A DNA stretch of 63,728 bases, filler included, from Octopus bimaculoides (GCF_001194135.2; 7 parts of 7 records of this genome joined end to end with filler, not necessarily neighbours in it), one strand, 5' to 3'. Positions 1 through 63,728 are shown, numbered from the whole stretch's first letter. A program made the numbers and translations. Notes: a model not told the origin generated them from the letters alone.

Positions 1-1848
1 CCCAGGTCTTCCTGGGCCTAACTCAACTGCTAAGGTGTGGCACTTTTTCACACAGCTATCCTCATCCATTCTCGCTACATGACCATACCAGTGCAATCGT
101 CTCTCTTGCACACCACAACTGATGCTTCGTAAGTTCAACTTTTCTCTCAAGGTACTGATACTCTGTCTAGTATGCACACTGACATTACACATCCATCGGA
201 GCATACTGGCTTCATTCCTTGCGAGCCTACGCATGTCCTCAGCAGTCACGGCCCATGTTTCACTGCCATGAAGCATGGCTGTTTGTACACATGCGTCACG
301 CAATCTGCCTTTTACTCTGAGAGAGAGACCCTTTGTCGTCAGCAGAGGTAAGAGCTCTCTAAACTTTGCCCAGGCTATTCTTATTCTAGCAGCTACGCTT
401 TCAGCGCACCCACCCCACTACTAATTTGGTCACCAAGATAGCGGAAGCTATCAACCACTTCTAGTTTTTTTCCCTGNNNNNNNNNNNNNNNNNNNNNNNN
501 NNNNNNNNNNNNNNNNNNNNNNNNNNNNNNNNNNNNNNNNNNNNNNNNNNNNNNNNNNNNNNNNNNNNNNNNNNNNNNNNNNNNNNNNNNNNNNNNNNNN
601 NNNNNNNNNNNNNNNNNNNNNNNNNNNNNNNNNNNNNNNNNNNNNNNNNNNNNNNNNNNNNNNNNNNNNNNNNNNNNNNNNNNNNNNNNNNNNNNNNNNN
701 NNNNNNNNNNNNNNNNNNNNNNNNNNNNNNNNNNNNNNNNNNNNNNNNNNNNNNNNNNNNNNNNNNNNNNNNNNNNNNNNNNNNNNNNNNNNNNNNNNNN
801 NNNNNNNNNNNNNNNNNNNNNNNNNNNNNNNNNNNNNNNNNNNNNNNNNNNNNNNNNNNNNNNNNNNNNNNNNNNNNNNNNNNNNNNNNNNNNNNNNNNN
901 NNNNNNNNNNNNNNNNNNNNNNNNNNNNNNNNNNNNNNNNNNNNNNNNNNNNNNNNNNNNNNNNNNNNNNNNNNNNNNNNNNNNNNNNNNNNNNNNNNNN
1001 NNNNNNNNNNNNNNNNNNNNNNNNNNNNNNNNNNNNNNNNNNNNNNNNNNNNNNNNNNNNNNNNNNNNNNNNNNNNNNNNNNNNNNNNNNNNNNNNNNNN
1101 NNNNNNNNNNNNNNNNNNNNNNNNNNNNNNNNNNNNNNNNNNNNNNNNNNNNNNNNNNNNNNNNNNNNNNNNNNNNNNNNNNNNNNNNNNNNNNNNNNNN
1201 NNNNNNNNNNNNNNNNNNNNNNNNNNNNNNNNNNNNNNNNNNNNNNNNNNNNNNNNNNNNNNNNNNNNNNNNNNNNNNNNNNNNNNNNNNNNNNNNNNNN
1301 NNNNNNNNNNNNNNNNNNNNNNNNNTCTCATCTAAACTGACTCGCTCCCTAAGTAGTTGAGCTATGACCCTCTCCGTGACTTTCATTACCTGATCTAAAA
1401 GCTTGATACCTCTGTAATTATTTGTATCTAAAGCGTCACCTTTACCTTTGTAGCAGTTGACTATGGTGCTGCTACACCAATCATTGGGTATGACTCCTTC
1501 GTGTATCACCTGGTTAACAATATGGGTGACTAGGCTATAGCCGACACTGCCAGATATTTTGAGCATCTCTGCAGTGATTCCTGATGGGCCGGGGGCCTTC
1601 CCTGTTTTCATACTCTTAATTGCTTTATCTACCATGGTACTGTCAACTAGAATCTCTGGTCCCTTTGTTGGGTTGACATTCGGCAGACTCTCTCTCTCCC
1701 ATTTATTCTCTTCATTGAGCAATCTTTCGTAGTGGCGTCTCCAAACCACTTTCTTTGCAGCCTCATTTAGTGCAAGCGTACCATCATCCATGCGAACACA
1801 TTTCTCTCCCACGACATCACGATTCTCTCTCACACACTGTCTATACAA
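1..1848 (-). mobile_element. RTE-clade LINE fragment (RT region and downstream ORF), interrupted by an N gap
   Basis: Minus-strand translation gives KAPGPSGITAEMLK...CYKGKGDALDTNNYRGIKLLDQVMKVTERV before the gap and KKLEVVDSFRYLGDQIS after it. These are non-LTR RT motifs, and sister copies recur in the window. Confidence 0.9.
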
Positions 1849-2955
1849 GAAAAATGTTTGTTACTCCTCTGTTGAGTTTTTAATTTCTCTATGGGAAAAA
1901 TTTTTCAACATCATCTATGTGAATTGTTTATTTTCTCATGAAAAAAAGTAATTTCTTTTGAAATCTTGTCTGTGTGAATTGTTTATATCCTTGTTGCCAC
2001 TATTATAATGTGGATCCTTGCCCACTTGTATGTTGTTGTCGGCACAGTAATATTCTTAACACCACTAATATGTTGTGGCGGTATTCTGCATCTTATTATC
2101 TTTGACTCGTCGATTGTGCTATCGCTGATAGCTCTGTAAGACAATAACTTTGCAACGTCTAACTTGATGGTAACTCAAACTCATTGACCTGCTACAATGA
2201 CTGACTGTCTGCCTTTATAGTGGCTAAATCATACCACTTTGACATGTGGGAAGGAGTGTACTATTTTCATTACAACAGTAAACGAGGTCAGAACAGTACT
2301 GGAGATGTATTTTTTGTCACGGATAAGTGAGTTTTGGAAGAGGGGGCTTGCAAGTCTACCAGATAGATGGAAGAGCATTGTAGAAAATGAAGGAGAGTAT
2401 ATTTTAGATTAAAAGAGAACTTTGTTTATCTTAATTTTGAAAAATAAAAGTACCATAAAAAACTGCATTATTTATGAGATGACCCAATATATATCTCAAC
2501 TGATGAGGTGATGTAAAAATAAATTGTCTGCATTTGTAATGCATATCATTCCTACACACTGCCAAAAGTTAATGCAATAGCTTCATCCAAATACTTGAGT
2601 AATATTACTATAACTGAAAATCTTATATTTTCTCATTGATACTATAACCTCCATCTTCATTGTTTCTACATGTCTAATTTTTTCTATCTTTATTTACAAC
2701 TAATTAATTTATCTAATCCCAATCCAAACTGAACTGTTTCTATGAGCATTTTACTATTACCTTTAGGGAAATAATGCTTTGATCTGTTGTATCATTTTAA
2801 TCCTTAATATATAAATGAGCTAATGTGTATCAATTTGTCAAGAAGAAAGCAAACACTGAATAATACATTCACTGATATTGCAGGAAGTTTGCCAGGCTGC
2901 AAACAACACTATGGATGCAATCAAACATTAAAATTACCATCTGTGTTGAAAAGCA

Positions 2956-3330
2956 TGATGATGATGATGATCATCATCATCATTTAACATCCGCCTTCCA
3001 TGGAATGGTTTCACAAGAGCTGGCCAGGCAGAAACCTGCACCAGACTTCTGTGACTGTTTTGGCAGGATTTTTACAGCTGGATGCTCTTCCTAACATCAA
3101 CCACTCAGCAGAGAGGACTTAGTGCTTTTTACGTGGCACAAGCACAGGCGAGGTCAGTTTTGGCAAGGTTCTTGCAGCTGGATGCCCTTCTGAATACCAA
3201 CCACTTTACAATGTGGACTGGATGCATTCAAGTGGCACCTGCACTGACAGGGTCACCAAGTAACTTGCAAGACAAAGAAAAAAAAAACTTTCAAGTGGGG
3301 AGGGGGCATTAGAGGAGGTGATCTTGTGTT
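2956..3330 (-). mobile_element. SINE-like repeat sharing the RTE 3' tail, with (ATC)n end
   Basis: It starts with catcatcatttaacatccgccttccatg and contains tttacagctggatgc..cctaac..caacc. The same tail recurs near 17.4, 19.9, 23.3, 33.6 and 52.4 kb. Confidence 0.7.
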
Positions 3331-3393
3331 GGATGATAAACGATTATAGTGAGACAAAGAGACAGAAACAAGTAGAGGAAGTATAAGGTTACC

Positions 3394-3520
<127 letters not shown>

Positions 3521-4329
3521 CAGGAATGAAGACAGAAACAGGTGCATTACCGCAAATACATGGCTACCCAACCCGAGGAAAATGCAGAAGCTGAGAGAGA
3601 GAGAGTGGGAGACAGCAGGATAGAGATGGTGGCAAAATGCCGGACATGCTCACAAGGGATGGGGATCAGAATATAAATGGGATGGTTGAGTAAAGGAAGA
3701 GAGAGATATAGATGGTGGCAAGTGCCAGGGCGTACCCTTGAGGTTTGAACACCATAATATAAGTGGCTGGCAGGATATGGCTAAAGAAGCGTGATGAAAG
3801 ATAGAGTGTGGAGTGGGAGGGGGAGTGAGTGGCGAAAATCTGGGTATATATAGTCGGGGGTGGGGGGTGGCTACTGAATAGCAATGATACAGAGGAACAG
3901 GGCTGTGAGGACAGAATTGGGGAGTGAGAGCAAGGCATAGTGTATGAAGGAGGAAATGTGAGGAAGAGAGGAGATAGAGCTGTAGATTGGTTTGTTGGGG
4001 GTAGGGTGAGTGAAAAGTTTTCTTGTTACGTGTGGGTGGAACATACAGGTTGGGAGCTAGCAGTTAGCAATAATACAGTGGAACAGAGTATGTGGGTGGA
4101 ACACACAGGTCAAGGGCTAGTGGAGAGCAATGATGCAGTGGCACAGGACAAGAAGACAAGGTTTGGATTTGGGAGTGGGAGGTAAGCATAGTGCATGAAG
4201 CAGGAAATGTGAGGAAGAGAAGAGATGTAGTTTGGTTTGTTGTGGCAGGGTGTGTGAGAAGTTTTCTTGTTAAATGTGGGTGGGACACACAGTACTTCTA
4301 GAATTCAGTTTCACTGACATGGGCAGGTT

Positions 4330-6800
4330 TTCTCTAGAACTTCACCTCACTAGATATCTCGGCCCATTGTCATTTCCTCCATGAGGCCCAACATCCTGAG
4401 ATCAGTCCTTACCACTTTATCCCACATCTTCCTGGGTCTCCCTCTTCCATGGGTACCATCCACTTTCAGTGATCAGCATTTCTTTATGCAGCTGTCCTCA
4501 TTCTTACTCATCACATGTCCAAATCAATGTAGTCTTCTCTCTTGCATGCTACATTTGATTCCTCTTATGCCCAACCTTTCTCTCAATACATTTGCACTTT
4601 GTCGTACAAGTGATGTTGTACATCTAACGGAGCATACAACCTTCATTTCTCTCCAGTCTACACATGTCTTCTGCATTCAGAGCTCATGTCTCACAACCAT
4701 GGAGTATAGCCATTTACACACAAGCATCATAAAGTCTACCTTTCACTCTGAGAGTCCTTTTGTTCTCAACAGAGGTAACAGCTCTCTGAACTTCCTCCAC
4801 CCAATTCTTATTCTAGAAACAATACTTTCAGAGCATCCTCCACCATTGTAAATTTGGTCGCCTAAGTAACAGAAACTATCTACTAACTCAAGAGAGCTTC
4901 CTTGGCATTTGAGAGAATCTAAGTCCCATGTGCTCTTAGTGCTTATTGTTCCTGCACATCTACTATATACAAAGATGACTTTATTTGTTAATCTACCTGT
5001 GATTCCACTGCACCTCTTAAGTGTCCATAGTTTACACTGGGTGCTACAAATGGAATTTCTTCCAACTCCTTTCCTACATATTGAGCAGGGCCATGTACCT
5101 GATGAAAAGAGAGTTTTATCTTCTTTCTTACTAACAATAACATTGGTCTTAGGTTAACTTTAAGGCCCTTTGATTCCAGGTTTTGTTTCCATACATGGAA
5201 TTACTTCTCCAATTCTGCTAAAGATTCTGCAGTAAGAGCAAAGTCATCAGTATATAGCAGTTTGCATGGGCACCTAGTTTTGTTCCTCTGTTATGGCCAG
5301 GAGGATTATAATGAATAAGAGTGGACTGAGAACTGAGCCCTGGTGGACCCCTACCTGTGCGCTAAATTCATCACTGTATTCATGGCCAACTCTCACCTTA
5401 TTGACAGCACCACTGTTCATGGTTTGTACAGCTCTAACAAGCCATTCCTCTACTTCTAACTTCCTTAGAGACCACCATATAACAGAGCAGGGGACTCTGT
5501 TGAAAACTTTCACCAGGTTGATGAAGGCTAAGTACAGTGGCTTACTTTTGGTCAAGTACTTTTCCTGTAGCTGTCTCACAAGGAGATGGTATCTATGGTA
5601 CTCTTCCCAGGTACAAAACCAAACTGCATCTCATCTAGTTTAATTCTATTTCGAATCAGTTGAGCTATAACCCTCTCAGTAACTTTCATGACTTGGTTTA
5701 GTAATTTAATACCTCTGTAGTTGTTTCTATCTAAGGCATCACCTTCACCCTTGTAGCAGCTAACTGTAATACTACTATACCAGTCATTGGCGATGGTGCC
5801 TTTCTGAATAACCTGATTAATTAAATGGGTGACTAAGCTGTATCTTACACCACCAGAAATTTCAATCATCTCGACAGTGATTCCTGATGGCCCAGAGGTT
5901 TTCATGTCCTTAATTGCCTTATCTATTATACTGCTATCAACTCTCATGGCTTGTCCCTCAATTTGTTTGATATTTGTTAGACTCTACATCTCCCATTCAT
6001 TTTCCACATTTAGTAACCTTTCATAGTGACACTTTCATTCATCTTTCTTCTCTGAGTCACTAAGTGCAAGCATACCATTATCCATTTGCACAGATTTCTC
6101 ATCTACCACATCTCTATTTTCTCTGATACACTGCTTTGCAATCTTGAAGACCTCACAACTCTGATCCTCACACTGTAGAACATTTGCAAATCTACCTGAT
6201 ATAATTCTTTGCTTCCACTGTTTTTCCAGTCTTTTTGCTTTTATAGCTCTGTCAACCTCATTGCTTCATCAAGTCATGCTTGGTCTAGCTGAGACTCTGC
6301 ACCAACCACAGATTTCATCCATAGCCCTCAGTAGATTGTTCCACAGGAACTTCCAATTGTTCTCTAAGCTATATGTCCCCGACTCTTCCTCTCTTTCATC
6401 AGAAGCTTGCATTAGTAAATCTGTAAATCTTTGTCTGTTTGCTGGGTCTTTGAACATCCATAGTCTTCTTTTCTAGATTGGTTTATTTCTCCATACATTC
6501 ATACAGATTCTGCAAATTTTCATTTGCATATTCTTGTTTGCATTTTGCCATTTTCCATGATAATCCTTTCCACGCCCTTGGTATCTCTGCTCATCCTTGT
6601 GAAACACAAGGCAATTACCTTCTTCGGTTTAACTCTGCCTTTTCTCTTCTTTCGACCTGGGGGAGGGTTATGTAGGCAACCTTATTTGAATTCAGTGCCG
6701 TCATGTTTTAATGAGAGTCATCTATAGTTATCTTCCCTGTCACATCGTTAGAAACTAGGTGGCGCTCGTTGCATAGCTATATAAAATATGCACAGACAGG
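4330..6800 (-). mobile_element. Decayed RTE LINE (endonuclease linker, RT and 3' region)
   Basis: Broken ORFs 5274-5579 (QVGVHQGSVLSPLLFII) and 5576-5947 (GDALDRNNYRGIKLL...QFGFVPGKST), with many frameshifts. Confidence 0.9.
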
Positions 6801-7824
6801 TAACATCCTCTTTCTCTCACACACTGCCTGTTGCTAGCCACAGTTTCTCCATCTCTGTTCCTGCTACAAAACAACTTCTCGTTGATTGAATTTTCTTAAA
6901 TCCTCTTTCACCAGTCATGGAATGTGGCAAGATGAAAACATTTCCTTATTCAAATTCCATTCTGTTCAATTGAATGTTAATGTTCAAGCTGTGTAAATGC
7001 TCTCATCCCGGACTGAAATAAATCCCTCATGTACATGAAGTCTTCACAAATCTCACATGAGTTGTTGTTGTTCCTCACTGGATTGATTCTAACAGTGATG
7101 GAAGGATGACCGAACATTATATTAAATTAGTTGGCTAAAAATCTGCTAAAAATTCATGTTCTAAGAAATTTCCTATAATTTCAATTTCTCACGTTTCCTG
7201 AATTTTTTTAACTCCCAAGTTCTCGCAAATTTAAATATTCATTGCATTCACTGTGGTACTCCACAGTGGTACTCCACAGTGGTACTCCATTTGGTACTCC
7301 ATTTGCAAAGTCTCTCACTTTGTCTTTTAAGTTTTCATTCACTATTTGGAAAACTGACAATTTATTCTATTAATGTATACATAATATATTATTTATTATT
7401 CTATTAATGTATATGTAATCTATTATTTATTGAATGAAAATTTTTTAAATACCCGTATAATTTTTTAACACAGGATAGCTGTGAGAAGAACCTTGAAAGT
7501 TGGGAAATTACTATTAGAAGACAAGGAAAAAAAAAAGTTACCGACAAGTACTCGGTAACTTGCACCTTATTCAGTTTCCACACACTCTGTACTTCTAAGC
7601 CAATATATACACAAACAAATTGTACGAGCAACTTCAACAGTGATACATTCAAGCACACACATATATACACATACACACAAATGAAAGGCAATGAATGTGT
7701 GCATGTGTGTGCGTTTGCTGTTGACTGCATTACTTTTGTGAAGTTTTGTCAGTGAACAGGTCACAGTTTCAAGGTGAAGAAAATATTTTGACACAAATAA
7801 AATTTTAATGTTGAAGTGAAATTG

Positions 7825-8019
7825 GTACTACTTAAATACAGAGGTCCTTTAATGGTACTACTTAAATGCAGGTGTTATGTACAAAACATTTTAAATGTTT
7901 GCTGTGTGGACATGTAAGGACACCTTAACCCTAACTAACTCTAACCTTAACCCTAAAAACCAATCCTCCCCTTCATATCATTACGTAGATACTTCGGGAC
8001 CTCTGTATTTAAGTAGTGC
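7825..8019. mobile_element. Short element with 23-bp terminal inverted repeats and internal TAACCC-like repeats
   Basis: gtactacttaaatacagaggtcc (7825-7847) matches the reverse complement of ggacctctgtatttaagtagtgc (7997-8019) with 1 mismatch. Internal sequence includes taaccctaactaactctaaccttaaccctaa. Confidence 0.6.
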
Positions 8020-9387
8020 TGTGAAACTGATGGTTTCTTTGTGTTCTTGAATGGCTTACAAACATCTATGCTGCAATTGTTTTTGTTTCAGCACATGATC
8101 TCAGATCAAGTCACTTGTTATGCAAGTACATCTCCATAATTTTTTTAAATCACTGTGGAGAAATGTCAGCAATGACCATCTCAGGCTCTCCAATATTTTA
8201 ATTTCTAAAATTGGGGCAGGGAGTGGGGTTGCGAAAAATTCAAAATTTCTTAAATTTTCTCTTTTATAGTATATAAATGTATTTATGGGGAAAAAAATAT
8301 TGAAAAACNNNNNNNNNNNNNNNNNNNNNNNNNNNNNNNNNNNNNNNNNNNNNNNNNNNNNNNNNNNNNNNNNNNNNNNNNNNNNNNNNNNNNNNNNNNN
8401 NNNNNNNNNNNNNNNNNNNNNNNNNNNNNNNNNNNNNNNNNNNNNNNNNNNNNNNNNNNNNNNNNNNAAAAAAAAAAAAAAAGGCCAAAATAGGTCAGGA
8501 GTGGGATGATGAGGGAGGGGGTGTAAAAAAAAGCTTACAAAACTTTTTTCATACAAAGATGAACCCTCCACCAACCCATCATTTCGAAGGCTGTGGTTTA
8601 AAAAAGATGAGGAAAATCCCTGAAATAATTTTCCCCACAAATTTCTTTATAATCATAATCTATGCCATTTGAAAGGGATTTGTATAAAATTTTCATTTAA
8701 AGATACCAATCTTCCTGAAAGCTATGAGGGAAAAAAGTCATAACGTGTGAATTTTCCAAAAGTCCTCTTTCCAACCCCTTGGAAAAATTCTTTCTCATAA
8801 ATCCCTATATATACTCTGAAGTTACAACATCTAAGCGGTGTTTGTACAAAATTTTGTTAAAAAGTATCCATTTTCCTGGATGTCATGAGGCAACAAAGTC
8901 GGGGGTATATACATCTGTAGTAATGCCCTTTCATTTATATGATCTTTTTCATTTCATGTTTATTTCATTCATTGTTCTCTCTCCCACCTCTCTCTCACAC
9001 ACACTGAAAATCTTACAGAATGGCTACTGAATTGAAATTTCTATGTTGCTTTGAGGGGAAGGTAAAACTTGACAAACTGCTTCTCCTTCTATTGTTGGAC
9101 TACCATGATATTTGTTTAAAAAAGAGAGATTATGACTGTGATAAAATAATGAAAGCAATACTTATTAAGCAAGTGAGCACTATTATACAAAGAAGTAATT
9201 AGATGTAAAATATAAAATTTATTAGAATTGGGAATCAAATGTGATAATATAATCAAGGGGCTAGCAGAAAATCGCCCGGAGGTGGTCTTTTTGCTAGTAA
9301 TAATAATGATCAGTTATCTTTTGAAAAAATAATTGATAACAATAATAACAAGAATTTTATTAATACAAATTAAATTCACAGAAAGAA

Positions 9388-9594
9388 TTATGCAGACTCT
9401 TGGGCAAGTTTATAGTTATAAACACTCCCCTTTGTTGCATGCTGCTGTCCTTTGCAAAGTTTCTTTTTTGCAACTTCATTATCCTCATTCTCATCACCAC
9501 AACCATGTCTGCTTGAAATATTATGGGACTGTACAGAATCACTTAAAGGCACACCATATCCTCCACCACCAGGTGTCACTATGCTCACCATATC
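9388..9594 (-). CDS. OPLAH: 5-oxoprolinase (ATP-hydrolysing), last coding exon
   Basis: The acceptor tttcttttttaattcctctccag is followed by DMVSIVTPGGGGYG...KGSVYNYKLAQESA*. TPGGGGYG and the GSVYxY..AQE end match the C-terminus of eukaryotic 5-oxoprolinase (hydantoinase B domain). I recognised no upstream exons in the window. Confidence 0.85.
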   Translation of the reverse strand, partial: DMVSIVTPGGGGYGVPLSDSVQSHNISSRHGCGDENEDNEVAKKKLCKGQQHATKGSVYNYKLAQESA

Positions 9595-9711
9595 CTGGAG
9601 AGGAATTAAAAAAGAAAAAGAGTATTACAACTGAAATCAGAAAGAGAGGAAATGGAGAAGTAGGAGTGATGAAGAGTGAGATTTTGCATGTTAGAGAGAA
9701 AAAAGACAAAG

Positions 9712-9730
9712 AGAGAGAGAGAGAGAGAGC

Positions 9731-9772
<42 letters not shown>

Positions 9773-10117
9773 NNNNNNNNNNNNNNNNNNNNNNNNNNNN
9801 NNNNNNNNNNNNNNNNNNNNNNNNNNNNNNNNNNNNNNNNNNNNNNNNNNNNNNNNNNNNNNNNNNNNNNNNNNNNNNNNNNNNNNNNNNNNNNNNNNNN
9901 NNNNNNNNNNNNNNNNNNNNNNNNNNNNNNNNNNNNNNNNNNNNNNNNNNNNNNNNNNNNNNNNNNNNNNNNNNNNNNNNNNNNNNNNNNNNNNNNNNNN
10001 NNNNNNNNNNNNNNNNNNNNNNNNNNNNNNNNNNNNNNNNNNNNNNNNNNNNNNNNNNNNNNNNNNNNNNNNNNNNNNNNNNNNNNNNNNNNNNNNNNNN
10101 NNNNNNNNNNNNNNNNN

Positions 10118-10163
<46 letters not shown>
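9712..10163. repeat. (AG)n microsatellite flanking an N gap
   Basis: Directly visible on both sides of the gap. Confidence 0.95.
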
Positions 10164-10165
<2 letters not shown>

Positions 10166-10439
10166 CTGACAAACAGATAGAAAGGAGGAATGATGCTGAT
10201 AGGATTGAACTTTCATGCATTTGAGAGAGAGAGAGAGGTAGGGAGGGGTGATGTCTGTACTGGAGTATTTGTCTGTGTGTTGCATAGCTATCCACCATGT
10301 TTCAGTGTTAAAATGTAACAAATTTAAAATAAAAAAGTAAAAAAAGGGAATTTATCTGAAAATTATACACCACCTTGGAGAAACTTTTCAACAGAGTACC
10401 TCATTCTGTGATATAGTGGTCTTTGAGGAAATTAGGGTT

Positions 10440-11650
10440 AGATTAATGGCTTGTGCAAGCTGTACAGACCATGTACAGAGGTTAGCACTTGCCTTACTAT
10501 AAGTGCTAACCATAAGTACAATGACGAATTTAGTATACAGATAGGTGTTCACCAGGGCTCAGTTTTCAACCCCCTCCTATTCATTATCCTCCAGGCCATA
10601 ACAGAGGAATTTAAGACTGTTTACCCATGGGAACTACTATAAGCTGGTGATCTTTCTCTGATAGAATCTGTAACAGGACTAGACAAGGAATTCTAGGTGT
10701 GGAAGTAAAACTTGGAATCAAAGGGCGTTCGATTAACTTAGCAAAGACAATGGTTCTAGTAAACAAGAAAACAGGCAAGACCCTGCCTGCTTCAGGTAAA
10801 TGACTATGCTCCATATAAGGCAGACATTCCACTTGGGATATCCAATGCAAGCTATGGATAGACAAGAGGTGCAGTTGTATCAAAGGAAGGTTAACAGATA
10901 AAGTAGTTGTTGTGTGTGGCAGGTTTGCAGGTACAATGACTAAGAATGTACAGGAAATAGACTTCTTCAAATGTCTGAGGAAGACGGTAGTGTTTGTGTG
11001 TGTGGAAGATGCACAGAATTTGTAAAGTCTACAGATGCATGAGAAATTGATTTTTTAAATGCCTTGGAGGCTCTGTAGAAGTAGTAGATAATTTCTGTTA
11101 CCTATGTGACCTAAGTGGAGGAGGATGTTCCAAATGTGTAATTACTAGAATAAGAATAGGCTGGAGAATATTCAAAGAGCTTCTAACTCTGCTGGAAACC
11201 AAAGGTCTCTCTCTCTTCAAGAGGAATGAAGATTGCATGATGTTTATTTATGAACAATAATGCTACATGGTAGTGGGACATAGGTCCTAAATGCAGAAGA
11301 CATGCAAAAACTAGAGAGGGATGAAGTTAATATGCTCTATTGGATGTGCAGTCTCAGTGTACATGTATTACAGGGCTAGTATATAGAGAGAAGACTGCAT
11401 TGGTTTGGTCATGTGATGCAAATGGATGAGGATAGTTGCCTAAAGAGGTACCAATCACTTGAAGTGGATGGCGGGGACTTGTGGAAAAGGGAGACAAAGG
11501 AAAACATGGGATGAAGTATCGAAGGCTGATTTCAAGATGCTGAGTCTTACAGAGGAGATGACAAAAGACTAGGATATCTGGTGCTCTGCTTTGCACAAGA
11601 AGACTCATCCACCACAGCAGAATCGATATCCTAAAACCAACTTGGTAAAT
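10440..11650 (+). mobile_element. Decayed 5'-truncated RTE LINE (RT C-terminal part to 3' end)
   Basis: IQIGVHQGSVFNPLLFIILQAITEEFKT, followed by frameshifted downstream motifs homologous to the other copies. Confidence 0.85.
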
Positions 11651-11868
11651 GATTGTATGTACAGAGCTTTGCTCCATCTCCATTCTCTCATTCTCTAACA
11701 CTCATCAGTTCTCTAATTATGGTATTATGAGGGCACCCATTAAACGATGTGTAGTTTAATGTCCTATTTTTTCTCATGTTTACCCAAAACTAATTGAAAG
11801 TATCAATAACCAGTTTTACATATATTTACATAAATCTATATATATATATTATACAATTTTATTAAATA

Positions 11869-13652
11869 CTAGCAGTATAGCCCGGCTTTGCCCGGGATTA
11901 AGTTGGGATTATTAAGCTAATCAAGTTCTTTATTTCAAACCAAACTAAGTAACATGACGTCAAATTTGGGCAGAATCAGCGTTGCAACTGGGGCGCATGG
12001 GTTGGGAGTTTGATCAGCAGAGGTGATCAGGTTACACATGCCATCCCTTTGAAAACACCACCGCCATCATCTAACCCCTGTTTGCCCATGGGTTAGGAAC
12101 CCTTCCAGCAAGGAAAATAGAATGACCAAAAGGGCTCCCGATTCTCTGTGTCAGAAGCAGTTCTATTCAGATCACAATAAAGTCTTAAGTATATATATAT
12201 AATATATATAATATTATTAGGGACAAAATCCAAAATTACAGGTAAAAAACCCAATTAAAATCAATTTATAAAAATTAAAATTAAATTGAGCCTTATAGAT
12301 AAAGTATATATAAAATATATAGTTTTAGGGAAAATAACCAATTTTCAAGAACTCATCGATGAAAATCCACTATCACATATAGAAAAATTAATAATTAAAA
12401 GCACAATAAATGAGTATAATATAAAGTAAAGTAAATATCATAAGATAAATATAATAAATATAATATATATATATATATATATGAGAACACGGATGTCACG
12501 TAAGTAAAACGTTAATGTTCGAAACTGCAGCAGTCCATAGATAATTCTTTATTCTGTATATTTCTCATTTTGTCCTGTTCTGACGTTTTGCGAAATTTTT
12601 CTGGAGAACATTATTTTTCTTTGTGGTTGGGTCATTGATGACCTCTTTCTAGCATATCGGATGTCCACCTAGTGGTCATCCCTTATACACGTGTAATACA
12701 ATTTTTTCTGAATTTTCAGATTTTTTTATATGCTAGGCCACTTGGTTTTAAATTGAATTAGTATTCAATTTATCATCCTATCTATATAANNNNNNNNNNN
12801 NNNNNNNNNNNNNNNNNNNNNNNNNNNNNNNNNNNNNNNNNNNNNNNNNNNNNNNNNNNNNNNNNNNNNNNNNNNNNNNNNNNNNNNNNNNNNNNNNNNN
12901 NNNNNNNNNNNNNNNNNNNNNNNNNNNNNNNNNNNNNNNNNNNNNNNNNNNNNNNNNNNNNNNNNNNNNNNNNNNNNNNNNNNNNNNNNNNNNNNNNNNN
13001 NNNNNNNNNNNNNNNNNNNNNNNNNNNNNNNNNNNNNNNNNNNNNNNNNNNNNNNNNNNNNNNNNNNNNNNNNNNNNNNNNNNNNNNNNNNNNNNNNNNN
13101 NNNNNNNNNNNNNNNNNNNNNNNNNNNNNNNNNNNNNNNNNNNNNNNNNNNNNNNNNNNNNNNNNNNNNNNNNNNNNNNNNNNNNNNNNNNNNNNNNNNN
13201 NNNNNNNNNNNNNNNNNNNNNNNNNNNNNNNNNNNNNNNNNNNNNNNNNNNNNNNNNNNNNNNNNNNNNNNNNNNNNNNNNNNNNNNNNNNAGAGAAGGT
13301 ATTTTTTTCTTTTTGCTTGTTGCTTTGCTGCCTACCACACAGACGCTGGCAAACAAAATGTAATACTCCTTCACCCTCCCTCTCACAAACATACAATTTC
13401 TCTCTTTCTCTCTCTCGCCTTCACACGCGTATGCACAGATTTGACTTTGCCATGTCAACAAACTTCAAAATTCGTAAAAGTTTATCGATTTTTACAGTTA
13501 TACGCGGGTGCCTCTGAGAGAAAAAATTGGTCAAAATGCACATAAGGTCATGACACATCACCTCCTAAAATTGGAGTGACATGCGTGCTAATTTGTGGAC
13601 GTGCATAAACCACACACACACACAAACATCCTCTCTTTTATATATATACAGA
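11869..13652 (-). mobile_element. Non-autonomous Helitron (both termini; middle holds a probable nested insertion and a gap)
   Basis: On the minus strand the 3' end is CCCGGGCAAAGCCGGG hairpin...CTAG|T at 11869 and the 5' end is A|TCTGTATATATATAAAAG at 13652. That both ends belong to one element is inferred. Confidence 0.55.
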
Positions 13653-13710
13653 TTTTATACACACAGGATCAATCCATAACAAGAATTAAATAATAAATAT
13701 AAGTAATAAT

Positions 13711-13948
13711 CAGCAACTGCTCCAGAACAATTGAGTGCATTCGCAGCTAGTGCAAAAATTGCTAATATCTACCTGGCTTTGATACTACACTCTCCTGATC
13801 CCAAGCAGTTACATTTAGAAACAAAATAGTTATAATCAGCAATATACTGCAACTACTCAGGAACAACTGAGTGTGTTCGCAGCCAGTGCAAAAATTGCTA
13901 ATGCATACCTGGCTTTGACACTGCACTCTCCTGATCCCAAGCATTTAC
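13711..13948 (+). repeat. Local tandem duplication (two diverged copies of about 100 bp)
   Basis: ttcgcagc.agtgcaaaaattgctaat...ctctcctgatcccaagca occurs twice, about 137 bp apart. Confidence 0.85.
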
Positions 13949-14124
13949 TTTTGAAAATAAAATGGAAATAGAATGTGTACTTATTGAAATTGATCTTTAA
14001 ACTGTTTGTTTTAAATAATTAATCTGCAAATATTCATGTAACAAATAAATATTACAATATTTATATACTGAAAATGTACAATTTAATCTTAATATATAAG
14101 ATATATATACAAGGAGGTTTTACA

Positions 14125-14690
14125 TTTAAGCTAAGATTTTCTCGTTTTTTTTCGATCTTTCGTACATTCATTCGCCATTAACACTTTAAATGTATTATTT
14201 ACTAACAGCTATTTTCATGAGCTAACCATTGAAAATGCCCCCTCAAAACAATTTTATCTCTCATGTAATTTTGTTAAGATAATGACTCGTTTCTCGGTCT
14301 GTTTAATTTCATTATTATTACCATTATTTTTGTCCCTTGTACCATGTCCCCAAACTAATCTCGCTTCCGGTTGCAGCTTATCTATTTAAAAATTCTTGAT
14401 TCATATGTTTCCCTTCCATTCCATTCCTTCGCCAAACAATAATGCATAGCTAAGCTAGGATTTTCTCGTTTTTTTTTTCGATCTTTCGTTCACTCATTCA
14501 CCATTAACACTTTAAATGTATTACTTACTAACAGCTAGTTTTCATGACCTAACCATTGAAAATGTCCCCTCAAAATATAATTTTATCTCTCATGCAATTT
14601 CGTCAAGATAATTACTCGTTTCTTGGTCTGTTTAGTTTCATTATTATTACCATTATTTTTGTCCCTCTTACTATGTCCCCAAACTAAACT
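14125..14690 (+). repeat. Local tandem duplication (about 240 bp homologous, period about 325 bp)
   Basis: aagcta.gattttctcgttttt...atgtccccaaactaa appears from about 14128 and again from about 14452. Confidence 0.85.
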
Positions 14691-14704
14691 TTGTTTGCAC
14701 TGTG

Positions 14705-14990
14705 CCTGTCCTTTCCCGCCCCCACCATCAATACCAGCCTTTTCCCACCCCCACCACCAATACTGGATATCTCTATCTTCCCACCATCTACACTGGCNNN
14801 NNNNNNNNNNNNNNNNNNNNNNNNNNNNNNNNNNNNNNNNNNNNNNNNNNNNNNNNNNNNNNNNCAATACTAGCCCTTTCCCGCTCCACCACCAATACCA
14901 GCCCTTTCCCACCACCACCACCAATACTGGCCCTTTCCCACCCCCACCACCAATACTGGATATCTCTATCTTCCCACCATCTACACTGGC
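14705..14990. repeat. C-rich minisatellite (unit of about 30 bp, ccctttcccaccaccaccaccaatactggc)
   Basis: Repeated units are directly visible around a short gap. Confidence 0.85.
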
Positions 14991-15499
14991 TATCTCTGTC
15001 TCCTCCCACCACCATTACCTGATGTCTCTTCTCCCAATCTCTCCTCATTGGGCTGTCCTCTATATATTACCTGCACTCTCTCTTTCTCTACTGGGACAAA
15101 TACCACCAGGTTATCTGCCCACCTACTAAACTGGCTATCTTTCATTTTGTTTTTGTTCTATCTAGAAACATGCCATCAACTACCTAGGAATTTTCTTTGG
15201 CCTTATCAAGTGAAGGAGAAAGCTATTTGGCTGTCCATGTGTGCTTGTTCTGTGTGTGGGTGCTATTTAGTGTATGTAGGGATGAGCTTGTTTCTTCTCT
15301 CTCTGTCTGAACTCCATCATACTTGCAATCCCCTCTTCCTGGACAAACGCAACCAGTTTTAGCTGACTCCCTCCTAATCTGACATTGGAATATCCAAATT
15401 TTGCTACACCACTTAAATTTACATTATTTGATGACCATAATGCTTATGCTTACAACGCTGCTAACACTTGCTCCTACCTCCAGGAGGGGCAACAATCTT

Positions 15500-17000
15500 A
15501 ACATGCTTGAATGTTGTCAGGTTGGAAGTAAGAACAGGTGAAGCATGCCTAAAAAATGAACACGACAACCTCCCTCTTCTTTTCAGGTGCTGAATAATAT
15601 CTCTCCTCTCCAAGCTTCACCCCACATTCCCTTCTCAGTTCTCAGAGCTGGCACTGTCAATGTAGCCACACTGAAAGGTAGGTCTAGTGAGATTGTAGAG
15701 ATGCTTGAAAGGAAACGGGTTGATGTATGCTGCATACAAGAGGTAAGATGGAGAGGAGCTTCAGTTAGGGTTCTCACAGGCAAGGCACATAGGTATAAAG
15801 TCTTCTAGCAAGGTAACATGGATGGAGTAAGGAGTGTAGGCATACTCCTTGCGGAGAAATGGGTGGATAAGGTCATAGAGGTTGTCAGGGTATGTGATAG
15901 AGTGCTTAAGCTCAGGCTAGTCCTGCAGAACAGCACAGCTACAATTATCTCTGCCTACGCCCCACAAGTGGGGCTACCAGATGATCAGAAGGACCATCTT
16001 TGTGGCTAGAGATTTTAATGGGCATGCTGGGTGGAAATCTGGTATCTTCACTGGTGTACACGGGGGCCATGGTATTGATTCCCGGAATGATGAGGGAACT
16101 AGGCTACTGGAGTTCTGTGATGCATGTAACTTTTTAATCGCAACATTACGTTCAGGAAGCCAGACAGCCACCTGATAACCTATCAATCAGGAGACTCTGC
16201 TAGTCAAATTGATTTCAACCTCACCAGACAGTGGGATGCAGGGTTCCTCTTAAATACAAAGACCCTCTCAGGTGAGGAATGAACCCCCCAGCATAGACTA
16301 GTCATTAGTGACTTTCGACTCGAGACTAGATGGATGCTAAAAAGCAGACCAATCCAGAAGAGAAGGATTTGGAAGCTAAAGAACCCTTCACTTGGTCAGA
16401 GATTTAGGGACATCCTCATCAAGAAATTTGAGAGGGAGGAGGAACTACAGTCCTCAGACATAGAAGGTAGCTGGAAATTCTTACGGGACAGCTTACTGAG
16501 TGTCACAGACCAAGTCTGTAGATGGTGCAAAGTCCCTTCCAGACTTAGGGTAACGTGTTGGTGGAATAATACGGTAGACAAAGCCATCAGAGCAAAGAAA
16601 CAGGCCTGGAAGGGTGGGGGTAGCAGTGAAACATGGACCATGACTGCTGAAGATATGTGTAGGCTTGAAAGAAATGAAGCTAACATGATCCACTGGATGT
16701 GTAATGTCAGTGTGAACACACGACAGAGTGTAAGCACCCTGAGAGAAATGTTAGACATAAGAAGCATCAGATGTGGAGTGCAAGAGAGGCGTTTGCATTG
16801 GTATGGTCACGTACTGCAGATGGATGAGGAGAGCTGTGTGAAGAAGCGCCTTTCCCAAACAGTGAAAGGAATCTGGGGTAGAGGGAGACCCAGGAAGATA
16901 TGGGATGAGGTGGTGAAGCATGACCTTCGAACATTGGGCCTCACAGAGGCAATGACAAAAGACTGAGACCTCTGGAGGTAGGCTGTGACTGAGAAGACAC
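15500..17000 (+). mobile_element. Internally deleted RTE LINE (APE endonuclease plus 3' end, RT missing)
   Basis: GTVNVATLKGR...VDVCCIQEVRW, IISAYAPQ and RDFNGH are APE motifs. Near 16625 the frame jumps directly to the C-terminal SETWTMT...RRLHWYGHV region. Confidence 0.9.
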
Positions 17001-17435
17001 AGCAAATAAAGTGAGTTCACAGATGTAACCTACACCAGTTTTGCATAACCAGCCCACTCAAAAGTACCTTGGATTGTAAAGGAGACCTATTGAGTCAAGT
17101 ACCTCAACATCAAATCAAATGGAAATTATAGCTGTGAGTCCCGTGCTGGTAGCACGTAAAAAGCACCATCCGAATGTGACTGATGCCAGTACCGCTTTGA
17201 CAGGCTTCCGTGTCAGTGGCACGTAAAAAGCACCATCTGATCGTAGTTGATGCCAGCTCCTCTGGCCCCTGTGCCGGTGGCATGTATAAAGCACCCACTA
17301 CACTCTCAGAAGGGCATCCAGCTGTAGAAACACTGCCAGATCAGATTGGGGCTTAGTGCAGCCTCCTGGCTTCCCAAACCCCAGTCGAAGCGTCCAACCC
17401 ATGCCAGTATGGAAAACAGAGGTTAAACGATGATG
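17000..17435 (+). mobile_element. RTE-associated 3' tail with repeated gtgc(c/t)ggtggcacgtaaaaagcacc units and (GAT)n end
   Basis: Tail motifs are shared with 24760-25170 and 32930-33610. Confidence 0.7.
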
Positions 17436-18560
17436 ATGACAACTTCAGAATATATATTTCTAGTTAGTTTCTGTATATCATAATGGTCCCTACATCCTGG
17501 ATTTGAATTGTAATTGAGGACCTCATTTTGGTCAGCATAAATTCTTATCTTGTCTGGGTCTCCAATCCTGCTTATAGCAACATATAATTGACCGTAAGTG
17601 AAAACTGGATTTGGTAAGTAAATGCCACATTTTGACAGACTCTGTCCTTGGCTTTTGTTTATGGATATTGCAAAAGCTGGTCTTATTGGAAATTGGCTTC
17701 TTTGTAATGTGAAGGGTAAGTCAGAATCAGAAGGCATTAAACTGAGGAAACAACAATTTGTCCCACATCAACTCCACTCAATTTTTTTGCAGTTATTAGA
17801 TTGTTATTTGCAGTTACAATTTTATACCTTGTGCCGTTACAATGACCGTTTTTGCGATCAAAATTTCTGAGTAACATTATTGGTGCTCCAATTCTTAATT
17901 TAATCTTATGCAGAGGTAGACCACTGATATTTATTGAATTTAAAAACTCTGGTTGCTATAATGTTCTCTCAGGATGCGCGATGCTGTTCAGCATTTTGAT
18001 GTAAAATTTCTCCTTTCCTGTGATACATGTTTTCTTGCTACTTTATGTTGTTGGGAGTCTTGTAGTAAAATTTCGGAGCATCGTGCTTGGCTCAAAATAG
18101 CTTGCGCTTCTCTCCATCATACAGCATTTTGTTTCTTACAGCTTCTCATTGGTCACTGCTCAATCTTCTTCGCCTCTCCTGTTGACAAAGTCTGGCTGCT
18201 TCTCTTCTCTGGCTAGCAATATCAATACTCATAATGGGGTTTTAATAGTTACAAAAAAATAAGAAAATGTGTGTTTAAGCAGTGACTTCAAATTTATCAA
18301 AATAAGAGCATAGCACATTTATGGGGTTTTCAGTGCACATAATTATTTTGAAACACCATTATTCATATCCATTATTATAGTATGGATTTTAATGAGCAAA
18401 TATTTATTAAAACATACAGGTAATAATAAATTTAAATAGAATTACCTTCTAACTTTTAAACATTGATATCCACGAACCTTTAAAGCTTTTATATCTGTGA
18501 ACTTCAAACATTTTTATTACCTATCAACCTATTACAAAAAATTAAACCTCTTTGTACTCC
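17435..18560 (-). mobile_element. Helitron RepHel fragment (PIF1-type helicase C-terminal half), degraded
   Basis: [20 protein letters not shown]...[12 protein letters not shown] are PIF1 helicase motifs V/VI, preceded by a GAPIMLLRN...GHCNGTR-type segment. Confidence 0.9.
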
Positions 18561-19313
18561 TACCTTTATTGAATTTTAAATAATTATTTTATTTTATTCT
18601 CTCATCTTCCTTCCTATCCTACTAATGCTGTCATTAAGATCCAACCATGTTGCCTGAGATACACTAACACAGGAGGGTATCATTTGAAGGAGATTTGGTT
18701 GCTATTGGTCGCAAGTTGAGCAACTGCACAGATGTTTTGTTGGAGTATCAATTGCTTAAAGAGCAACAGATAAGAGAAAAGAGTCCCCAATGTTGCCCAC
18801 AGTTAGAATACTGCAATCTGAGTCTATGTATCTATGTACCAACTTTTCTTTTCATCTATGTATCTACTTTTTTTTTTATCTTTGTATCTATATTTCTTTA
18901 GATGCATGTATCAGTCTACTCTGAAAATACTGAGAAACATTTTTCCTCTCTTGCTTTCAGTCACCACTCACTCACTCAGTCTCTCTCTCTTACACTCTTT
19001 CTCTTTCTCTCCCATTTAAATAGAATTATTTAATCTTAGTATATGTGATACCATTGTTTCAAATTAATTGCTTGAATTTCTTCCTATGTAATTAACTACT
19101 TGAATTTCTTTCTATCTTAATACTGAAGAAAAATATGACAGAGACATGGCACTTATAGTATAGATTTAGTTGCCATAATCACCTCCAAGCAGAATAGGTA
19201 TACTACATCGCCTCCTTTGGTCACCTTCGTCTTCTCCCCCTCCCCCACTGAACCACTTCCGTTTCTCATTAGCCTCTCTGTCTACTGTTTCCACTAATCA
19301 CCTCCTTTCTGTG

Positions 19314-19915
19314 GACCCCTACCTCTACCCGGAATTCATTGCTGTACTCATTTCCAACCCTCACCTTACTGGCAGCATCTCTGTACATGGCTCGCACAGC
19401 TCTCACTAACCATTCTTCTATCCCAAGTTTCCTCATTGACCACCAGATAAGGGATCGGGGGACCCTGTCAAAGGCTTTCTCCATGTCAGCGAAAGCCAGG
19501 TACAGAGGTTTATCCTTAGCTAGGTATTTCTCCTGCAGCTGTCTCACTAGAAATAAGGCATCAGTAGTGCTTTTACCTGGCACGAACCCAATCTGCATCT
19601 CATCTAAATTGATTTGCTCCCTAATTAGTTGGGCTATGACCCTCTCTGTAACTTTCATAACCTGATCTAACAGCTTGATGCCTCTGTAATTATTTGTATC
19701 TAAAGCGTCACCTTTACCTTTGTAGCAGTTGACTATGATGCTGCTACACCAGTCATTGGGTATGACTCCTTCGTGTATCACCTGGTTCGTAATACGGGTG
19801 ACTAGGCTATAGCCAACACTGCCAGATATTTTGAGCATCTCTGCAGTGATTCCTGATGGGCCGGGGGCTTTCCCGGTCTTCATACACTTAATTGCTTTAT
19901 CTACCCTGGTACTAG
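19314..19915 (-). mobile_element. RTE RT fragment (N-terminal part, ends at GVH)
   Basis: ORF 19269-19919: KAPGPSG...QIGFVPGKSTTDA...DMEKAFDRVPR...EFRVEVGVH. Confidence 0.92.
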
Positions 19916-19934
19916 CCACACAGCTACATCTCTT

Positions 19935-20550
19935 CCCTTATCATCATCATCCATCATCATCATTTAACATCAATTTTCCATGTTGCCATGAGTTGGATGG
20001 TTTGACAAGAGCTGACAAATCAGAGGACTATATCATGCTCTATTGTCTGCTTTGCTATGATCGCTTTGGTTGGATGCCTCCCAAGTACCAACCATTTTAC
20101 AAAGTATACTGGGTGTTTCTCTCATGGTACCAGCACTGGCAGTATCACAAAGTAAGACAAGACAAAGTATTGAGGGAGGTAGTTTTGTGCAGGCTGATGA
20201 AAGGTTAAAAAGAATAATAGAGTGATAGAGATAAGTAGAAGAGATAGAAGGATACCCCAATTGGAAAAGAAAGGAAAGAATGAGAGATGGTGGTGGAGAT
20301 GTGACAGAACATACCCTCAAGGTACAATAGGAGGTGAATATAGGAGAACTAATACAGATGACTGGATTAAGTTTCATAAGAATGTAGGGAGAAATGGTCA
20401 GAGATGGGATAGAGGTGACTGTAGCAAGTGATGGTGAAAGATACAGAAGTGGCTCAAGGAAGGGGGAAAGTTATGGTAGATATGTGAGGACATTAAGAGT
20501 TATGGTGTATAAGAGCAATGGTTGAAGGCACAGAAAGGAGGTGATTAGTG
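19935..20550. mobile_element. SINE/RTE-tail copy followed by GA-rich sequence
   Basis: It starts with catcatcatcatttaacatcaattttccatg and continues into purine-rich low-complexity sequence. Confidence 0.55.
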
Positions 20551-20575
20551 CCTCCCAAGTACCAACCATTTTACA

Positions 20576-20900
20576 TCTCCAGGCAATCACAGAGGAATTC
20601 AAGACAGGTTGCCCCTGGGAGCTCCTCTATGCTGATGACCTTGCACTAATTGCGGAGTCACTTTCAGAACTAGAGGAGAAGTTTCAGGTGTGGAAGCAAG
20701 GTCTAGAATTGAAGGGCCTTAGAGTCAACCTAGCTAAAACCAAAATCCTAATAAGTAGGAAGGTAGATAAAACACAAACCCCTTCAGGTAGATGGCCCTG
20801 CTCAGTATGTAGAAAAGGAGTAGGTAGTAACTCTATAAGATGTACCCGGTGCAAGCTATGGACACATAAGAGGTGCAGCAACATCAAAGGCAGGTTAACT
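20576..20900 (+). mobile_element. RTE RT fragment (C-terminal part with YADD)
   Basis: LQAITEEFKTGCPWELLYADDLALIAES...LRVNLAKTK...WPCSVCRKGVG. Confidence 0.92.
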
Positions 20901-21000
20901 NNNNNNNNNNNNNNNNNNNNNNNNNNNNNNNNNNNNNNNNNNNNTTAATTAATTAANNNNNNNNNNNNNNNNNNNNNNNNNNNNNNNNNNNNNNNNNNNN
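20901..21000. other. Artificial scaffold spacer (44 N + TTAATTAATTAA + 44 N); also at 32134-32233, 52524-52623, 54551-54650, 58212-58311 and 62405-62504
   Basis: The identical 100-bp construct occurs six times. The 12-mer carries stop codons in all six frames. Confidence 0.92.
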
Positions 21001-21564
21001 ATTTTTTTCGGTTTTTGTAATTGTGAAATTTTTTCGCCATGAACGGTTTGTATTTTTAAACCGAATGTAGTTTTCTGGTGTTTTTTCCTGAAGATGTGTA
21101 AAAGAATTTTGATTTATTAAGTCTCTTAATGAATTCTTTATACTGAAATATATATTGAAGAAGATAAATATGTTCATTTAATTATATACGTTTTTGCGTC
21201 GTAACTCCTTTATTATTATTAATATATATATATATATATATTATTTTATTTTCAATTTATTTACATATAAGTATTTCCTCTTACATAATGTTTATTTTCT
21301 TAACAATTCCTTTATCCCCTTAACCATGTTTCAGAACATATTTACTTCTGGTTTCTCTAACGAGATTAAAGTGGCATAGTTTGTTATTGTATTACCTGTT
21401 TTGATCATGTGATTGTGGCCATGCTGGAGCACCACCTTTAGTCAAAGAAATCTACCCCAGGATTTATTCTTTGTAAGCCTAGTACTTATTCTATTGGTTT
21501 GTTTTGCCAAACGACTAAGTTAAGGGGATATAAATACAGTTCTCAAGCAATGGTATGGATAGAA

Positions 21565-21597
<33 letters not shown>

Positions 21598-22526
21598 AAA
21601 GATAAGGAGACTATGACATCTCTGACAGCTGGTTCAATTCAGTAATCTTTAGATAATTAATTTATAAAATTAAGATTATTATAAAATGAATCTCTTCAGA
21701 GTTAAAGATATACCGATTAGAAATACATGTTGAGATAATAGCTATAAACTGTTAACTGATAGCATGTATACAAAAAGAGCCGGTTATAGAAGGCCTCAAT
21801 CCAACATGGGGGGGGGGGGGGTGTAGTGTATATTTTGTATCTTAATGAAAGGAAAGAAGAGATTAATATAATATCATAGGGTATTGAGAAGGAGAAAAAG
21901 AAAAGGAAGAAGAGAAACGCATGTATATATAAATATATAATAATGCCATATAATATCATACTTATCTATAGTTATGCGATACAAAAAATTTAAAGTTATA
22001 AAATTTAAGTCAAGTAGAAGCAAACAGTGGCAATTATATATTAACTGAATTTATCAGAAAGGGATAAATAATTTCTAAATTTTTCTCATGTCTTATTCAT
22101 AAGTGCTTTTAATGTCTATTAGCTTCTCTTAACTTTACTTGGTGTCCCCTGTTTTTATTCTGTTGCAATACTTCACTCGTCTTTTCACCTCCCCAACCTC
22201 TCCTACTAACGGTGTTACCCTGTTCTCTTTCTGTACTAGAATATATATAATACATATATACATATATATACACACACACATATATATGAGATTATATAAA
22301 TGACAAGGGAACAAGAAATTATATGGTAAACATCATAATCACATAATTCTTGTTCCCTCGTCAGTTAAATCTCTTATGCTCTGTACTCAACTAATGTTTT
22401 TTTTTTAGCATATGTATATCAAGTTCTAACACCAAATTATTATTATTAGTATCACTATGCCTAAACAAAATATTAGGATATATATATATATATATACACG
22501 CACACACACACACATACACACATATA

Positions 22527-22689
22527 GGCGTAGGAGTGGCTGTGTGGTAAGTAGCTTGCTTACCAACCACATGGTTCCAGGTTCAGTCCCACTGCGTGGT
22601 ACCTTGTGCAAGTGTCTTCTACTATAGCCTCGGGCTGACCAAAGCCTTGTGAGTGGATTTGGTAGACGGAAACTGAAAGAAGCCCGTCG
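22527..22689 (+). mobile_element. tRNA-headed SINE (5' part); related copies near 25965, 28126, 36417 and 43196 (+) and 51590-51758 and 57260-57400 (-)
   Basis: A-box-like TGGCTGTGTGG and B-box-like GGTTCAGTCCC, followed by the conserved body ...gtggatttggtagacggaaactgaaagaagc. Confidence 0.85.
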
Positions 22690-22692
22690 TAC

Positions 22693-22727
<35 letters not shown>

Positions 22728-23560
22728 NNNNNNNNNNNNNNNNNNNNNNNNNNNNNNNNNNNNNNNNNNNNNNNNNNNNNNNNNNNNNNNNNNNNNNNNN
22801 NNNNNNNNNNNNNNNNNNNNNNNNNNNNNNNNNNNNNNNNNNNNNNNNNNNNNNNNNNNNNNNNNNNNNNNNNNNNNNNNNNNNNNNNNNNNNNNNNNNN
22901 NNNNNNNNNNNNNNNNNNNNNNNNNNNNNNNNNNNNNNNNNNNNNNNNNNNNNNNNNNNNNNNNNNNNNNNNNNNNNNNNNNNNNNNNNNNNNNNNNNNN
23001 NNNNNNNNNNNNNNNNNNNNNNNNNNNNNNNNNNNNNNNNNNNNNNNNNNNNNNNNNNNNNNNNNNNNNNNNNNNNNNNNNNNNNNNNNNNNNNNNNNNN
23101 NNNNNNNNNNNNNNNNNNNNNNNNNNNNNNNNNNNNNNNNNNNNNNNNNNNNNNNNNNNNNNNNNNNNNNNNNNNNNNNNNNNNNNNNNNNNNNNNNTTG
23201 GTTGGCGTTAGGAAGGGCATCCAGCTGTAGAAACTCTGCCAAATTTAGATTGGAGCCTGGTGTTGCCATCCGGTTTCACCAGTCCTCAGTCAAATCGTCC
23301 AACCCATGCTAGCATGGAAAGCGGACATTAAACGATGATGATGATGATGATGATATATATATATATATATATACATATATATATACATCTATATATATTG
23401 GTGTTTCAATCTAATCCAAAGATGGAAATTGTGTCTATTTCAAGAGAAGTAATTAGTTGCATAAGTGAAGTGAAATAGAGTCAACTAGAATTTGGATATG
23501 AGTTGCAGTGTTTGTCAGTAACATCTTGTAATTCTCACCAATAATTGTGAGGTACTTTAA

Positions 23561-23732
23561 CCATTTTGATACCAAACTGTTTGAGATCACCCCTGGCTCT
23601 ATACAAACTTCCTATTTTAAAGTGATCTGAATTTAAACCTTCTATCAGAATTTCATATTATTTCAAACATAAAAATTTCAAAATTAACCGAAATGAAAGA
23701 AGTGTTTCAGCAGAAATATGGGAAGAAAAGGG
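23561..23732. mobile_element. Non-autonomous TTAA-flanked (piggyBac-like) MITE
   Basis: TTAA|ccattttg...aaaaggg|TTAA. Related sequence lies at 34480-34687 and 47055-47215. Confidence 0.6.
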
Positions 23733-24759
23733 TTAAATCTCTTATAAGTATGTAGCATTTACTTAGTGATATTCTGTGCTTTGGAAGGATTTTTTTCAAA
23801 ATTAATGGTTAGCAATGAACCAGATTAGTAGTTTCTACGATGTATTTAAACAATTATGTCATGAAATGTTTCATTAAATTTCATTTGCTCATCATCATTT
23901 CCTGTGGTTTTTTTCATTACATTCTGATAAATATGTGTTAGTTCTGTGATAGTATGATTACTGATAATTCTGCAACATGGTAACACTTTATAACTAAAGT
24001 GATTGCTCAAATGTTCCATTGTCCAAATATATATTCAGCAGCTTTTGTAAAGAACTCTATCTGAAAAGAAGCATGACAGTTAAGAGACAGGGATTATGGT
24101 TTTGATAAATTTTATTGCATCATTGTTCCAGTTTCTGGTATAATTCTACCAAACTTGATTTTACTTTTCAGTATTGTTGTAATAAACATTGTAAATATAC
24201 CAGACTTAATTGAATCTATTATAATCTTAATGGAATCTATTTTATTATATATTAGACTTAATTGATGCTATTATACACTTGGTAATCTTTTGTTTAAAAT
24301 GTTTGGATCCAGAAGTGTTTTGAAAATTTTCCTGATTTTTGACATTTATCATCATTTTAAGGTTTATTTTTCCATGGTTGCATGGGCCAGATAGAATTTT
24401 TTGAAGCAGACTTTCTACAGCCAGATACCCTTCCTGTTTCCCAGCAAGGTAACTCCTCATGGCCAAACAGGTTTTCATGGAATATTGGAAACAACGACAT
24501 TGCTTGTACAATAGTAACACCCATTTACAACTATAAAGCAATATCAAAACACAAGCACCCCTACTTTATGTATGTATGTGTTTCTTTTCATTTTCCATCA
24601 TCAAAATTCACTCACAAGGCTTTCATCAGCCAGGGGCTAAAATAGAAGACATTTACTCAAGATGTCACACAGTAGAACTGAACTGGGACTACATGGTTGG
24701 GAAGCTAGCAATATTAACATTTATAAAATGGGACAGCTTGGAGATGGGATTCAAGTCTA

Positions 24760-25170
24760 AACATGTTATCCATTTACATTTCAAGAAGCAATGGCAAGTG
24801 ACCAAGACCTTTGGTGATATGCCATGCTTGAGAAGACCAGTCAAGCCAAGTGAAATTGTAGTCATGGTCAATGCTGGTGTCATGTGCCAGTAGCACGTAA
24901 AAGCACCTTTTAAACACTGGGCCTCACGGAGGCAATGATAAGTGACCAAGACCTTTGGCAATATACCATGCTTGAGAAGACCCATCAAGTCATATGAAAT
25001 TGTAGTCATGGCCGATACTGGTGTCATGTAAGTGGCACCCATGTCAGTGGCATGTAAAAAGCATCCATTACAGTCTTGGAGTGTTTGGCATAAGGAAGAG
25101 CATCCAGCCATCAGATTCGAACCTGGTGTAGCCTTCCAGCTTACCAGTTCCAGTCAAACCATCTAACCCA
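24760..25170 (+). mobile_element. RTE 3' tail fragment with an internal duplication
   Basis: aagtgaccaagacctttgg...ccatgcttgagaagacc occurs twice, followed by the shared tail. Confidence 0.7.
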
Positions 25171-26417
25171 TGCCTGCATGAAAAGCAAATACTACATGTA
25201 CCTTGAACACTTGATATAAGTTCAGTTTCACTTCAGGAAAGTTTCGCCTTTCACTAAAACAAATCTGTTTGTTACACTTCTGCTTTTTATTTTTCCTTTC
25301 AATAGAAGCACACAAAGCACTAAAGGTCAAAATAAGTATCTGTACATTTATTTTAAACATGCCCCTACATTCTAAAGCATTCAAGGCATTTTCTGCAGAA
25401 CTCAGTCTCAAAGAAATTTTATAGAGACAAAATTTTTTCTCCATGACTGAGTCCTGCAGTGAATGTCTTTCATGTACTATATAGGAGTGTGTTAAAAAAT
25501 GTATCTCTATCTATATATCTACTGTTTCATTTTATTCCCACAAACAGCTACTATTTTCTATCTGATCATATGCATTCCAGCCATGAATATGCTGCTTTTT
25601 TCTAAGGCATCCATAACTATATAACTATCTAATGTAGCTTTCCTTTTTCAAAGCAATAGGTTGTGATTTAAGAAATTTGGTTGCTATTTTTAGCTGACCA
25701 GGCAATTGCATTGTGTCCCCTTCAATAGATTGTAGATACCTGCTGCTGGTGGTTGTTGCTAACATATTTCAGACTTCATACCCTTCAACAGTATGGTTCC
25801 AGTTTTAGTGAGAGATCAAATATAACTTGGAACTGGTGGTATTGGGAGGCTTAAATTATTAAAAACTGGGTTAAAAAAAAAGAAAAAAATTGTAAATAAT
25901 ACTGTTTAAACACTTGTTATGAAATATTTAATTCTAGTGTAAGAATTTTTTCCCCACAAGCTGACATGGCTGTATGGTTAAAAAGTTCACTTACTAAATA
26001 CACAGTTTGAGGTTTGACCTCTTTGTATGGCACCTTGGGCAAGTGTCTTCAGCTCAATGAGCAGACCAAAAACATTGTGAGTGGATTTAGAAGACAGAAA
26101 CTGAAAGAAGTCTACTATGTGTGTGTGTGTGTGAAAAGAACTTTTTAAGCACACAACAACTGTACCTGCACCTATTTCTTTGCATTTTGAGTTCAAATCC
26201 TACTGAAACTCAGCTTTTGATTTTCATTCTGCAAGAGTTGATAAAATAAATATCAGTGATGCAATGAAGTCAATTTAACTGACTGTCCTTCAATAAATAA
26301 ATAATTTTTTTTAAATGTGGCCTTGTGCCAATTTTAGAATTCAAAATTATTGTATCTTATGTGTAACGAAGATAATTATTTTGTATGTGTAACACAAATT
26401 CTTTTGTATCTGTCTGC

Positions 26418-26463
<46 letters not shown>

Positions 26464-27299
26464 ACGCATGCACGTGCATGCGTGCACATGTGTATGAATA
26501 AAAGGGATGGAAGAGATAAAAGCACATTAAGTGCATCTCACATAATATTGCAAATGTCTTTTCATCAAGTACAAATGAATTATTTAATTGAAAATAGTTG
26601 CTGTAATGGAGAAGATGACCAGCAGAAAAAAACTTTTTAGAAACAGAAGTGGAGATTGGAGTTGGTAATGAACTAATGGCATACCCTACTCACCAATTAC
26701 CTTAGCGAGATAGATAAGAATGTGGTTTCATTTTGTTATCAGCATACTCAAATTATTTTAGAGGTTGCAGTAGATTATAATCTCATTAATATATATGTGT
26801 GGCATCAAGAAGAGACAGTTGGTGTGCCGAAAGCTGGGATGATTATTGCTTAGCATAGAGAAATATATGAGTAATAAAATTCCAATTTCCACTCTCATGT
26901 TTTTTTATTCTTTCTACCTGCTTGGCTTTCTGTTGCATTCTCCATTATAGCAGACTATTTCCAACTAAACATTCATACTTAGTGAAAAAATATGCCAGAA
27001 TGCTACAAACATTTGTAATGTTACATAAGATGCACTATCTCCTCCATCCCTTTTATTTACAGATTTGATTATCACATTATAAGCAACATCTGTTGCTTTT
27101 AAAATGGAGTTGTATAGCACTTGTAATCAGAATTTTTTGTCTAATCTCGATGTGTGATTAACTGTATTTGATGCATTGATTAATAAATGTTATTGATCAA
27201 CTATTGAGTCGTTTGTATTTTTTGTACAAGTTATATTTATGCTGAACTAATCAACTGTGCTTCATCATGATCACTTGACTGGTCCTACTACAATATATA

Positions 27300-27332
<33 letters not shown>

Positions 27333-27828
27333 ATATATGTATGGGAGAATGTACAAAAAACAACAACAGACGAGGACAGGTGGTGTAAACAACAAAAGGA
27401 TGTATTAGTATGACGCTCAGGAATACGGAAAGTCTATATAGCCATTCAAGTGACAAGTCATCTATACAGCTAAGCATTCAAGTGACTTCTCACTTGAATG
27501 GCTATATATACATATATGAGAAATTATTTTAAACACAAGTTTATATTATTTCATTCCTATGTGTCTGTCACCATTGTGGTAGTTTGGAACTCTGCATTGA
27601 ATGTTCCAAGTGCAATTGAATGCTCAGCCACAACAGATCATCAGAGGATACTTTACAACATTATGTTACAGAGAACTAATGTCTAGAGTTGGGAAGATGG
27701 CAAGATATTTATAAGTATTCTGAGAGAGAAATAGAAAGAAAGCAACTTGCAGAGAAAGATAAAGAGGCACTAAGAAACAAGAAAAGAAGGAGATAGAAAA
27801 GATAGAGAATAAATAGAAAAAATAGAAA

Positions 27829-28001
27829 GAAAGGAAAAACTAAGTTGGACCACCCCAAAAGGGGTAAACAAAAAATATATAAACAACATGATAAGTGAAA
27901 TCAATTTATAAATAAATATAAATTCATTTGACTTACTTTATCATGTTGTTTGTATATTTTTGCTTATCCCTTTTGTGGTGGTCCAACTTAGTTTTTCCTT
28001 C
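27829..28001. repeat. Fold-back inverted repeat (arms of about 75 bp, short AT-rich loop)
   Basis: gaaaggaaaaactaagttggaccacc...aaacaacatgataag pairs with tttatcatgttgttt...ggtggtccaacttagtttttccttc. Confidence 0.85.
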
Positions 28002-29980
28002 ATTCCTTTTCTTCTCTCTTCCTTTTTTCTCACTATTTGTTTCAGAGTTTTTCATGAGAAATAAGAGGTCTTTCATTTTCAAGTGTTTATATCTATATTA
28101 AAACCCATTATAATTTTAATATAATTGCAGGCATTGTGTGTGGTTAAGAAGTTTGCTTCACTGCTGTGTGGTTTCAGAATCAGTTCCCTGTGCAGCACCT
28201 TATACAAGTGTCTTCTAGTAGAGCTCCAAGCTGATCGATGTAGTATCATTGAATTTAGTAGATGGAAACTGCATGGAAGTCCTATCAACATCATTTAACA
28301 TCTATGTCCCATACTGGCATAGACTGGATGGTTCAACAGGATCTGATGAACCAGAGGACTGTGTTGAGGTACAATGGCTACTTTAGCATGGTTTCTATGG
28401 CTGGATGTCATATATGTGTGTACGCATGCATGCACATCTTTGTGTTTGTTCCCCCATCATCACTTGACAACTGGAGTTGATTTGCTTACACCTCCATAAG
28501 TTCAGTAAAAGAGACTGATAGAATAAGATTTTAAAAAATTAGCACTGGACTGAATTTGATCAACTAAACCCTTCAAGGCAAAGCACTAGCCTAATCACAG
28601 TTCAATGATTGAAGTGAGTAAAAGAATAAAGAATTTTCAACAGCAAATTCTGTTGATTGGGAATTCTGGGACATTCATTCATAAACCACCAGTTCTTCCT
28701 AACTATGGTCCTGCCATTTTGTGGCATCAGGTGTTACCAGAAATCATACAAACACTACCAATAATTTAGTTAACCAAACTTAAGTCTAAAATATGTACGA
28801 TACACAAATTTGAGGTTTACTTCTATAGATGGGTGAGAAACATATAATTGACCATGGCTTGCAGAACTGAGATCAAACATCCTTTGGGATAAAATCTGTG
28901 CAAGGGTAAAATATTACCACAACAACAACATGAACATTATATATTTCAGCCAAACCCTATGAGAAGCATGATTCATACATGATTGCTTCCAATCATTCCA
29001 AATTAATAAGCAGCTTGATGGATAAATTAGCTAACAAAGTCTCTTGTGGTGTATTCTATATCGTCATCCTCCTCATCACCATTTTACTGTTCATGTTTTC
29101 ATCCTTGCTGGATGCCTTTCCTGCAGCCACCCCTCACCTGTTTCTAAGCAAGGTAATAATTTCCCATGGCAGAATTGTTAGCACACTGGACAGAATGCTT
29201 AGTGGCATTTCATCTGCCTTTACATTCTGAGTTCAAATTCCACCAAGGTCAATTTTGCTTTTCATCTTTTGGGGGCTGATAAAATAGGTACCAGTTAAGT
29301 ACTGGGACCAGTGTAATTGACTTACTTCCTCCCCCAAACTTATTGGCCTTATGCCAAAATTTGAAACCAATATTTTCCCATGGTTGAACATGTTTTCATG
29401 GAAACCTGAAAATGAAAGACACTGCTAGTATGACAGTTACACTCACAATTATCACACAATGTCAAGACAAGAAAACACAAACACACACACGCAAACATAT
29501 ATGATAGGCTTTTTTCAGTTTCCGTGAACCAAATGGGTAAGTGGCTTTAGTAAAAGCCACTTACCCAAGGTGCGATGCAGCGAGACCGAACACAAAGCTA
29601 CCCATACAGTTTCTGTCTACCAGTTTTACTAACAAAGTATTAGTCAGTCTAAAGCTTTGAACCTGAAATCACATGGTTGTGAAGGGATCTTCTAAACTAC
29701 ACAATCCTGCCTATATCTATGGTAAATTCTACTTTTTAACACCCATTTTCTCATGTTAACATGGGTGGGATGGTCTTGGAATATTAGATATATACATAGT
29801 TGTTGAGTTGAATTATATTGTACAGCTTATATTCCTTTCTTAGTGGTCACCATGAAAGCTTGAAGTTGGAGAGCAAGCTAGGAGATTGCACTGAGCAGAT
29901 TTATGCATCTTTGACAAGAATATAATGTAAAGGCAATATAAACAGTAAATGTTATTAAAACAAAATTTAATATATTTTTT

Positions 29981-30137
29981 TTAATATAAACATTGTAGAA
30001 AATGCCGTTTAGCATCTCGAGAAGCTTTCAATAATTGTTTTCGGTAATTCAGAATATCATTTAGATATTCATAATATTTTAACATGTTTTGGTTCTTCAA
30101 GTGTTCTGTGGTGAACTCCTTTGTTCGTAACATATAC
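29981..30137 (-). CDS. Candidate terminal exon of an unidentified gene
   Basis: A strong pyrimidine-rich acceptor (cccaccttctttgttgcag) is followed by a 51-codon open frame in very AT-rich DNA: YMLRTKEFTTEHLKNQNMLKYYEYLNDILNYRKQLLKASRDAKRHFLQCLY*. I did not recognise the family. Confidence 0.45.
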
Positions 30138-30559
30138 CTGCAACAAAGAAGGTGGGTTTAGAATAGGAAGTATAGTAATAAAGGTGGTGGTGGTGACAGT
30201 GGTATTAGTTATGGTGGTGGTGGTGATGGAAATGTGTATACATGAATATGATAATTAAATTATTATCTGAAAAAGAAATATCCTTCTGAAAAATAAAATA
30301 ACTTCTAATGGCAAATAGCAAATATTAGCTGCATATATAAATATATATATTATCATCATTGAATGTCCCCTTTTCCATGTTTGTATGGGTTAGAAGGAAT
30401 TTGTTGGGTAAATTTTCTACAGCCAGATACTCTTCTTGTCACAAATCCTCACTTGTTTCCAACCAAGATAATATTTCCCATTGCCAGACAATTTAGGTGT
30501 ATATATACACACACACACAATATGTATGTGTGTGTATATATCTATGCACAGGAGAGCCT

Positions 30560-30848
30560 CGGCTAGATTGCTTATGGGCAAGGAACATAGAGACAAATTC
30601 TTCTGGGTGGGAGGGAAGTAGTGATGAGTTAGGTAGTGTAGGTATACTTTTGGCAGAGAATTGATGGATAAGGCTATCAAGGTAGTCAAGGTGCATTATA
30701 AAATTATTAAGCTAAGAATAGTCTTGTATAATTTAAAAGTAACATTTATCTCTGCATATACTCGATATGTTGGATTGGCAGATGATCAAGAAGACCATTT
30801 ATATGAGTACCTTTTGAAGATTACCTCAGCAATGAAAGACAAAGACCT
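30560..30848 (+). mobile_element. RTE endonuclease fragment
   Basis: DKAIKVVKV...KLRIVL...FISAYT..VGLADDQEDH is homologous to 15860-16000. Confidence 0.75.
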
Positions 30849-30850
30849 TA

Positions 30851-31596
30851 TTGGGTTGGTGCATAATTATTGCAGCTTTTTTCAGCAAATTTTATTCAAC
30901 AAAAACACTAACAATATTTAATGAAAACATCTTTAAATGACGCTCAGCTTTTTTCATAAAAATGTGAATCAAAAATCATATCCACATTTGTCATATTATG
31001 CTCTACCGCTTCGAGAAAGCACAGTCATTTTGTGATCTCAATGAATATTTCAGAATATTTCTTAAGCTCTCTGTTAGTACAAATACACCAGGTTAATAAA
31101 AAGGTTTCATGGTTTTGATATTGGTACAGAACTCCAGGTAATCCTAAGGCAAGATCTGAAGATGGAGTCCATCACCAGTCAACTTCGTAAATCTATGTTT
31201 CTATTCCCCAGTTAATTTTGTATGTTTCCACAGAGTGATATACAAAAACAAAAAGGCTCACTATTTATGCCTTTTCCAAATAAAACGGTTTTTAATAATG
31301 ATGTAATGTACCCTTTAATCAAAAAATTTGTCAGAAACAGCTGTAATGAACCTATCTGTCGCTTGTTATTTATTTATGGTTCACCTCTCTCGGAACCTGC
31401 TCCTCGTGTGTTCCAAAGTATATTATGGACCATATATTTAACACAATGTACATTTCTGGATTAGCCCAAGAGTTAGTAATATACACAGTAGAGTTCAGTT
31501 AATTGTATACATAACCTGAATAGCTTTCTGCCTGTACTTTGTTACCAACATTTGTATTAGTTGCTGTTTATGAATTTTAATGTTGACCCAACCCAG
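30851..31596 (-). mobile_element. Internally deleted mariner element with TA target duplication
   Basis: TA|ttgggttggtgcataattattgc at the left and tgttgacccaacccag|TA at the right. Minus-strand remnants include GKGINSE..C and PSSDLA/DY. Confidence 0.7.
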
Positions 31597-31644
31597 TACC
31601 TTACCATTTAAGTGCCTGATTCACCTCAATCCTAATATATTGTG

Positions 31645-31701
<57 letters not shown>

Positions 31702-31814
31702 GTTGTTTATGTTGTTTATAGTTTCAGCTTAGAGCTGCGGCCATGCTGATGCACCGCCATGTGATATATATATATAAAGGGCATTACTACACAGTTAATG
31801 CCCTTTATATATAA

Positions 31815-31905
31815 CTAGCAGAAATACCCGGCGTTGCCCGGGTTAAAGAGAATAATGAAATCTAAAAACGCCGTCTAGACTACGCATCATCTTTATATAT
31901 AGAGA
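31815..31905 (-). mobile_element. Minimal 91-bp non-autonomous Helitron
   Basis: Minus strand: A|TCTCTATATATAAAG...CCCGGGCAACGCCGGG...CTAG|T, inserted between A and T. Confidence 0.75.
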
Positions 31906-32233
31906 TGTATATACACACACGCACCCAAACACACGTTTATATATGTATATCAATATAAATATATGAAAGTCAATGAAGTTTCGTAAAAGAAGGTGATCAT
32001 GTACATACTTTCTTGCTGTTGTGATTATAACACCTCATTGTAAACTATGTTCCTTGTTTTCCCTTGTGGAGCATATACAAATAGGTTTTTTGTTGCTGCC
32101 CACTCTTGAGCAGCCAACATACAGTTGTCCATGNNNNNNNNNNNNNNNNNNNNNNNNNNNNNNNNNNNNNNNNNNNNTTAATTAATTAANNNNNNNNNNN
32201 NNNNNNNNNNNNNNNNNNNNNNNNNNNNNNNNN

Positions 32234-33610
32234 TGTATGATGCATGTGTATGAACATCTATGCTTCATGGCAGTGAAACATGGGCCGTGACTGCTGAGGA
32301 CTTGCGTAGGCTCGCAAGGAATGAAGCCAGTATGCTCCTTTGGATGTGTAATGTCAGTGTGCATACTAGACAGAGTGTAGTACCTAGAGAGAAAAATTGA
32401 ACCTAAGAAGCACCAGTTGTGGTGTGCAAGAGAGACGATTGCACTGGTATNNNNNNNNNNGCCTCTCACTCAGAGTAAAAGGCAGACTGTATGATGCATG
32501 TGTATGAACATCTATGCTTCATGGCAGTGAAACATGGGCCGTGACTGCTGAGGACTTGCGTAGGCTCGCAAGGAATGAAGCCAGTATGCTCCTTTGGATG
32601 TGTAATGTCAGTGTGCATACTAGACAGAGTGTAGTACCTAGAGAGAAAAATTGAACCTAAGAAGCACCAGTTGTGGTGTGCAAGAGAGACGATTGCACTG
32701 GTATGGTCGTGTGGCAAGAATGGATGAGGATAGCTGTGTGAAAAAGTGCCACAGCCTAGCAGTTGAGGGAACCTGTGGAAGAGGTAGGCCCAGGAAGACT
32801 TGGAATGAGGTGGTGAGGCATGACCTGCAAACATTGGGTCTCACCAAGGCCATGACTTCCGACCAAGACTTTTGGAAATATGCTGTGCATGAGAAGACCC
32901 GGCAAGGCAAGAGAGAGCATAATTTGTGACCCTTGCCAGAAGTGTAGCCAGCTCACTAATTTGTATCTTTACTTCATTGGACACTTGCGAAGAGCTGTTG
33001 AGGCAAGTGAATTTGGAATTTGAAATCTGAAATCGAACCGAATCCGACGACTGGCACCCATGCCAACATCTCCTTCATTGGACACTAAACTCTGCTTGCA
33101 AAGACCTGTTGGGGCAAGTGAAATTGGAATCGTAATTGAACCATATTCGATGACTGGCACCTGTGCCAGTGGAGCATTAACAGTGCTGTCCGAGCGTGTT
33201 CATTGCCAGAGCAGCTGTCTGGCTTCCGTGCTAGTGGCCTGTAAATAGCACCATTTGAGCATAATCGTTACCAGCATTGCCTTCTAGCACTCGTGCTGGT
33301 GGTACGTTAGAAAATCATTCGAGCGAGGTCGTTGCCAGTGCCGTGGACTGGCTCCTGTGTAGGTGGCACGTAAAAAACACCTTTTTGAGCATGGCCGTTG
33401 CCAGGACCGTGTGACTGGCCCTCGTGCCGGCGGCACGTAGAAGCACCCACTACAATCTTGGAGTGGTTGGCGTTAGGAAGGGCATCCAGCTGTAGAAATT
33501 CTACCAGATCAGATTGGAGCCTGGTGCAGCCTTCTGGCTTGCCAGTCCTCAGTCAAATCGTCCAACCCATGCTAGCATGGAAAGCAGACGTTAAACGATG
33601 ATGATGATAA
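32234..33610 (+). mobile_element. RTE LINE 3' end plus tail; 32234-32450 duplicates 32488-32704
   Basis: SETWAV...RRLHWYGRVARM...GRGRPRKTW, followed by the repeated tail and (GAT)n. Confidence 0.9.
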
Positions 33611-34069
33611 TGATGGTGATATATACATACATGTTATTATCGAAAAGTTACAATAAGTGCTCAACACTGCATTGGTGGATAAATGTTCTTTATTCATGGG
33701 TTAATGAAATTACCATAGGTTTCGACCCCATTGTTATTAATAATAAAGATGTGCTATATTCGTTCTTCGTTTTCTAACTTGCACCATGTATGTGTGTGTG
33801 TAGCCTAGTGTTTAAGGTGTGGCACACACGATCATGAGCTCGTAATTTCGATTCCCAAAACGGCGTTGTGTTGAGTTTTTTGAGTCCGTCTCAAGGTGGA
33901 GAATGTTGGCCAAGCCAGTATGGTGTGGTATCATCCGAGAGCTGAAAGAATAAAAAGGATGCGCATTGTGATCAGCAGTGTGTAACAACACCTCATAGTT
34001 TTATTTTGTATATACATATATGTATGCAGGCAGGCAGGCAGGCAGGCATGCATGCATGTTTGTATGTAT

Positions 34070-34325
34070 TTATTTATTTGATCGTAATTTCTTATTTCTT
34101 TATTGCCCACAAGAGGCTAAACATAGAGGAGACTAACAAGGATAGACAAATGGATTAAGTCGATTACATCGACCCCAGGACGAAACTGGTACTTAATTTA
34201 TCGACCCCGAAAGGATGAAAGGCAAAGTCAACCTCGGCGGAATTTGATCTCAGAACGTAACGGCAGATGAAATACCGCTAAGCATTTCGCCCGGCATGCT
34301 AACGTTTCTGCCAGCTCGCCGCCTT
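34070..34325 (-). mobile_element. tRNA-derived SINE (second family), full length, with target duplication; tandem partial copies at 56935-57255 and a degenerate copy at 29169-29370
   Basis: The minus strand has B-box-like GAGATCAAATTCC and the core CTTTGCCTTTCATCCTTTCGGGGTCGATAAATTAAGTACCAG. tgatcgtaatt flanks both sides. Confidence 0.85.
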
Positions 34326-34743
34326 ATGATCGTAATTCATGTATAATTGTAAATATTATGTTATTTGCAGCATTCAGTTTTCCTCACTGGTTTCTGTAGC
34401 ATTAAGTCATGTTTGGGATCAATCTAATCTTTGTTTCTGTGTATGGTAAGACGAGACAGTCACAATCGGAATCTATCAACCTGCCAGAGACCACCCAGTT
34501 TCTATGACATAAATTTACTGTTTTAAAGTGACCTAAATTATAATCTACCGTCAAAATTCTTTGCTAATTTGTTCCAGACACCAACTTAACAATGAGAAAG
34601 TTATTTTATTAAATTTTTCATTATCTTAAAAATTAATTAAAACAAAGGCAGCATATGTTTACAGAAATATAGAAAGAAATGGGTTAAACCCGCAACTACA
34701 ATCCAGCGCATATAGCAGGTTTATTATGACTGTAAGGTAGCAT

Positions 34744-34975
34744 TCAATCCCCCACTAAAAGTAAAGGACGAGACATTCCTAGGAATACTTCTAGACATCG
34801 AAAGAAATCTGACCAACCTGTTAGAGGCGGTGCATAGACTGCTAGGAGTTGAAAAGTGCACTCATCGCTGCCGTCAACATTCAGGACAATCAGTCTACCC
34901 TCCGGGTCTGCGAATATCGTCTTTACTTCAAGATCCAGACTCTTGAGATAAAGTACCGCAGTGCCGTATTGGGGC
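34744..34975 (-). mobile_element. APE endonuclease fragment of an L1/Tx1-like LINE
   Basis: GTAVL...EGRLIVLNV...LLAVYAP...LLLVGD*NA, a GDxNA motif with a stop. It is divergent from the RTE copies. Confidence 0.75.
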
Positions 34976-36291
34976 AGACGGATTTTAGTGTGTGCTGCAA
35001 TGTTGGTGTGATGTGGTAAATTTTGATGCGTTCTGGTGCACGTGTGGTTGCTCGTTTTAATGTCGTTTTCTGTAATGCTTGCCTTCGATTTCATCGATTT
35101 TGTGTTGTAAGTGTTTATAGCTGTGAGCATGGTTTTCATGGTGTTGGTGTTGTTTGTATTAGAGTTGGAAATGTCTTTGGGAGTTGTGTATCTCCCTGTT
35201 TTGTTGGTGTTTGCTTTTGGTCTTTTTTTGCTCCTCTTCCTCCTTCCTTTTCTGGCTATTTGCCATTCCTCACTACTTTCGTCTTCCAATGATAGTTCTG
35301 AGGAATCGGAAGGGGATAATGGCATGTTGTAAGCGTCTGTGTGTGTTTCTGTAAGTGGTTGTGTTGTTGTTTCCGTTGGTGTTGGTTATTTGGGTAAGGT
35401 GTATGCAATATAGGGGAGGGGGAATCAATTTTTGCATCTTCTTATGTTTTTCCTGTATTTTCCCTTCTTGGTGTTTTTCCAGGAGTTGTTTTGTTGTTGA
35501 TTGTTGGTGTTGTTTTTATTGTCTTTTGTGTTGAAGGTGGCGTGGGTAGCAAGGGGATTTTTTTCCAGGGTTTGGTATTGGTCGTTGTTGTTGTTTTTTA
35601 GATAGTTTAACCTATCTAATACAAGCCAAGGTTACCAAATTCACTGTTCAAAATACTTTCAAAGGTGGGCTAGTAATAATAAGTTCTACTAAGGAATTTT
35701 TATATAAATAGCATGAGACATTTTGGTTTTCTCCTCTCTTAAATTCCAGCCTTCCTTTAGTATTCCTGTTGTTTTCGATTGATGCATAGATATATGTTTA
35801 TATGTATGTATACTGTAAAGTGTTAATATGTATGTATAATATAATATATATATATTATAAAAATATGTTAGTGTTCTTTAATTTTTGAACGGTTTTGCTG
35901 CCATTTGTTTATGTAGCCTGATTTCTTTATCCATTAGTTTCTACTAAGACAGAGACACGAGTAAAATTAATAATAGACAAATGAAAATAAAACTTTGGAA
36001 ACAACCTAAAGGAAGATAATTGAAAAATACTTGAAAGTGAACGTGAGATCGTAATCACATAAAGTAAAGTAAATATAACAAATAATCCAGAATCCTTGTC
36101 CGGTATCAGATCGATCCCAAAATCTAATTAGTTCGTGTCAGTCAAGAGGCCAAATATTTTGAAAGTTTCATCTGAATTCATCCAACGGATCTTGAGATAT
36201 CTTGTCCACAGACAAACGAAGAAACACAACTTAAAACAATACCTCAACAACTGAAACCAATAAAAAATAATTAAAGAATACTAATATTTAC

Positions 36292-36380
36292 CACAGTAAT
36301 TCTTCATCATTGTATCATCAGCCTCCTTCAAGTCTTTGCAATCAGTATTCTCAAAACAATTCAGATATTTGGGATGGTAC
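36292..36380 (-). CDS. Cysteine-rich secreted protein, copy L, exon 5 (domain 2, second half)
   Basis: ttcttttctccag|G TAC CAT...TAC TGT G|gtaaat. The 89-nt exon enters in phase 2 and exits in phase 1, giving YHPKYLNCFENTDCKDLKEADDTMMKNYC. Confidence 0.85.
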
Positions 36381-37069
36381 CTGGAGAAAAGAACAAAATA
36401 GTAATAAATTTCTATAGGTGGAGGTATGGCTGTGTGGGAAGAAGTTTGCTTCCCAACCACATGGTTCGAAATTCAGTCTAATGTGCCACTGCATGGTACA
36501 TTGGTCAAGTGCCTTCTACCATAGCCGCAGGCTGACCAAAACCTTGTAAGTGGATTTGGAAGACAGAAGCTGAAAGAAGCCTGTTGTATAAATGTGTGTG
36601 AGTGTGTGTGTGTGTGTGTGTGCATTTCAGTCTGTGTTTGTCCCCCACTATTGCTTGACAACCAGTGTCGGTGTGTTTATGTCCCTGTAACTTAGCAGTT
36701 CAGCAAGGAAAGCCTGATAGAATAAGTACCAGGCTTAAAAATACAATTACTGGGGTTGATTCATTCAACTAAAAGTTCTTCAAGGCCGTCCACCAGCATG
36801 GCCGGTCTAACGAGTGAAAGATAAAAGATATATATTATTTGCACCATATTTTGTAGCATACAAGTTGAATATTTCAGACCAAAATTTAAAACCAAAAAAG
36901 TAAGTCAATGTGTATTCCAAGACAACTTTGGAGGACCAAACATTTCATGTGAAACAGAGCAGGATTTTAAAAGATAGTGATGAAGTTTGATTGCTTACAC
37001 TATATACTATGTCAACTTGTATGCCAGAGAATATGGCATGTATTCCATATTTCCAGTGGTACAGCACTT

Positions 37070-37560
37070 CAAAAGCCATGACAAAACTGCAGCTCAATCA
37101 AGAGCATGCTCATTGTTGTTTTTTAAACATCTGTGGTATTCTTTGCCCAGGGCCAGACCATCAATCAAGTGTTCTATTGTAATATTTTGAAGCATTTGAG
37201 GAAGAATAATCGGTGAAAACAACCTGATCTGTAGAGCATGAAGAATTGGATTCTTCATCACAACAATGCAACCTGTCACCGAGCTCTCCTTACATAGGAG
37301 TTTCTTGCCACAAACAACATGGTATCACTTCCACACCTGCCATATTCACCAAATTTAGCACCTGCGGACTTTCATCTTTCCCCAAGATGAAAATGCAGCT
37401 CAAAGGTCACCATTTTAACACCGTTGTCAAGATCCAGAGTGAATCACTTACAGAAAATTACTACCAAGCTGGATTTGAAAAATGGCAGTGATGCTGAGAC
37501 CTGTATATTGGTTGCGCAAGGCGTTGATGTTAGAACTTAGGTAGACAGGTTATTTTTTAT
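37070..37560 (+). mobile_element. Mariner transposase C-terminal fragment (second family)
   Basis: WILHHNNATCH...LPHLPYSPNLAPAD..FPKMKMQLKGHHF. Confidence 0.8.
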
Positions 37561-37695
37561 TAAATATAACTAGTCCAGGAACTGTGTGATACCATCTCTC
37601 ACAGAACAGTTAATAAAATTTAGTAATCTTGTATGTTACAAAGGAGAAGAGGAAACTTATTATTTTAGGAGTGTCTATTCATTTAAGACAAAGTA

Positions 37696-38739
37696 TCAGG
37701 TTATCCCATAAGTTCTGTCCGATTTTACCATTTTTAAAATTGAATGAAATTTAATAGTATTTTAAAGTGTCCAATGGAATTAAAAATTATTTTTATGCAT
37801 TTGTGTACATTTATACTAATTGAATATTATTTTACAGAATAATAGAATTAAAATTTCTTTGATTACAACACTTTCTAACATGGAAGTATCCAAAGAGCAT
37901 TTGAGGCACATAATGCTTTTTGAGTACAAAAAAGGAAACTCTGCAGCCAAAGCGACTTGAAACATACACTCAGTTTCCAGGAAAGAATGCTTGAATGAAA
38001 GAACTTGCAGAAGATGGGCTGCAAGTTTCAGAAGATGGGTTGCAAATTTCAAAAGTGGAGATTTCAGCCTTGAAGATGAAGATCAAACAGGACATCCTGT
38101 TCAGTGTGAGGATAAGCTCCTTGAGGCATTACTTGGAGAATATCCTCCATTATCAGTTGAAGAATTAGCAATAAAGCTTAGTTCAAACCATACAACTGTT
38201 CATCGTCGTCTTCATCAACTTGGAAAGGTTCCTAAACTTGAAAAATGGGTGCCTCATGAATTGTCCAAAAGCAACTGCCAATCCTGAGTTGACATCTGCT
38301 CTTCTCTCTATTCTCACGAATGAAAAATGGAGCTTTAGTGAATCAAAAAGCAGTGATGTTTCATCAGGACAGTGTGCAACTCCACACTGCAAAGATCAAA
38401 TCACAGAAGATCGAAGAGCTTGGTTGGGAAAAAATAACTCATCCACCTTATTCTCCCAACCTTGCTCCTTTAGACTACCATTTGTTTCGTAGTTTACAGA
38501 ATCATTTAGGGGACATAACTTTTGCAAGCCAGGAGGAGATCGAAACTGACATTTCAGAGTTCTTTGCTATGAAAGCAAAAGAGTTATACATTGATGGGAT
38601 TAAAAAGCTTGTAAATAGATGGAAGGAAGTCATAAATAATCAGAGAAAGTACATTGATGATTAAATTTCAATTAAATATAACATTTGATCTCTTGTATTC
38701 TTTATTCAAAATTCAGACAGAACTTATGGCATGACCTGA
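37696..38739 (+). mobile_element. Mariner element with both TIRs and TA duplication, defective
   Basis: TA|tcaggttatcccataagttctgtc...gacagaacttatggcatgacctga|TA. Translation: MEVSKEHLRHIMLFEYKKG...WVPHEL...HPPYSPNLAPLDYHLF. It has stops and a deletion removing the first catalytic Asp region. Confidence 0.95.
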
Positions 38740-39026
38740 TACATTACAACCATGACCCTCCCATCTATTTTTCAGACCCTGCTACCCCATGATTACAGCA
38801 CTCAGTCTGTGCTCTATTCATTGAGACCTTTATTTCACTGGCCCACTGAAAGAACTTCAATACCAGCAAGATCTCTATCAAATCACAATCTACTGCCTTA
38901 AAAGGGAAGGATACATGAAACGTGATGTTTTCAAGAAAAACATTAAAAGATTGCTGCTGTCTCAGATTGAAACAGTACAATGTGTTATGTGGCACTTTCA
39001 AACTGAGTAATTTTAAATAAACTTAC

Positions 39027-39111
39027 GAGCAGTAAGAACCATTATTCTTTATCATATCACTGTATACTTCAAGTTTGCATGCTACCACCTTAGTGAGTTC
39101 ACATTTACCCT
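39027..39111 (-). CDS. Cysteine-rich secreted protein, copy L, exon 4 (domain 2, first half)
   Basis: ttttatttttccag|AG GGT AAA TGT...TAC TGC TC|gtaagt. The 85-nt exon runs from phase 1 to phase 2, giving GKCELTKVVACKLEVYSDMIKNNGSYC. Confidence 0.85.
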
Positions 39112-39303
39112 CTGGAAAAATAAAATTAATTTAAGATCTCATGTTACAATTTAAACATAAACATAGTATTTTATAATATGATATTCTTTAGTCACTCTCA
39201 AAAGTCCCTTTAATGAAAAATTGTGGCTTTTTTTGTTTTGCTTTGTTTTTGCTTGACTTTGTTTTTTTCCTTTTGTTTTTACATTTAGATCTTTTGTTTA
39301 GAT

Positions 39304-39566
39304 CAATAGTTCTCCACTGGGGTACATATGACCCTTTGGTGGGGTCCACATAAGATTTTGTAGCTAAAATTTACATGCAATAAAGTGGTTATACTTTTAC
39401 AGTACACAAAATATTTTAACAATTTTTTTTTTAATACAGTTCCAAATAATATTTAATTATGAAAATATTGAAGGATTTTTTAAAACATTGAATGCTTAGG
39501 AGGGTCCATGCAAGTAAAATAGGGATCAAGGGGGCCCATTGGTAAAAAAATAATTGAGAAACCCTG
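39304..39566. mobile_element. hAT-type MITE with 8-bp target duplication
   Basis: GTTTAGAT|caatagttctcc...tgagaaaccctg|GTTTAGAT. Confidence 0.75.
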
Positions 39567-40979
39567 GTTTAGATGAAGTATTAAAATATATTTTAAACTT
39601 TCACTAAAAGTAATTCAATTTAATTCGATATTTTAACCATTTACATTCCACAATACAGTATTCATTTATGTGTATTTAGGCATGAGAAAGAAGCATGCCA
39701 AGAACTGATCAGAACATTATATATNNNNNNNNNNNNNNNNNNNNNNNNNNNNNNNNNNNNNNNNNNNNNNNNNNNNNNNNNNNNNNNNNNNNNNNNNNNN
39801 NNNNNNNNNNNNNNNNNNNNNNNNNNNNNNNNNNNNNNNNNNNNNNNNNNNNNNNNNNNNNNNNNNNNNNNNNNNNNNNNNNNNNNNNNNNNNNNNNNNN
39901 NNNNNNNNNNNNNNNNNNNNNNNNNNNNNNNNNNNNNNNNNNNNNNNNNNNNNNNNNNNNNNNNNNNNNNNNNNNNNNNNNNNNNNNNNNNNNNNNNNNN
40001 NNNNNNNNNNNNNNNNNNNNNNNNNNNNNNNNNNNNNNNNNNNNNNNNNNNNNNNNNNNNNNNNNNNNNNNNNNNNNNNNNNNNNNNNNNNNNNNNNNNN
40101 NNNNNNNNNNNNNNNNNNNNNNNNNNNNNNNNNNNNNNNNNNNNNNNNNNNNNNNNNNNNNNNNNNNNNNNNNNNNNNNNNNNNNNNNNNNNNNNNNNNN
40201 NNNNNNNNNNNNNNNNNNNNNNNNNNNNNNNNNNNNNNNNNNNNNNNNNNNNNNNNNNNNNNNNNNNNNNNNNNNNNNNNNNNNNNNNNNNNNNNNNNNN
40301 NNNNNNNCATCGACTTGGAAAATTCAATTGCCCTTTTGAAAAATTGATTCCAGTACCCCTAAAAAGATCGAGATGTCTCACTTAAAATAAAGATTCAGCT
40401 TGAAATAATGAGTGCTTTCAAAAGGCTCTCGGCTTCATAAAAAAGAAAAGAATAGGTAAGTATAACACTAAACCCCACTTTAACACAAAAGCCTGCTTTT
40501 TCATGCCCATTGCTGAGGGGGTGCACTGGATGGCACTAACTTCTTACTATTAAATGTTGCACCCTAAGATTTAGAAAATTCAGTTTACAAAAAATCTTCC
40601 TGCAATACAAATTAGTCCCCACCCAGAATATTCTGAAGCACCCACAAGCACCAAAGTCTGGCAAGAGGCCAGTGCTCCTTACTACTTGTAGAAATTGAAC
40701 ACATAGGTGAATCTTATTGTCCATAGCAGAATGAATGGAGACAGTGACACACAAGAGCCATAATGTAATCTGAGTAACCACATTTGCTAGATTAAACACG
40801 GTCTCTTACTTCATATGAGGGTCTATCAGCTACCATGATTTAGCTTTATTTTTATTAATGTCAAGCAAAATAAATATTCAATATATTAAAAGCTAATCAT
40901 ATTCAATCGAGAAAAAATTTTGAATACACATTATCTTACTCCACCTCTACCCTGCCAAAATCTTTTATTCCTTACTTAC

Positions 40980-41071
40980 TACAGGCATCGTGTGCAGCCA
41001 TAAATAGACCAGCATATCTTTGTAATTTGCAGTGAGACAGGATAAGGCACTTTTCAATATCATGGTAGACC
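40980..41071 (-). CDS. Cysteine-rich secreted protein, copy L, exon 3 (domain 1, second half)
   Basis: ttttctgtcttgtttcag|G GTC TAC...GCC TGT A|gtaagt. The 92-nt exon runs from phase 2 to phase 1, giving VYHDIEKCLILSHCKLQRYAGLFMAAHDAC. Confidence 0.85.
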
Positions 41072-41179
41072 CTGAAACAAGACAGAAAAAAACAATATAA
41101 CATACATACATACATGTGTGTGTGTGTGTGTGTGTTAACTGAACCTGATAAGCTAGCTTTCTGTAAGATGGCCATGAAT

Positions 41180-41690
41180 CTTTAAGTTGCATAGGGCTGT
41201 TCAGATTTGCTTATCAGTTGCTTGACCTTAACCATTTGAGTATGTCCCTGAATGGCTGATGATTTGTGCATCTCTGATCATGAGCAAGAGTAGTGAAGGA
41301 GCATCATAGCCATGTGTTGAGAGGAATTCTTTGGGGTTTGTATAATTCACCCCTGGAAACATGGGTGTTTCGTTCATCGATAGAGCCAATTATTGTTGGT
41401 TCCTTGGGAACAGTATCAGAAGGCATCAAGAAGAATATAAAATTAATTGGAATAGAGTGCCCAGTAGAAATGTTACAAAAAGTTTGCCTCCTTGGCACAG
41501 CCAGAATAATCAGGAAAGAATTAGATTGCTGAAAAGAACAAATAGCATGGTACTGTAGGCTGCAATTAGTAAGCCTGTTATGCATGCAAGACTCCAGGAG
41601 CTCCAACAAAACATGTGATAAAGAGAAAATAATAATGATAATAATATTAATGATAATAATAATAATAATAATAATGATAATAATAATCCT
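41180..41690 (+). mobile_element. 3' end of an RLE-type (R4/Dong-like) non-LTR element with (TAA)n tail; paralogous copy at 49070-49345 (-)
   Basis: PIIVGSLGTV...LQKVCLLGTARIIRK resembles the C-terminus of restriction-like-endonuclease non-LTR ORFs. A TAA-rich tail follows. Confidence 0.65.
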
Positions 41691-41759
41691 TTCTTTATTA
41701 GCCACTAGAACCCACAAAAATAGAAAGTGAGCTCTTCTGTCGTAAGAAGATGCAAGACC

Positions 41760-42340
41760 TCATACCACTTGAACAACTTGAAATAAACTCCAGGAACTTG
41801 AGGTATCAAATTGATGCCACACCCAACATATAGTCTGGACCTAGCTCCCTCAGATTATTACTTGTACCAACTCATGGCTCACTTCCAGCTCTCACAATGC
41901 TTTATCAACAATGAGGTTCTTTACTCTACTATTCTCATCCACATGCATCACATGGCTACACCAGGGCAGTCTTCTCTCTTGCACGCCACATCTAATTCCA
42001 CTTATAACCACTTTTTCTCTCAAGAAGCTTTGACTTTGTCATTCGTGCACACTAATGTTGCACATCCTGGAAAGCATATTAGCTTCATTTCTTTCAAGCC
42101 TTCACATGTCCTCTGCAGCTACAGCCCTGTTTCACTGCCATGTAGAATGGCTGTTCACACATAGGCATCATACTATCTGCTTTTCAGTCTGAGGAAGTGG
42201 CTCTTTTTTTCCAACAAAGGTAGAAGTTATCTGAACTTTACTCAGCCTATTCCTATTCTAGCAGCTAAGATCTCAGAACATCCACCTCCACTGCTGACTT
42301 GGTCATCTAGGTAATGGAAGTTGTCCCCTATACTAATTTT
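41760..42340. mobile_element. Mariner scrap (+) joined to an RTE 3' fragment (-)
   Basis: MPHPTYSLDLAPSDYYL, followed by sequence homologous to positions 60-430. Confidence 0.7.
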
Positions 42341-42866
42341 GGTTCAAATTGAAAGTGTGAAACTATTTTCACTTTCTAATGAAACCTCATCATTGTAGAG
42401 CAGTGTATTTCAAATAACTATAGCTGGTTGTTGAGATAACATAGAAAATATGTAGATGAAAATAAAGTTTATGTGGTAGGCAGAAGATTACTGAATCTCT
42501 TAATACCCTATGTGTCATAATCAGCAACTTAGTTTTCGAATGCATATGGAACATACATGCACACACACACACACACACACACATTCTCTTTTATACATAT
42601 ATATATCTTCATACAACCATATATTTATATATGCTTATATATATTGCATGCATTCTGTAAATACAGACTGTAAATAGAACACTGGAAATATTAAAACTTT
42701 TCTTAAATCCAACAAGTAATTTTTATGTTTTTCATGACTGAATTCCATCGATGGAATTTTGCATCTCTAGTCACAAATCAGCCCCTTCTTTATAAAAGGA
42801 ATTCAAAGAATTGTATAAGAGAGGGAACATAAATAATACCTGCGAATGCTTTTAAGATATTCTTAC

Positions 42867-42969
42867 CTACATATCTTCTCTTTACTATCCTTGGCTTCTG
42901 ACAAGTGTCTAAATTTCGACAGGCATTTCCCTTCTTGTCTACGAGAACACAAGGTGGATGCTTGGGCAG
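42867..42969 (-). CDS. Cysteine-rich secreted protein, copy L, exon 2 (signal cleavage site and domain 1, first half)
   Basis: ttcctttgaacactaatgattctgtag|CT GCC CAA...ATA TGT AG|gtaaga. The 103-nt exon runs from phase 1 to phase 2, giving AQASTLCSRRQEGKCLSKFRHLSEAKDSKEKIC. Confidence 0.8.
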
Positions 42970-43426
42970 CTACAGAATCATTAGTGTTCAAAGGAAGAAA
43001 ATTCAATAAGTGGTTGAAGAATTTGATTCAAATTGGTAGGTAATATATAAAGACAACAAAAAAGAAATCACATCAAAATTCCAATTGCAAGCTGTATTTG
43101 ATTCTTCTGTTTCACCATTGTAAATATGGTATTCTGCACATGAATATGTAGTTAAGTTTGGAAATATATTGTTATGTTATATTATATTATATAAGGCGCA
43201 GGCATGGCTGTGTGGTAAGAAGTTTACTTCCCAACCACATGGTTCCAGGTTCAGTCCCACTGTTTGGCACTTTGAGCAAGTTTCCTATAGTATATCCTCA
43301 GGCCAATTAAAACTTTATGAGTGGATTTGGCAGACAGAAACTGAAAGAAGCCTATCATATATACATAATTAAGATTCAGTTGATGTAAGTACTTTAATCG
43401 AGGCACCAAGCCAGATTGGTATAGTC

Positions 43427-43859
43427 TGTAGGGAAGTGGGCATACACCATTCTGCGTATCCCAATTCTTCAAGGAAGAAAACAGAACGCAGACTCTAAAC
43501 TAAAACAGCATAACAAATATTTATTACAGTAGAATTCTGCTCACACTGGGAGGGAATTCGATAGAATGTCGCCTTTTGGTTAGATGAGCCGCCATCAGTG
43601 AAGCTGCGTGGTTTGAAGTCTTTCCTCCTCTCTAGTTAACTATGTGGACTCATTGTAGAGTTGATGGAGAGCTGCTGTCGAGACGTCTAGCTTCCACGAA
43701 GTTCAGCAAGCAAAAGAGGCAGAGAGATGTGGGAACGCTTGAATGTTGGATGACCACGCATGCACATGAGGGACTTCCTGCATTCATTCCGGAAGACTAG
43801 TCCCTGCGCATGCGTGGATAAACTCTCCAAAATGGCGACTGGTATCAAATGCCACTATA
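43427..43859 (-). mobile_element. 3' LTR of the Ty3/Gypsy element
   Basis: On the minus strand the PPT GAGGGGGAGCC (43861-43871) precedes TATAG...CTACA termini, with an internal AATAAA near 43520. Confidence 0.7.
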
Positions 43860-44222
43860 TGGCTCCCCCTCGAGTGCAGAAGCACGAAAATGGAAAAATT
43901 GGAGTGGCGCCTGAGGCAAGATGTCTATCGAAACCACCCACAAGATGTGGCACAAATATATATAAAGAAAAATCGAAGAAATGATGTACAATAGTGAAAT
44001 ACATGCATGCAATGTACAAAAAGAATTGAGGAAAAAGGTATGCAAGGAATTGGGCAGTAAGTGCCAACTAGTGGAAAACTGAAATAGACAATGACAAAAC
44101 AACTGTGATGACAACTGTCCAGGAAAACTGGAATCACGTGATGTAAAAGTCTGATTTCTTTTTTTGAAAAGAAAAATGTTCAATAAAAAAACATTGAAAT
44201 TGTCCAATGAAGTTCAATAAAG

Positions 44223-46870
44223 TTAAATGTAAATAGTGTTTGCCAGTTTCTTTGGCCAGTGTACAGTTCGGCCAGACCTAGTAACATAGTATTTGTTCAA
44301 GGCAGGTTGCGACGACGAAGGTGGTGTTGTCCAAGGTGTATGTGTTGGTGATGGTGTTGGCAAAGGTGTGTGTAATGGGTCAAATGCGAGCATAACAGTG
44401 GTGTCAACGAAAGATGTAGGACCTTCAGCATAAGCTTTCTCTGTACGACCATTAACGTCAATTTTGAATACTTTCAGTGTGCAGGAAAGCACACGAAAGG
44501 GTCCTTTATAAGAAGAAACAAGAGGTCCTTTGGCAGAATCATCTCGAACAAAAACATGCGTCCAAGAGTCAAGATCTGATGGCACTTTAGAAGGTGGAGG
44601 TTGGTGTCGGGGACCCATAGGAGGAAGGGTAGAAGAATAACTGCGTAGTCGAGCGGCATAAGACTCTGGATTGAGAGACTGTGACTTGTCTGGCACCAAC
44701 ATCGCACCAGGCAATGCCAGTGTGGTACCATACAACAGCTCGGCGGAAGAAAAACCTAGGTCTGCTTCAACCGCAGTCCGAGATCCAAGCAGGACAATAG
44801 GAAGAAATTCAGTCCACGGCTGTGGATTCGGCGAGGCACGCAACGCGGCCTTAAGTTGCCTGTGGAATCGCTCCACCATCCCATTAGAAGCGGGATGGTA
44901 ACTAGTGGTGCGTATATGATTCACTCCCAGGATTCGTGATAACTCACGAAATAAAGTAGCTTCAAATTGTCGACCACGATCTGTGGTTAGGCTGGACGGT
45001 ACACCGAACCGAGAAATCCAGCCAGACACGAAGGCTTTTGCGACAGATCCAGCAGAAATGTCTGCTATAGGAATGGCTTCTGGCCAACGGGAGAACCGAT
45101 CGACACAAGTTAAAATATACGAGAAACCGCAACTCACAGGCCATGGTCCAACCAGATCAAGGTGGACATGGCGAAAACGGGCCTCAGGAGAAGAAAACTG
45201 TCCAAGTGGAGCACGAACGTGTCTATGGACTTTAACACGCTGGCACTTCATGCAAGAGCGTGCCCAAGAGGTAATCGATCGCCGCATATTGGGCCAGAAG
45301 AACCGAGCAGTAACAAGCTTTACGGCGGCAGAGATGCTCGGATGTGACAATGAATGAAGGGCATCAAAAACAGAACGTTGATGGTTCTCAGGTACTAACG
45401 GCCTTGGAGAACCGGTGGAGATGTCACATAGAATAGAGCCTTCAGCTGAAGGGAGCGGAAGATAGGCAAACTTACAAGAAATAAACTTGGGTGAAGTTAA
45501 ATCCAACTTCGATAAAGGTGGTTGATCCTGCGAAATAGCAATTAAGTCAATTGCTGCAGGAGAGGAAATGGAATTGACAGGGAGCCTAGAGAGAGCATCA
45601 GCTGGGACGTTTTCCATCGCTGGCACATGTCGAATGTCACCTGTAAACTGAGAAATATAGTCCAGGTGACGGAAAGCACGAGGGGAGAGTTTGTCTGTTT
45701 TAGAAGATAGGGCAAACGTAAGGGGCTTGTGATCAGTATAAATCACAAACTCCCGTCCCTCGAACTGGTGCTGAAAATGACGAACCGACAGAGAGATCGC
45801 TAATAGTTCACGATCAAAAGTACTATATCTGCGTTCGGCAGGCTGCAATTGGCAAGAAAAGAAAGCCAAAGGTTTCGTTTGATTATCTACGGTGTAGTGC
45901 AAAACAGAACCAACCGCAGAATCTGATGCATCCACAGATAAAGAAAGCGGAGCATCAGGAGCCGGATGTTTCCTGTTTCACTGACTCAAAGGCAGACAAT
46001 GCCACAGCTGAAAAAGTAAGATGGGCATCTTTTTTAGAATTGCCCTTCTGCAGCTACGTTAAAGGATCAGCTTGTCCGCACACCGGTTTATAAAGCGTCG
46101 ATGAAAATTAACCATACACAAAAAATGGCGCAGCTGACGCAAAGAAGTTGGAGGCGCGATGCGCTGAATGGCATCGAACTTAGCAGGAAGAAGTTTGATC
46201 CCGTTAGAATCAATATAGTGACCCAGGAATTCCAGGGAGGACTGCCTGAAAACACACTTATCATGGTTTATCTTTACATTATAGGCGCAGAGTCGCTGAA
46301 AAAGTTGCGACAAATGGTGGCGATGATTCTCTTGTGTATCACTAGCGATAAGTAAATCATCAACAGAAGCGAAGACAAAATCAAGCCCACGAACAACTTC
46401 ATCTATAAATCTTTGGAAATCTTTTGTAGCATTCCGCAGACCGAAACCCACAAAAAGAAATTCAAAACAGCCAAAAGGAGTAGTAATAGCTGTTTTTGGA
46501 ACGTCCTCCGGATTAACTGGAATCTGATGATATTCACGAATCAGATCAATTTTAGAAAAAATGGTACAACCATGTAGATTAGCTGAAAAATCCTGCAGAT
46601 TCCTAATGAGATAGCGGTCAGGCACTGTTACAGTATTAAGACGCCGATAGGCCCCCACCGGGCGAAAATCAGAATTCCCTTTTCGCGCCAAATGAAGGGG
46701 AGATGCCCATGAGCTGGTGGAGTGGAGTATCAGGCCGAGTTGAAGCATGTGTTCAACTCGGCCCTAGCCGTCTTGAGACAGTCAGATGCCAGACGCCGTG
46801 GGCGCGAAAAAACAGGCGACCCAATAGTTGCGATAAAATGGAGGGTGGAATGAATGGGCTTTGCCAGCCT
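44223..46870 (-). mobile_element. Ty3/Gypsy pol (RT, RNase H, integrase); 5'-truncated and defective
   Basis: RT motifs WASPLH, FSKIDL..EYHQI and SVDD (the YxDD tyrosine is lost). RNase H motifs [15 protein letters not shown] and TDHKPL. Integrase motifs HHCC, HLDLVGP, TDRGRQF and GMVERFH. There is a frameshift between RT and RH, and no gag or 5' LTR. Confidence 0.97.
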
Positions 46871-46895
46871 AAAAGTTATATCCACCAGCTGCATG

Positions 46896-47215
46896 TATGT
46901 GATCGTAATTTCTATATAATTGTAAATATTATGTTATTTGCAGTATTAAGTTTTTCTCACCAGTTTCTGTAGCATTAAGTCATGTTTGGGATCAATGTAA
47001 TCTTTGTTTCTCTATATGGTAAGACGAGACGATCACAATCAGAATCTATCAACCTGCCAGGTTCTATGACATAAATTTACTGTTTTAAAGTTATCTAAAT
47101 TATAATCTACCGTCAAAATTCTATGCTAATTTGTTCCAGACACCAGCTTAATAATGAGAAGGTTATTTTATTAAATTTTTCATTATCTTAAAAATTTATT
47201 GAAACAAAGGTAGCA
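46896..47215 (+). repeat. Direct duplicate of 34329-34690 (exon-like 75-bp segment plus MITE)
   Basis: Colinear, highly similar sequence from tgatcgtaatt to gaaacaaagg. Confidence 0.9.
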
Positions 47216-47938
47216 TTCCAGCCATGATCATCATCTTTTTTCTAGTATATCTAGGAATACTTTATGGAGAGCATATTCATCCATTTTCAAGGCAGTGAAA
47301 CTGAAAGGCAGGTCGAATTATATGTAAACGAGAGACGTGCAGCAAACTATTACACTCTCATATACAATCGATTACTGCATGCAGGGAGAGTGTAGTATGG
47401 AACATAAAATATATGGAAGCATTATATAACTGGAAGAGATTTGTCAGCCGTACTTAGTCAGGCTGCTGAGGATTGACTGCAGGGGACGAATGAGCAATCG
47501 CTCCTGGGATGCAGGTCTAAAGGGGTGCAACATTGCCTCTTGCTGGCTTATCTATCAGTTGAGATGAGAAAGCCAAAATTGCCGTTGCCTCCTAGCTATG
47601 CGACTGTTTGTCATAAATCTATTCAATTACACCTAGATTAAATCGAAAGAATACTGAACAATCCCCTAAAGGACGAACCGTTCGCACCTTGTCACAGGCC
47701 GTACACTGTGACACCGATCAAGGCAGCGTTAATGAACGACTCCGTCACCCAGCACTATATCACACATATATATTTATTTATCTATGTAAGCATCGGCAGC
47801 TGATAAAATTAAGTAGTAGACTGATATATATATATCGGAGTTGATACGATCGAATAAAACCTTCCAATGTGGGGTTCCAGCATGACCGCAGTCCAATGAA
47901 TGAAATCATTAAAGGAGTAAAATAATGAATGAACTTAC

Positions 47939-47990
47939 CCGCTACAAAAACGGCAACAACTATGAATAGTTTCAGCATACTGAAGTACAT
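47939..47990 (-). CDS. Cysteine-rich secreted protein, copy L, exon 1 (signal peptide)
   Basis: ATG TAC TTC...GTA GCG G|gtaagt gives MYFSMLKLFIVVAVFVA. The phase 1 donor matches the phase 1 acceptor of exon 2, producing ...FVAAAQA-STLC. Linkage across the Gypsy-containing intron is inferred. Confidence 0.7.
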
Positions 47991-48768
47991 AAGTTTTTCA
48001 CAAGGCAAAAGGAATTCAATCTCTCTTTGAAGAGAAGAAAGTAAGTGATGGTGTCATACTTAGATGATCGTATATATATATATATAGAGAGAGAGAGATT
48101 GATGAAAATTGTTTGTTCAATAAATGCATTTTAAAATAAAACCCCAAACAAACTTCACTAAATATTTGTCTGAGGATTAAATTTTATTGATTGTAAATAT
48201 TTACGAATTGCTAATAGGTTTTTCTGTTTGCAATACGTCGCTCAGAGAAACACAATAAGTGAAGTCTTTTCTCTTTCCTTTTTTAAATATTGTGTCTCGA
48301 ATATTATTTAGTATCAACTGATTGGTTGATATTTACACAAGTTTCAGTTTATAAATCAATAGTATACGTNNNNNNNNNNNNNNNNNNNNNNNNNNNNNNN
48401 NNNNNNNNNNNNNNNNNNNNNNNNNNNNNNNNNNNNNNNNNNNNNNNNNNNNNNNNNNNNNNNNNNNNNAGCACTCACAGGTATTATTTATGTTCCCTTT
48501 CTTATACAATTCTTTGAATCCCTTTTATAAAGAAGAGGCTGATGTGTGACTAGAGATGCAAAATTCCATCGATGGAATTCAGTCATGAAAAACATAAAAA
48601 TTTCGTGTTGGATTTAAGAGAAGTTTTAATATTTCTAGTGTTCTATTTACAGTGTGTATTTACAGAATGCATGCAATATATATAAGCATATATGAATATA
48701 TGTTTGTATGAATATATAAATATCTATAAAAGAGAGTTTGTGTGTGTATGTGTGTGTGTGTGTATGTT

Positions 48769-48802
<34 letters not shown>

Positions 48803-49430
48803 TGCACATATTTGTTCCTTATGCATTCGAAAACTAAGTTGCTGATTTTGATATATGGGGTATTAAATGATTCAGTAATCTTCTGCCTACCAAATAAACT
48901 TTATTTTCATCTACATATTTTCTATGTTATCTGAACAACCAGCTATAATTATTTGAAAAACCTTGCTCTACAACGATGAGGTTTCATTAGAAAGTGAAAA
49001 TAGTTTCACACTTTCAATTTGAACCAAAACTATGTAGGGGACTACTTCCATTACTTAGATGTCCAAGTAAGTTATTTGATCTTTTCTGCAATCTAATACT
49101 TTCCAGATTATTCTATCCGTGCCAAGGAGGCAAACTTTTTGTAACAGTTCTACTGGGCACTCTATTCCAATTTCCCTTAAATTCTTCTTGATGCCTTCTG
49201 ATACTGTTCCCAAGGAACCAACAATAATTGGCACTATCTTCACCTTCATTTTCTATAGCCAATCTATTTTGTATTTATCTATCTGTCCACCTTCAAGAAA
49301 TCTGAACAGCCCTATGCAACTTAAAGTTTCATGGCCATCTTAGAGAAAGCTAGCTTATCGGGTTCCGTTAATACACACACACACACACATGTATGTATGT
49401 TATATTGTTTTTTTTTCTGTCTTGTTTAAG

Positions 49431-49522
49431 GGTCTACTTTGATATTGCAAAGTGTCTTGTCCTGTCTCACTGCAAATTACGAAGATATGGTGGTCTATTT
49501 AAGGCCACAAAGGAAGCCTGTG
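49431..49522 (+). CDS. Cysteine-rich protein, copy R, exon equivalent to L exon 3
   Basis: ttttctgtcttgtttaag|G GTC TAC...GCC TGT G|gtaagt gives VYFDIAKCLVLSHCKLRRYGGLFKATKEAC. Confidence 0.85.
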
Positions 49523-50037
49523 GTAAGTAAGGAATAAAAGAGTTTGGCAGGGTGGGTGTGGGGTCAGATTATGTGTATTGCAAAGTTTTTGCCGATTGAA
49601 TATGATTAGCTTTTAATATATTGAGTATTTATTTTGCTTGACATTAATAAAAATAAAGTTAAATCATGGTGACTGATAGACCCTCATATGAAGCAAGAGG
49701 CCGTGTTTAATCTTGCAAATGTGGTTACACAGATTACATTATGGCTCTTGTGTGTCACTGTCTCCATTCATTCTGCTATGGACAATGAGATTCACCTATG
49801 TGTTCAATTTCTACAAGTAGTAAGGAGCACTGGCCTCTTGCCAGACTTTGGTGCCTGGGGGTGCTTCAGAATATTCCCAGTGGGGACTAATTTGTATTGC
49901 AGGAAGATTTTTGTAAACTGAATTTTCTAAATCTAGTGCCATCCAGTACACCACATTAGCAATGGGCATGAGAAAGCAGGCTTTTGTTTTAAAGCGGGGT
50001 TTAGTGTTATACTTACCTATTCTTTTCTGTTTTTCAG

Positions 50038-50122
50038 AGGGTAAATGTGAACTCACTAAGGTGGTAGCATGCAAACTTGAAGTACACAGTGATATGATAA
50101 AGAATAATGGTTCTTACTGCTC
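50038..50122 (+). CDS. Cysteine-rich protein, copy R, exon equivalent to L exon 4
   Basis: tcttttctgtttttcag|AG GGT...TGC TC|gtaagt gives GKCELTKVVACKLEVHSDMIKNNGSYC. Confidence 0.85.
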
Positions 50123-50935
50123 GTAAGTTTATTTAAAATTACTCAGTTTGATGAAGCCTGTCATCTGCTTCTTATATAAGCTTTTATTCACCAAAGCCTT
50201 ACAACTACCTGCTAATTATTAACCTACGTTTTCTTTATCCTCCTCCTCTCCACATCCTTCATCTCTCACTCAGACTCCTTGTCTCTTCTTCTGCCATGGT
50301 AATAAGCCAGTAAGGGAACCTTTATGTGGTCTTTTGACCTTCAAGTAATAGAAGCGAAATATCCTTAAAAATCACATTCTACTGCTTTTATAAAAGGCAA
50401 TGGCACATTGGATATTGTGATTCTAGATATATCCTTTTTGAGAAAATGCTGGAATAATCGTCAATAGAACAGCTTTGGATGCTGGGTACTTGATTAAAGT
50501 TGTATATACAAGCAGACAGATCATATATTGATCTGAACATGTTTTAACATAGCTTCCTAAAACTAATATACATGGATACTTGTGGTAGTAACACTCTGAT
50601 AACAGGATTATTAAATAAATTGAAATTTCAGTTCAGCAGACTAAAAAGGTGTTTGCCATCACAATATGGCTGAAGGGAAAGTGCCACATAACACATCGTA
50701 CTCTTTCAATCTGAGACAGCAGAAATCTTTTAATGTTTTTCTTGAGAACATCACATTTCATGTATCCTTCCTATTTAAGGCAGTAGATTGTGATTTGATA
50801 GAGATCTTGCTGGTATTGAAGTTCTTTCAGTGGGCCAGTGAAATAAAGGTCTCAATGAATAGAGCACAGACTGAGTGCTATATTTATGGGGTAACAGGGT
50901 CTGAAAAATAGATGGGAGGGTCATGGTTGTAATGT

Positions 50936-51208
50936 ATCAGGTTATCCCATAAGTTCTGTCTGAATTTTGAATAAAGAATACAAGAGATCAAATGTTATAT
51001 TTAATTGAAATTTAATCATCAATGTACTTCCCCTGATTATCTATGACTTCCTTCCATCTATTTACAAGCTTTTTAATCCCATCAACGTAAAACTCTCTTG
51101 CTTTCAAAGCGAAGAACTCTGAAATGACAGTTTCAACCTTCTCCTGGCTTGCGAAAATTATGTCCTTCCAAATGATTCTGTAAACTATGAAACAATCTAT
51201 CTTTTAAA
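50936..51208 (-). mobile_element. 3' remnant of the same mariner insertion as 37696-38739
   Basis: Reverse-complement match to about 38490-38741, in the same flanking context. Confidence 0.9.
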
Positions 51209-51792
51209 ATCCTGTTCTAATTCACATGAAATGTTTGGTCCTCCAAAGTTGTCTTGGAATATACATTGACTTACTTTTTTGGTTTTAAATTTTGGTCTGA
51301 AATATTCAACTTGTATGCTACAAAATATGGTATAAATAATATCTTTTATCTTTCACTTGTTTCACTCATTAGACCGGCCATGCTGGGGCACGGCCTTGAA
51401 AAACCTTTAGTTGAATGAATCAACCCCAGTAATTGTATTTTTAAGCCTGGTACTTATTGTATCAGTCTTTTCTTGCTGAACTGCAAAGTTACAGGGACAT
51501 AAACACACCAACACTGGTTGTCAAGCAGTAGTGGGGGATAAACACAGACTCAAACACACACACACAGATATATACACACATTTATACAACAGGCTTCTTT
51601 CAGCTTCTGTCTACCAAATCCACTTACAAGGCTTTGGTCAACCTGAGGCTATGGTAGAAGGCACTTGCCCAATGTGCCATGCAGTGGCACAATGGTCTGA
51701 ACCTCGAACCATGTGGTTGGGAAGCAAACTTCTTCCCACACAGCCATACCTGCACCTATAGAAATTTATAACTATTTTGTTCTTTTCTCCAG

Positions 51793-51881
51793 GTACCATC
51801 CGAAATATCGTAAATGTTTTGATAACACTGACTGCAAAGGCTTGATGGATGCTCAGGATAAATTGATGGAAAAATACTGTG
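51793..51881 (+). CDS. Cysteine-rich protein, copy R, exon equivalent to L exon 5
   Basis: ttcttttctccag|G TAC CAT...TAC TGT G|gtaaat gives YHPKYRKCFDNTDCKGLMDAQDKLMEKYC. Confidence 0.85.
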
Positions 51882-52623
51882 GTAAATATTAGTATTCTTT
51901 AATTATTTTTTATTGGTTTCAATTGTTGGGCTGAGGTTTTGATTTAAGTTGTGTTTCTTTGTTTGTCCGTGGACAAGATATCTCAAGAACCGCTGGATGA
52001 ATTCAGATGAAACTTTCAGGATGTTTGGCCTCTTGACTGACATGAACTAATTAGATTTTGGGATCGATCTGATACCGGACAAGGATTCTGGATTATTTGT
52101 TATATTTACTTTACTTTACATGATTACAATCTTATGTTCACTTTCAAGTCTTTCTCAATTGTCTCCCTTTAGGTTGTTTCCAAAGTTTTATTTTCATTTG
52201 TCTATTATTAATTTTACTCGTGTCTCTATCTTAGCAGAAACTAATGGATAAAGAAATCAAACTACATAAACAAATGGCAACAAAACCGTTCAGAATTTAA
52301 ATAACACTTTTATAATATATATATTATATATTATACATACATATTAACACTTTACAGTATACATACATACATCATCATCATCATCGTTTAACGTCCGCTT
52401 TCCATGCTAGCATGGGTTGGACAATTTGACTGAGGACTGGTGAAACCGGATGGCATCACCAGGCTCCAATCTAATTTGGCAGAGTTTCTACAGCTGGATG
52501 CCCTTCCTAACGCCAACCACTCANNNNNNNNNNNNNNNNNNNNNNNNNNNNNNNNNNNNNNNNNNNNTTAATTAATTAANNNNNNNNNNNNNNNNNNNNN
52601 NNNNNNNNNNNNNNNNNNNNNNN

Positions 52624-52673
<50 letters not shown>

Positions 52674-52699
52674 AGCACACACATACACACATATATATA

Positions 52700-53146
52700 T
52701 TATTAAGTTTGAAAACGGAGAGACCCAATAGATCCAATTAATTTATTAATTAATTAACATCATCACCTACAAATGCTTCATTTCGCATCCAATTTAAACT
52801 ACAAAACATAAATAGATATATAATCTTGCACTTCAAAATGCCTTGGGTGGAAAATCATCTGAGCATGTAAAGGGCAATACAAGGATTATATTATGATCTG
52901 TTGGAATACTCCAATATGCTTTGTACATTGGAGTATTCCGAAAGAACATAATGTAATCCTTGTATTGTCCTTTACATGCTCAGATGATTTTCCACTCAAG
53001 CTATTTTGAAATGCAAGATTATATGTCTATTTATATTTTGTAGTTTAAATTGGATGCGAAATGAAACATTTGTAGGTGATGATGTTAATTAATTAATTGA
53101 TCAATTAATTTGTATCCACTGGATCTCTTCGTTTACAGACTTAAAA
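52700..53146. repeat. Long fold-back element (arms of about 215 bp, loop of about 11 nt)
   Basis: The centre is ggaatactccaat-atgctttgtac-attggagtattcc. The arms remain complementary out to about 52700 and 53146. Confidence 0.9.
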
Positions 53147-53609
53147 ATNNNNNNNNNNTAATAATGTAGTTTTCCAGTCTTATTGCTATGAAGGTATGAT
53201 GTTGTGGACAAAAGAAAATTGAAGGAAAAAGTTACAGAGGTTTAAAAATTGAAAAAACTGTGTATTTTTAGCCAATAGCGAGACAGAAATCTTTGGCGTT
53301 TAGCAGAGCGGTGTCAGCTTTAAGGTTATACCCTGTGAAATTTATAGTTTGGCGTCTGTGAAATGACTTGTTCATTGTAGGTTTCTTAATAAACAGAAAT
53401 ACCTAATTTTATTGTAGGTTTCTAAATAAACAGAAATACCTAATAAAATCAACATGTATCATCTTACTATTTCTTTTGTCTCTTCATTGATTGTATGTTT
53501 TTTTTAAATTTGTTATATTAATATATTTGTCTGCATGTATTTACTTTATGCGTATTTCAGTATTATGTATACCTGTCATGTATTTGTGTACATCATTAAT
53601 TTATAAGTG

Positions 53610-53666
<57 letters not shown>

Positions 53667-54507
53667 AGATGGCATCTGTCTCCAAAACTCCAAAGTTGAG
53701 TAATGTTTTCATACTTGGATTTGTAAACTACAATAAGAATAAATCTGGTCAACAAAGAATTTGTCCCAAAAATATGTGAAATGAAAAATATGTGTGATGT
53801 ATTTAACCACTTGAACTTTAATTTAATGAGTTTGTAGTTCTGTTTCATAAAGCAACAAAAATATTCATTACTGAAACTGACGCAGGATTCATATAATATT
53901 TACATGTAATATTTACATGCTTAAATATACAATTACATATATTACATTTGCATGTCTATTTATATTCAGCTGTATATCTTCATCTGCCTGTCTGTGTCTT
54001 ATAAATACATGTTTTCACACACATAAATTTCTTTGTATGTCTGCACCACATCTTGCATACATTTTCCTGATTATGTCTGCAAGATTTGGCATTATTTGTA
54101 TTTAAGTGATTATATCTAGTCGTATGTGTCTCTATACGTACGTTTTACATATATTAACATATATACATATAGTCAGTCTTGTGTATATTTACATATGTAC
54201 GCTTAATCTGTATGTACACAGATGCAAATGTGCTTATCTATGCCTTCGTGTGAATGATTATATATATATGTACCTCTTCACGTGTAGGAAGCTTAAAGAA
54301 ACACATCGTATATGCGCGCGCGCAAGTCTGTGCGTGTGTGTGAGTGTGTGCGTGCGTGTGTGTTTGTGCGTGCATGTGCATATGTGTCTGTGTTTGATCC
54401 CCCCCCCCACCGTCACTGCTTAGCAGTAGGAATTGGTGCGTTTACGTTCCCAGAACTTAGCGGTTCGGCAAAAGGAATCCGATAGAATAAGTATATATAT
54501 ACACACT

Positions 54508-54550
<43 letters not shown>

Positions 54551-54985
54551 NNNNNNNNNNNNNNNNNNNNNNNNNNNNNNNNNNNNNNNNNNNNTTAATT
54601 AATTAANNNNNNNNNNNNNNNNNNNNNNNNNNNNNNNNNNNNNNNNNNNNCTATCTCTCTAAAAGAGAGCAGCAAAAAAGAAAATTTTTGCCCCGCAGGG
54701 CGCAATTCCGCAGGAACAACAGTTGAAACTTGACAAAAATCACACCAAACAGCAACAAAAAGGACAGAAACAACTCACTAAACTAGGCAGAAGCAATTCA
54801 AAGCAGTACGACGAGCCGGAAGTAGATTAGCGGCTGAATAGAGGGGGCCTGTTTCTCCTTCACAAACTTATGTAAATCATAGTGAAGTTCATTCACTGAT
54901 CAGCAAAATTAGAAATATAATATTTCTAAATCTCTCAGAGAGATTTAAGCAGTAGTGGAGAGACAAAGTTGTAGTATATTGTCAA

Positions 54986-55315
54986 CTTAATGTGACAATC
55001 CCAATAAGGGAATACACTACTGCTGTTTAGCCCTAGGAAGCTGGACCGCTTCCTGTCGGCCTTGACACAATTACTTTGTCCTTAAGTTTGTGAAGGAGAA
55101 ACAGGCCTCTCTATCCAGCTGGCAAGCTACCTCAGGCTGATGACGAGCAAAGACTCAGAAACATGTCCCTGAATGCTGGCTAGGCTGGGTGGGGGAGCTT
55201 GTCTCCCCTTCACAAACTTAAGGACACAGTAATTGTCAGGGCCGACAGGAAGCAGTCCAGCTTCCTAGGGCTAAACAGCAGTAGTGTGTTCCCTTATTGG
55301 GATTGTCACATTAAG
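54986..55315. repeat. Fold-back element (arms of about 110 bp, right arm runs into a gap)
   Basis: cttaatgtgacaatcccaataaggg...cttaagtttgtgaagg pairs with ccttcacaaacttaagg...gggattgtcacattaag. Confidence 0.9.
55132..55172 (+). ncRNA. Minimal type I hammerhead ribozyme motif (Penelope/retrozyme-like)
   Basis: TCAGG-CTGATGA-cGAGcaaagaCTCa-GAAAC-AT-GTC-CCTGA. Stem I is TCAGG/CCTGA, the core boxes are intact, the cleavage triplet is GTC, and stem III is the palindrome ACATGT. Confidence 0.7.
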
Positions 55316-55931
55316 NNNNNNNNNNNNNNNNNNNNNNNNNNNNNNNNNNNNNNNNNNNNNNNNNNNNNNNNNNNNNNNNNNNNNNNNNNNNNNNNNNNNN
55401 NNNNNNNNNNNNNNNNNNNNNNNNNNNNNNNNNNNNNNNNNNNNNNNNNNNNNNNNNNNNNNNNNNNNNNNNNNNNNNNNNNNNNNNNNNNNNNNNNNNN
55501 NNNNNNNNNNNNNNNNNNNNNNNNNNNNNNNNNNNNNNNNNNNNNNNNNNNNNNNNNNNNNNNNNNNNNNNNNNNNNNNNNNNNNNNNNNNNNNNNNNNN
55601 NNNNNNNNNNNNNNNNNNNNNNNNNNNNNNNNNNNNNNNNNNNNNNNNNNNNNNNNNNNNNNNNNNNNNNNNNNNNNNNNNNNNNAAAGCATCTCTTACT
55701 TCTTTGGAGTAGAGTACATATAATTTTTGAAACATATGTAGGAATTAAAGGAACTTATTGATTATATGCGTTTTGCTCCATTTATTATTATTCTTTATAT
55801 CAACTCAAAATACATCACTTTAACATGGACTTTCTACTCAGTAACCGGGTATAATATCCTAGTTTTTGTGTGATTTTTGCTACCCTGGTATCGAAGTTTT
55901 TCAACTATGATGATATTAATATATGCATAAA

Positions 55932-55967
<36 letters not shown>

Positions 55968-56349
55968 CAATGTATCATAAATTCGAAAAAGAAGCACGCT
56001 TTAAAGCATGGAGCAGTAATTTATTAAAAGTAATTAAGATATTGTCGGGTCATGGAGTGACCAATGGTTTCGCATCCACAAAGGCCTTAGCGTCGCGGAC
56101 GTCACTCTATAACCGGACATTAACTTGATTACTTTTAATGCAAACACACACACACATACAGTAGCGGCCATAATATAAGGGTGAGTAGGAACAAGTGTAT
56201 TGAAATATTTGTTATAGAAGATTAACAAAACATTGAGACGAGATATTTTACGCATATTTAGATATATCTGATATCTATCTTTCGTGAAAGTTTCAATTGA
56301 ACGGAATAAATATTTCGTACGTTATGAGTAAATAAACAAATAATCTTCC

Positions 56350-56910
56350 AAACTGCAACGGCCAAAAGTTAAGAGTCACTTAGAAAAACAGTGAAAAATG
56401 GAACAAGAACAAAAAAGAAACCCTTACTATTAATATTTTGTGAACTTCCCTTTACTATCAATGACCTCCTGACATCTGTTATCACAGGACTGAATTAATT
56501 TCTTGTAAAATGATGGAGTAAAATTGTTCCGTTCGTTTTTCAATAATTCCCAGGCTTCATATTGGTTCTTTGGGTTTCTCCTTCTTGCCCCATCTCCTAT
56601 AAATTTCCAAACGTTTTCTATAGGGCTGAGGTCGGGATTTCGAGGTGGCCAGTCCGTGAGATCAACCCCTCCATCACTTAAAAAAGCTTTGACTCTCTTT
56701 GCAGTGTGACGGGGAACGTTGTACTGCACGAAGATAGGAAGTTGAACTGACGAGGATCGGAGATGTGGAAGAGCATGCTGTCTAAGAATCTGCTTGTAGA
56801 TTTCAGCTTTCACAGTCCCTTGTAGACGAATAAGTGGACCAGGACCAGCAGCAGAGATCACTTCGTATACCATTACACTGCTTCCTCCATATTTTACTGT
56901 GTTCTTCACA
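56350..56910 (-). mobile_element. Tc1-family transposon, 3' half
   Basis: TVKYGGSSVMV...WPPRNPDLSPIENVW...KGKFTKY*. Confidence 0.92.
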
Positions 56911-57444
56911 CATGCGCGAGATAACCTTTCGCCATTTCTTCGTCGGTACTTATTTAAGCGACCCCGAAAGGATGAAAGGCAAAGCCGACCTCGGTGGAAT
57001 TTGAACTCAGAACATAGCAGCAGACGAAATACCTATTTCTTTACTGCCCACAAGGGGCTACACACAGAGGGGACAAACAAGGACAGACAAACGGATTAAG
57101 TCGATTATATCGACCCCAGTGCGTAACTGGTACTTAATTTATCGACCCCGAAAGGATGAAAGGCAAAGTCAACCTCGGCGGAATTTGAACTCAGAACGCA
57201 GTGGCAGACGAAATACCGCTAAGCATTTCGCCCGGCGCGCTAACGTTTCTACCAGCTCGGGCTTCTTTCAGTTTCTGCCTACCTAATCCACTCACAAGTC
57301 TTTATTTACCTCTGGTTCTTGTAGAAGATACTTGCACAAGGTACCACGCAGCGGCAGTGAACGCAGAACCATGTTGTTGGGAAGTAAACTGCTTACCTCA
57401 CTCTACATCTGTATTAAGTATCTGATTAATGCAAATAATTTTAC

Positions 57445-57775
57445 GTGATAGACAAACAACCAGACAGGCAGATAGATAGATAGACAAATAGACAGATAGA
57501 TAAATAGATAGATAGATAAATAGATAAATCGATAGATAAACAGATAAGCAGATAGATAAATAGATAGATAGATAAATAGATAAATCGATAGATAAATAGA
57601 TAGACAGATAGATAAATAGATAGATAGATAAATAGATAAATCGATAGATAAACAGATAGACAGATAGATAAATAGATAGATAGATAAATAGATAAATCGA
57701 TAGATAGACATATAGACAGATAGATAAATAGATAAATCGATAGATAGACATATAGACAGATGGATAGATAGACAT
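57445..57775. repeat. Compound (AGAT)n-type microsatellite
   Basis: Directly visible. Confidence 0.97.
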
Positions 57776-58173
57776 ATTTTTATTGGCAGTTCCTTTGAAG
57801 TAAGCTGTTTCAAGCTGGTTGACAAAACTTCGAAATAACTATGACCATTAAGAAAATATTTATCTCTACTTAAAATCCTTATGTTAATACTTTTTGTTTA
57901 TTGATAACAAACATCTGTGTATACCTATGTGTCTTTGTCTATACCTGCGTGAATTACAACTAAAGGAACAATGAAACCGAAATGCTGTTAGGTTGAATCG
58001 AATAACATCTGTTCGAAGTTGAGTTTGCGTGACATGAACAAACTACTCGAAGAGAATGACAAACTCAATATATATATGCGTGTGTGTGTGTGTGTGTGTG
58101 TATGTGTGTGTGTGTGTGTGTGCGTGCGCAAGCGTGTGTTTGAGTGTGTACGTGAGTATGCATGTATACATGA

Positions 58174-58211
<38 letters not shown>

Positions 58212-58799
58212 NNNNNNNNNNNNNNNNNNNNNNNNNNNNNNNNNNNNNNNNNNNNTTAATTAATTAANNNNNNNNNNNNNNNNNNNNNNNNNNNNNNNNN
58301 NNNNNNNNNNNTATATATATATATATACATACATATATAAGTACGTATGTATGCATATATATATATATATATACACACACATATCTGTATGTATATCTGG
58401 TGATTAGTTGGTATGTGTATATGTTTTAGCATTTGTTTGTGTGCATGTGTCTATGTATATGTGTAAGAGTGGGAGTAATTCTCTGTTATCACATGAGACA
58501 AATCAATGATAAAGAAAGAATGGTGTACCTTAAATATTAATGAAATGTTAATCTTCATGCATGGCTTCCACCTTTCCATTCTGCCAATTTGACAGAATTT
58601 ATATACTTACACCACACACACATATAAAATATCTATACCTACACACACATATATATGGGTAGATGTACATGGGTATACAAATGTATACACACACACACAC
58701 ACACACACATATTTGTGTGTTTTGGTGTGTGTCTGTATGTATATATACACATTCATATACATGTATTTATACAAACAGAAATACATACATATATATGCA

Positions 58800-58835
<36 letters not shown>

Positions 58836-59589
58836 NNNNNNNNNNNNNNNNNNNNNNNNNNNNNNNNNNNNNNNNNNNNNNNNNNNNNNNNNNNNNNNNN
58901 NNNNNNNNTATATATACATACATACATTTATACACACACAAACACACACATATATATGTAAGTACTGGCTGTGTGTTCAAGATCTTCACTTTTCAATCTT
59001 GTAGTTTCAGGGTCACTCTCTCTATGCAGCAACTATGGTAATTGTCTTGTACGATAGCTTGAAAGTTTCTGAAATGGATTTGGTTGATGAAAACTTCAAA
59101 AAACCCATTGTATGTATATATACACACACAAACACACACACATAAATGTAAAAAATGGAACAAAAGTGCAATAGAAGACAATAAAACAGTCGGACAGATA
59201 GATGATACAAAGGTGGACAGGAAAGACAACAATTAGAAGGACAGGCAAAAAAAAGACGGGTCATTCATAGCCTTCTTTCCTCAGTCAAGTACCAGAAGTC
59301 ATAACCGTTTCGGGCAGTTACACACTAGAAAGTTCGATCTTGGTTGCCCACAAAAAATCTAAGCTAAGAGCATTAGACCTTTTTGTAATAAAGCTAGCGA
59401 ATATGTACTACAACAAAGACAAAAAACGGAGAACATGGTACACAATTACAAATACAAACACAAGAAAATAACAACAGGTGTTTTTTGACTGAAAACGAAT
59501 CAAAAATTGAGCTGGCATGTGGTGAATAAACTGTCATCTAAATTATGCAAAAAGGAAAATAACCTTGATATCTCATTTTAACAGATATA

Positions 59590-60415
59590 TTTACCAAAAT
59601 TACATAAAAATATCTTGAAATACTAAAGAGTAAATTTGTTCAATAAAATTGTCATTGGCTTCAACCATGGTCTCCAGACGACTTTAGAATCTCCTGCAAC
59701 TCTTCTGGGTGGTCTCCTTGTTTAAGTTGGTGAATGCTGTCATAATCCTTGCCTTCAGTTCATCTTTGGTGTTACAAGTTTTGTTGGTCCCTTGCTAAAT
59801 TGCATCTCACACATAATAGTCAAGGGGGTTGCAGTCTGGGGCGTTAGGTGCCAGTTGTTAATGGTAATGTTTTTGCAGTAACTATCTGACAGTCATGACT
59901 GGGTTCCCCTGCTTGTGTGGCATGGTGCAAAATCCTGTTGCCAGACATAAGGTCTTCCAGTAGTCACCCTCTTGACCCAGGGCAGCACTATTGCCTCCAG
60001 GCACTTGATGTAGGCCTGTGTTTTGGGTCTGAAGCTGTGTGGGAAGATGACTGGAGGCATAACATTGCCATCACTAGTGATCACTCCAAACACCATGATG
60101 TTGGCTGGATCTTTGATTTTTATCACTTTCAGTATATATCCTCAGACCACACTGTCCTCATCAGTTTGCAATTTCTTCAGATTTACATCCAAACACTCTG
60201 AAATTTTTGCATTGGTGCCTCCAGGGCAAATGTTAAGCAGTACAGCATGCTGCTTCCAAATTTCTGGTAAACTGAATTTTGTCAGGGTGCTGTTTTTCTC
60301 ACAAATGGTGCCCAACTGACCCTACTATACAGTGTAGTCAACAAAATCAAAAAGAAACAATGTGCATGTGTGAAATAAAAAATATAAATTAGTAACAATT
60401 TACTCATCGCACCCT

Positions 60416-60416
<1 letters not shown>
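59590..60416 (-). mobile_element. maT/DD37D-like Tc1/mariner element, internally deleted
   Basis: The terminus is TA|cagggtgcgatgagtaaattgttac. Translation KDPANIMVFGVITSDGNVMPP...RPYVWQQDFAPCHT. I saw only one TIR. Confidence 0.75.
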
Positions 60417-60464
<48 letters not shown>

Positions 60465-60736
60465 TACATACATATATTTTTATTAATATTTTAAAGAAAT
60501 AATTGAGTAACTAAAGGTCTGAGAATTTCATGTGTTGGTTTGGTAAGTGCCAATGCATGAAACTCTTTGACTCATTTTGTTGCTTCTACCTAAATATTAA
60601 TAAAAATATACATATACACATATTCTGAGTTCTATTTTTCCTGTTTGCAGTTTGCATCAGCATACCTACATATACATATATATATTGTTTATATATAGTA
60701 CATATATATATATGTGTGTGTGTGAGTGTGTGTGTA

Positions 60737-62361
60737 GTAGTAGCTCACAAAAGTAGGTACACACCTCAAAATTTTCAGTAACATTGCCATTACTCTGATA
60801 ATATAAAAGCAAATCAAATGAAATTTATATTGAATAAAATATATTATAGATGTGAAGAACATTATACAAATTTGGAACACAAAACAAACATTTTCAAAGA
60901 TATGAATGAAATATTAATTTTCAAACACTACAAAAATATGTACACCCTAAAGGATCATTTATCATATTCAATAGTTGGTGTGACCTGTCCTTGCCTTCAA
61001 TGACTGCATTAAGTCTTCTGGGCAGAGAGTCAACTAAATTTCTGAATATAACAGATGGAATTGACCTCCATTCATTCTGAATGATGTCTTTCAACTGTGT
61101 TACATTGCAGGGTCTTTTCTCCTCAACCTTCCTTTTCAAAACACACCACAGATGTTCTTTTGGGTTTAAACAAGGTGACATCGTAGGCTAAGACAATATC
61201 CTTACTTTTCTATCTGGTAAAAACTTAGTCGTCATATTTGAAATGTATTTAGGGTCATTATCATGTTGGAACACGGAATGTCTTTCTTGTTCTTTGATGC
61301 TTTTTAACACTGTTTACTGCAATATGTCACAATAAAACCTTGACTCCATTGTTCTCTCAATAAATGTGAGTCCTCCCATACCAGCCACATTCATGCATCT
61401 CCAAATCATAGCACTTCTACTACTGTGTTTCATGGCAGTCAAGGTGCATTTGTTGCTATTATCTTAATTTGGTCATTGCCAACCTTGTTTAATACCATCT
61501 GATCCAAGCAAGTTGATTTTAGTCTCGTCAAAAAAGGGAATATTATTCCAAAACTCCTTCTCCTTCTTCACATAGGTTTTGGCAAGAGAAAGAAAACTTG
61601 ATTTATGCCTGGTAGTAAGGAGAGACTTCCTACGAGGAATGCATCCACGAAGCACTCACTGATTCAAATTTCGGTGGACTGTTTTCACTAACAGAAGACA
61701 CTTCTTGGGCTGAAGATGAAGTAGCACAATGCCTGTTGCCCACCATGCAACGTTGGATGTAGTGAATATCAATCATAGTTTAAAAGAGGAGGACCTGGAC
61801 TATGTTTATTGCTTAGCTGTCCAGTAGCTTTGTAATTCTGAATTACTTCGGCAACTGTGATTACACTAATATGTGTTCACTTGCTAATTAACTTGCATTT
61901 TAAACCATTCTTGTGCAAATTAAAAATAATTTTCTTCAAATCTTCAGACAATTCTTTTCCTTTTGGTGCCATTTTAATCACAATGAAGAAGTTTTTCACC
62001 ACAGTACACAAATCAGAATTCCTGCAGATGCAATAACAATGACCGGTGCAAAAATGCCAAGAGAAATAATTTATTAGAATTGAAATTATCAACAATATCT
62101 GAATTTAGTAAAAAAGGTGGATAAAATATTGAATATTGTAAATTTCCTTTAGGGTGTACATATTTTTGTAATGCCTGGAAATTAATTTTTTGTTCATGTC
62201 TTTGAAAATGTTTATTGGTTCATATTCCAAATTTGTATAATGTTTGCATGTATAATATATTTTATTCAGTATAAATTTCATTTCATTTCCTTCAATATTA
62301 TCAGAGTAATGGCAATTTTACTGAAAATTTTTAAGGGTGTATATATATCTGTAAGATACTG
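60737..62361 (-). mobile_element. Near full-length Tc1 element with long (about 215 bp) IR/DR-type TIRs, decayed
   Basis: 60737-60957 is an inverted match of 62143-62361. Translation MAPKGKELSEDLKK...FFDETKINL...HDNDPK...SPCLNPKEHLW, with stops and frameshifts. Confidence 0.92.
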
Positions 62362-62791
62362 TGTGTGTGTATCTATCTATCTATCTATCTATAAATATAT
62401 ATATNNNNNNNNNNNNNNNNNNNNNNNNNNNNNNNNNNNNNNNNNNNNTTAATTAATTAANNNNNNNNNNNNNNNNNNNNNNNNNNNNNNNNNNNNNNNN
62501 NNNNTTTACTTTTATACATACATACATACATATATACATACATAAATACATACATACATGTATATATATATCCCTATACGTATATAAACATGCACACATT
62601 TACATAAATACATACACGTAAATCCAAACACACCTTACATATACATACATATTTGTATATACAAATATATATGCATGCACTCATTTATATACATACACAC
62701 GCATAGACAGAGGGAAAGGTAGATAGATAGATAGATAGATTGATAGATAGATAGATAGATAGATAGNNNNNNNNNNNNNNNNNNNNNNNNN

Positions 62792-62833
<42 letters not shown>

Positions 62834-63728
62834 TAATTATGAAGCTTCGTATGCGTGAGCGTATACATATGCGTGTTATTTTTCTTTAATTTCCGATTAA
62901 ATTAGAACGTCTGGCAAAATATATATAATTATATTGAAACATGAGTTAATACTGGGCGGAGTGGGGTATGTGATGAGGCTGCCGTATGTAATTGTCCTGT
63001 TTTCTATTAAACAATTATTCATAAACATACATACATAAATATACAGATTAAATCGACAAAAATAAACACGTTTGGGTGTGCGTGAATGAATACATACGTA
63101 CGTACGTACGTACGTACGTACGTACATACATACATACATNNNNNNNNNNNNNNNNNNNNNNNNNNNNNNNNNNNNNNNNNNNNNNNNNNNNNNNNNNNNN
63201 NNNNNNNNNNNNNNNNNNNNNNNNNNNNNNNNNNNNNTATGTATGTATGTGTGTGTGTATGTATGTATGTATGAACATCATAGCGTCATAAACACAGTCA
63301 TTGTGATAAAGAATAGTTTGGGCGAAAGACCAGGTTGTGAGGTGTGGTGATGATTGTCACTAATTCACTAATGTGTACATTGCATTGAATGATGGGATAG
63401 GTAATAAATTATTCTGAATTGTTCTAAATTAACGAAGTATGTTTTGAAATTTAACAGCAGTGAACGTTTTTGAATCAAACCCAGAAGTGATATTCGTTTA
63501 TTCATCCACAGAGAAATTCATGCGTACGCATACACTCATACGTACATGTGTATAGTGATAGATATACACACACATACATATACATACGTATATACACGCA
63601 TCCACTCTCACACACATGCACACACACACATTTGTAGTGACAGGCTTCCACACAATTTCCTTATGCATTAATTTACAGTTTTTTCCGTGTGACTGAACGT
63701 AAATATCTCAATATATGTATAAATGCAG

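Follow-up and report, generated by a model that had tools for sequence, protein, structure and literature searches.

Insect odorant-binding proteins (OBPs) are secreted proteins of about 14 kDa with six helices stapled by disulfides, encoded in fast-evolving clusters, and their classic cysteine pattern is C1-x25-30-C2-x3-C3-x36-42-C4-x8-14-C5-x8-C6. The product of the Octopus bimaculoides gene cluster described here resembles them in these traits, yet this is an analogy of working only: it has 12 cysteines in two repeated units instead of six, their spacing differs from the classic pattern, and neither a Pfam match to PBP_GOBP at E <= 10 nor an OBP in the Foldseek PDB lists was found. Saposin-like proteins, which are often antimicrobial or lipid-binding, are likewise secreted and consist of helical three-disulfide domains, possibly in tandem. 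The cysteine spacing of the octopus protein is unlike the saposin pattern, and for SapB_1 and SapB_2 there was no Pfam or PDB sequence match and no significant Foldseek match. The Aplysia attractin family comprises small, secreted, helical, six-cysteine molluscan signalling proteins. Attractin, however, has just one domain (about 58 residues) and another cysteine spacing, and the family was not matched among the Pfam models. The only disulfide-stapled three-helix domain in the Foldseek lists was the extracellular domain of RAMP1, which also has three disulfides. It is the ectodomain of a membrane protein, its scores (E = 4-9, TM 0.21-0.24) are at chance level, and its sequence is unrelated.

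The locus and its gene models

The window, i.e. the whole stretch of DNA that was analysed (63,728 nucleotides), contains a piece that lies on O. bimaculoides chromosome CM046607.1 at about 30.43-30.45 Mb (Table 1); the DNA of the locus is identical to positions 30434094-30468153 of that record. Rfam and tRNA scans of this piece gave no match. By 18 inverted-repeat pairs and colinear BLAST matches, positions 35801-42850 correspond to 48470-52369 at 89-97% identity, in agreement with the first-pass annotation, which had read 35.8-42.85 kb as an inverted copy of 48.47-52.36 kb. An additional match connects 33461-33626 with 52357-52522. The left arm is longer because of segments that only it contains (36978-38481, 39126-40438, 41545-42293 and 33627-35800), the second of which encloses the 583-N gap; the right arm has a 525-bp segment of its own (50152-50676). 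Both the 583-N and the 100-N gap are still present, with the same Ns, in the chromosome-scale assembly GCA_001194135.2. A 217-bp exact duplicate flanking a 10-N gap is an assembly artefact of the region.

Table 1. Features of the inverted duplication and of gene copies L (left arm) and R (right arm); positions are those of the window.
Feature	Position	Strand	Evidence or remark
Left arm, inverted duplication	35801-42850		inverted-repeat pairs and BLAST
Right arm, inverted duplication	48470-52522		begins exactly at gap edge, reaches end of piece
Scaffold gap, 100 N, centre of duplication	48370-48469		flanks not continuous
L 5' flank, putative promoter	47991-48369	-	ends at gap edge
L exon 1: ATG and most of putative signal peptide (MYFSMLKLFIVVAVFVA)	47939-47990	-	donor GTAAGT
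LTR-retrotransposon pol remnant, L intron 1	44223-46748	-	Pfam domains
RT ORF of pol remnant	46059-46748	-	RVT_1 1e-23
RNase H and integrase ORF of pol remnant	44223-45935	-	RT_RNaseH 3e-23, Integrase_H2C2 2e-14, rve 9e-12
L exon 2: signal peptide end (AQA/S), domain 1 Cys1-3	42867-42969	-	AG/GTAAG, 100% RefSeq match
L exon 3: domain 1 Cys4-6	40980-41071	-	splice sites, tblastn
Gap, 583 N, L intron 3, inside L-only insertion	39725-40307		CDS unaffected
L exon 4: domain 2 Cys1-3 and conserved NGS sequon	39027-39111	-	splice sites, tblastn
L exon 5: domain 2 Cys4-6	36292-36380	-	splice sites, tblastn
Alternative L 3' end, exon-5 donor read-through (C-G-K-Y-stop)	36281-36291	-	same option in R and C
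RefSeq terminal coding exon of L (A-L-G-stop), putative	33931-33941	-	acceptor tttcag followed by CTCTCGGATGA
R exon 3	49431-49522	+	AG/GTAAGT borders, open frame, Cys kept
R exon 4	50038-50122	+	differs from L by 1 nt
R exon 5 (to 51881) and read-through GKY-stop used by RefSeq	51793-51892	+	splice sites, RefSeq

The five minus-strand exons proposed earlier for copy L all have AG/GT borders (AG before, GTAAG or GTAAA after) with matching phases, and they translate exactly to the peptide that had been noted; together they measure 421 nt. Exon 1 matches residues 1-17 of the RefSeq protein XP_014768658.1 (LOC106868059, 143 aa) at 100%, and the L product is 100% identical to it over the 140 noted residues. 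The RefSeq CDS starts at 47990 and ends at 33931, and all nine splice sites of the model are canonical, including the acceptor of the terminal exon at 33941. Judged by its sequence, copy L is a complete gene and equals LOC106868059. Upstream of it, a TATATA run lies about 75 nt from the ATG, and the 5' flank is about 95% identical to that of a further copy (C, see below), with homology right to the gap edge; we infer a promoter role for this flank. The 583-N gap hides no exon and leaves the reading frame unaffected; in copy R, a gap-free intron 3 of 515 nt is all that separates exons 3 and 4.

The terminal exon of L, which the first-pass annotation had failed to find, is supplied by RefSeq at 33941-33931. 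This putative exon lies in a segment that R and C lack, close to a repeat at 34327-34654. Alternatively, the exon-5 donor may be read through: the sequence gtaaatattag after exon 5 is kept in three of three copies, and the resulting GKY-stop is the ending that RefSeq uses for LOC106880807. Aligning the sequence downstream of exon 5 across the three copies did not decide the matter, and the 3' end appears ambiguous between ALG-stop and GKY-stop. A tblastn search of the protein against the whole piece yielded no domains or exons beyond those known.

Copy R is present in the sequence as exons 3-5 only, the rest being lost at the scaffold gap. These are the last three exons that had been ascribed to it, and their splice sites are intact, their frames open and every cysteine present; they match residues 52-143 of XP_052825450.1 at 100% identity. 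The loci had been called unannotated, which is not the case: both are RefSeq genes, LOC106868059 and LOC106880807 (XP_052825450.1 / XP_014786418.1; UniProt A0A0L8FVY1, A0A0L8H3W4), entered as 'uncharacterized protein', and the products belong to this family with 100% identity over 100% of the query. Copy C, a third copy, lies on the plus strand about 24 kb upstream (further left), outside the piece. The idea of a gene pair therefore holds as far as the inverted second copy is concerned, but the cluster comprises at least three young paralogous genes, part of it in this piece.

Protein architecture and searches for relatives

The gene product has a putative 21-residue signal peptide and a mature part of about 14 kDa with a pI of about 8.6-9.0. 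The succession of MYFSMLK, LFIVVAVFVAAA and QA/S fits the -3/-1 rule by eye, with an A-Q-A/S cleavage motif; the last four residues of the signal peptide (AAQA) come from exon 2, and AlphaFold places residues 3-20 in a separate low-confidence helix. Two domains in tandem make up the mature protein. Each is encoded by two exons as a phase 1-1 unit, which a phase-2 intron interrupts one residue after Cys3. The cysteines follow the spacing C-x7-C-x15/17-C-x8-C-x5-C-x14/15-C, i.e. gaps of 7-17-8-5-15 in one domain versus 7-15-8-5-14 in the other, a match for which a null model of random placement gives p about 1e-3 to 8e-5. The two units thus match in cysteine framework and exon structure. Since there is no residue-level similarity between them (Smith-Waterman z = 0.1 against shuffles; hhalign probability 0.3%), it is cysteine spacing and exon structure that argue for an internal duplication. 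The AlphaFold2 model, which was built on an alignment of 2-3 sequences and is of moderate confidence, has six helices (pLDDT 78, pTM 0.61). Each domain is predicted to form three helices, presumably with three disulfides.

When the spliced protein was scanned against Pfam at E <= 10, no family was returned, and a profile search of PDB sequences gave no match. With Foldseek, neither the full-length and mature AlphaFold models against the PDB nor the mature model against BFVD gave a match below E = 1.8, and the best matches were generic helical repeats. An exhaustive HMMER search of 1.84 billion representative proteins retrieved the family's own cluster only, plus P0005, which was rejected because it is a 511-aa translated tandem repeat, matching a 20-residue motif nine times. 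Among 5.8 billion protein clusters, only O. bimaculoides proteins were found, and the clusters with the family hold annotation-derived entries only. Apparently, this is a taxonomically restricted orphan family within these collections, whose scope does not extend to unannotated genes of other cephalopod genomes. Known animal toxin families (ShKT, Kunitz, CAP, PLA2, ICK and others) gave no Pfam domain or structural match. No matching family was met in the literature for the accession numbers, Octo-SAP and sperm attractants, nor in that on novel peptides of the posterior salivary gland. Sepia egg-case proteins (SepECPs) have at least 50 cysteines and CC motifs and were hence set aside as unrelated. 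The first-pass annotation had described a secreted two-domain cysteine-rich protein of a lineage-restricted family that it did not recognise. This description, of a spliced eukaryotic gene, is supported, as are its cephalopod origin (O. bimaculoides) and, by the negative searches with Pfam, PDB sequence, Foldseek and HMMER, the lack of a recognisable family.

Divergence among the copies

Copies L, R and C are 88-94% identical pairwise and diverge mostly through amino-acid replacement. The 12 cysteines are the same throughout: of the 28 residue differences, none touches them (p = 0.03). The differences are clustered (longest identical run 23; permutation p = 0.03): changes concentrate at the N-terminus, in the last helix of domain 1 and in the last two helices of domain 2, while the cysteines and mature residues 11-33 and 64-90 are fixed between the copies. 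Positive selection was judged from pairwise dN/dS, there being too few sequences for site models. The ratios of 0.81 (L versus R) and 1.26 (L versus C) were computed on 51-88 codons, and in statistical terms relaxed constraint would fit them too. Against a non-exonic divergence of 0.066, dN is 0.127 and thus higher by a factor of about 1.9 (Fisher p = 0.004). The genes form an orphan family that evolves fast but is otherwise ordinary.

Proposed role and rival readings

It is reasonable to propose, with a probability of about 0.7, that a young cluster of paralogues encodes a secreted two-domain cysteine-rich helical protein serving as an extracellular ligand or effector. After secretion its helices, stapled by disulfides, would act in the extracellular space, in a manner comparable to pheromones or to venom or salivary, immune or reproductive proteins. 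The invariant segments would provide a scaffold or a common contact, and the hypervariable helices a specificity surface that diversifies between the paralogues. The toxin, salivary, immune and reproductive roles listed by the first-pass annotation are guesses.

Of the more specific roles, that of a venom, salivary or other exocrine effector against prey, predators or microbes may be entertained tentatively. A secreted, basic, disulfide-rich product of a duplicated cluster with invariant cysteines and a dN above the neutral proxy would suit it, and in octopods novel genes have formed extensively in connection with venom (PMC7656900); yet the protein resembles no known toxin family, and searches of the cephalopod salivary-gland literature yielded no counterpart. 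It is somewhat unlikely that the protein serves reproduction, carries small ligands or is a chemical signal released into the water, in the manner of helical disulfide-rich pheromones or odorant-binding proteins. Small size, an all-helical multi-disulfide build, secretion and species-restricted rapid divergence are in line with such a function, and the failure of the Attractin, PBP_GOBP and saposin models of Pfam to match speaks against it.

Other rivals concern the copies themselves. Copy R could be a dead, 5'-truncated partial duplicate of exons 3-5, leaving no functional head-to-head pair but only L and possibly C. The sequence indeed contains neither exon 1 nor exon 2 of R, and RefSeq completes R only with exons 1-2 of C, about 50 kb away. 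The left flank of the 100-N gap is the 5' flank of L, homologous to that of C, and the right flank starts 17 nt downstream of the expected donor of R exon 2. This exon alone needs 120 nt, and exon 1 through exon 2 would, by analogy with C, require about 3 kb. Since the nominal gap is too short for the missing exons, the completeness of R and the head-to-head orientation are unproven. A promoter and exons 1-2 of R, the latter placed there by the first-pass annotation, would lie in the gap if they exist, and L and R would form an inverted, head-to-head duplication centred on it if the scaffold join gives their orientation correctly. On the other hand, 100 N is a conventional placeholder for a gap of unknown size, the homology ends at the contig edge and not at a sequence breakpoint, and R has kept open frames, all its cysteines and all six splice sites despite 12% divergence. 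We therefore regard a dead copy R as unlikely.

A quite improbable alternative takes LOC106880807 as RefSeq currently draws it, namely as a single gene of 56 kb in which exons 1-2 of C are joined to exons 3-5 of R and the entire L gene lies within intron 2 on the opposite strand. Copy C, which has no RefSeq model of its own, possesses an intact exon 5 with AG/GT borders (L002 22190-22278), and its exons 3-4 would fall inside a 5.7-kb gap (L002 15581-21279). Moreover, the intron-2 sequence of C is paralogous to that of R (90-93%) and not continuous with it. LOC106880807 is probably a chimera of two copies caused by the gaps.

The first-pass annotation had named one case that would refute it, a haplotig artefact in which the assembly has set two alleles of one gene next to each other as inverted arms; this is hardly credible. 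The right arm does begin exactly at the 100-N scaffold join, in a region riddled with gaps and containing at least one clear assembly artefact, the 217-bp duplicate. However, a heterozygosity of 0.08% has been reported for O. bimaculoides (PMC7656900), non-exonic sequence diverges by 6.3% and exons by 12%, several kb-scale insertions are arm-specific, and copy C, with an exon 5 of its own, is about equally distant from both arms. As a divergence of 6-12% together with kb-scale indels far exceeds that heterozygosity, the copies are, on sequence grounds, paralogues and not alleles. Finally, exons arising by chance or by non-functional prediction are scarcely tenable: homologues outside the locus are lacking, but against this stand the canonical splice sites of L (9/9), its start codon, its textbook signal peptide and the regular spacing of its 12 cysteines, and frames, splice sites and cysteines are conserved in two more copies at about 10% divergence.

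The practical outcome is a corrected annotation: the locus has three copies instead of two, a RefSeq model that is probably a chimera, an ambiguous 3' end and two gaps that hide exons. Invertebrate genomes commonly contain clusters of uncharacterised cysteine-rich orphan genes, and RefSeq already lists this one as 'uncharacterized protein'. Lineage-specific genes are, however, thought to contribute heavily to cephalopod novelties, among them venom, suckers, skin and chemotactile sensing, and a secreted, disulfide-rich, fast-diverging orphan family without relatives in sequence or fold is a reasonable candidate for a role in them; it could also provide a new stable helical scaffold. More speculatively, the cluster may found an Octopus-restricted fold, a recent tandem pair of three-helix, three-disulfide units in a palindromic or tandem array, under diversifying selection as an effector of venom, mucus or chemical communication. 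If true, this would constitute a new cephalopod toxin or pheromone scaffold.

Inverted duplication and its encoded protein

The piece under study (window 32234-52523; G+C content 38%) harbors an inverted duplication, as the first-pass annotation had recognized. Stretches 35801-42850 and 48470-52369 are linked by colinear inverted matches with 89-97% identity, and an additional match connects 33461-33626 with 52357-52522. The left arm owes its greater length to segments that are specific to it (Table). All five exons proposed for copy L, the minus-strand gene (proposed exons within 47990-36292), are preceded by AG and followed by GTAAG or GTAAA. Together they sum to 421 nt, their phases are compatible, and their translation is exactly the peptide proposed earlier. 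In copy R, the inverted partner on the plus strand, exons 3-5 are present with open frames and intact splice sites. While these sequence observations were correct and careful, the accompanying interpretation was right only in part: the genes were called unannotated, but both are found in RefSeq as uncharacterized proteins (LOC106868059 and LOC106880807).

Read by eye, the N-terminus resembles a signal peptide, with n-, h- and c-regions and A-Q-A/S at the putative cleavage site. The mature protein has ~122 residues, a computed mass of 14.0 kDa and a pI of 8.6-9.0; it contains 12 cysteines and one N-G-S sequon, which is conserved. It consists of two units, one encoded by exons 2 and 3 and the other by exons 4 and 5. 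Both are phase 1-1 and have an internal phase-2 intron one residue past the third cysteine. Successive cysteines are separated by 7-17-8-5-15 residues in the first unit versus 7-15-8-5-14 in the second; with inner cysteines placed at random as the null, this agreement has p ~1e-3, or 8e-5 when at least three exact gaps are demanded. At the residue level the two units are not similar (z = 0.1; hhalign 0.3%), which suggests that, compared with the gene duplications, the internal duplication is either old or quickly evolving. In the AlphaFold2 model, built on a very shallow alignment (pLDDT 78, pTM 0.61), each unit has three predicted helices, six in all.

The mature peptide matches only two protein clusters among 5.8 billion searched. 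One is XP_014768658.1 ("uncharacterized protein LOC106868059 [Octopus bimaculoides]", 143 aa, 100% identity); the other, for LOC106880807, holds XP_052825450.1, XP_014786418.1, UniProt A0A0L8FVY1 and the 52-aa fragment A0A0L8H3W4. No Pfam family was found at E <= 10 and no sequence match in the PDB. Foldseek searches of PDB or BFVD with the full-length or mature model gave no match better than E = 1.8, and HMMER, run exhaustively against 1.84 billion representative proteins, yielded no acceptable homologue beyond the family's own. The sole extra match, a 511-aa database protein (P0005, E = 1.4e-4), was rejected as a translated satellite with nine copies of a ~55-residue unit, which scored solely via a repeated chance match to ICRVYHDIEKCLILSHC. 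Literature searches on the accessions and on candidate cephalopod secreted families retrieved no corresponding family. Since every comparison was negative, the family is taxonomically restricted, as judged from annotated proteins.

Third copy and assembly gaps

The CDS of LOC106880807 extends over 56 kb (10001-66281 in its locus record, L002; subtracting 14389 from an L002 coordinate gives the window coordinate), and the entire L gene lies inside it on the opposite strand. Its first two exons belong to a third paralogue, copy C (L002 10001-22278, plus strand), which lies ~24-36 kb left of the piece and has no gene model of its own. Exon 5 of C is intact and differs from R exon 5 at 3 of 89 nt, whereas exons 3-4 of C would lie within a gap of 5.7 kb (L002 15581-21279). 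The non-coding DNA of C, L and R shows 88-94% pairwise identity. The simplest reading is that the locus contains three paralogues and that gaps interrupt two of them. LOC106880807 is probably a chimera in which C exons 1-2 were stitched to R exons 3-5 owing to assembly gaps. The right neighbor of the cluster is a ubiquitin hydrolase gene (zf-UBP + UCH; L002 74718-76281, minus strand) unrelated to this protein family.

Mis-assembly of two alleles as an inverted pair is very unlikely, because L and R differ by 6.3% over 3007 aligned non-exonic positions, by 12% at exonic positions and by kb-scale indels, against a reported heterozygosity of 0.08% in O. bimaculoides (PMC7656900), and because copy C exists, roughly equally distant from both; this argues that L and R are paralogues. 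The duplications are recent, and one of them is inverted.

The piece corresponds to ~30.43-30.45 Mb of the O. bimaculoides chromosome record CM046607.1 (assembly GCA_001194135.2), with every base identical including the gaps; therefore, that chromosome-scale assembly cannot resolve them. The match also bears out the earlier suggestion that the DNA comes from a cephalopod. The gap in L intron 3 lies inside 39126-40438, a stretch without R counterpart, and the R intron 3 (515 nt) joins exon 3 directly to exon 4 without any gap. The L gap hides no exon, and because of splicing the L reading frame does not depend on it. The 100-N run had been thought to hold the first exons of R. Its flanks are not continuous with each other: the left one is the L 5′ flank, ~95% identical to the C 5′ flank all the way to the edge of the Ns, and the right one begins 17 nt downstream of the expected R exon-2 donor position. 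Since exon 2 plus these 17 nt would need 120 nt, and exons 1 to 2 span ~3 kb in copy C, the 100 N are a placeholder. The sequence establishes neither that R is complete nor how it is oriented with respect to L, and the head-to-head layout is putative. On either side of the 10-N gap there is a 100% identical 217-bp direct duplicate (32234-32450 and 32488-32704), which has the look of an assembly artefact in which overlapping contigs were left unmerged.

Table. Features of the piece and of copy C (window coordinates unless marked L002)
Feature	Position	Strand	Remark
L-specific segments	36978-38481; 39126-40438; 41545-42293; 33627-35800		
R-specific segment	50152-50676		525 bp
R exon 3	49431-49522		homologous to L exon 3
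R exon 4	50038-50122		homologous to L exon 4
R exon 5	51793-51881		homologous to L exon 5
C exon 1	L002 10001-10052	+	LOC106880807 exon 1
C exon 2	L002 12930-13032	+	LOC106880807 exon 2
C exon 5	L002 22190-22278	+	
Terminal coding exon of L	33941-33931	-	tttcag/CT CTC GGA TGA (A-L-G-stop), RefSeq CDS
LTR-retrotransposon pol remnant	44223-46748	-	L intron 1, same strand as L
RT ORF of pol remnant	46059-46748	-	
RNase H + integrase ORF of pol remnant	44223-45935	-	separate ORF
Mariner/Tc1-like transposase remnant	37991-38664	+	L intron 4, weak HTH/DDE_3 matches
Mariner/Tc1-like transposase remnant	41811-42164	+	L intron 2, weak HTH/DDE_3 matches
Dispersed repeat (328 bp)	34327-34654; 46900-47216		same orientation, ~90% identical
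ORF with endonuclease-like N-terminus or 'RLHWYGRVARM...GRPRKTW' tail	34744-35325	-	by eye
ORF with endonuclease-like N-terminus or 'RLHWYGRVARM...GRPRKTW' tail	32651-32929	+	by eye
Internal N runs	32451-32460; 39725-40307; 48370-48469		10-N gap; L intron 3; 100-N run

Transposable elements and the 3′ end of L

The segment bearing the A-L-G-stop exon is absent from both R and C, and this exon adjoins the 328-bp repeat, which recurs in L intron 1. Read-through of the exon-5 donor (TGTG/gtaaatattag) is possible in all three copies and would give C-G-K-Y-stop, the RefSeq ending of LOC106880807. The 3′ end of L is thus ambiguous between the two, and sequence alone does not choose. One repeat occurrence lies beside the intron-1 pol remnant, the other ~0.4 kb from the annotated terminal exon. 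The two may represent an LTR and a solo LTR, in which case the A-L-G-stop exon would be transposon-associated.

Copy C has a gap at the position matching the pol remnant, so that this insertion may or may not be specific to L. The Mariner/Tc1-like remnants, among which a 'LAPSDYYLY' motif was recognized by eye, explain some of the additional length of the L arm. By eye, the two further ORFs resemble fragments of non-LTR retrotransposon ORFs; Pfam gave no match for either. A SINE-like element (catcatcatcgtttaacgtccgctttccatgctagcatgggttgg...; 52340-52523) sits at the end of the downstream homology of R to L and C, and a related copy occurs on the left arm (33461-33626).

Divergence of the copies and proposed role

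Comparison of L with the C/R sequence revealed differences at 28 of 119 aligned mature residues, none of them at the 12 cysteines (p = 0.03). The changes are distributed as a mosaic: 6/10 at the N-terminus, 0/23 in mature residues 11-33, 10/30 in exon 3, 1/27 in exon 4 and 11/29 in exon 5. The longest identical run comprises 23 residues (permutation p = 0.03). dN/dS is 0.81 for L versus R (exons 3-5) and 1.26 for L versus C (exons 1-2), and dN (0.127) exceeds the non-exonic divergence (0.066; Fisher p = 0.004). Such a distribution is consistent with diversifying change around a constant disulfide scaffold. The codons are too few, however, to distinguish this from relaxed constraint accompanied by local gene conversion.

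Judging from its signal-peptide-like N-terminus, the product would be secreted; it is predicted to fold into two disulfide-stapled three-helix domains and may bind a partner outside the cell. The invariant stretches, mature residues 11-33 and 64-90, would then form a scaffold or common contact, and the variable helices a surface specific to each paralogue. As a rough split, we give a probability of about 0.3-0.4 to an exocrine effector (salivary or venom, skin or sucker mucus, antimicrobial). A chemical signal, reproductive protein or carrier is a somewhat less likely candidate, and some other role takes the remainder.

Lineage-specific clusters of secreted cysteine-rich proteins are common in invertebrate genomes. 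For this reason, and since RefSeq already lists both genes as encoding uncharacterised proteins, the novelty is modest. What the analysis adds is a third copy, a likely chimeric RefSeq model, an ambiguous 3′ end, exons hidden by gaps, evidence against an allele artefact, and a mosaic of invariant and hypervariable segments.

Follow-up and report, generated by a model that had tools for sequence, protein, structure and literature searches.

A fixed disulfide scaffold with hypervariable surface residues is established for conotoxins, gamete-recognition proteins and immune effectors. Snake venom PLA2 genes have introns that are more conserved than their coding exons, with KA approximately equal to KS (Nakashima et al. 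1993/1995, summarised in PMC7285919). In three-finger toxins, accelerated segment switch in exons to alter targeting (ASSET) has been described (Doley et al. 2008, cited in PMC7285919).

The Octopus bimaculoides genes analysed here resemble the venom PLA2 genes in being clustered paralogues for a small, putatively secreted, disulfide-rich protein whose cysteines are kept, and in having introns and a signal-peptide exon that diverge more slowly than the mature exons, with both KA and KS above the noncoding rate. What has been called ‘accelerated evolution’ is thus found here: mature exons faster than introns, KA close to KS, and a conserved signal exon and cysteine framework. Unlike the PLA2 genes, they belong to an unrelated fold and family in a cephalopod, are known here from genes alone (three partial copies), and show the acceleration on one branch where this is testable. 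They share with the conotoxin superfamilies a molluscan secreted family’s conserved signal and cysteine framework, hypervariable between the cysteines. However, the mature protein is predicted to be helical, with ~123 residues and 12 cysteines encoded by four exons, whereas conotoxins are short and are released from a propeptide by cleavage, and Pfam and protein library searches found no sequence similarity to conotoxins that would support membership. As in ASSET, short exon segments differ sharply and their neighbours and introns are alike (in exon 2, 13/48 differences and then 0/55), but true segment replacement left no sign here, clustering of the differences being within density expectation. 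Our best reading, though not a proven one, is that these paralogues are a new example of the known accelerated-evolution pattern. If the pattern holds, they would be a cephalopod gene family of restricted lineage whose secreted, disulfide-rich proteins carry the signature of venom, immune and gamete-recognition genes. Such a family would be a candidate octopus effector or signalling molecule of recent evolutionary origin.

A cluster of at least three paralogues

The window, by which we mean the whole stretch of DNA analysed (63,728 nucleotides, filler included), holds two copies of the gene, A and B, whose exons match LOC106868059 and LOC106880807 at 100%. RefSeq labels both loci only as ‘uncharacterized’, and a literature search by LOC, XP and UniProt identifiers returned no paper on these genes. 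Copy A is LOC106868059, on the minus strand, with the product XP_014768658.1 (P0001). Copy B is part of LOC106880807, on the plus strand, and its exons are present in P0002 and P0004; a search for exact-product contigs for P0002 and P0005 gave no match, and looking up the exact sequence retrieved the genome assembly and nothing else. The features are as follows.

33931-33941, minus strand: last coding exon of copy A in the RefSeq model (..ALG-stop), within a repeat insertion missing from copy C
36292-36380, minus strand: copy A exon 5, 89 nt, fast-diverging (17/89 against B, 16/89 against C)
39027-39111, minus strand: copy A exon 4, 85 nt, near-invariant (1/85 against B), within a low-divergence tract
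39725-40307, no strand: 583-N gap within a 1.3-kb insertion in intron 3 (about 39126-40449) found in A only; touches no exon
40980-41071, minus strand: copy A exon 3, 92 nt, fast-diverging (14/92 against B)
42867-42969, minus strand: copy A exon 2, 103 nt, first three-cysteine unit, 16 nt past the end of A/B homology
47939-47990, minus strand: coding part of copy A exon 1, signal peptide MYFSMLKLFIVVAVFVA, then a phase-1 intron; exact match to P0001, GTAAGT donor
35801-42850, minus strand: arm A of the duplication, with A-specific insertions at 36978-38481, 39126-40449 and 41545-42296
48370-48469, no strand: 100-N join of nominal length, expected to hide B exon 2, probably together with exon 1 and the remainder of the A upstream region
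48470-52369, plus strand: arm B of the duplication, with a B-specific insertion at 50150-50676
49431-49522, plus strand: copy B exon 3, matching P0002 and P0004
50038-50122, plus strand: copy B exon 4
51793-51881, plus strand: copy B exon 5, with a stop at 51890-51892 if read through; the gene end, L001 6099, is window position 51892

The arms (A, 35801-42850; B, 52369-48470) align in eight collinear blocks of 91-97% identity. The 100-N stretch at 48370-48469 is not a continuous join, as the sequence to its left is A upstream, homologous to C upstream, and that to its right is B intron 2. Homology in B begins at 48470, 16-18 nt past the expected donor of B exon 2. Because the sequence after the gap starts within B intron 2, B exons 1-2 are unread, and no second exon 1 or 2 was found within the window.

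A third copy, C, lies about 38 kb away, making this a cluster of at least three paralogues. The original description of two copies was therefore incomplete, and their inverted arrangement depends on a 100-N scaffold join; such joins separate blocks C, A and B, and copy order and orientation hang on them. No further copy was found by tblastn of every exon peptide against the window and the 76-kb locus. The RefSeq model of LOC106880807 joins C exons 1-2 to B exons 3-5 across 56 kb and looks like a chimera of the two copies. We rejected a reading of B and C as parts of a single gene divided between two scaffolds, since they overlap in intron 2 and in the exon 5 region, where they are 5-9% divergent. 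Intron 2 and the surroundings of exon 5 are each present in three different versions, with pairwise divergence of 5.4-9.2% and different kilobase insertions, and their noncoding site patterns are star-like, not mosaic. A perfect 217-nt duplicate lies on both sides of a 10-N gap. The comparisons below draw on two to three partly assembled copies from one fragmented assembly, and for exon 2, as for exon 3, only two copies are available for comparison.

A predicted secreted protein of two six-cysteine modules

The genes encode a protein of 143 residues (~14 kDa) with a signal peptide and a 12-cysteine region, from which secretion is predicted. Two six-cysteine modules each span one exon pair, exons 2 and 3 and exons 4 and 5. 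Cysteine spacing is x7, x17, x8, x5, x15 in the first half and x7, x15, x8, x5, x14 in the second; intron phases run 1, 2, 1, 2, 1, and the inner intron falls one residue past the third cysteine in both halves. Cysteine spacing together with intron position and phase indicates that the protein is internally duplicated, with two homologous modules. BLASTP of the halves against each other gave no alignment, so sequence similarity between them has itself been lost.

An AF2 model built from an alignment of two sequences (pLDDT 82, pTM 0.71, six helices) predicts an all-helical, disulfide-stapled bundle. Foldseek of this model, with its two-sequence input, against PDB gave a best E-value of 1.1 and TM of at most 0.35, and the best E-value in a phmmer sequence search of PDB was likewise 1.1. 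Neither the 89-aa fragments nor full-length P0001 matched any Pfam family at E<=10, and phmmer against 1.84 billion representative proteins retrieved the query’s own cluster, one spurious match and nothing else. This match, P0003, is the translation of a tandem repeat, 1,071 aa long, and was hit weakly in 14 stretches.

Coding patches diverge faster than introns

On recount, the differences between A and B first reported for exons 3, 4 and 5 were exact. Exon 3 differs at 14/92 positions, 2 of them synonymous, with 10 amino-acid changes including a split K/E codon; exon 5 differs at 17/89, with 3 single-hit synonymous differences and 11 amino-acid changes; and the single difference in the 85 nt of exon 4 exchanges Tyr and His. 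Both copies retain every cysteine codon and every AG/GT splice site, as had been stated, the exon 3 acceptor reading CAG in A and AAG in B.

The claim that exons diverge faster than introns held up over the full alignment. Between A and B, 190/2985 aligned intron bases differ (6.4%) in an alignment that covers ~96% of B non-insertion sequence, and if the 107 unaligned B bases are taken to be 50% different, the figure rises to a pessimistic 7.9%. Exons 3 and 5 together stand at 17.1% (Fisher p=1.4e-6 against 6.4%; p=8e-5 against the pessimistic figure), and exons 3-5 at 12.0% (p=1.3e-3 against 6.4%). Across 2,629 intronic windows of 90 nt, the count of differences peaks at 13 and so stays below 14. 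The 100-nt flanks of exons 3 and 5 are 5-9% divergent, an ordinary intron level, giving sharp edges at the exon borders.

Divergence within the coding sequence is mosaic. Between A and C, exon 1 is at intron level (3/52), and exon 2 differs at 13 of its first 48 nt (27%) and at none of its last 55. The fast patches are thus the first 48 nt of exon 2, exon 3 and exon 5, which together diverge at about three times the intron rate, and the near-invariant parts are the last 55 nt of exon 2 and exon 4. With introns taken, by assumption, as the neutral standard, non-synonymous divergence is 12.1% over the whole mature protein vs 6.4% in introns (p=7e-4), and pN in the variable patches is 0.19 vs 0.064 (p=1e-8). 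Exon 4 sits in a ~0.9-kb tract at 4.5% divergence vs 7.1% elsewhere (p=0.008). Gene conversion had been named as an explanation for its homogeneity that would count against fast exon divergence; since exon 4 is indistinguishable from its tract (p=0.25), local conversion may have acted there.

Synonymous sites are raised as well

Pairwise estimates (NG86, YN00 and ML) put dN/dS at about 0.7-1.14 depending on region and method, mostly below 1. For exons 3-5, dN is 0.127 and dS 0.157; for exons 3 and 5 alone, 0.17-0.18 and 0.25-0.29; and over the full length, 0.12 and 0.11-0.13. Positive selection had been proposed, to be given up if dN/dS did not exceed 1; it stands at 0.7-1.0, and pairwise comparisons among the two to three partial copies gave no value significantly above 1.

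In the variable patches, pS (0.18) matches pN in being about three times the intron rate (pooled pS against 0.064, p=0.006), and on the A branch of exon 5 synonymous changes number 4 against an expectation of 0.46 (p=0.001). Amino-acid selection by itself predicts no such rise. The synonymous excess weakens once multi-hit codons are set aside. GC and CpG content are alike in exons and introns, giving no obvious mutational bias, and the transition/transversion ratio shows no clear difference. Two or more changes fall in 9/31 changed codons. Multi-nucleotide events were considered and dropped, adjacent differences being no commoner than density predicts (8 observed vs 6.6 expected, p=0.32). The raised synonymous rate makes it worth asking whether toxin acceleration is purely selective or mutation-aided, for which these genes, with five short exons in three copies, would be a small and tractable case if the pattern holds.

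Changes avoid the scaffold and gather on one branch

All 12 cysteines are kept, in agreement with the predicted fixed disulfide scaffold. Changes fall on 0/12 cysteines, 3/48 positions hydrophobic in both copies and 26/75 polar positions (Fisher p=2e-4). Polar positions thus account for 26 of the 29 changed mature residues and both-copy hydrophobic ones for the other 3/29, and 17/29 changes alter charge. Exposure was judged by residue type and helix periodicity, not by computed solvent accessibility. The proposal of variable surface residues is upheld in that changes avoid cysteines and hydrophobic positions; the variability is, however, limited to patches.

Nor is variability general across copies. 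In exon 5, where all three copies can be compared, A has 15 unique sites of 89, B 2 and C 1, vs 35, 24 and 29 of ~986 in the flanks (A-branch excess, p=4e-6). Thus 15/18 exon-5 changes lie on the single branch separating A from B and C, which is unpolarised for want of an outgroup; B and C differ at only 3/89. The A-branch changes comprise 11 non-synonymous and 4 synonymous ones (omega ~0.5).

Proposed selection and its alternatives

We lean, on balance, towards a reading in which exposed residues diverged after duplication under episodic selection. A cluster of at least three paralogues would have formed, now ~6% divergent in introns and star-like among the three. Exposed polar residues of three patches (N-terminal exon 2, exon 3 and exon 5) would then have been replaced at about three times the intron rate, with cysteines, hydrophobic positions, the second half of exon 2 and all of exon 4 held fixed, and the exon-5 burst would fall on the branch between A and B plus C. 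The most likely cause may be episodic selection for an altered binding surface in one paralogue, through which a secreted ligand, effector or toxin-like protein would have gained a new function (neofunctionalisation). The paralogues could instead be older, ~20-25% diverged, with gene conversion having homogenised introns and conserved exon parts to ~6% and the variable patches having escaped because converted variants were selected against. Such a history would suit the synonymous divergence in the patches (0.18-0.29, well above introns), the low-divergence tract around exon 4 and the near-identity of B and C in exon 5. We consider it unlikely, however, given that intron divergence is fairly even (4.5-7.1%), with no 90-nt window at exon level, and that the noncoding patterns are star-like. 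The flanks of exons 3 and 5 hold no residual old divergence, so conversion tracts must end exactly at four exon borders, and several kilobase-size insertions differ between copies, indicating that the introns evolved independently. Exon-aimed mutation or segment replacement blind to codon position, whether by conversion, short-tract or cDNA-templated, with an unseen diverged copy as donor, or by ASSET-like switching, seems to us similarly improbable. It would account for an omega of ~1 at three times the intron rate with synonymous sites included, for the high local density in exon 2 and the multi-change codons, and for edges that match exon borders, and segment switching in toxin exons is known (PMC7285919). 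Yet the sparing of cysteines and hydrophobic positions needs selection anyway, clustering is no greater than density predicts, and neither the 1.84 billion representative proteins searched nor the 76-kb locus yielded a donor paralogue. More doubtful again is a combination in which patches change as whole blocks with exon-border edges, an exon-restricted mechanism (RNA- or cDNA-templated repair, or targeted hypermutation) supplying variation that selection filters for the scaffold.

A dN/dS of ~1 is also what relaxed constraint or decay of one copy would give, the excess over introns then being chance or a sign of constrained introns. This is highly unlikely: the rate exceeds that of introns at p 1e-6 to 1e-8, the reading frame, 12 cysteines, hydrophobic positions and splice sites are all intact, and constraint over ~3 kb of repeat-rich intron is hard to credit. 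The short contigs, the 100-N joins, the duplicate flanking the 10-N gap and the 56-kb RefSeq model raise the prospect that the copies are divergent haplotypes or misjoined contigs of fewer loci, making the comparison allelic or chimeric. We hold this to be very improbable too, since three overlapping versions with distinct kilobase insertions are more than two haplotypes can supply; moreover, the exon-intron contrast would hold even if two versions were allelic.

The 3' end of the coding sequence

Positions 33879-34627 of A, which include its last RefSeq coding exon, are missing from the region downstream of C, and 33799-34026 of A matches a repeat in C intron 1. Read through its donor, exon 5 ends in GKY-stop in 3/3 copies.

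An inverted duplication carries two copies of a small gene

The readable piece from NC_068987.1 (32234-52523) contains a large inverted duplication whose arms, A and B, share eight collinear aligned blocks of 91-97% identity. Each arm holds three short exons with AG/GT borders kept and consistent reading phases. Protein searches identified copy A as RefSeq LOC106868059 (P0001, XP_014768658.1, 143 aa), and the copy A protein was used to locate exons 1 and 2 and the RefSeq terminal coding exon. Two models include copy B exons: P0002 (A0A0L8FVY1), a truncated one of 104 aa, and P0004 (XP_052825450.1, LOC106880807).

Features of the two arms (window positions)
35801-42850, arm A, gene on minus strand
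52369-48470, arm B, gene on plus strand
47939-47990, copy A exon 1, located using P0001
42867-42969, copy A exon 2, located using P0001
40980-41071, minus, copy A exon 3
39027-39111, minus, copy A exon 4
36292-36380, minus, copy A exon 5
33931-33941, copy A RefSeq terminal coding exon, located using P0001
49431-49522, plus, copy B exon 3
50038-50122, plus, copy B exon 4
51793-51881, plus, copy B exon 5
36978-38481, A-specific insertion
39126-40449, A-specific insertion, intron 3
41545-42296, A-specific insertion
50150-50676, B-specific insertion

A 583-N gap (39725-40307) lies within the intron 3 insertion and touches no exon, so the exon comparison is unaffected. Both flanks of this 1.3-kb insertion (39114-39125 and 40439-40450) align to one A-rich stretch of about 12 nt in B (50023-50034), a pattern that may represent a target-site duplication from transposon insertion. 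The last coding exon of copy A (..ALG-stop) sits in a repeat insertion (33799-34026) that is absent downstream of a third copy, C, and has another copy in intron 1 of C. The sequence GGTAAATATTAG following exon 5 is kept in all three copies; if unspliced, the protein would end ..CGKY.

Exons 3 and 5 diverge faster than introns

Recounting reproduced the original prediction exactly: between A and B, exon 3 differs at 14 of 92 nt (2 synonymous, with 10 amino-acid changes, a split K/E codon included), exon 4 at 1 of 85 (Tyr/His), and exon 5 at 17 of 89 (3 single-hit synonymous, with 11 amino-acid changes). The accompanying claim that exons outpace introns also held for exons 3 and 5, which together differ at 31/181 positions (17.1%) against 190/2,985 aligned intron bases (6.4%; Fisher p=1.4e-6), in an alignment taking in about 96% of the B sequence outside the big insertion. 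Scoring 107 unaligned bases as half-different gives an intron divergence of 7.9%, and the exon contrast persists (p=8e-5). None of 2,629 intronic 90-nt windows had at least 14 differences, the 100 nt on either side of exons 3 and 5 diverge by 5-9%, and GC and CpG content are equal in exons and introns. The excess of exon over intron divergence is real at these exons and beyond chance. Intron microsatellites of (TG)n/(CA)n at 36596-36625, 41115-41140 and 42556-42585 vary in length between copies; these microsatellites explain part of the intron windows with the highest mismatch.

A third copy and a probable chimeric gene model

About 38 kb separates A from copy C, a plus-strand copy in the chromosome record fetched for P0004 (L002, CM046607.1 30395775-30472055).

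Features of copy C (L002 positions)
10001, plus, exon 1
near 12929-13031, plus, exon 2
near 22190-22278, plus, exon 5

Exons 3 and 4 of C are concealed by a 5,699-N gap. C matches A at 88-92% identity from upstream of exon 1 to past exon 5, and B at 90-96% over regions present in both; its divergence from each marks it as a separate copy.

The blocks holding C, A and B are parted by 100-N runs at L002 24601-24700 and 62759-62858, the latter being window gap 48370-48469. From common practice, we take such runs to be scaffolding joins of unknown length, and copy order and orientation depend on them. The two sides of the window gap are not continuous: to its left is the upstream region of A, homologous to that of C, and to its right is intron 2 of B, starting 16-18 nt past the expected exon 2 donor. 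As these edges are mismatched and the readable piece holds no further exon 1 or 2, exons 1 and 2 of B are unread, and the true length of the gap must greatly exceed 100 nt. The LOC106880807 model (P0004; L002 10001-66281, ending at window 51892) joins C exons 1-2 to B exons 3-5, spanning 56 kb and crossing both joins, with gene A nested in reverse; it is probably a chimera due to the gaps. An identical 52-aa exon 1-2 product from the 2015 annotation (P0005, UniRef A0A0L8H3W4, n=2) occurs in two UniProt entries; one is copy C, and the other could be the missing exons 1-2 of B on a separate scaffold. Two 217-nt stretches of 100% identity (32234-32450 and 32488-32704) flank a 10-N gap (32451-32460); most likely, overlapping contigs were left unmerged here, an artefact of assembly and not a genuine repeat.

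The exon 5 excess falls on one branch

All comparisons are unrooted and draw on three partly assembled copies in one fragmented assembly, and in this set noncoding site patterns are star-like among A, B and C.

Sites unique to one copy
Exon 5 flanks (~986 sites): A 35, B 24, C 29
Intron 2 (552 sites): A 14, B 28, C 18
Exon 5 (89 sites): A 15, B 2, C 1

Exon 5 exceeds its flanks on the A branch (p=4e-6), with no acceleration in B and C (p=0.6), so the excess is a burst along the one branch separating A from (B, C). General hypervariability of exon 5 was rejected, the excess being confined to that branch. Between A and C, exon 1, encoding the putative signal peptide, differs at 3/52 positions, the intron level, and exon 2 at 13/48 in its first 48 nt and 0/55 in its last 55. 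The invariant parts (the last 55 nt of exon 2 plus exon 4) carry 1/140 differences, under the intron level (p=0.001). Exon 4 lies inside a lower-divergence tract of about 0.9 kb (4.5% vs 7.1% elsewhere, p=0.008), and its own divergence is not significantly below that of the tract (p=0.25), so constraint, local conversion or a combination of the two may explain its sameness.

Changes spare the cysteine scaffold

The coding exons measure 52+103+92+85+89 nt, and their introns are in phases 1,2,1,2,1. Between the twelve cysteines the spacing runs x7,x17,x8,x5,x15, then x3, then x7,x15,x8,x5,x14, and each half has its inner intron one residue past the third cysteine. This repeated spacing, with matching intron positions and phases, shows the protein to be an internal duplication of a two-exon six-cysteine module between phase-1 introns; BLASTP detected no similarity between the two halves. 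The N-terminus, MYFSMLKLFIVVAVFVAAAQ, looks by eye like a signal peptide. An AlphaFold2 model from a two-sequence alignment is all-helical (pLDDT 82, pTM 0.71), with six helices after the signal. Foldseek of this model against the PDB gave no match (best E 1.1), nor did Pfam or PDB sequence searches, and among 1.84 billion representative proteins, searched exhaustively, no relatives turned up but one spurious repeat protein. On present protein databases, the family is restricted to Octopus bimaculoides.

None of the 12 cysteines changed. Positions hydrophobic in both copies changed in 3/48 cases against 26/75 polar positions (p=2e-4), changed helix positions lie mostly off the hydrophobic face, and charge is altered in 17/29 changes.

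Codon substitutions and competing explanations

The original prediction had inferred positive selection from two sequences. Codon analysis does not bear this out: dN/dS is not above 1, the outcome that the prediction itself had named as counting against it.

Codon divergence
Exons 3-5, dN 0.127, dS 0.157
Exons 3+5, dN 0.17-0.18, dS 0.25-0.29
Full-length A vs C/B composite, dN 0.12, dS 0.11-0.13

Pooling the variable patches gives pN 0.19 and pS 0.18, each about three times the intron value (non-synonymous excess p=1e-8, synonymous p=0.006). On the A branch, exon 5 has 11 non-synonymous and 4 synonymous changes, the latter where the flank rate would give 0.46 (p=0.001). The synonymous excess involves few sites, weakens without multi-hit codons, and would not be expected under simple positive selection. 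Over the whole mature protein, with no post-hoc choice of patches, non-synonymous divergence is 12.1%, twice the intron rate (p=7e-4).

Of the proposal of a fixed scaffold with a variable, selected surface, the scaffold, the surface and the above-intron rate therefore stand, and positive selection by dN/dS does not. We lean, somewhat beyond even chances, towards selection-driven remodelling of one paralogue's exposed surface: a gene for a small secreted, disulfide-stapled helical protein would have duplicated, and the predicted exposed surface of one paralogue would then have been remodelled with the scaffold held fixed, through functional divergence of a putative binding surface. Neutral decay is less favoured as the source of divergence, because the rate exceeds that of introns, divergence changes sharply at exon borders and scaffold residues are spared.

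The raised synonymous rate would suit two further explanations. If the exon patches were older and gene conversion had homogenised the introns, we would not anticipate the even intron divergence, the lack of residual old divergence adjoining the fast exons, the several independent kilobase insertions setting the copies apart, or the star-like noncoding patterns; we regard this as unlikely. A mutational or replacement process restricted to exons also seems improbable, and its block-replacement form is opposed by the lack of any excess of adjacent changes. Phospholipase A2 genes of snake venoms, like other toxin families, have long been known for conserved introns, a conserved signal exon and fast-evolving mature exons, with KA ~ KS; abrupt exon 'segment switching' is termed ASSET (PMC7285919). 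The octopus gene resembles the former, with slow introns and signal exon, fast mature exons and KA ~ KS, and departs from ASSET in lacking the excess of adjacent changes that block replacement would show. The phenomenon is of a known kind, in an uncharacterised gene family without relatives in the databases searched.

Neighbouring gene and repeats

A neighbouring gene (L002 74718-76281, minus) encodes a 512-aa ubiquitin-specific protease with zf-UBP and UCH domains and appears unrelated to the 12-Cys family. Degraded mariner-like transposase fragments lie within A-specific intron insertions at 37961-38284 (plus) and 41802-42161 (plus). One has a weak Mos1 transposase HTH domain match, under the curated cut-off; the other bears a 'PTYSLDLAPSDYYL' motif, recognised only by eye. 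Short interspersed repeat families, 78-96% identical between copies, occur in introns, the intergenic region and intron 1 of copy C.

Short interspersed repeats (window positions)
36416-36478, 43194-43256, 51694-51757
33461-33640, 52341-52522
34327-34654, 46900-47216
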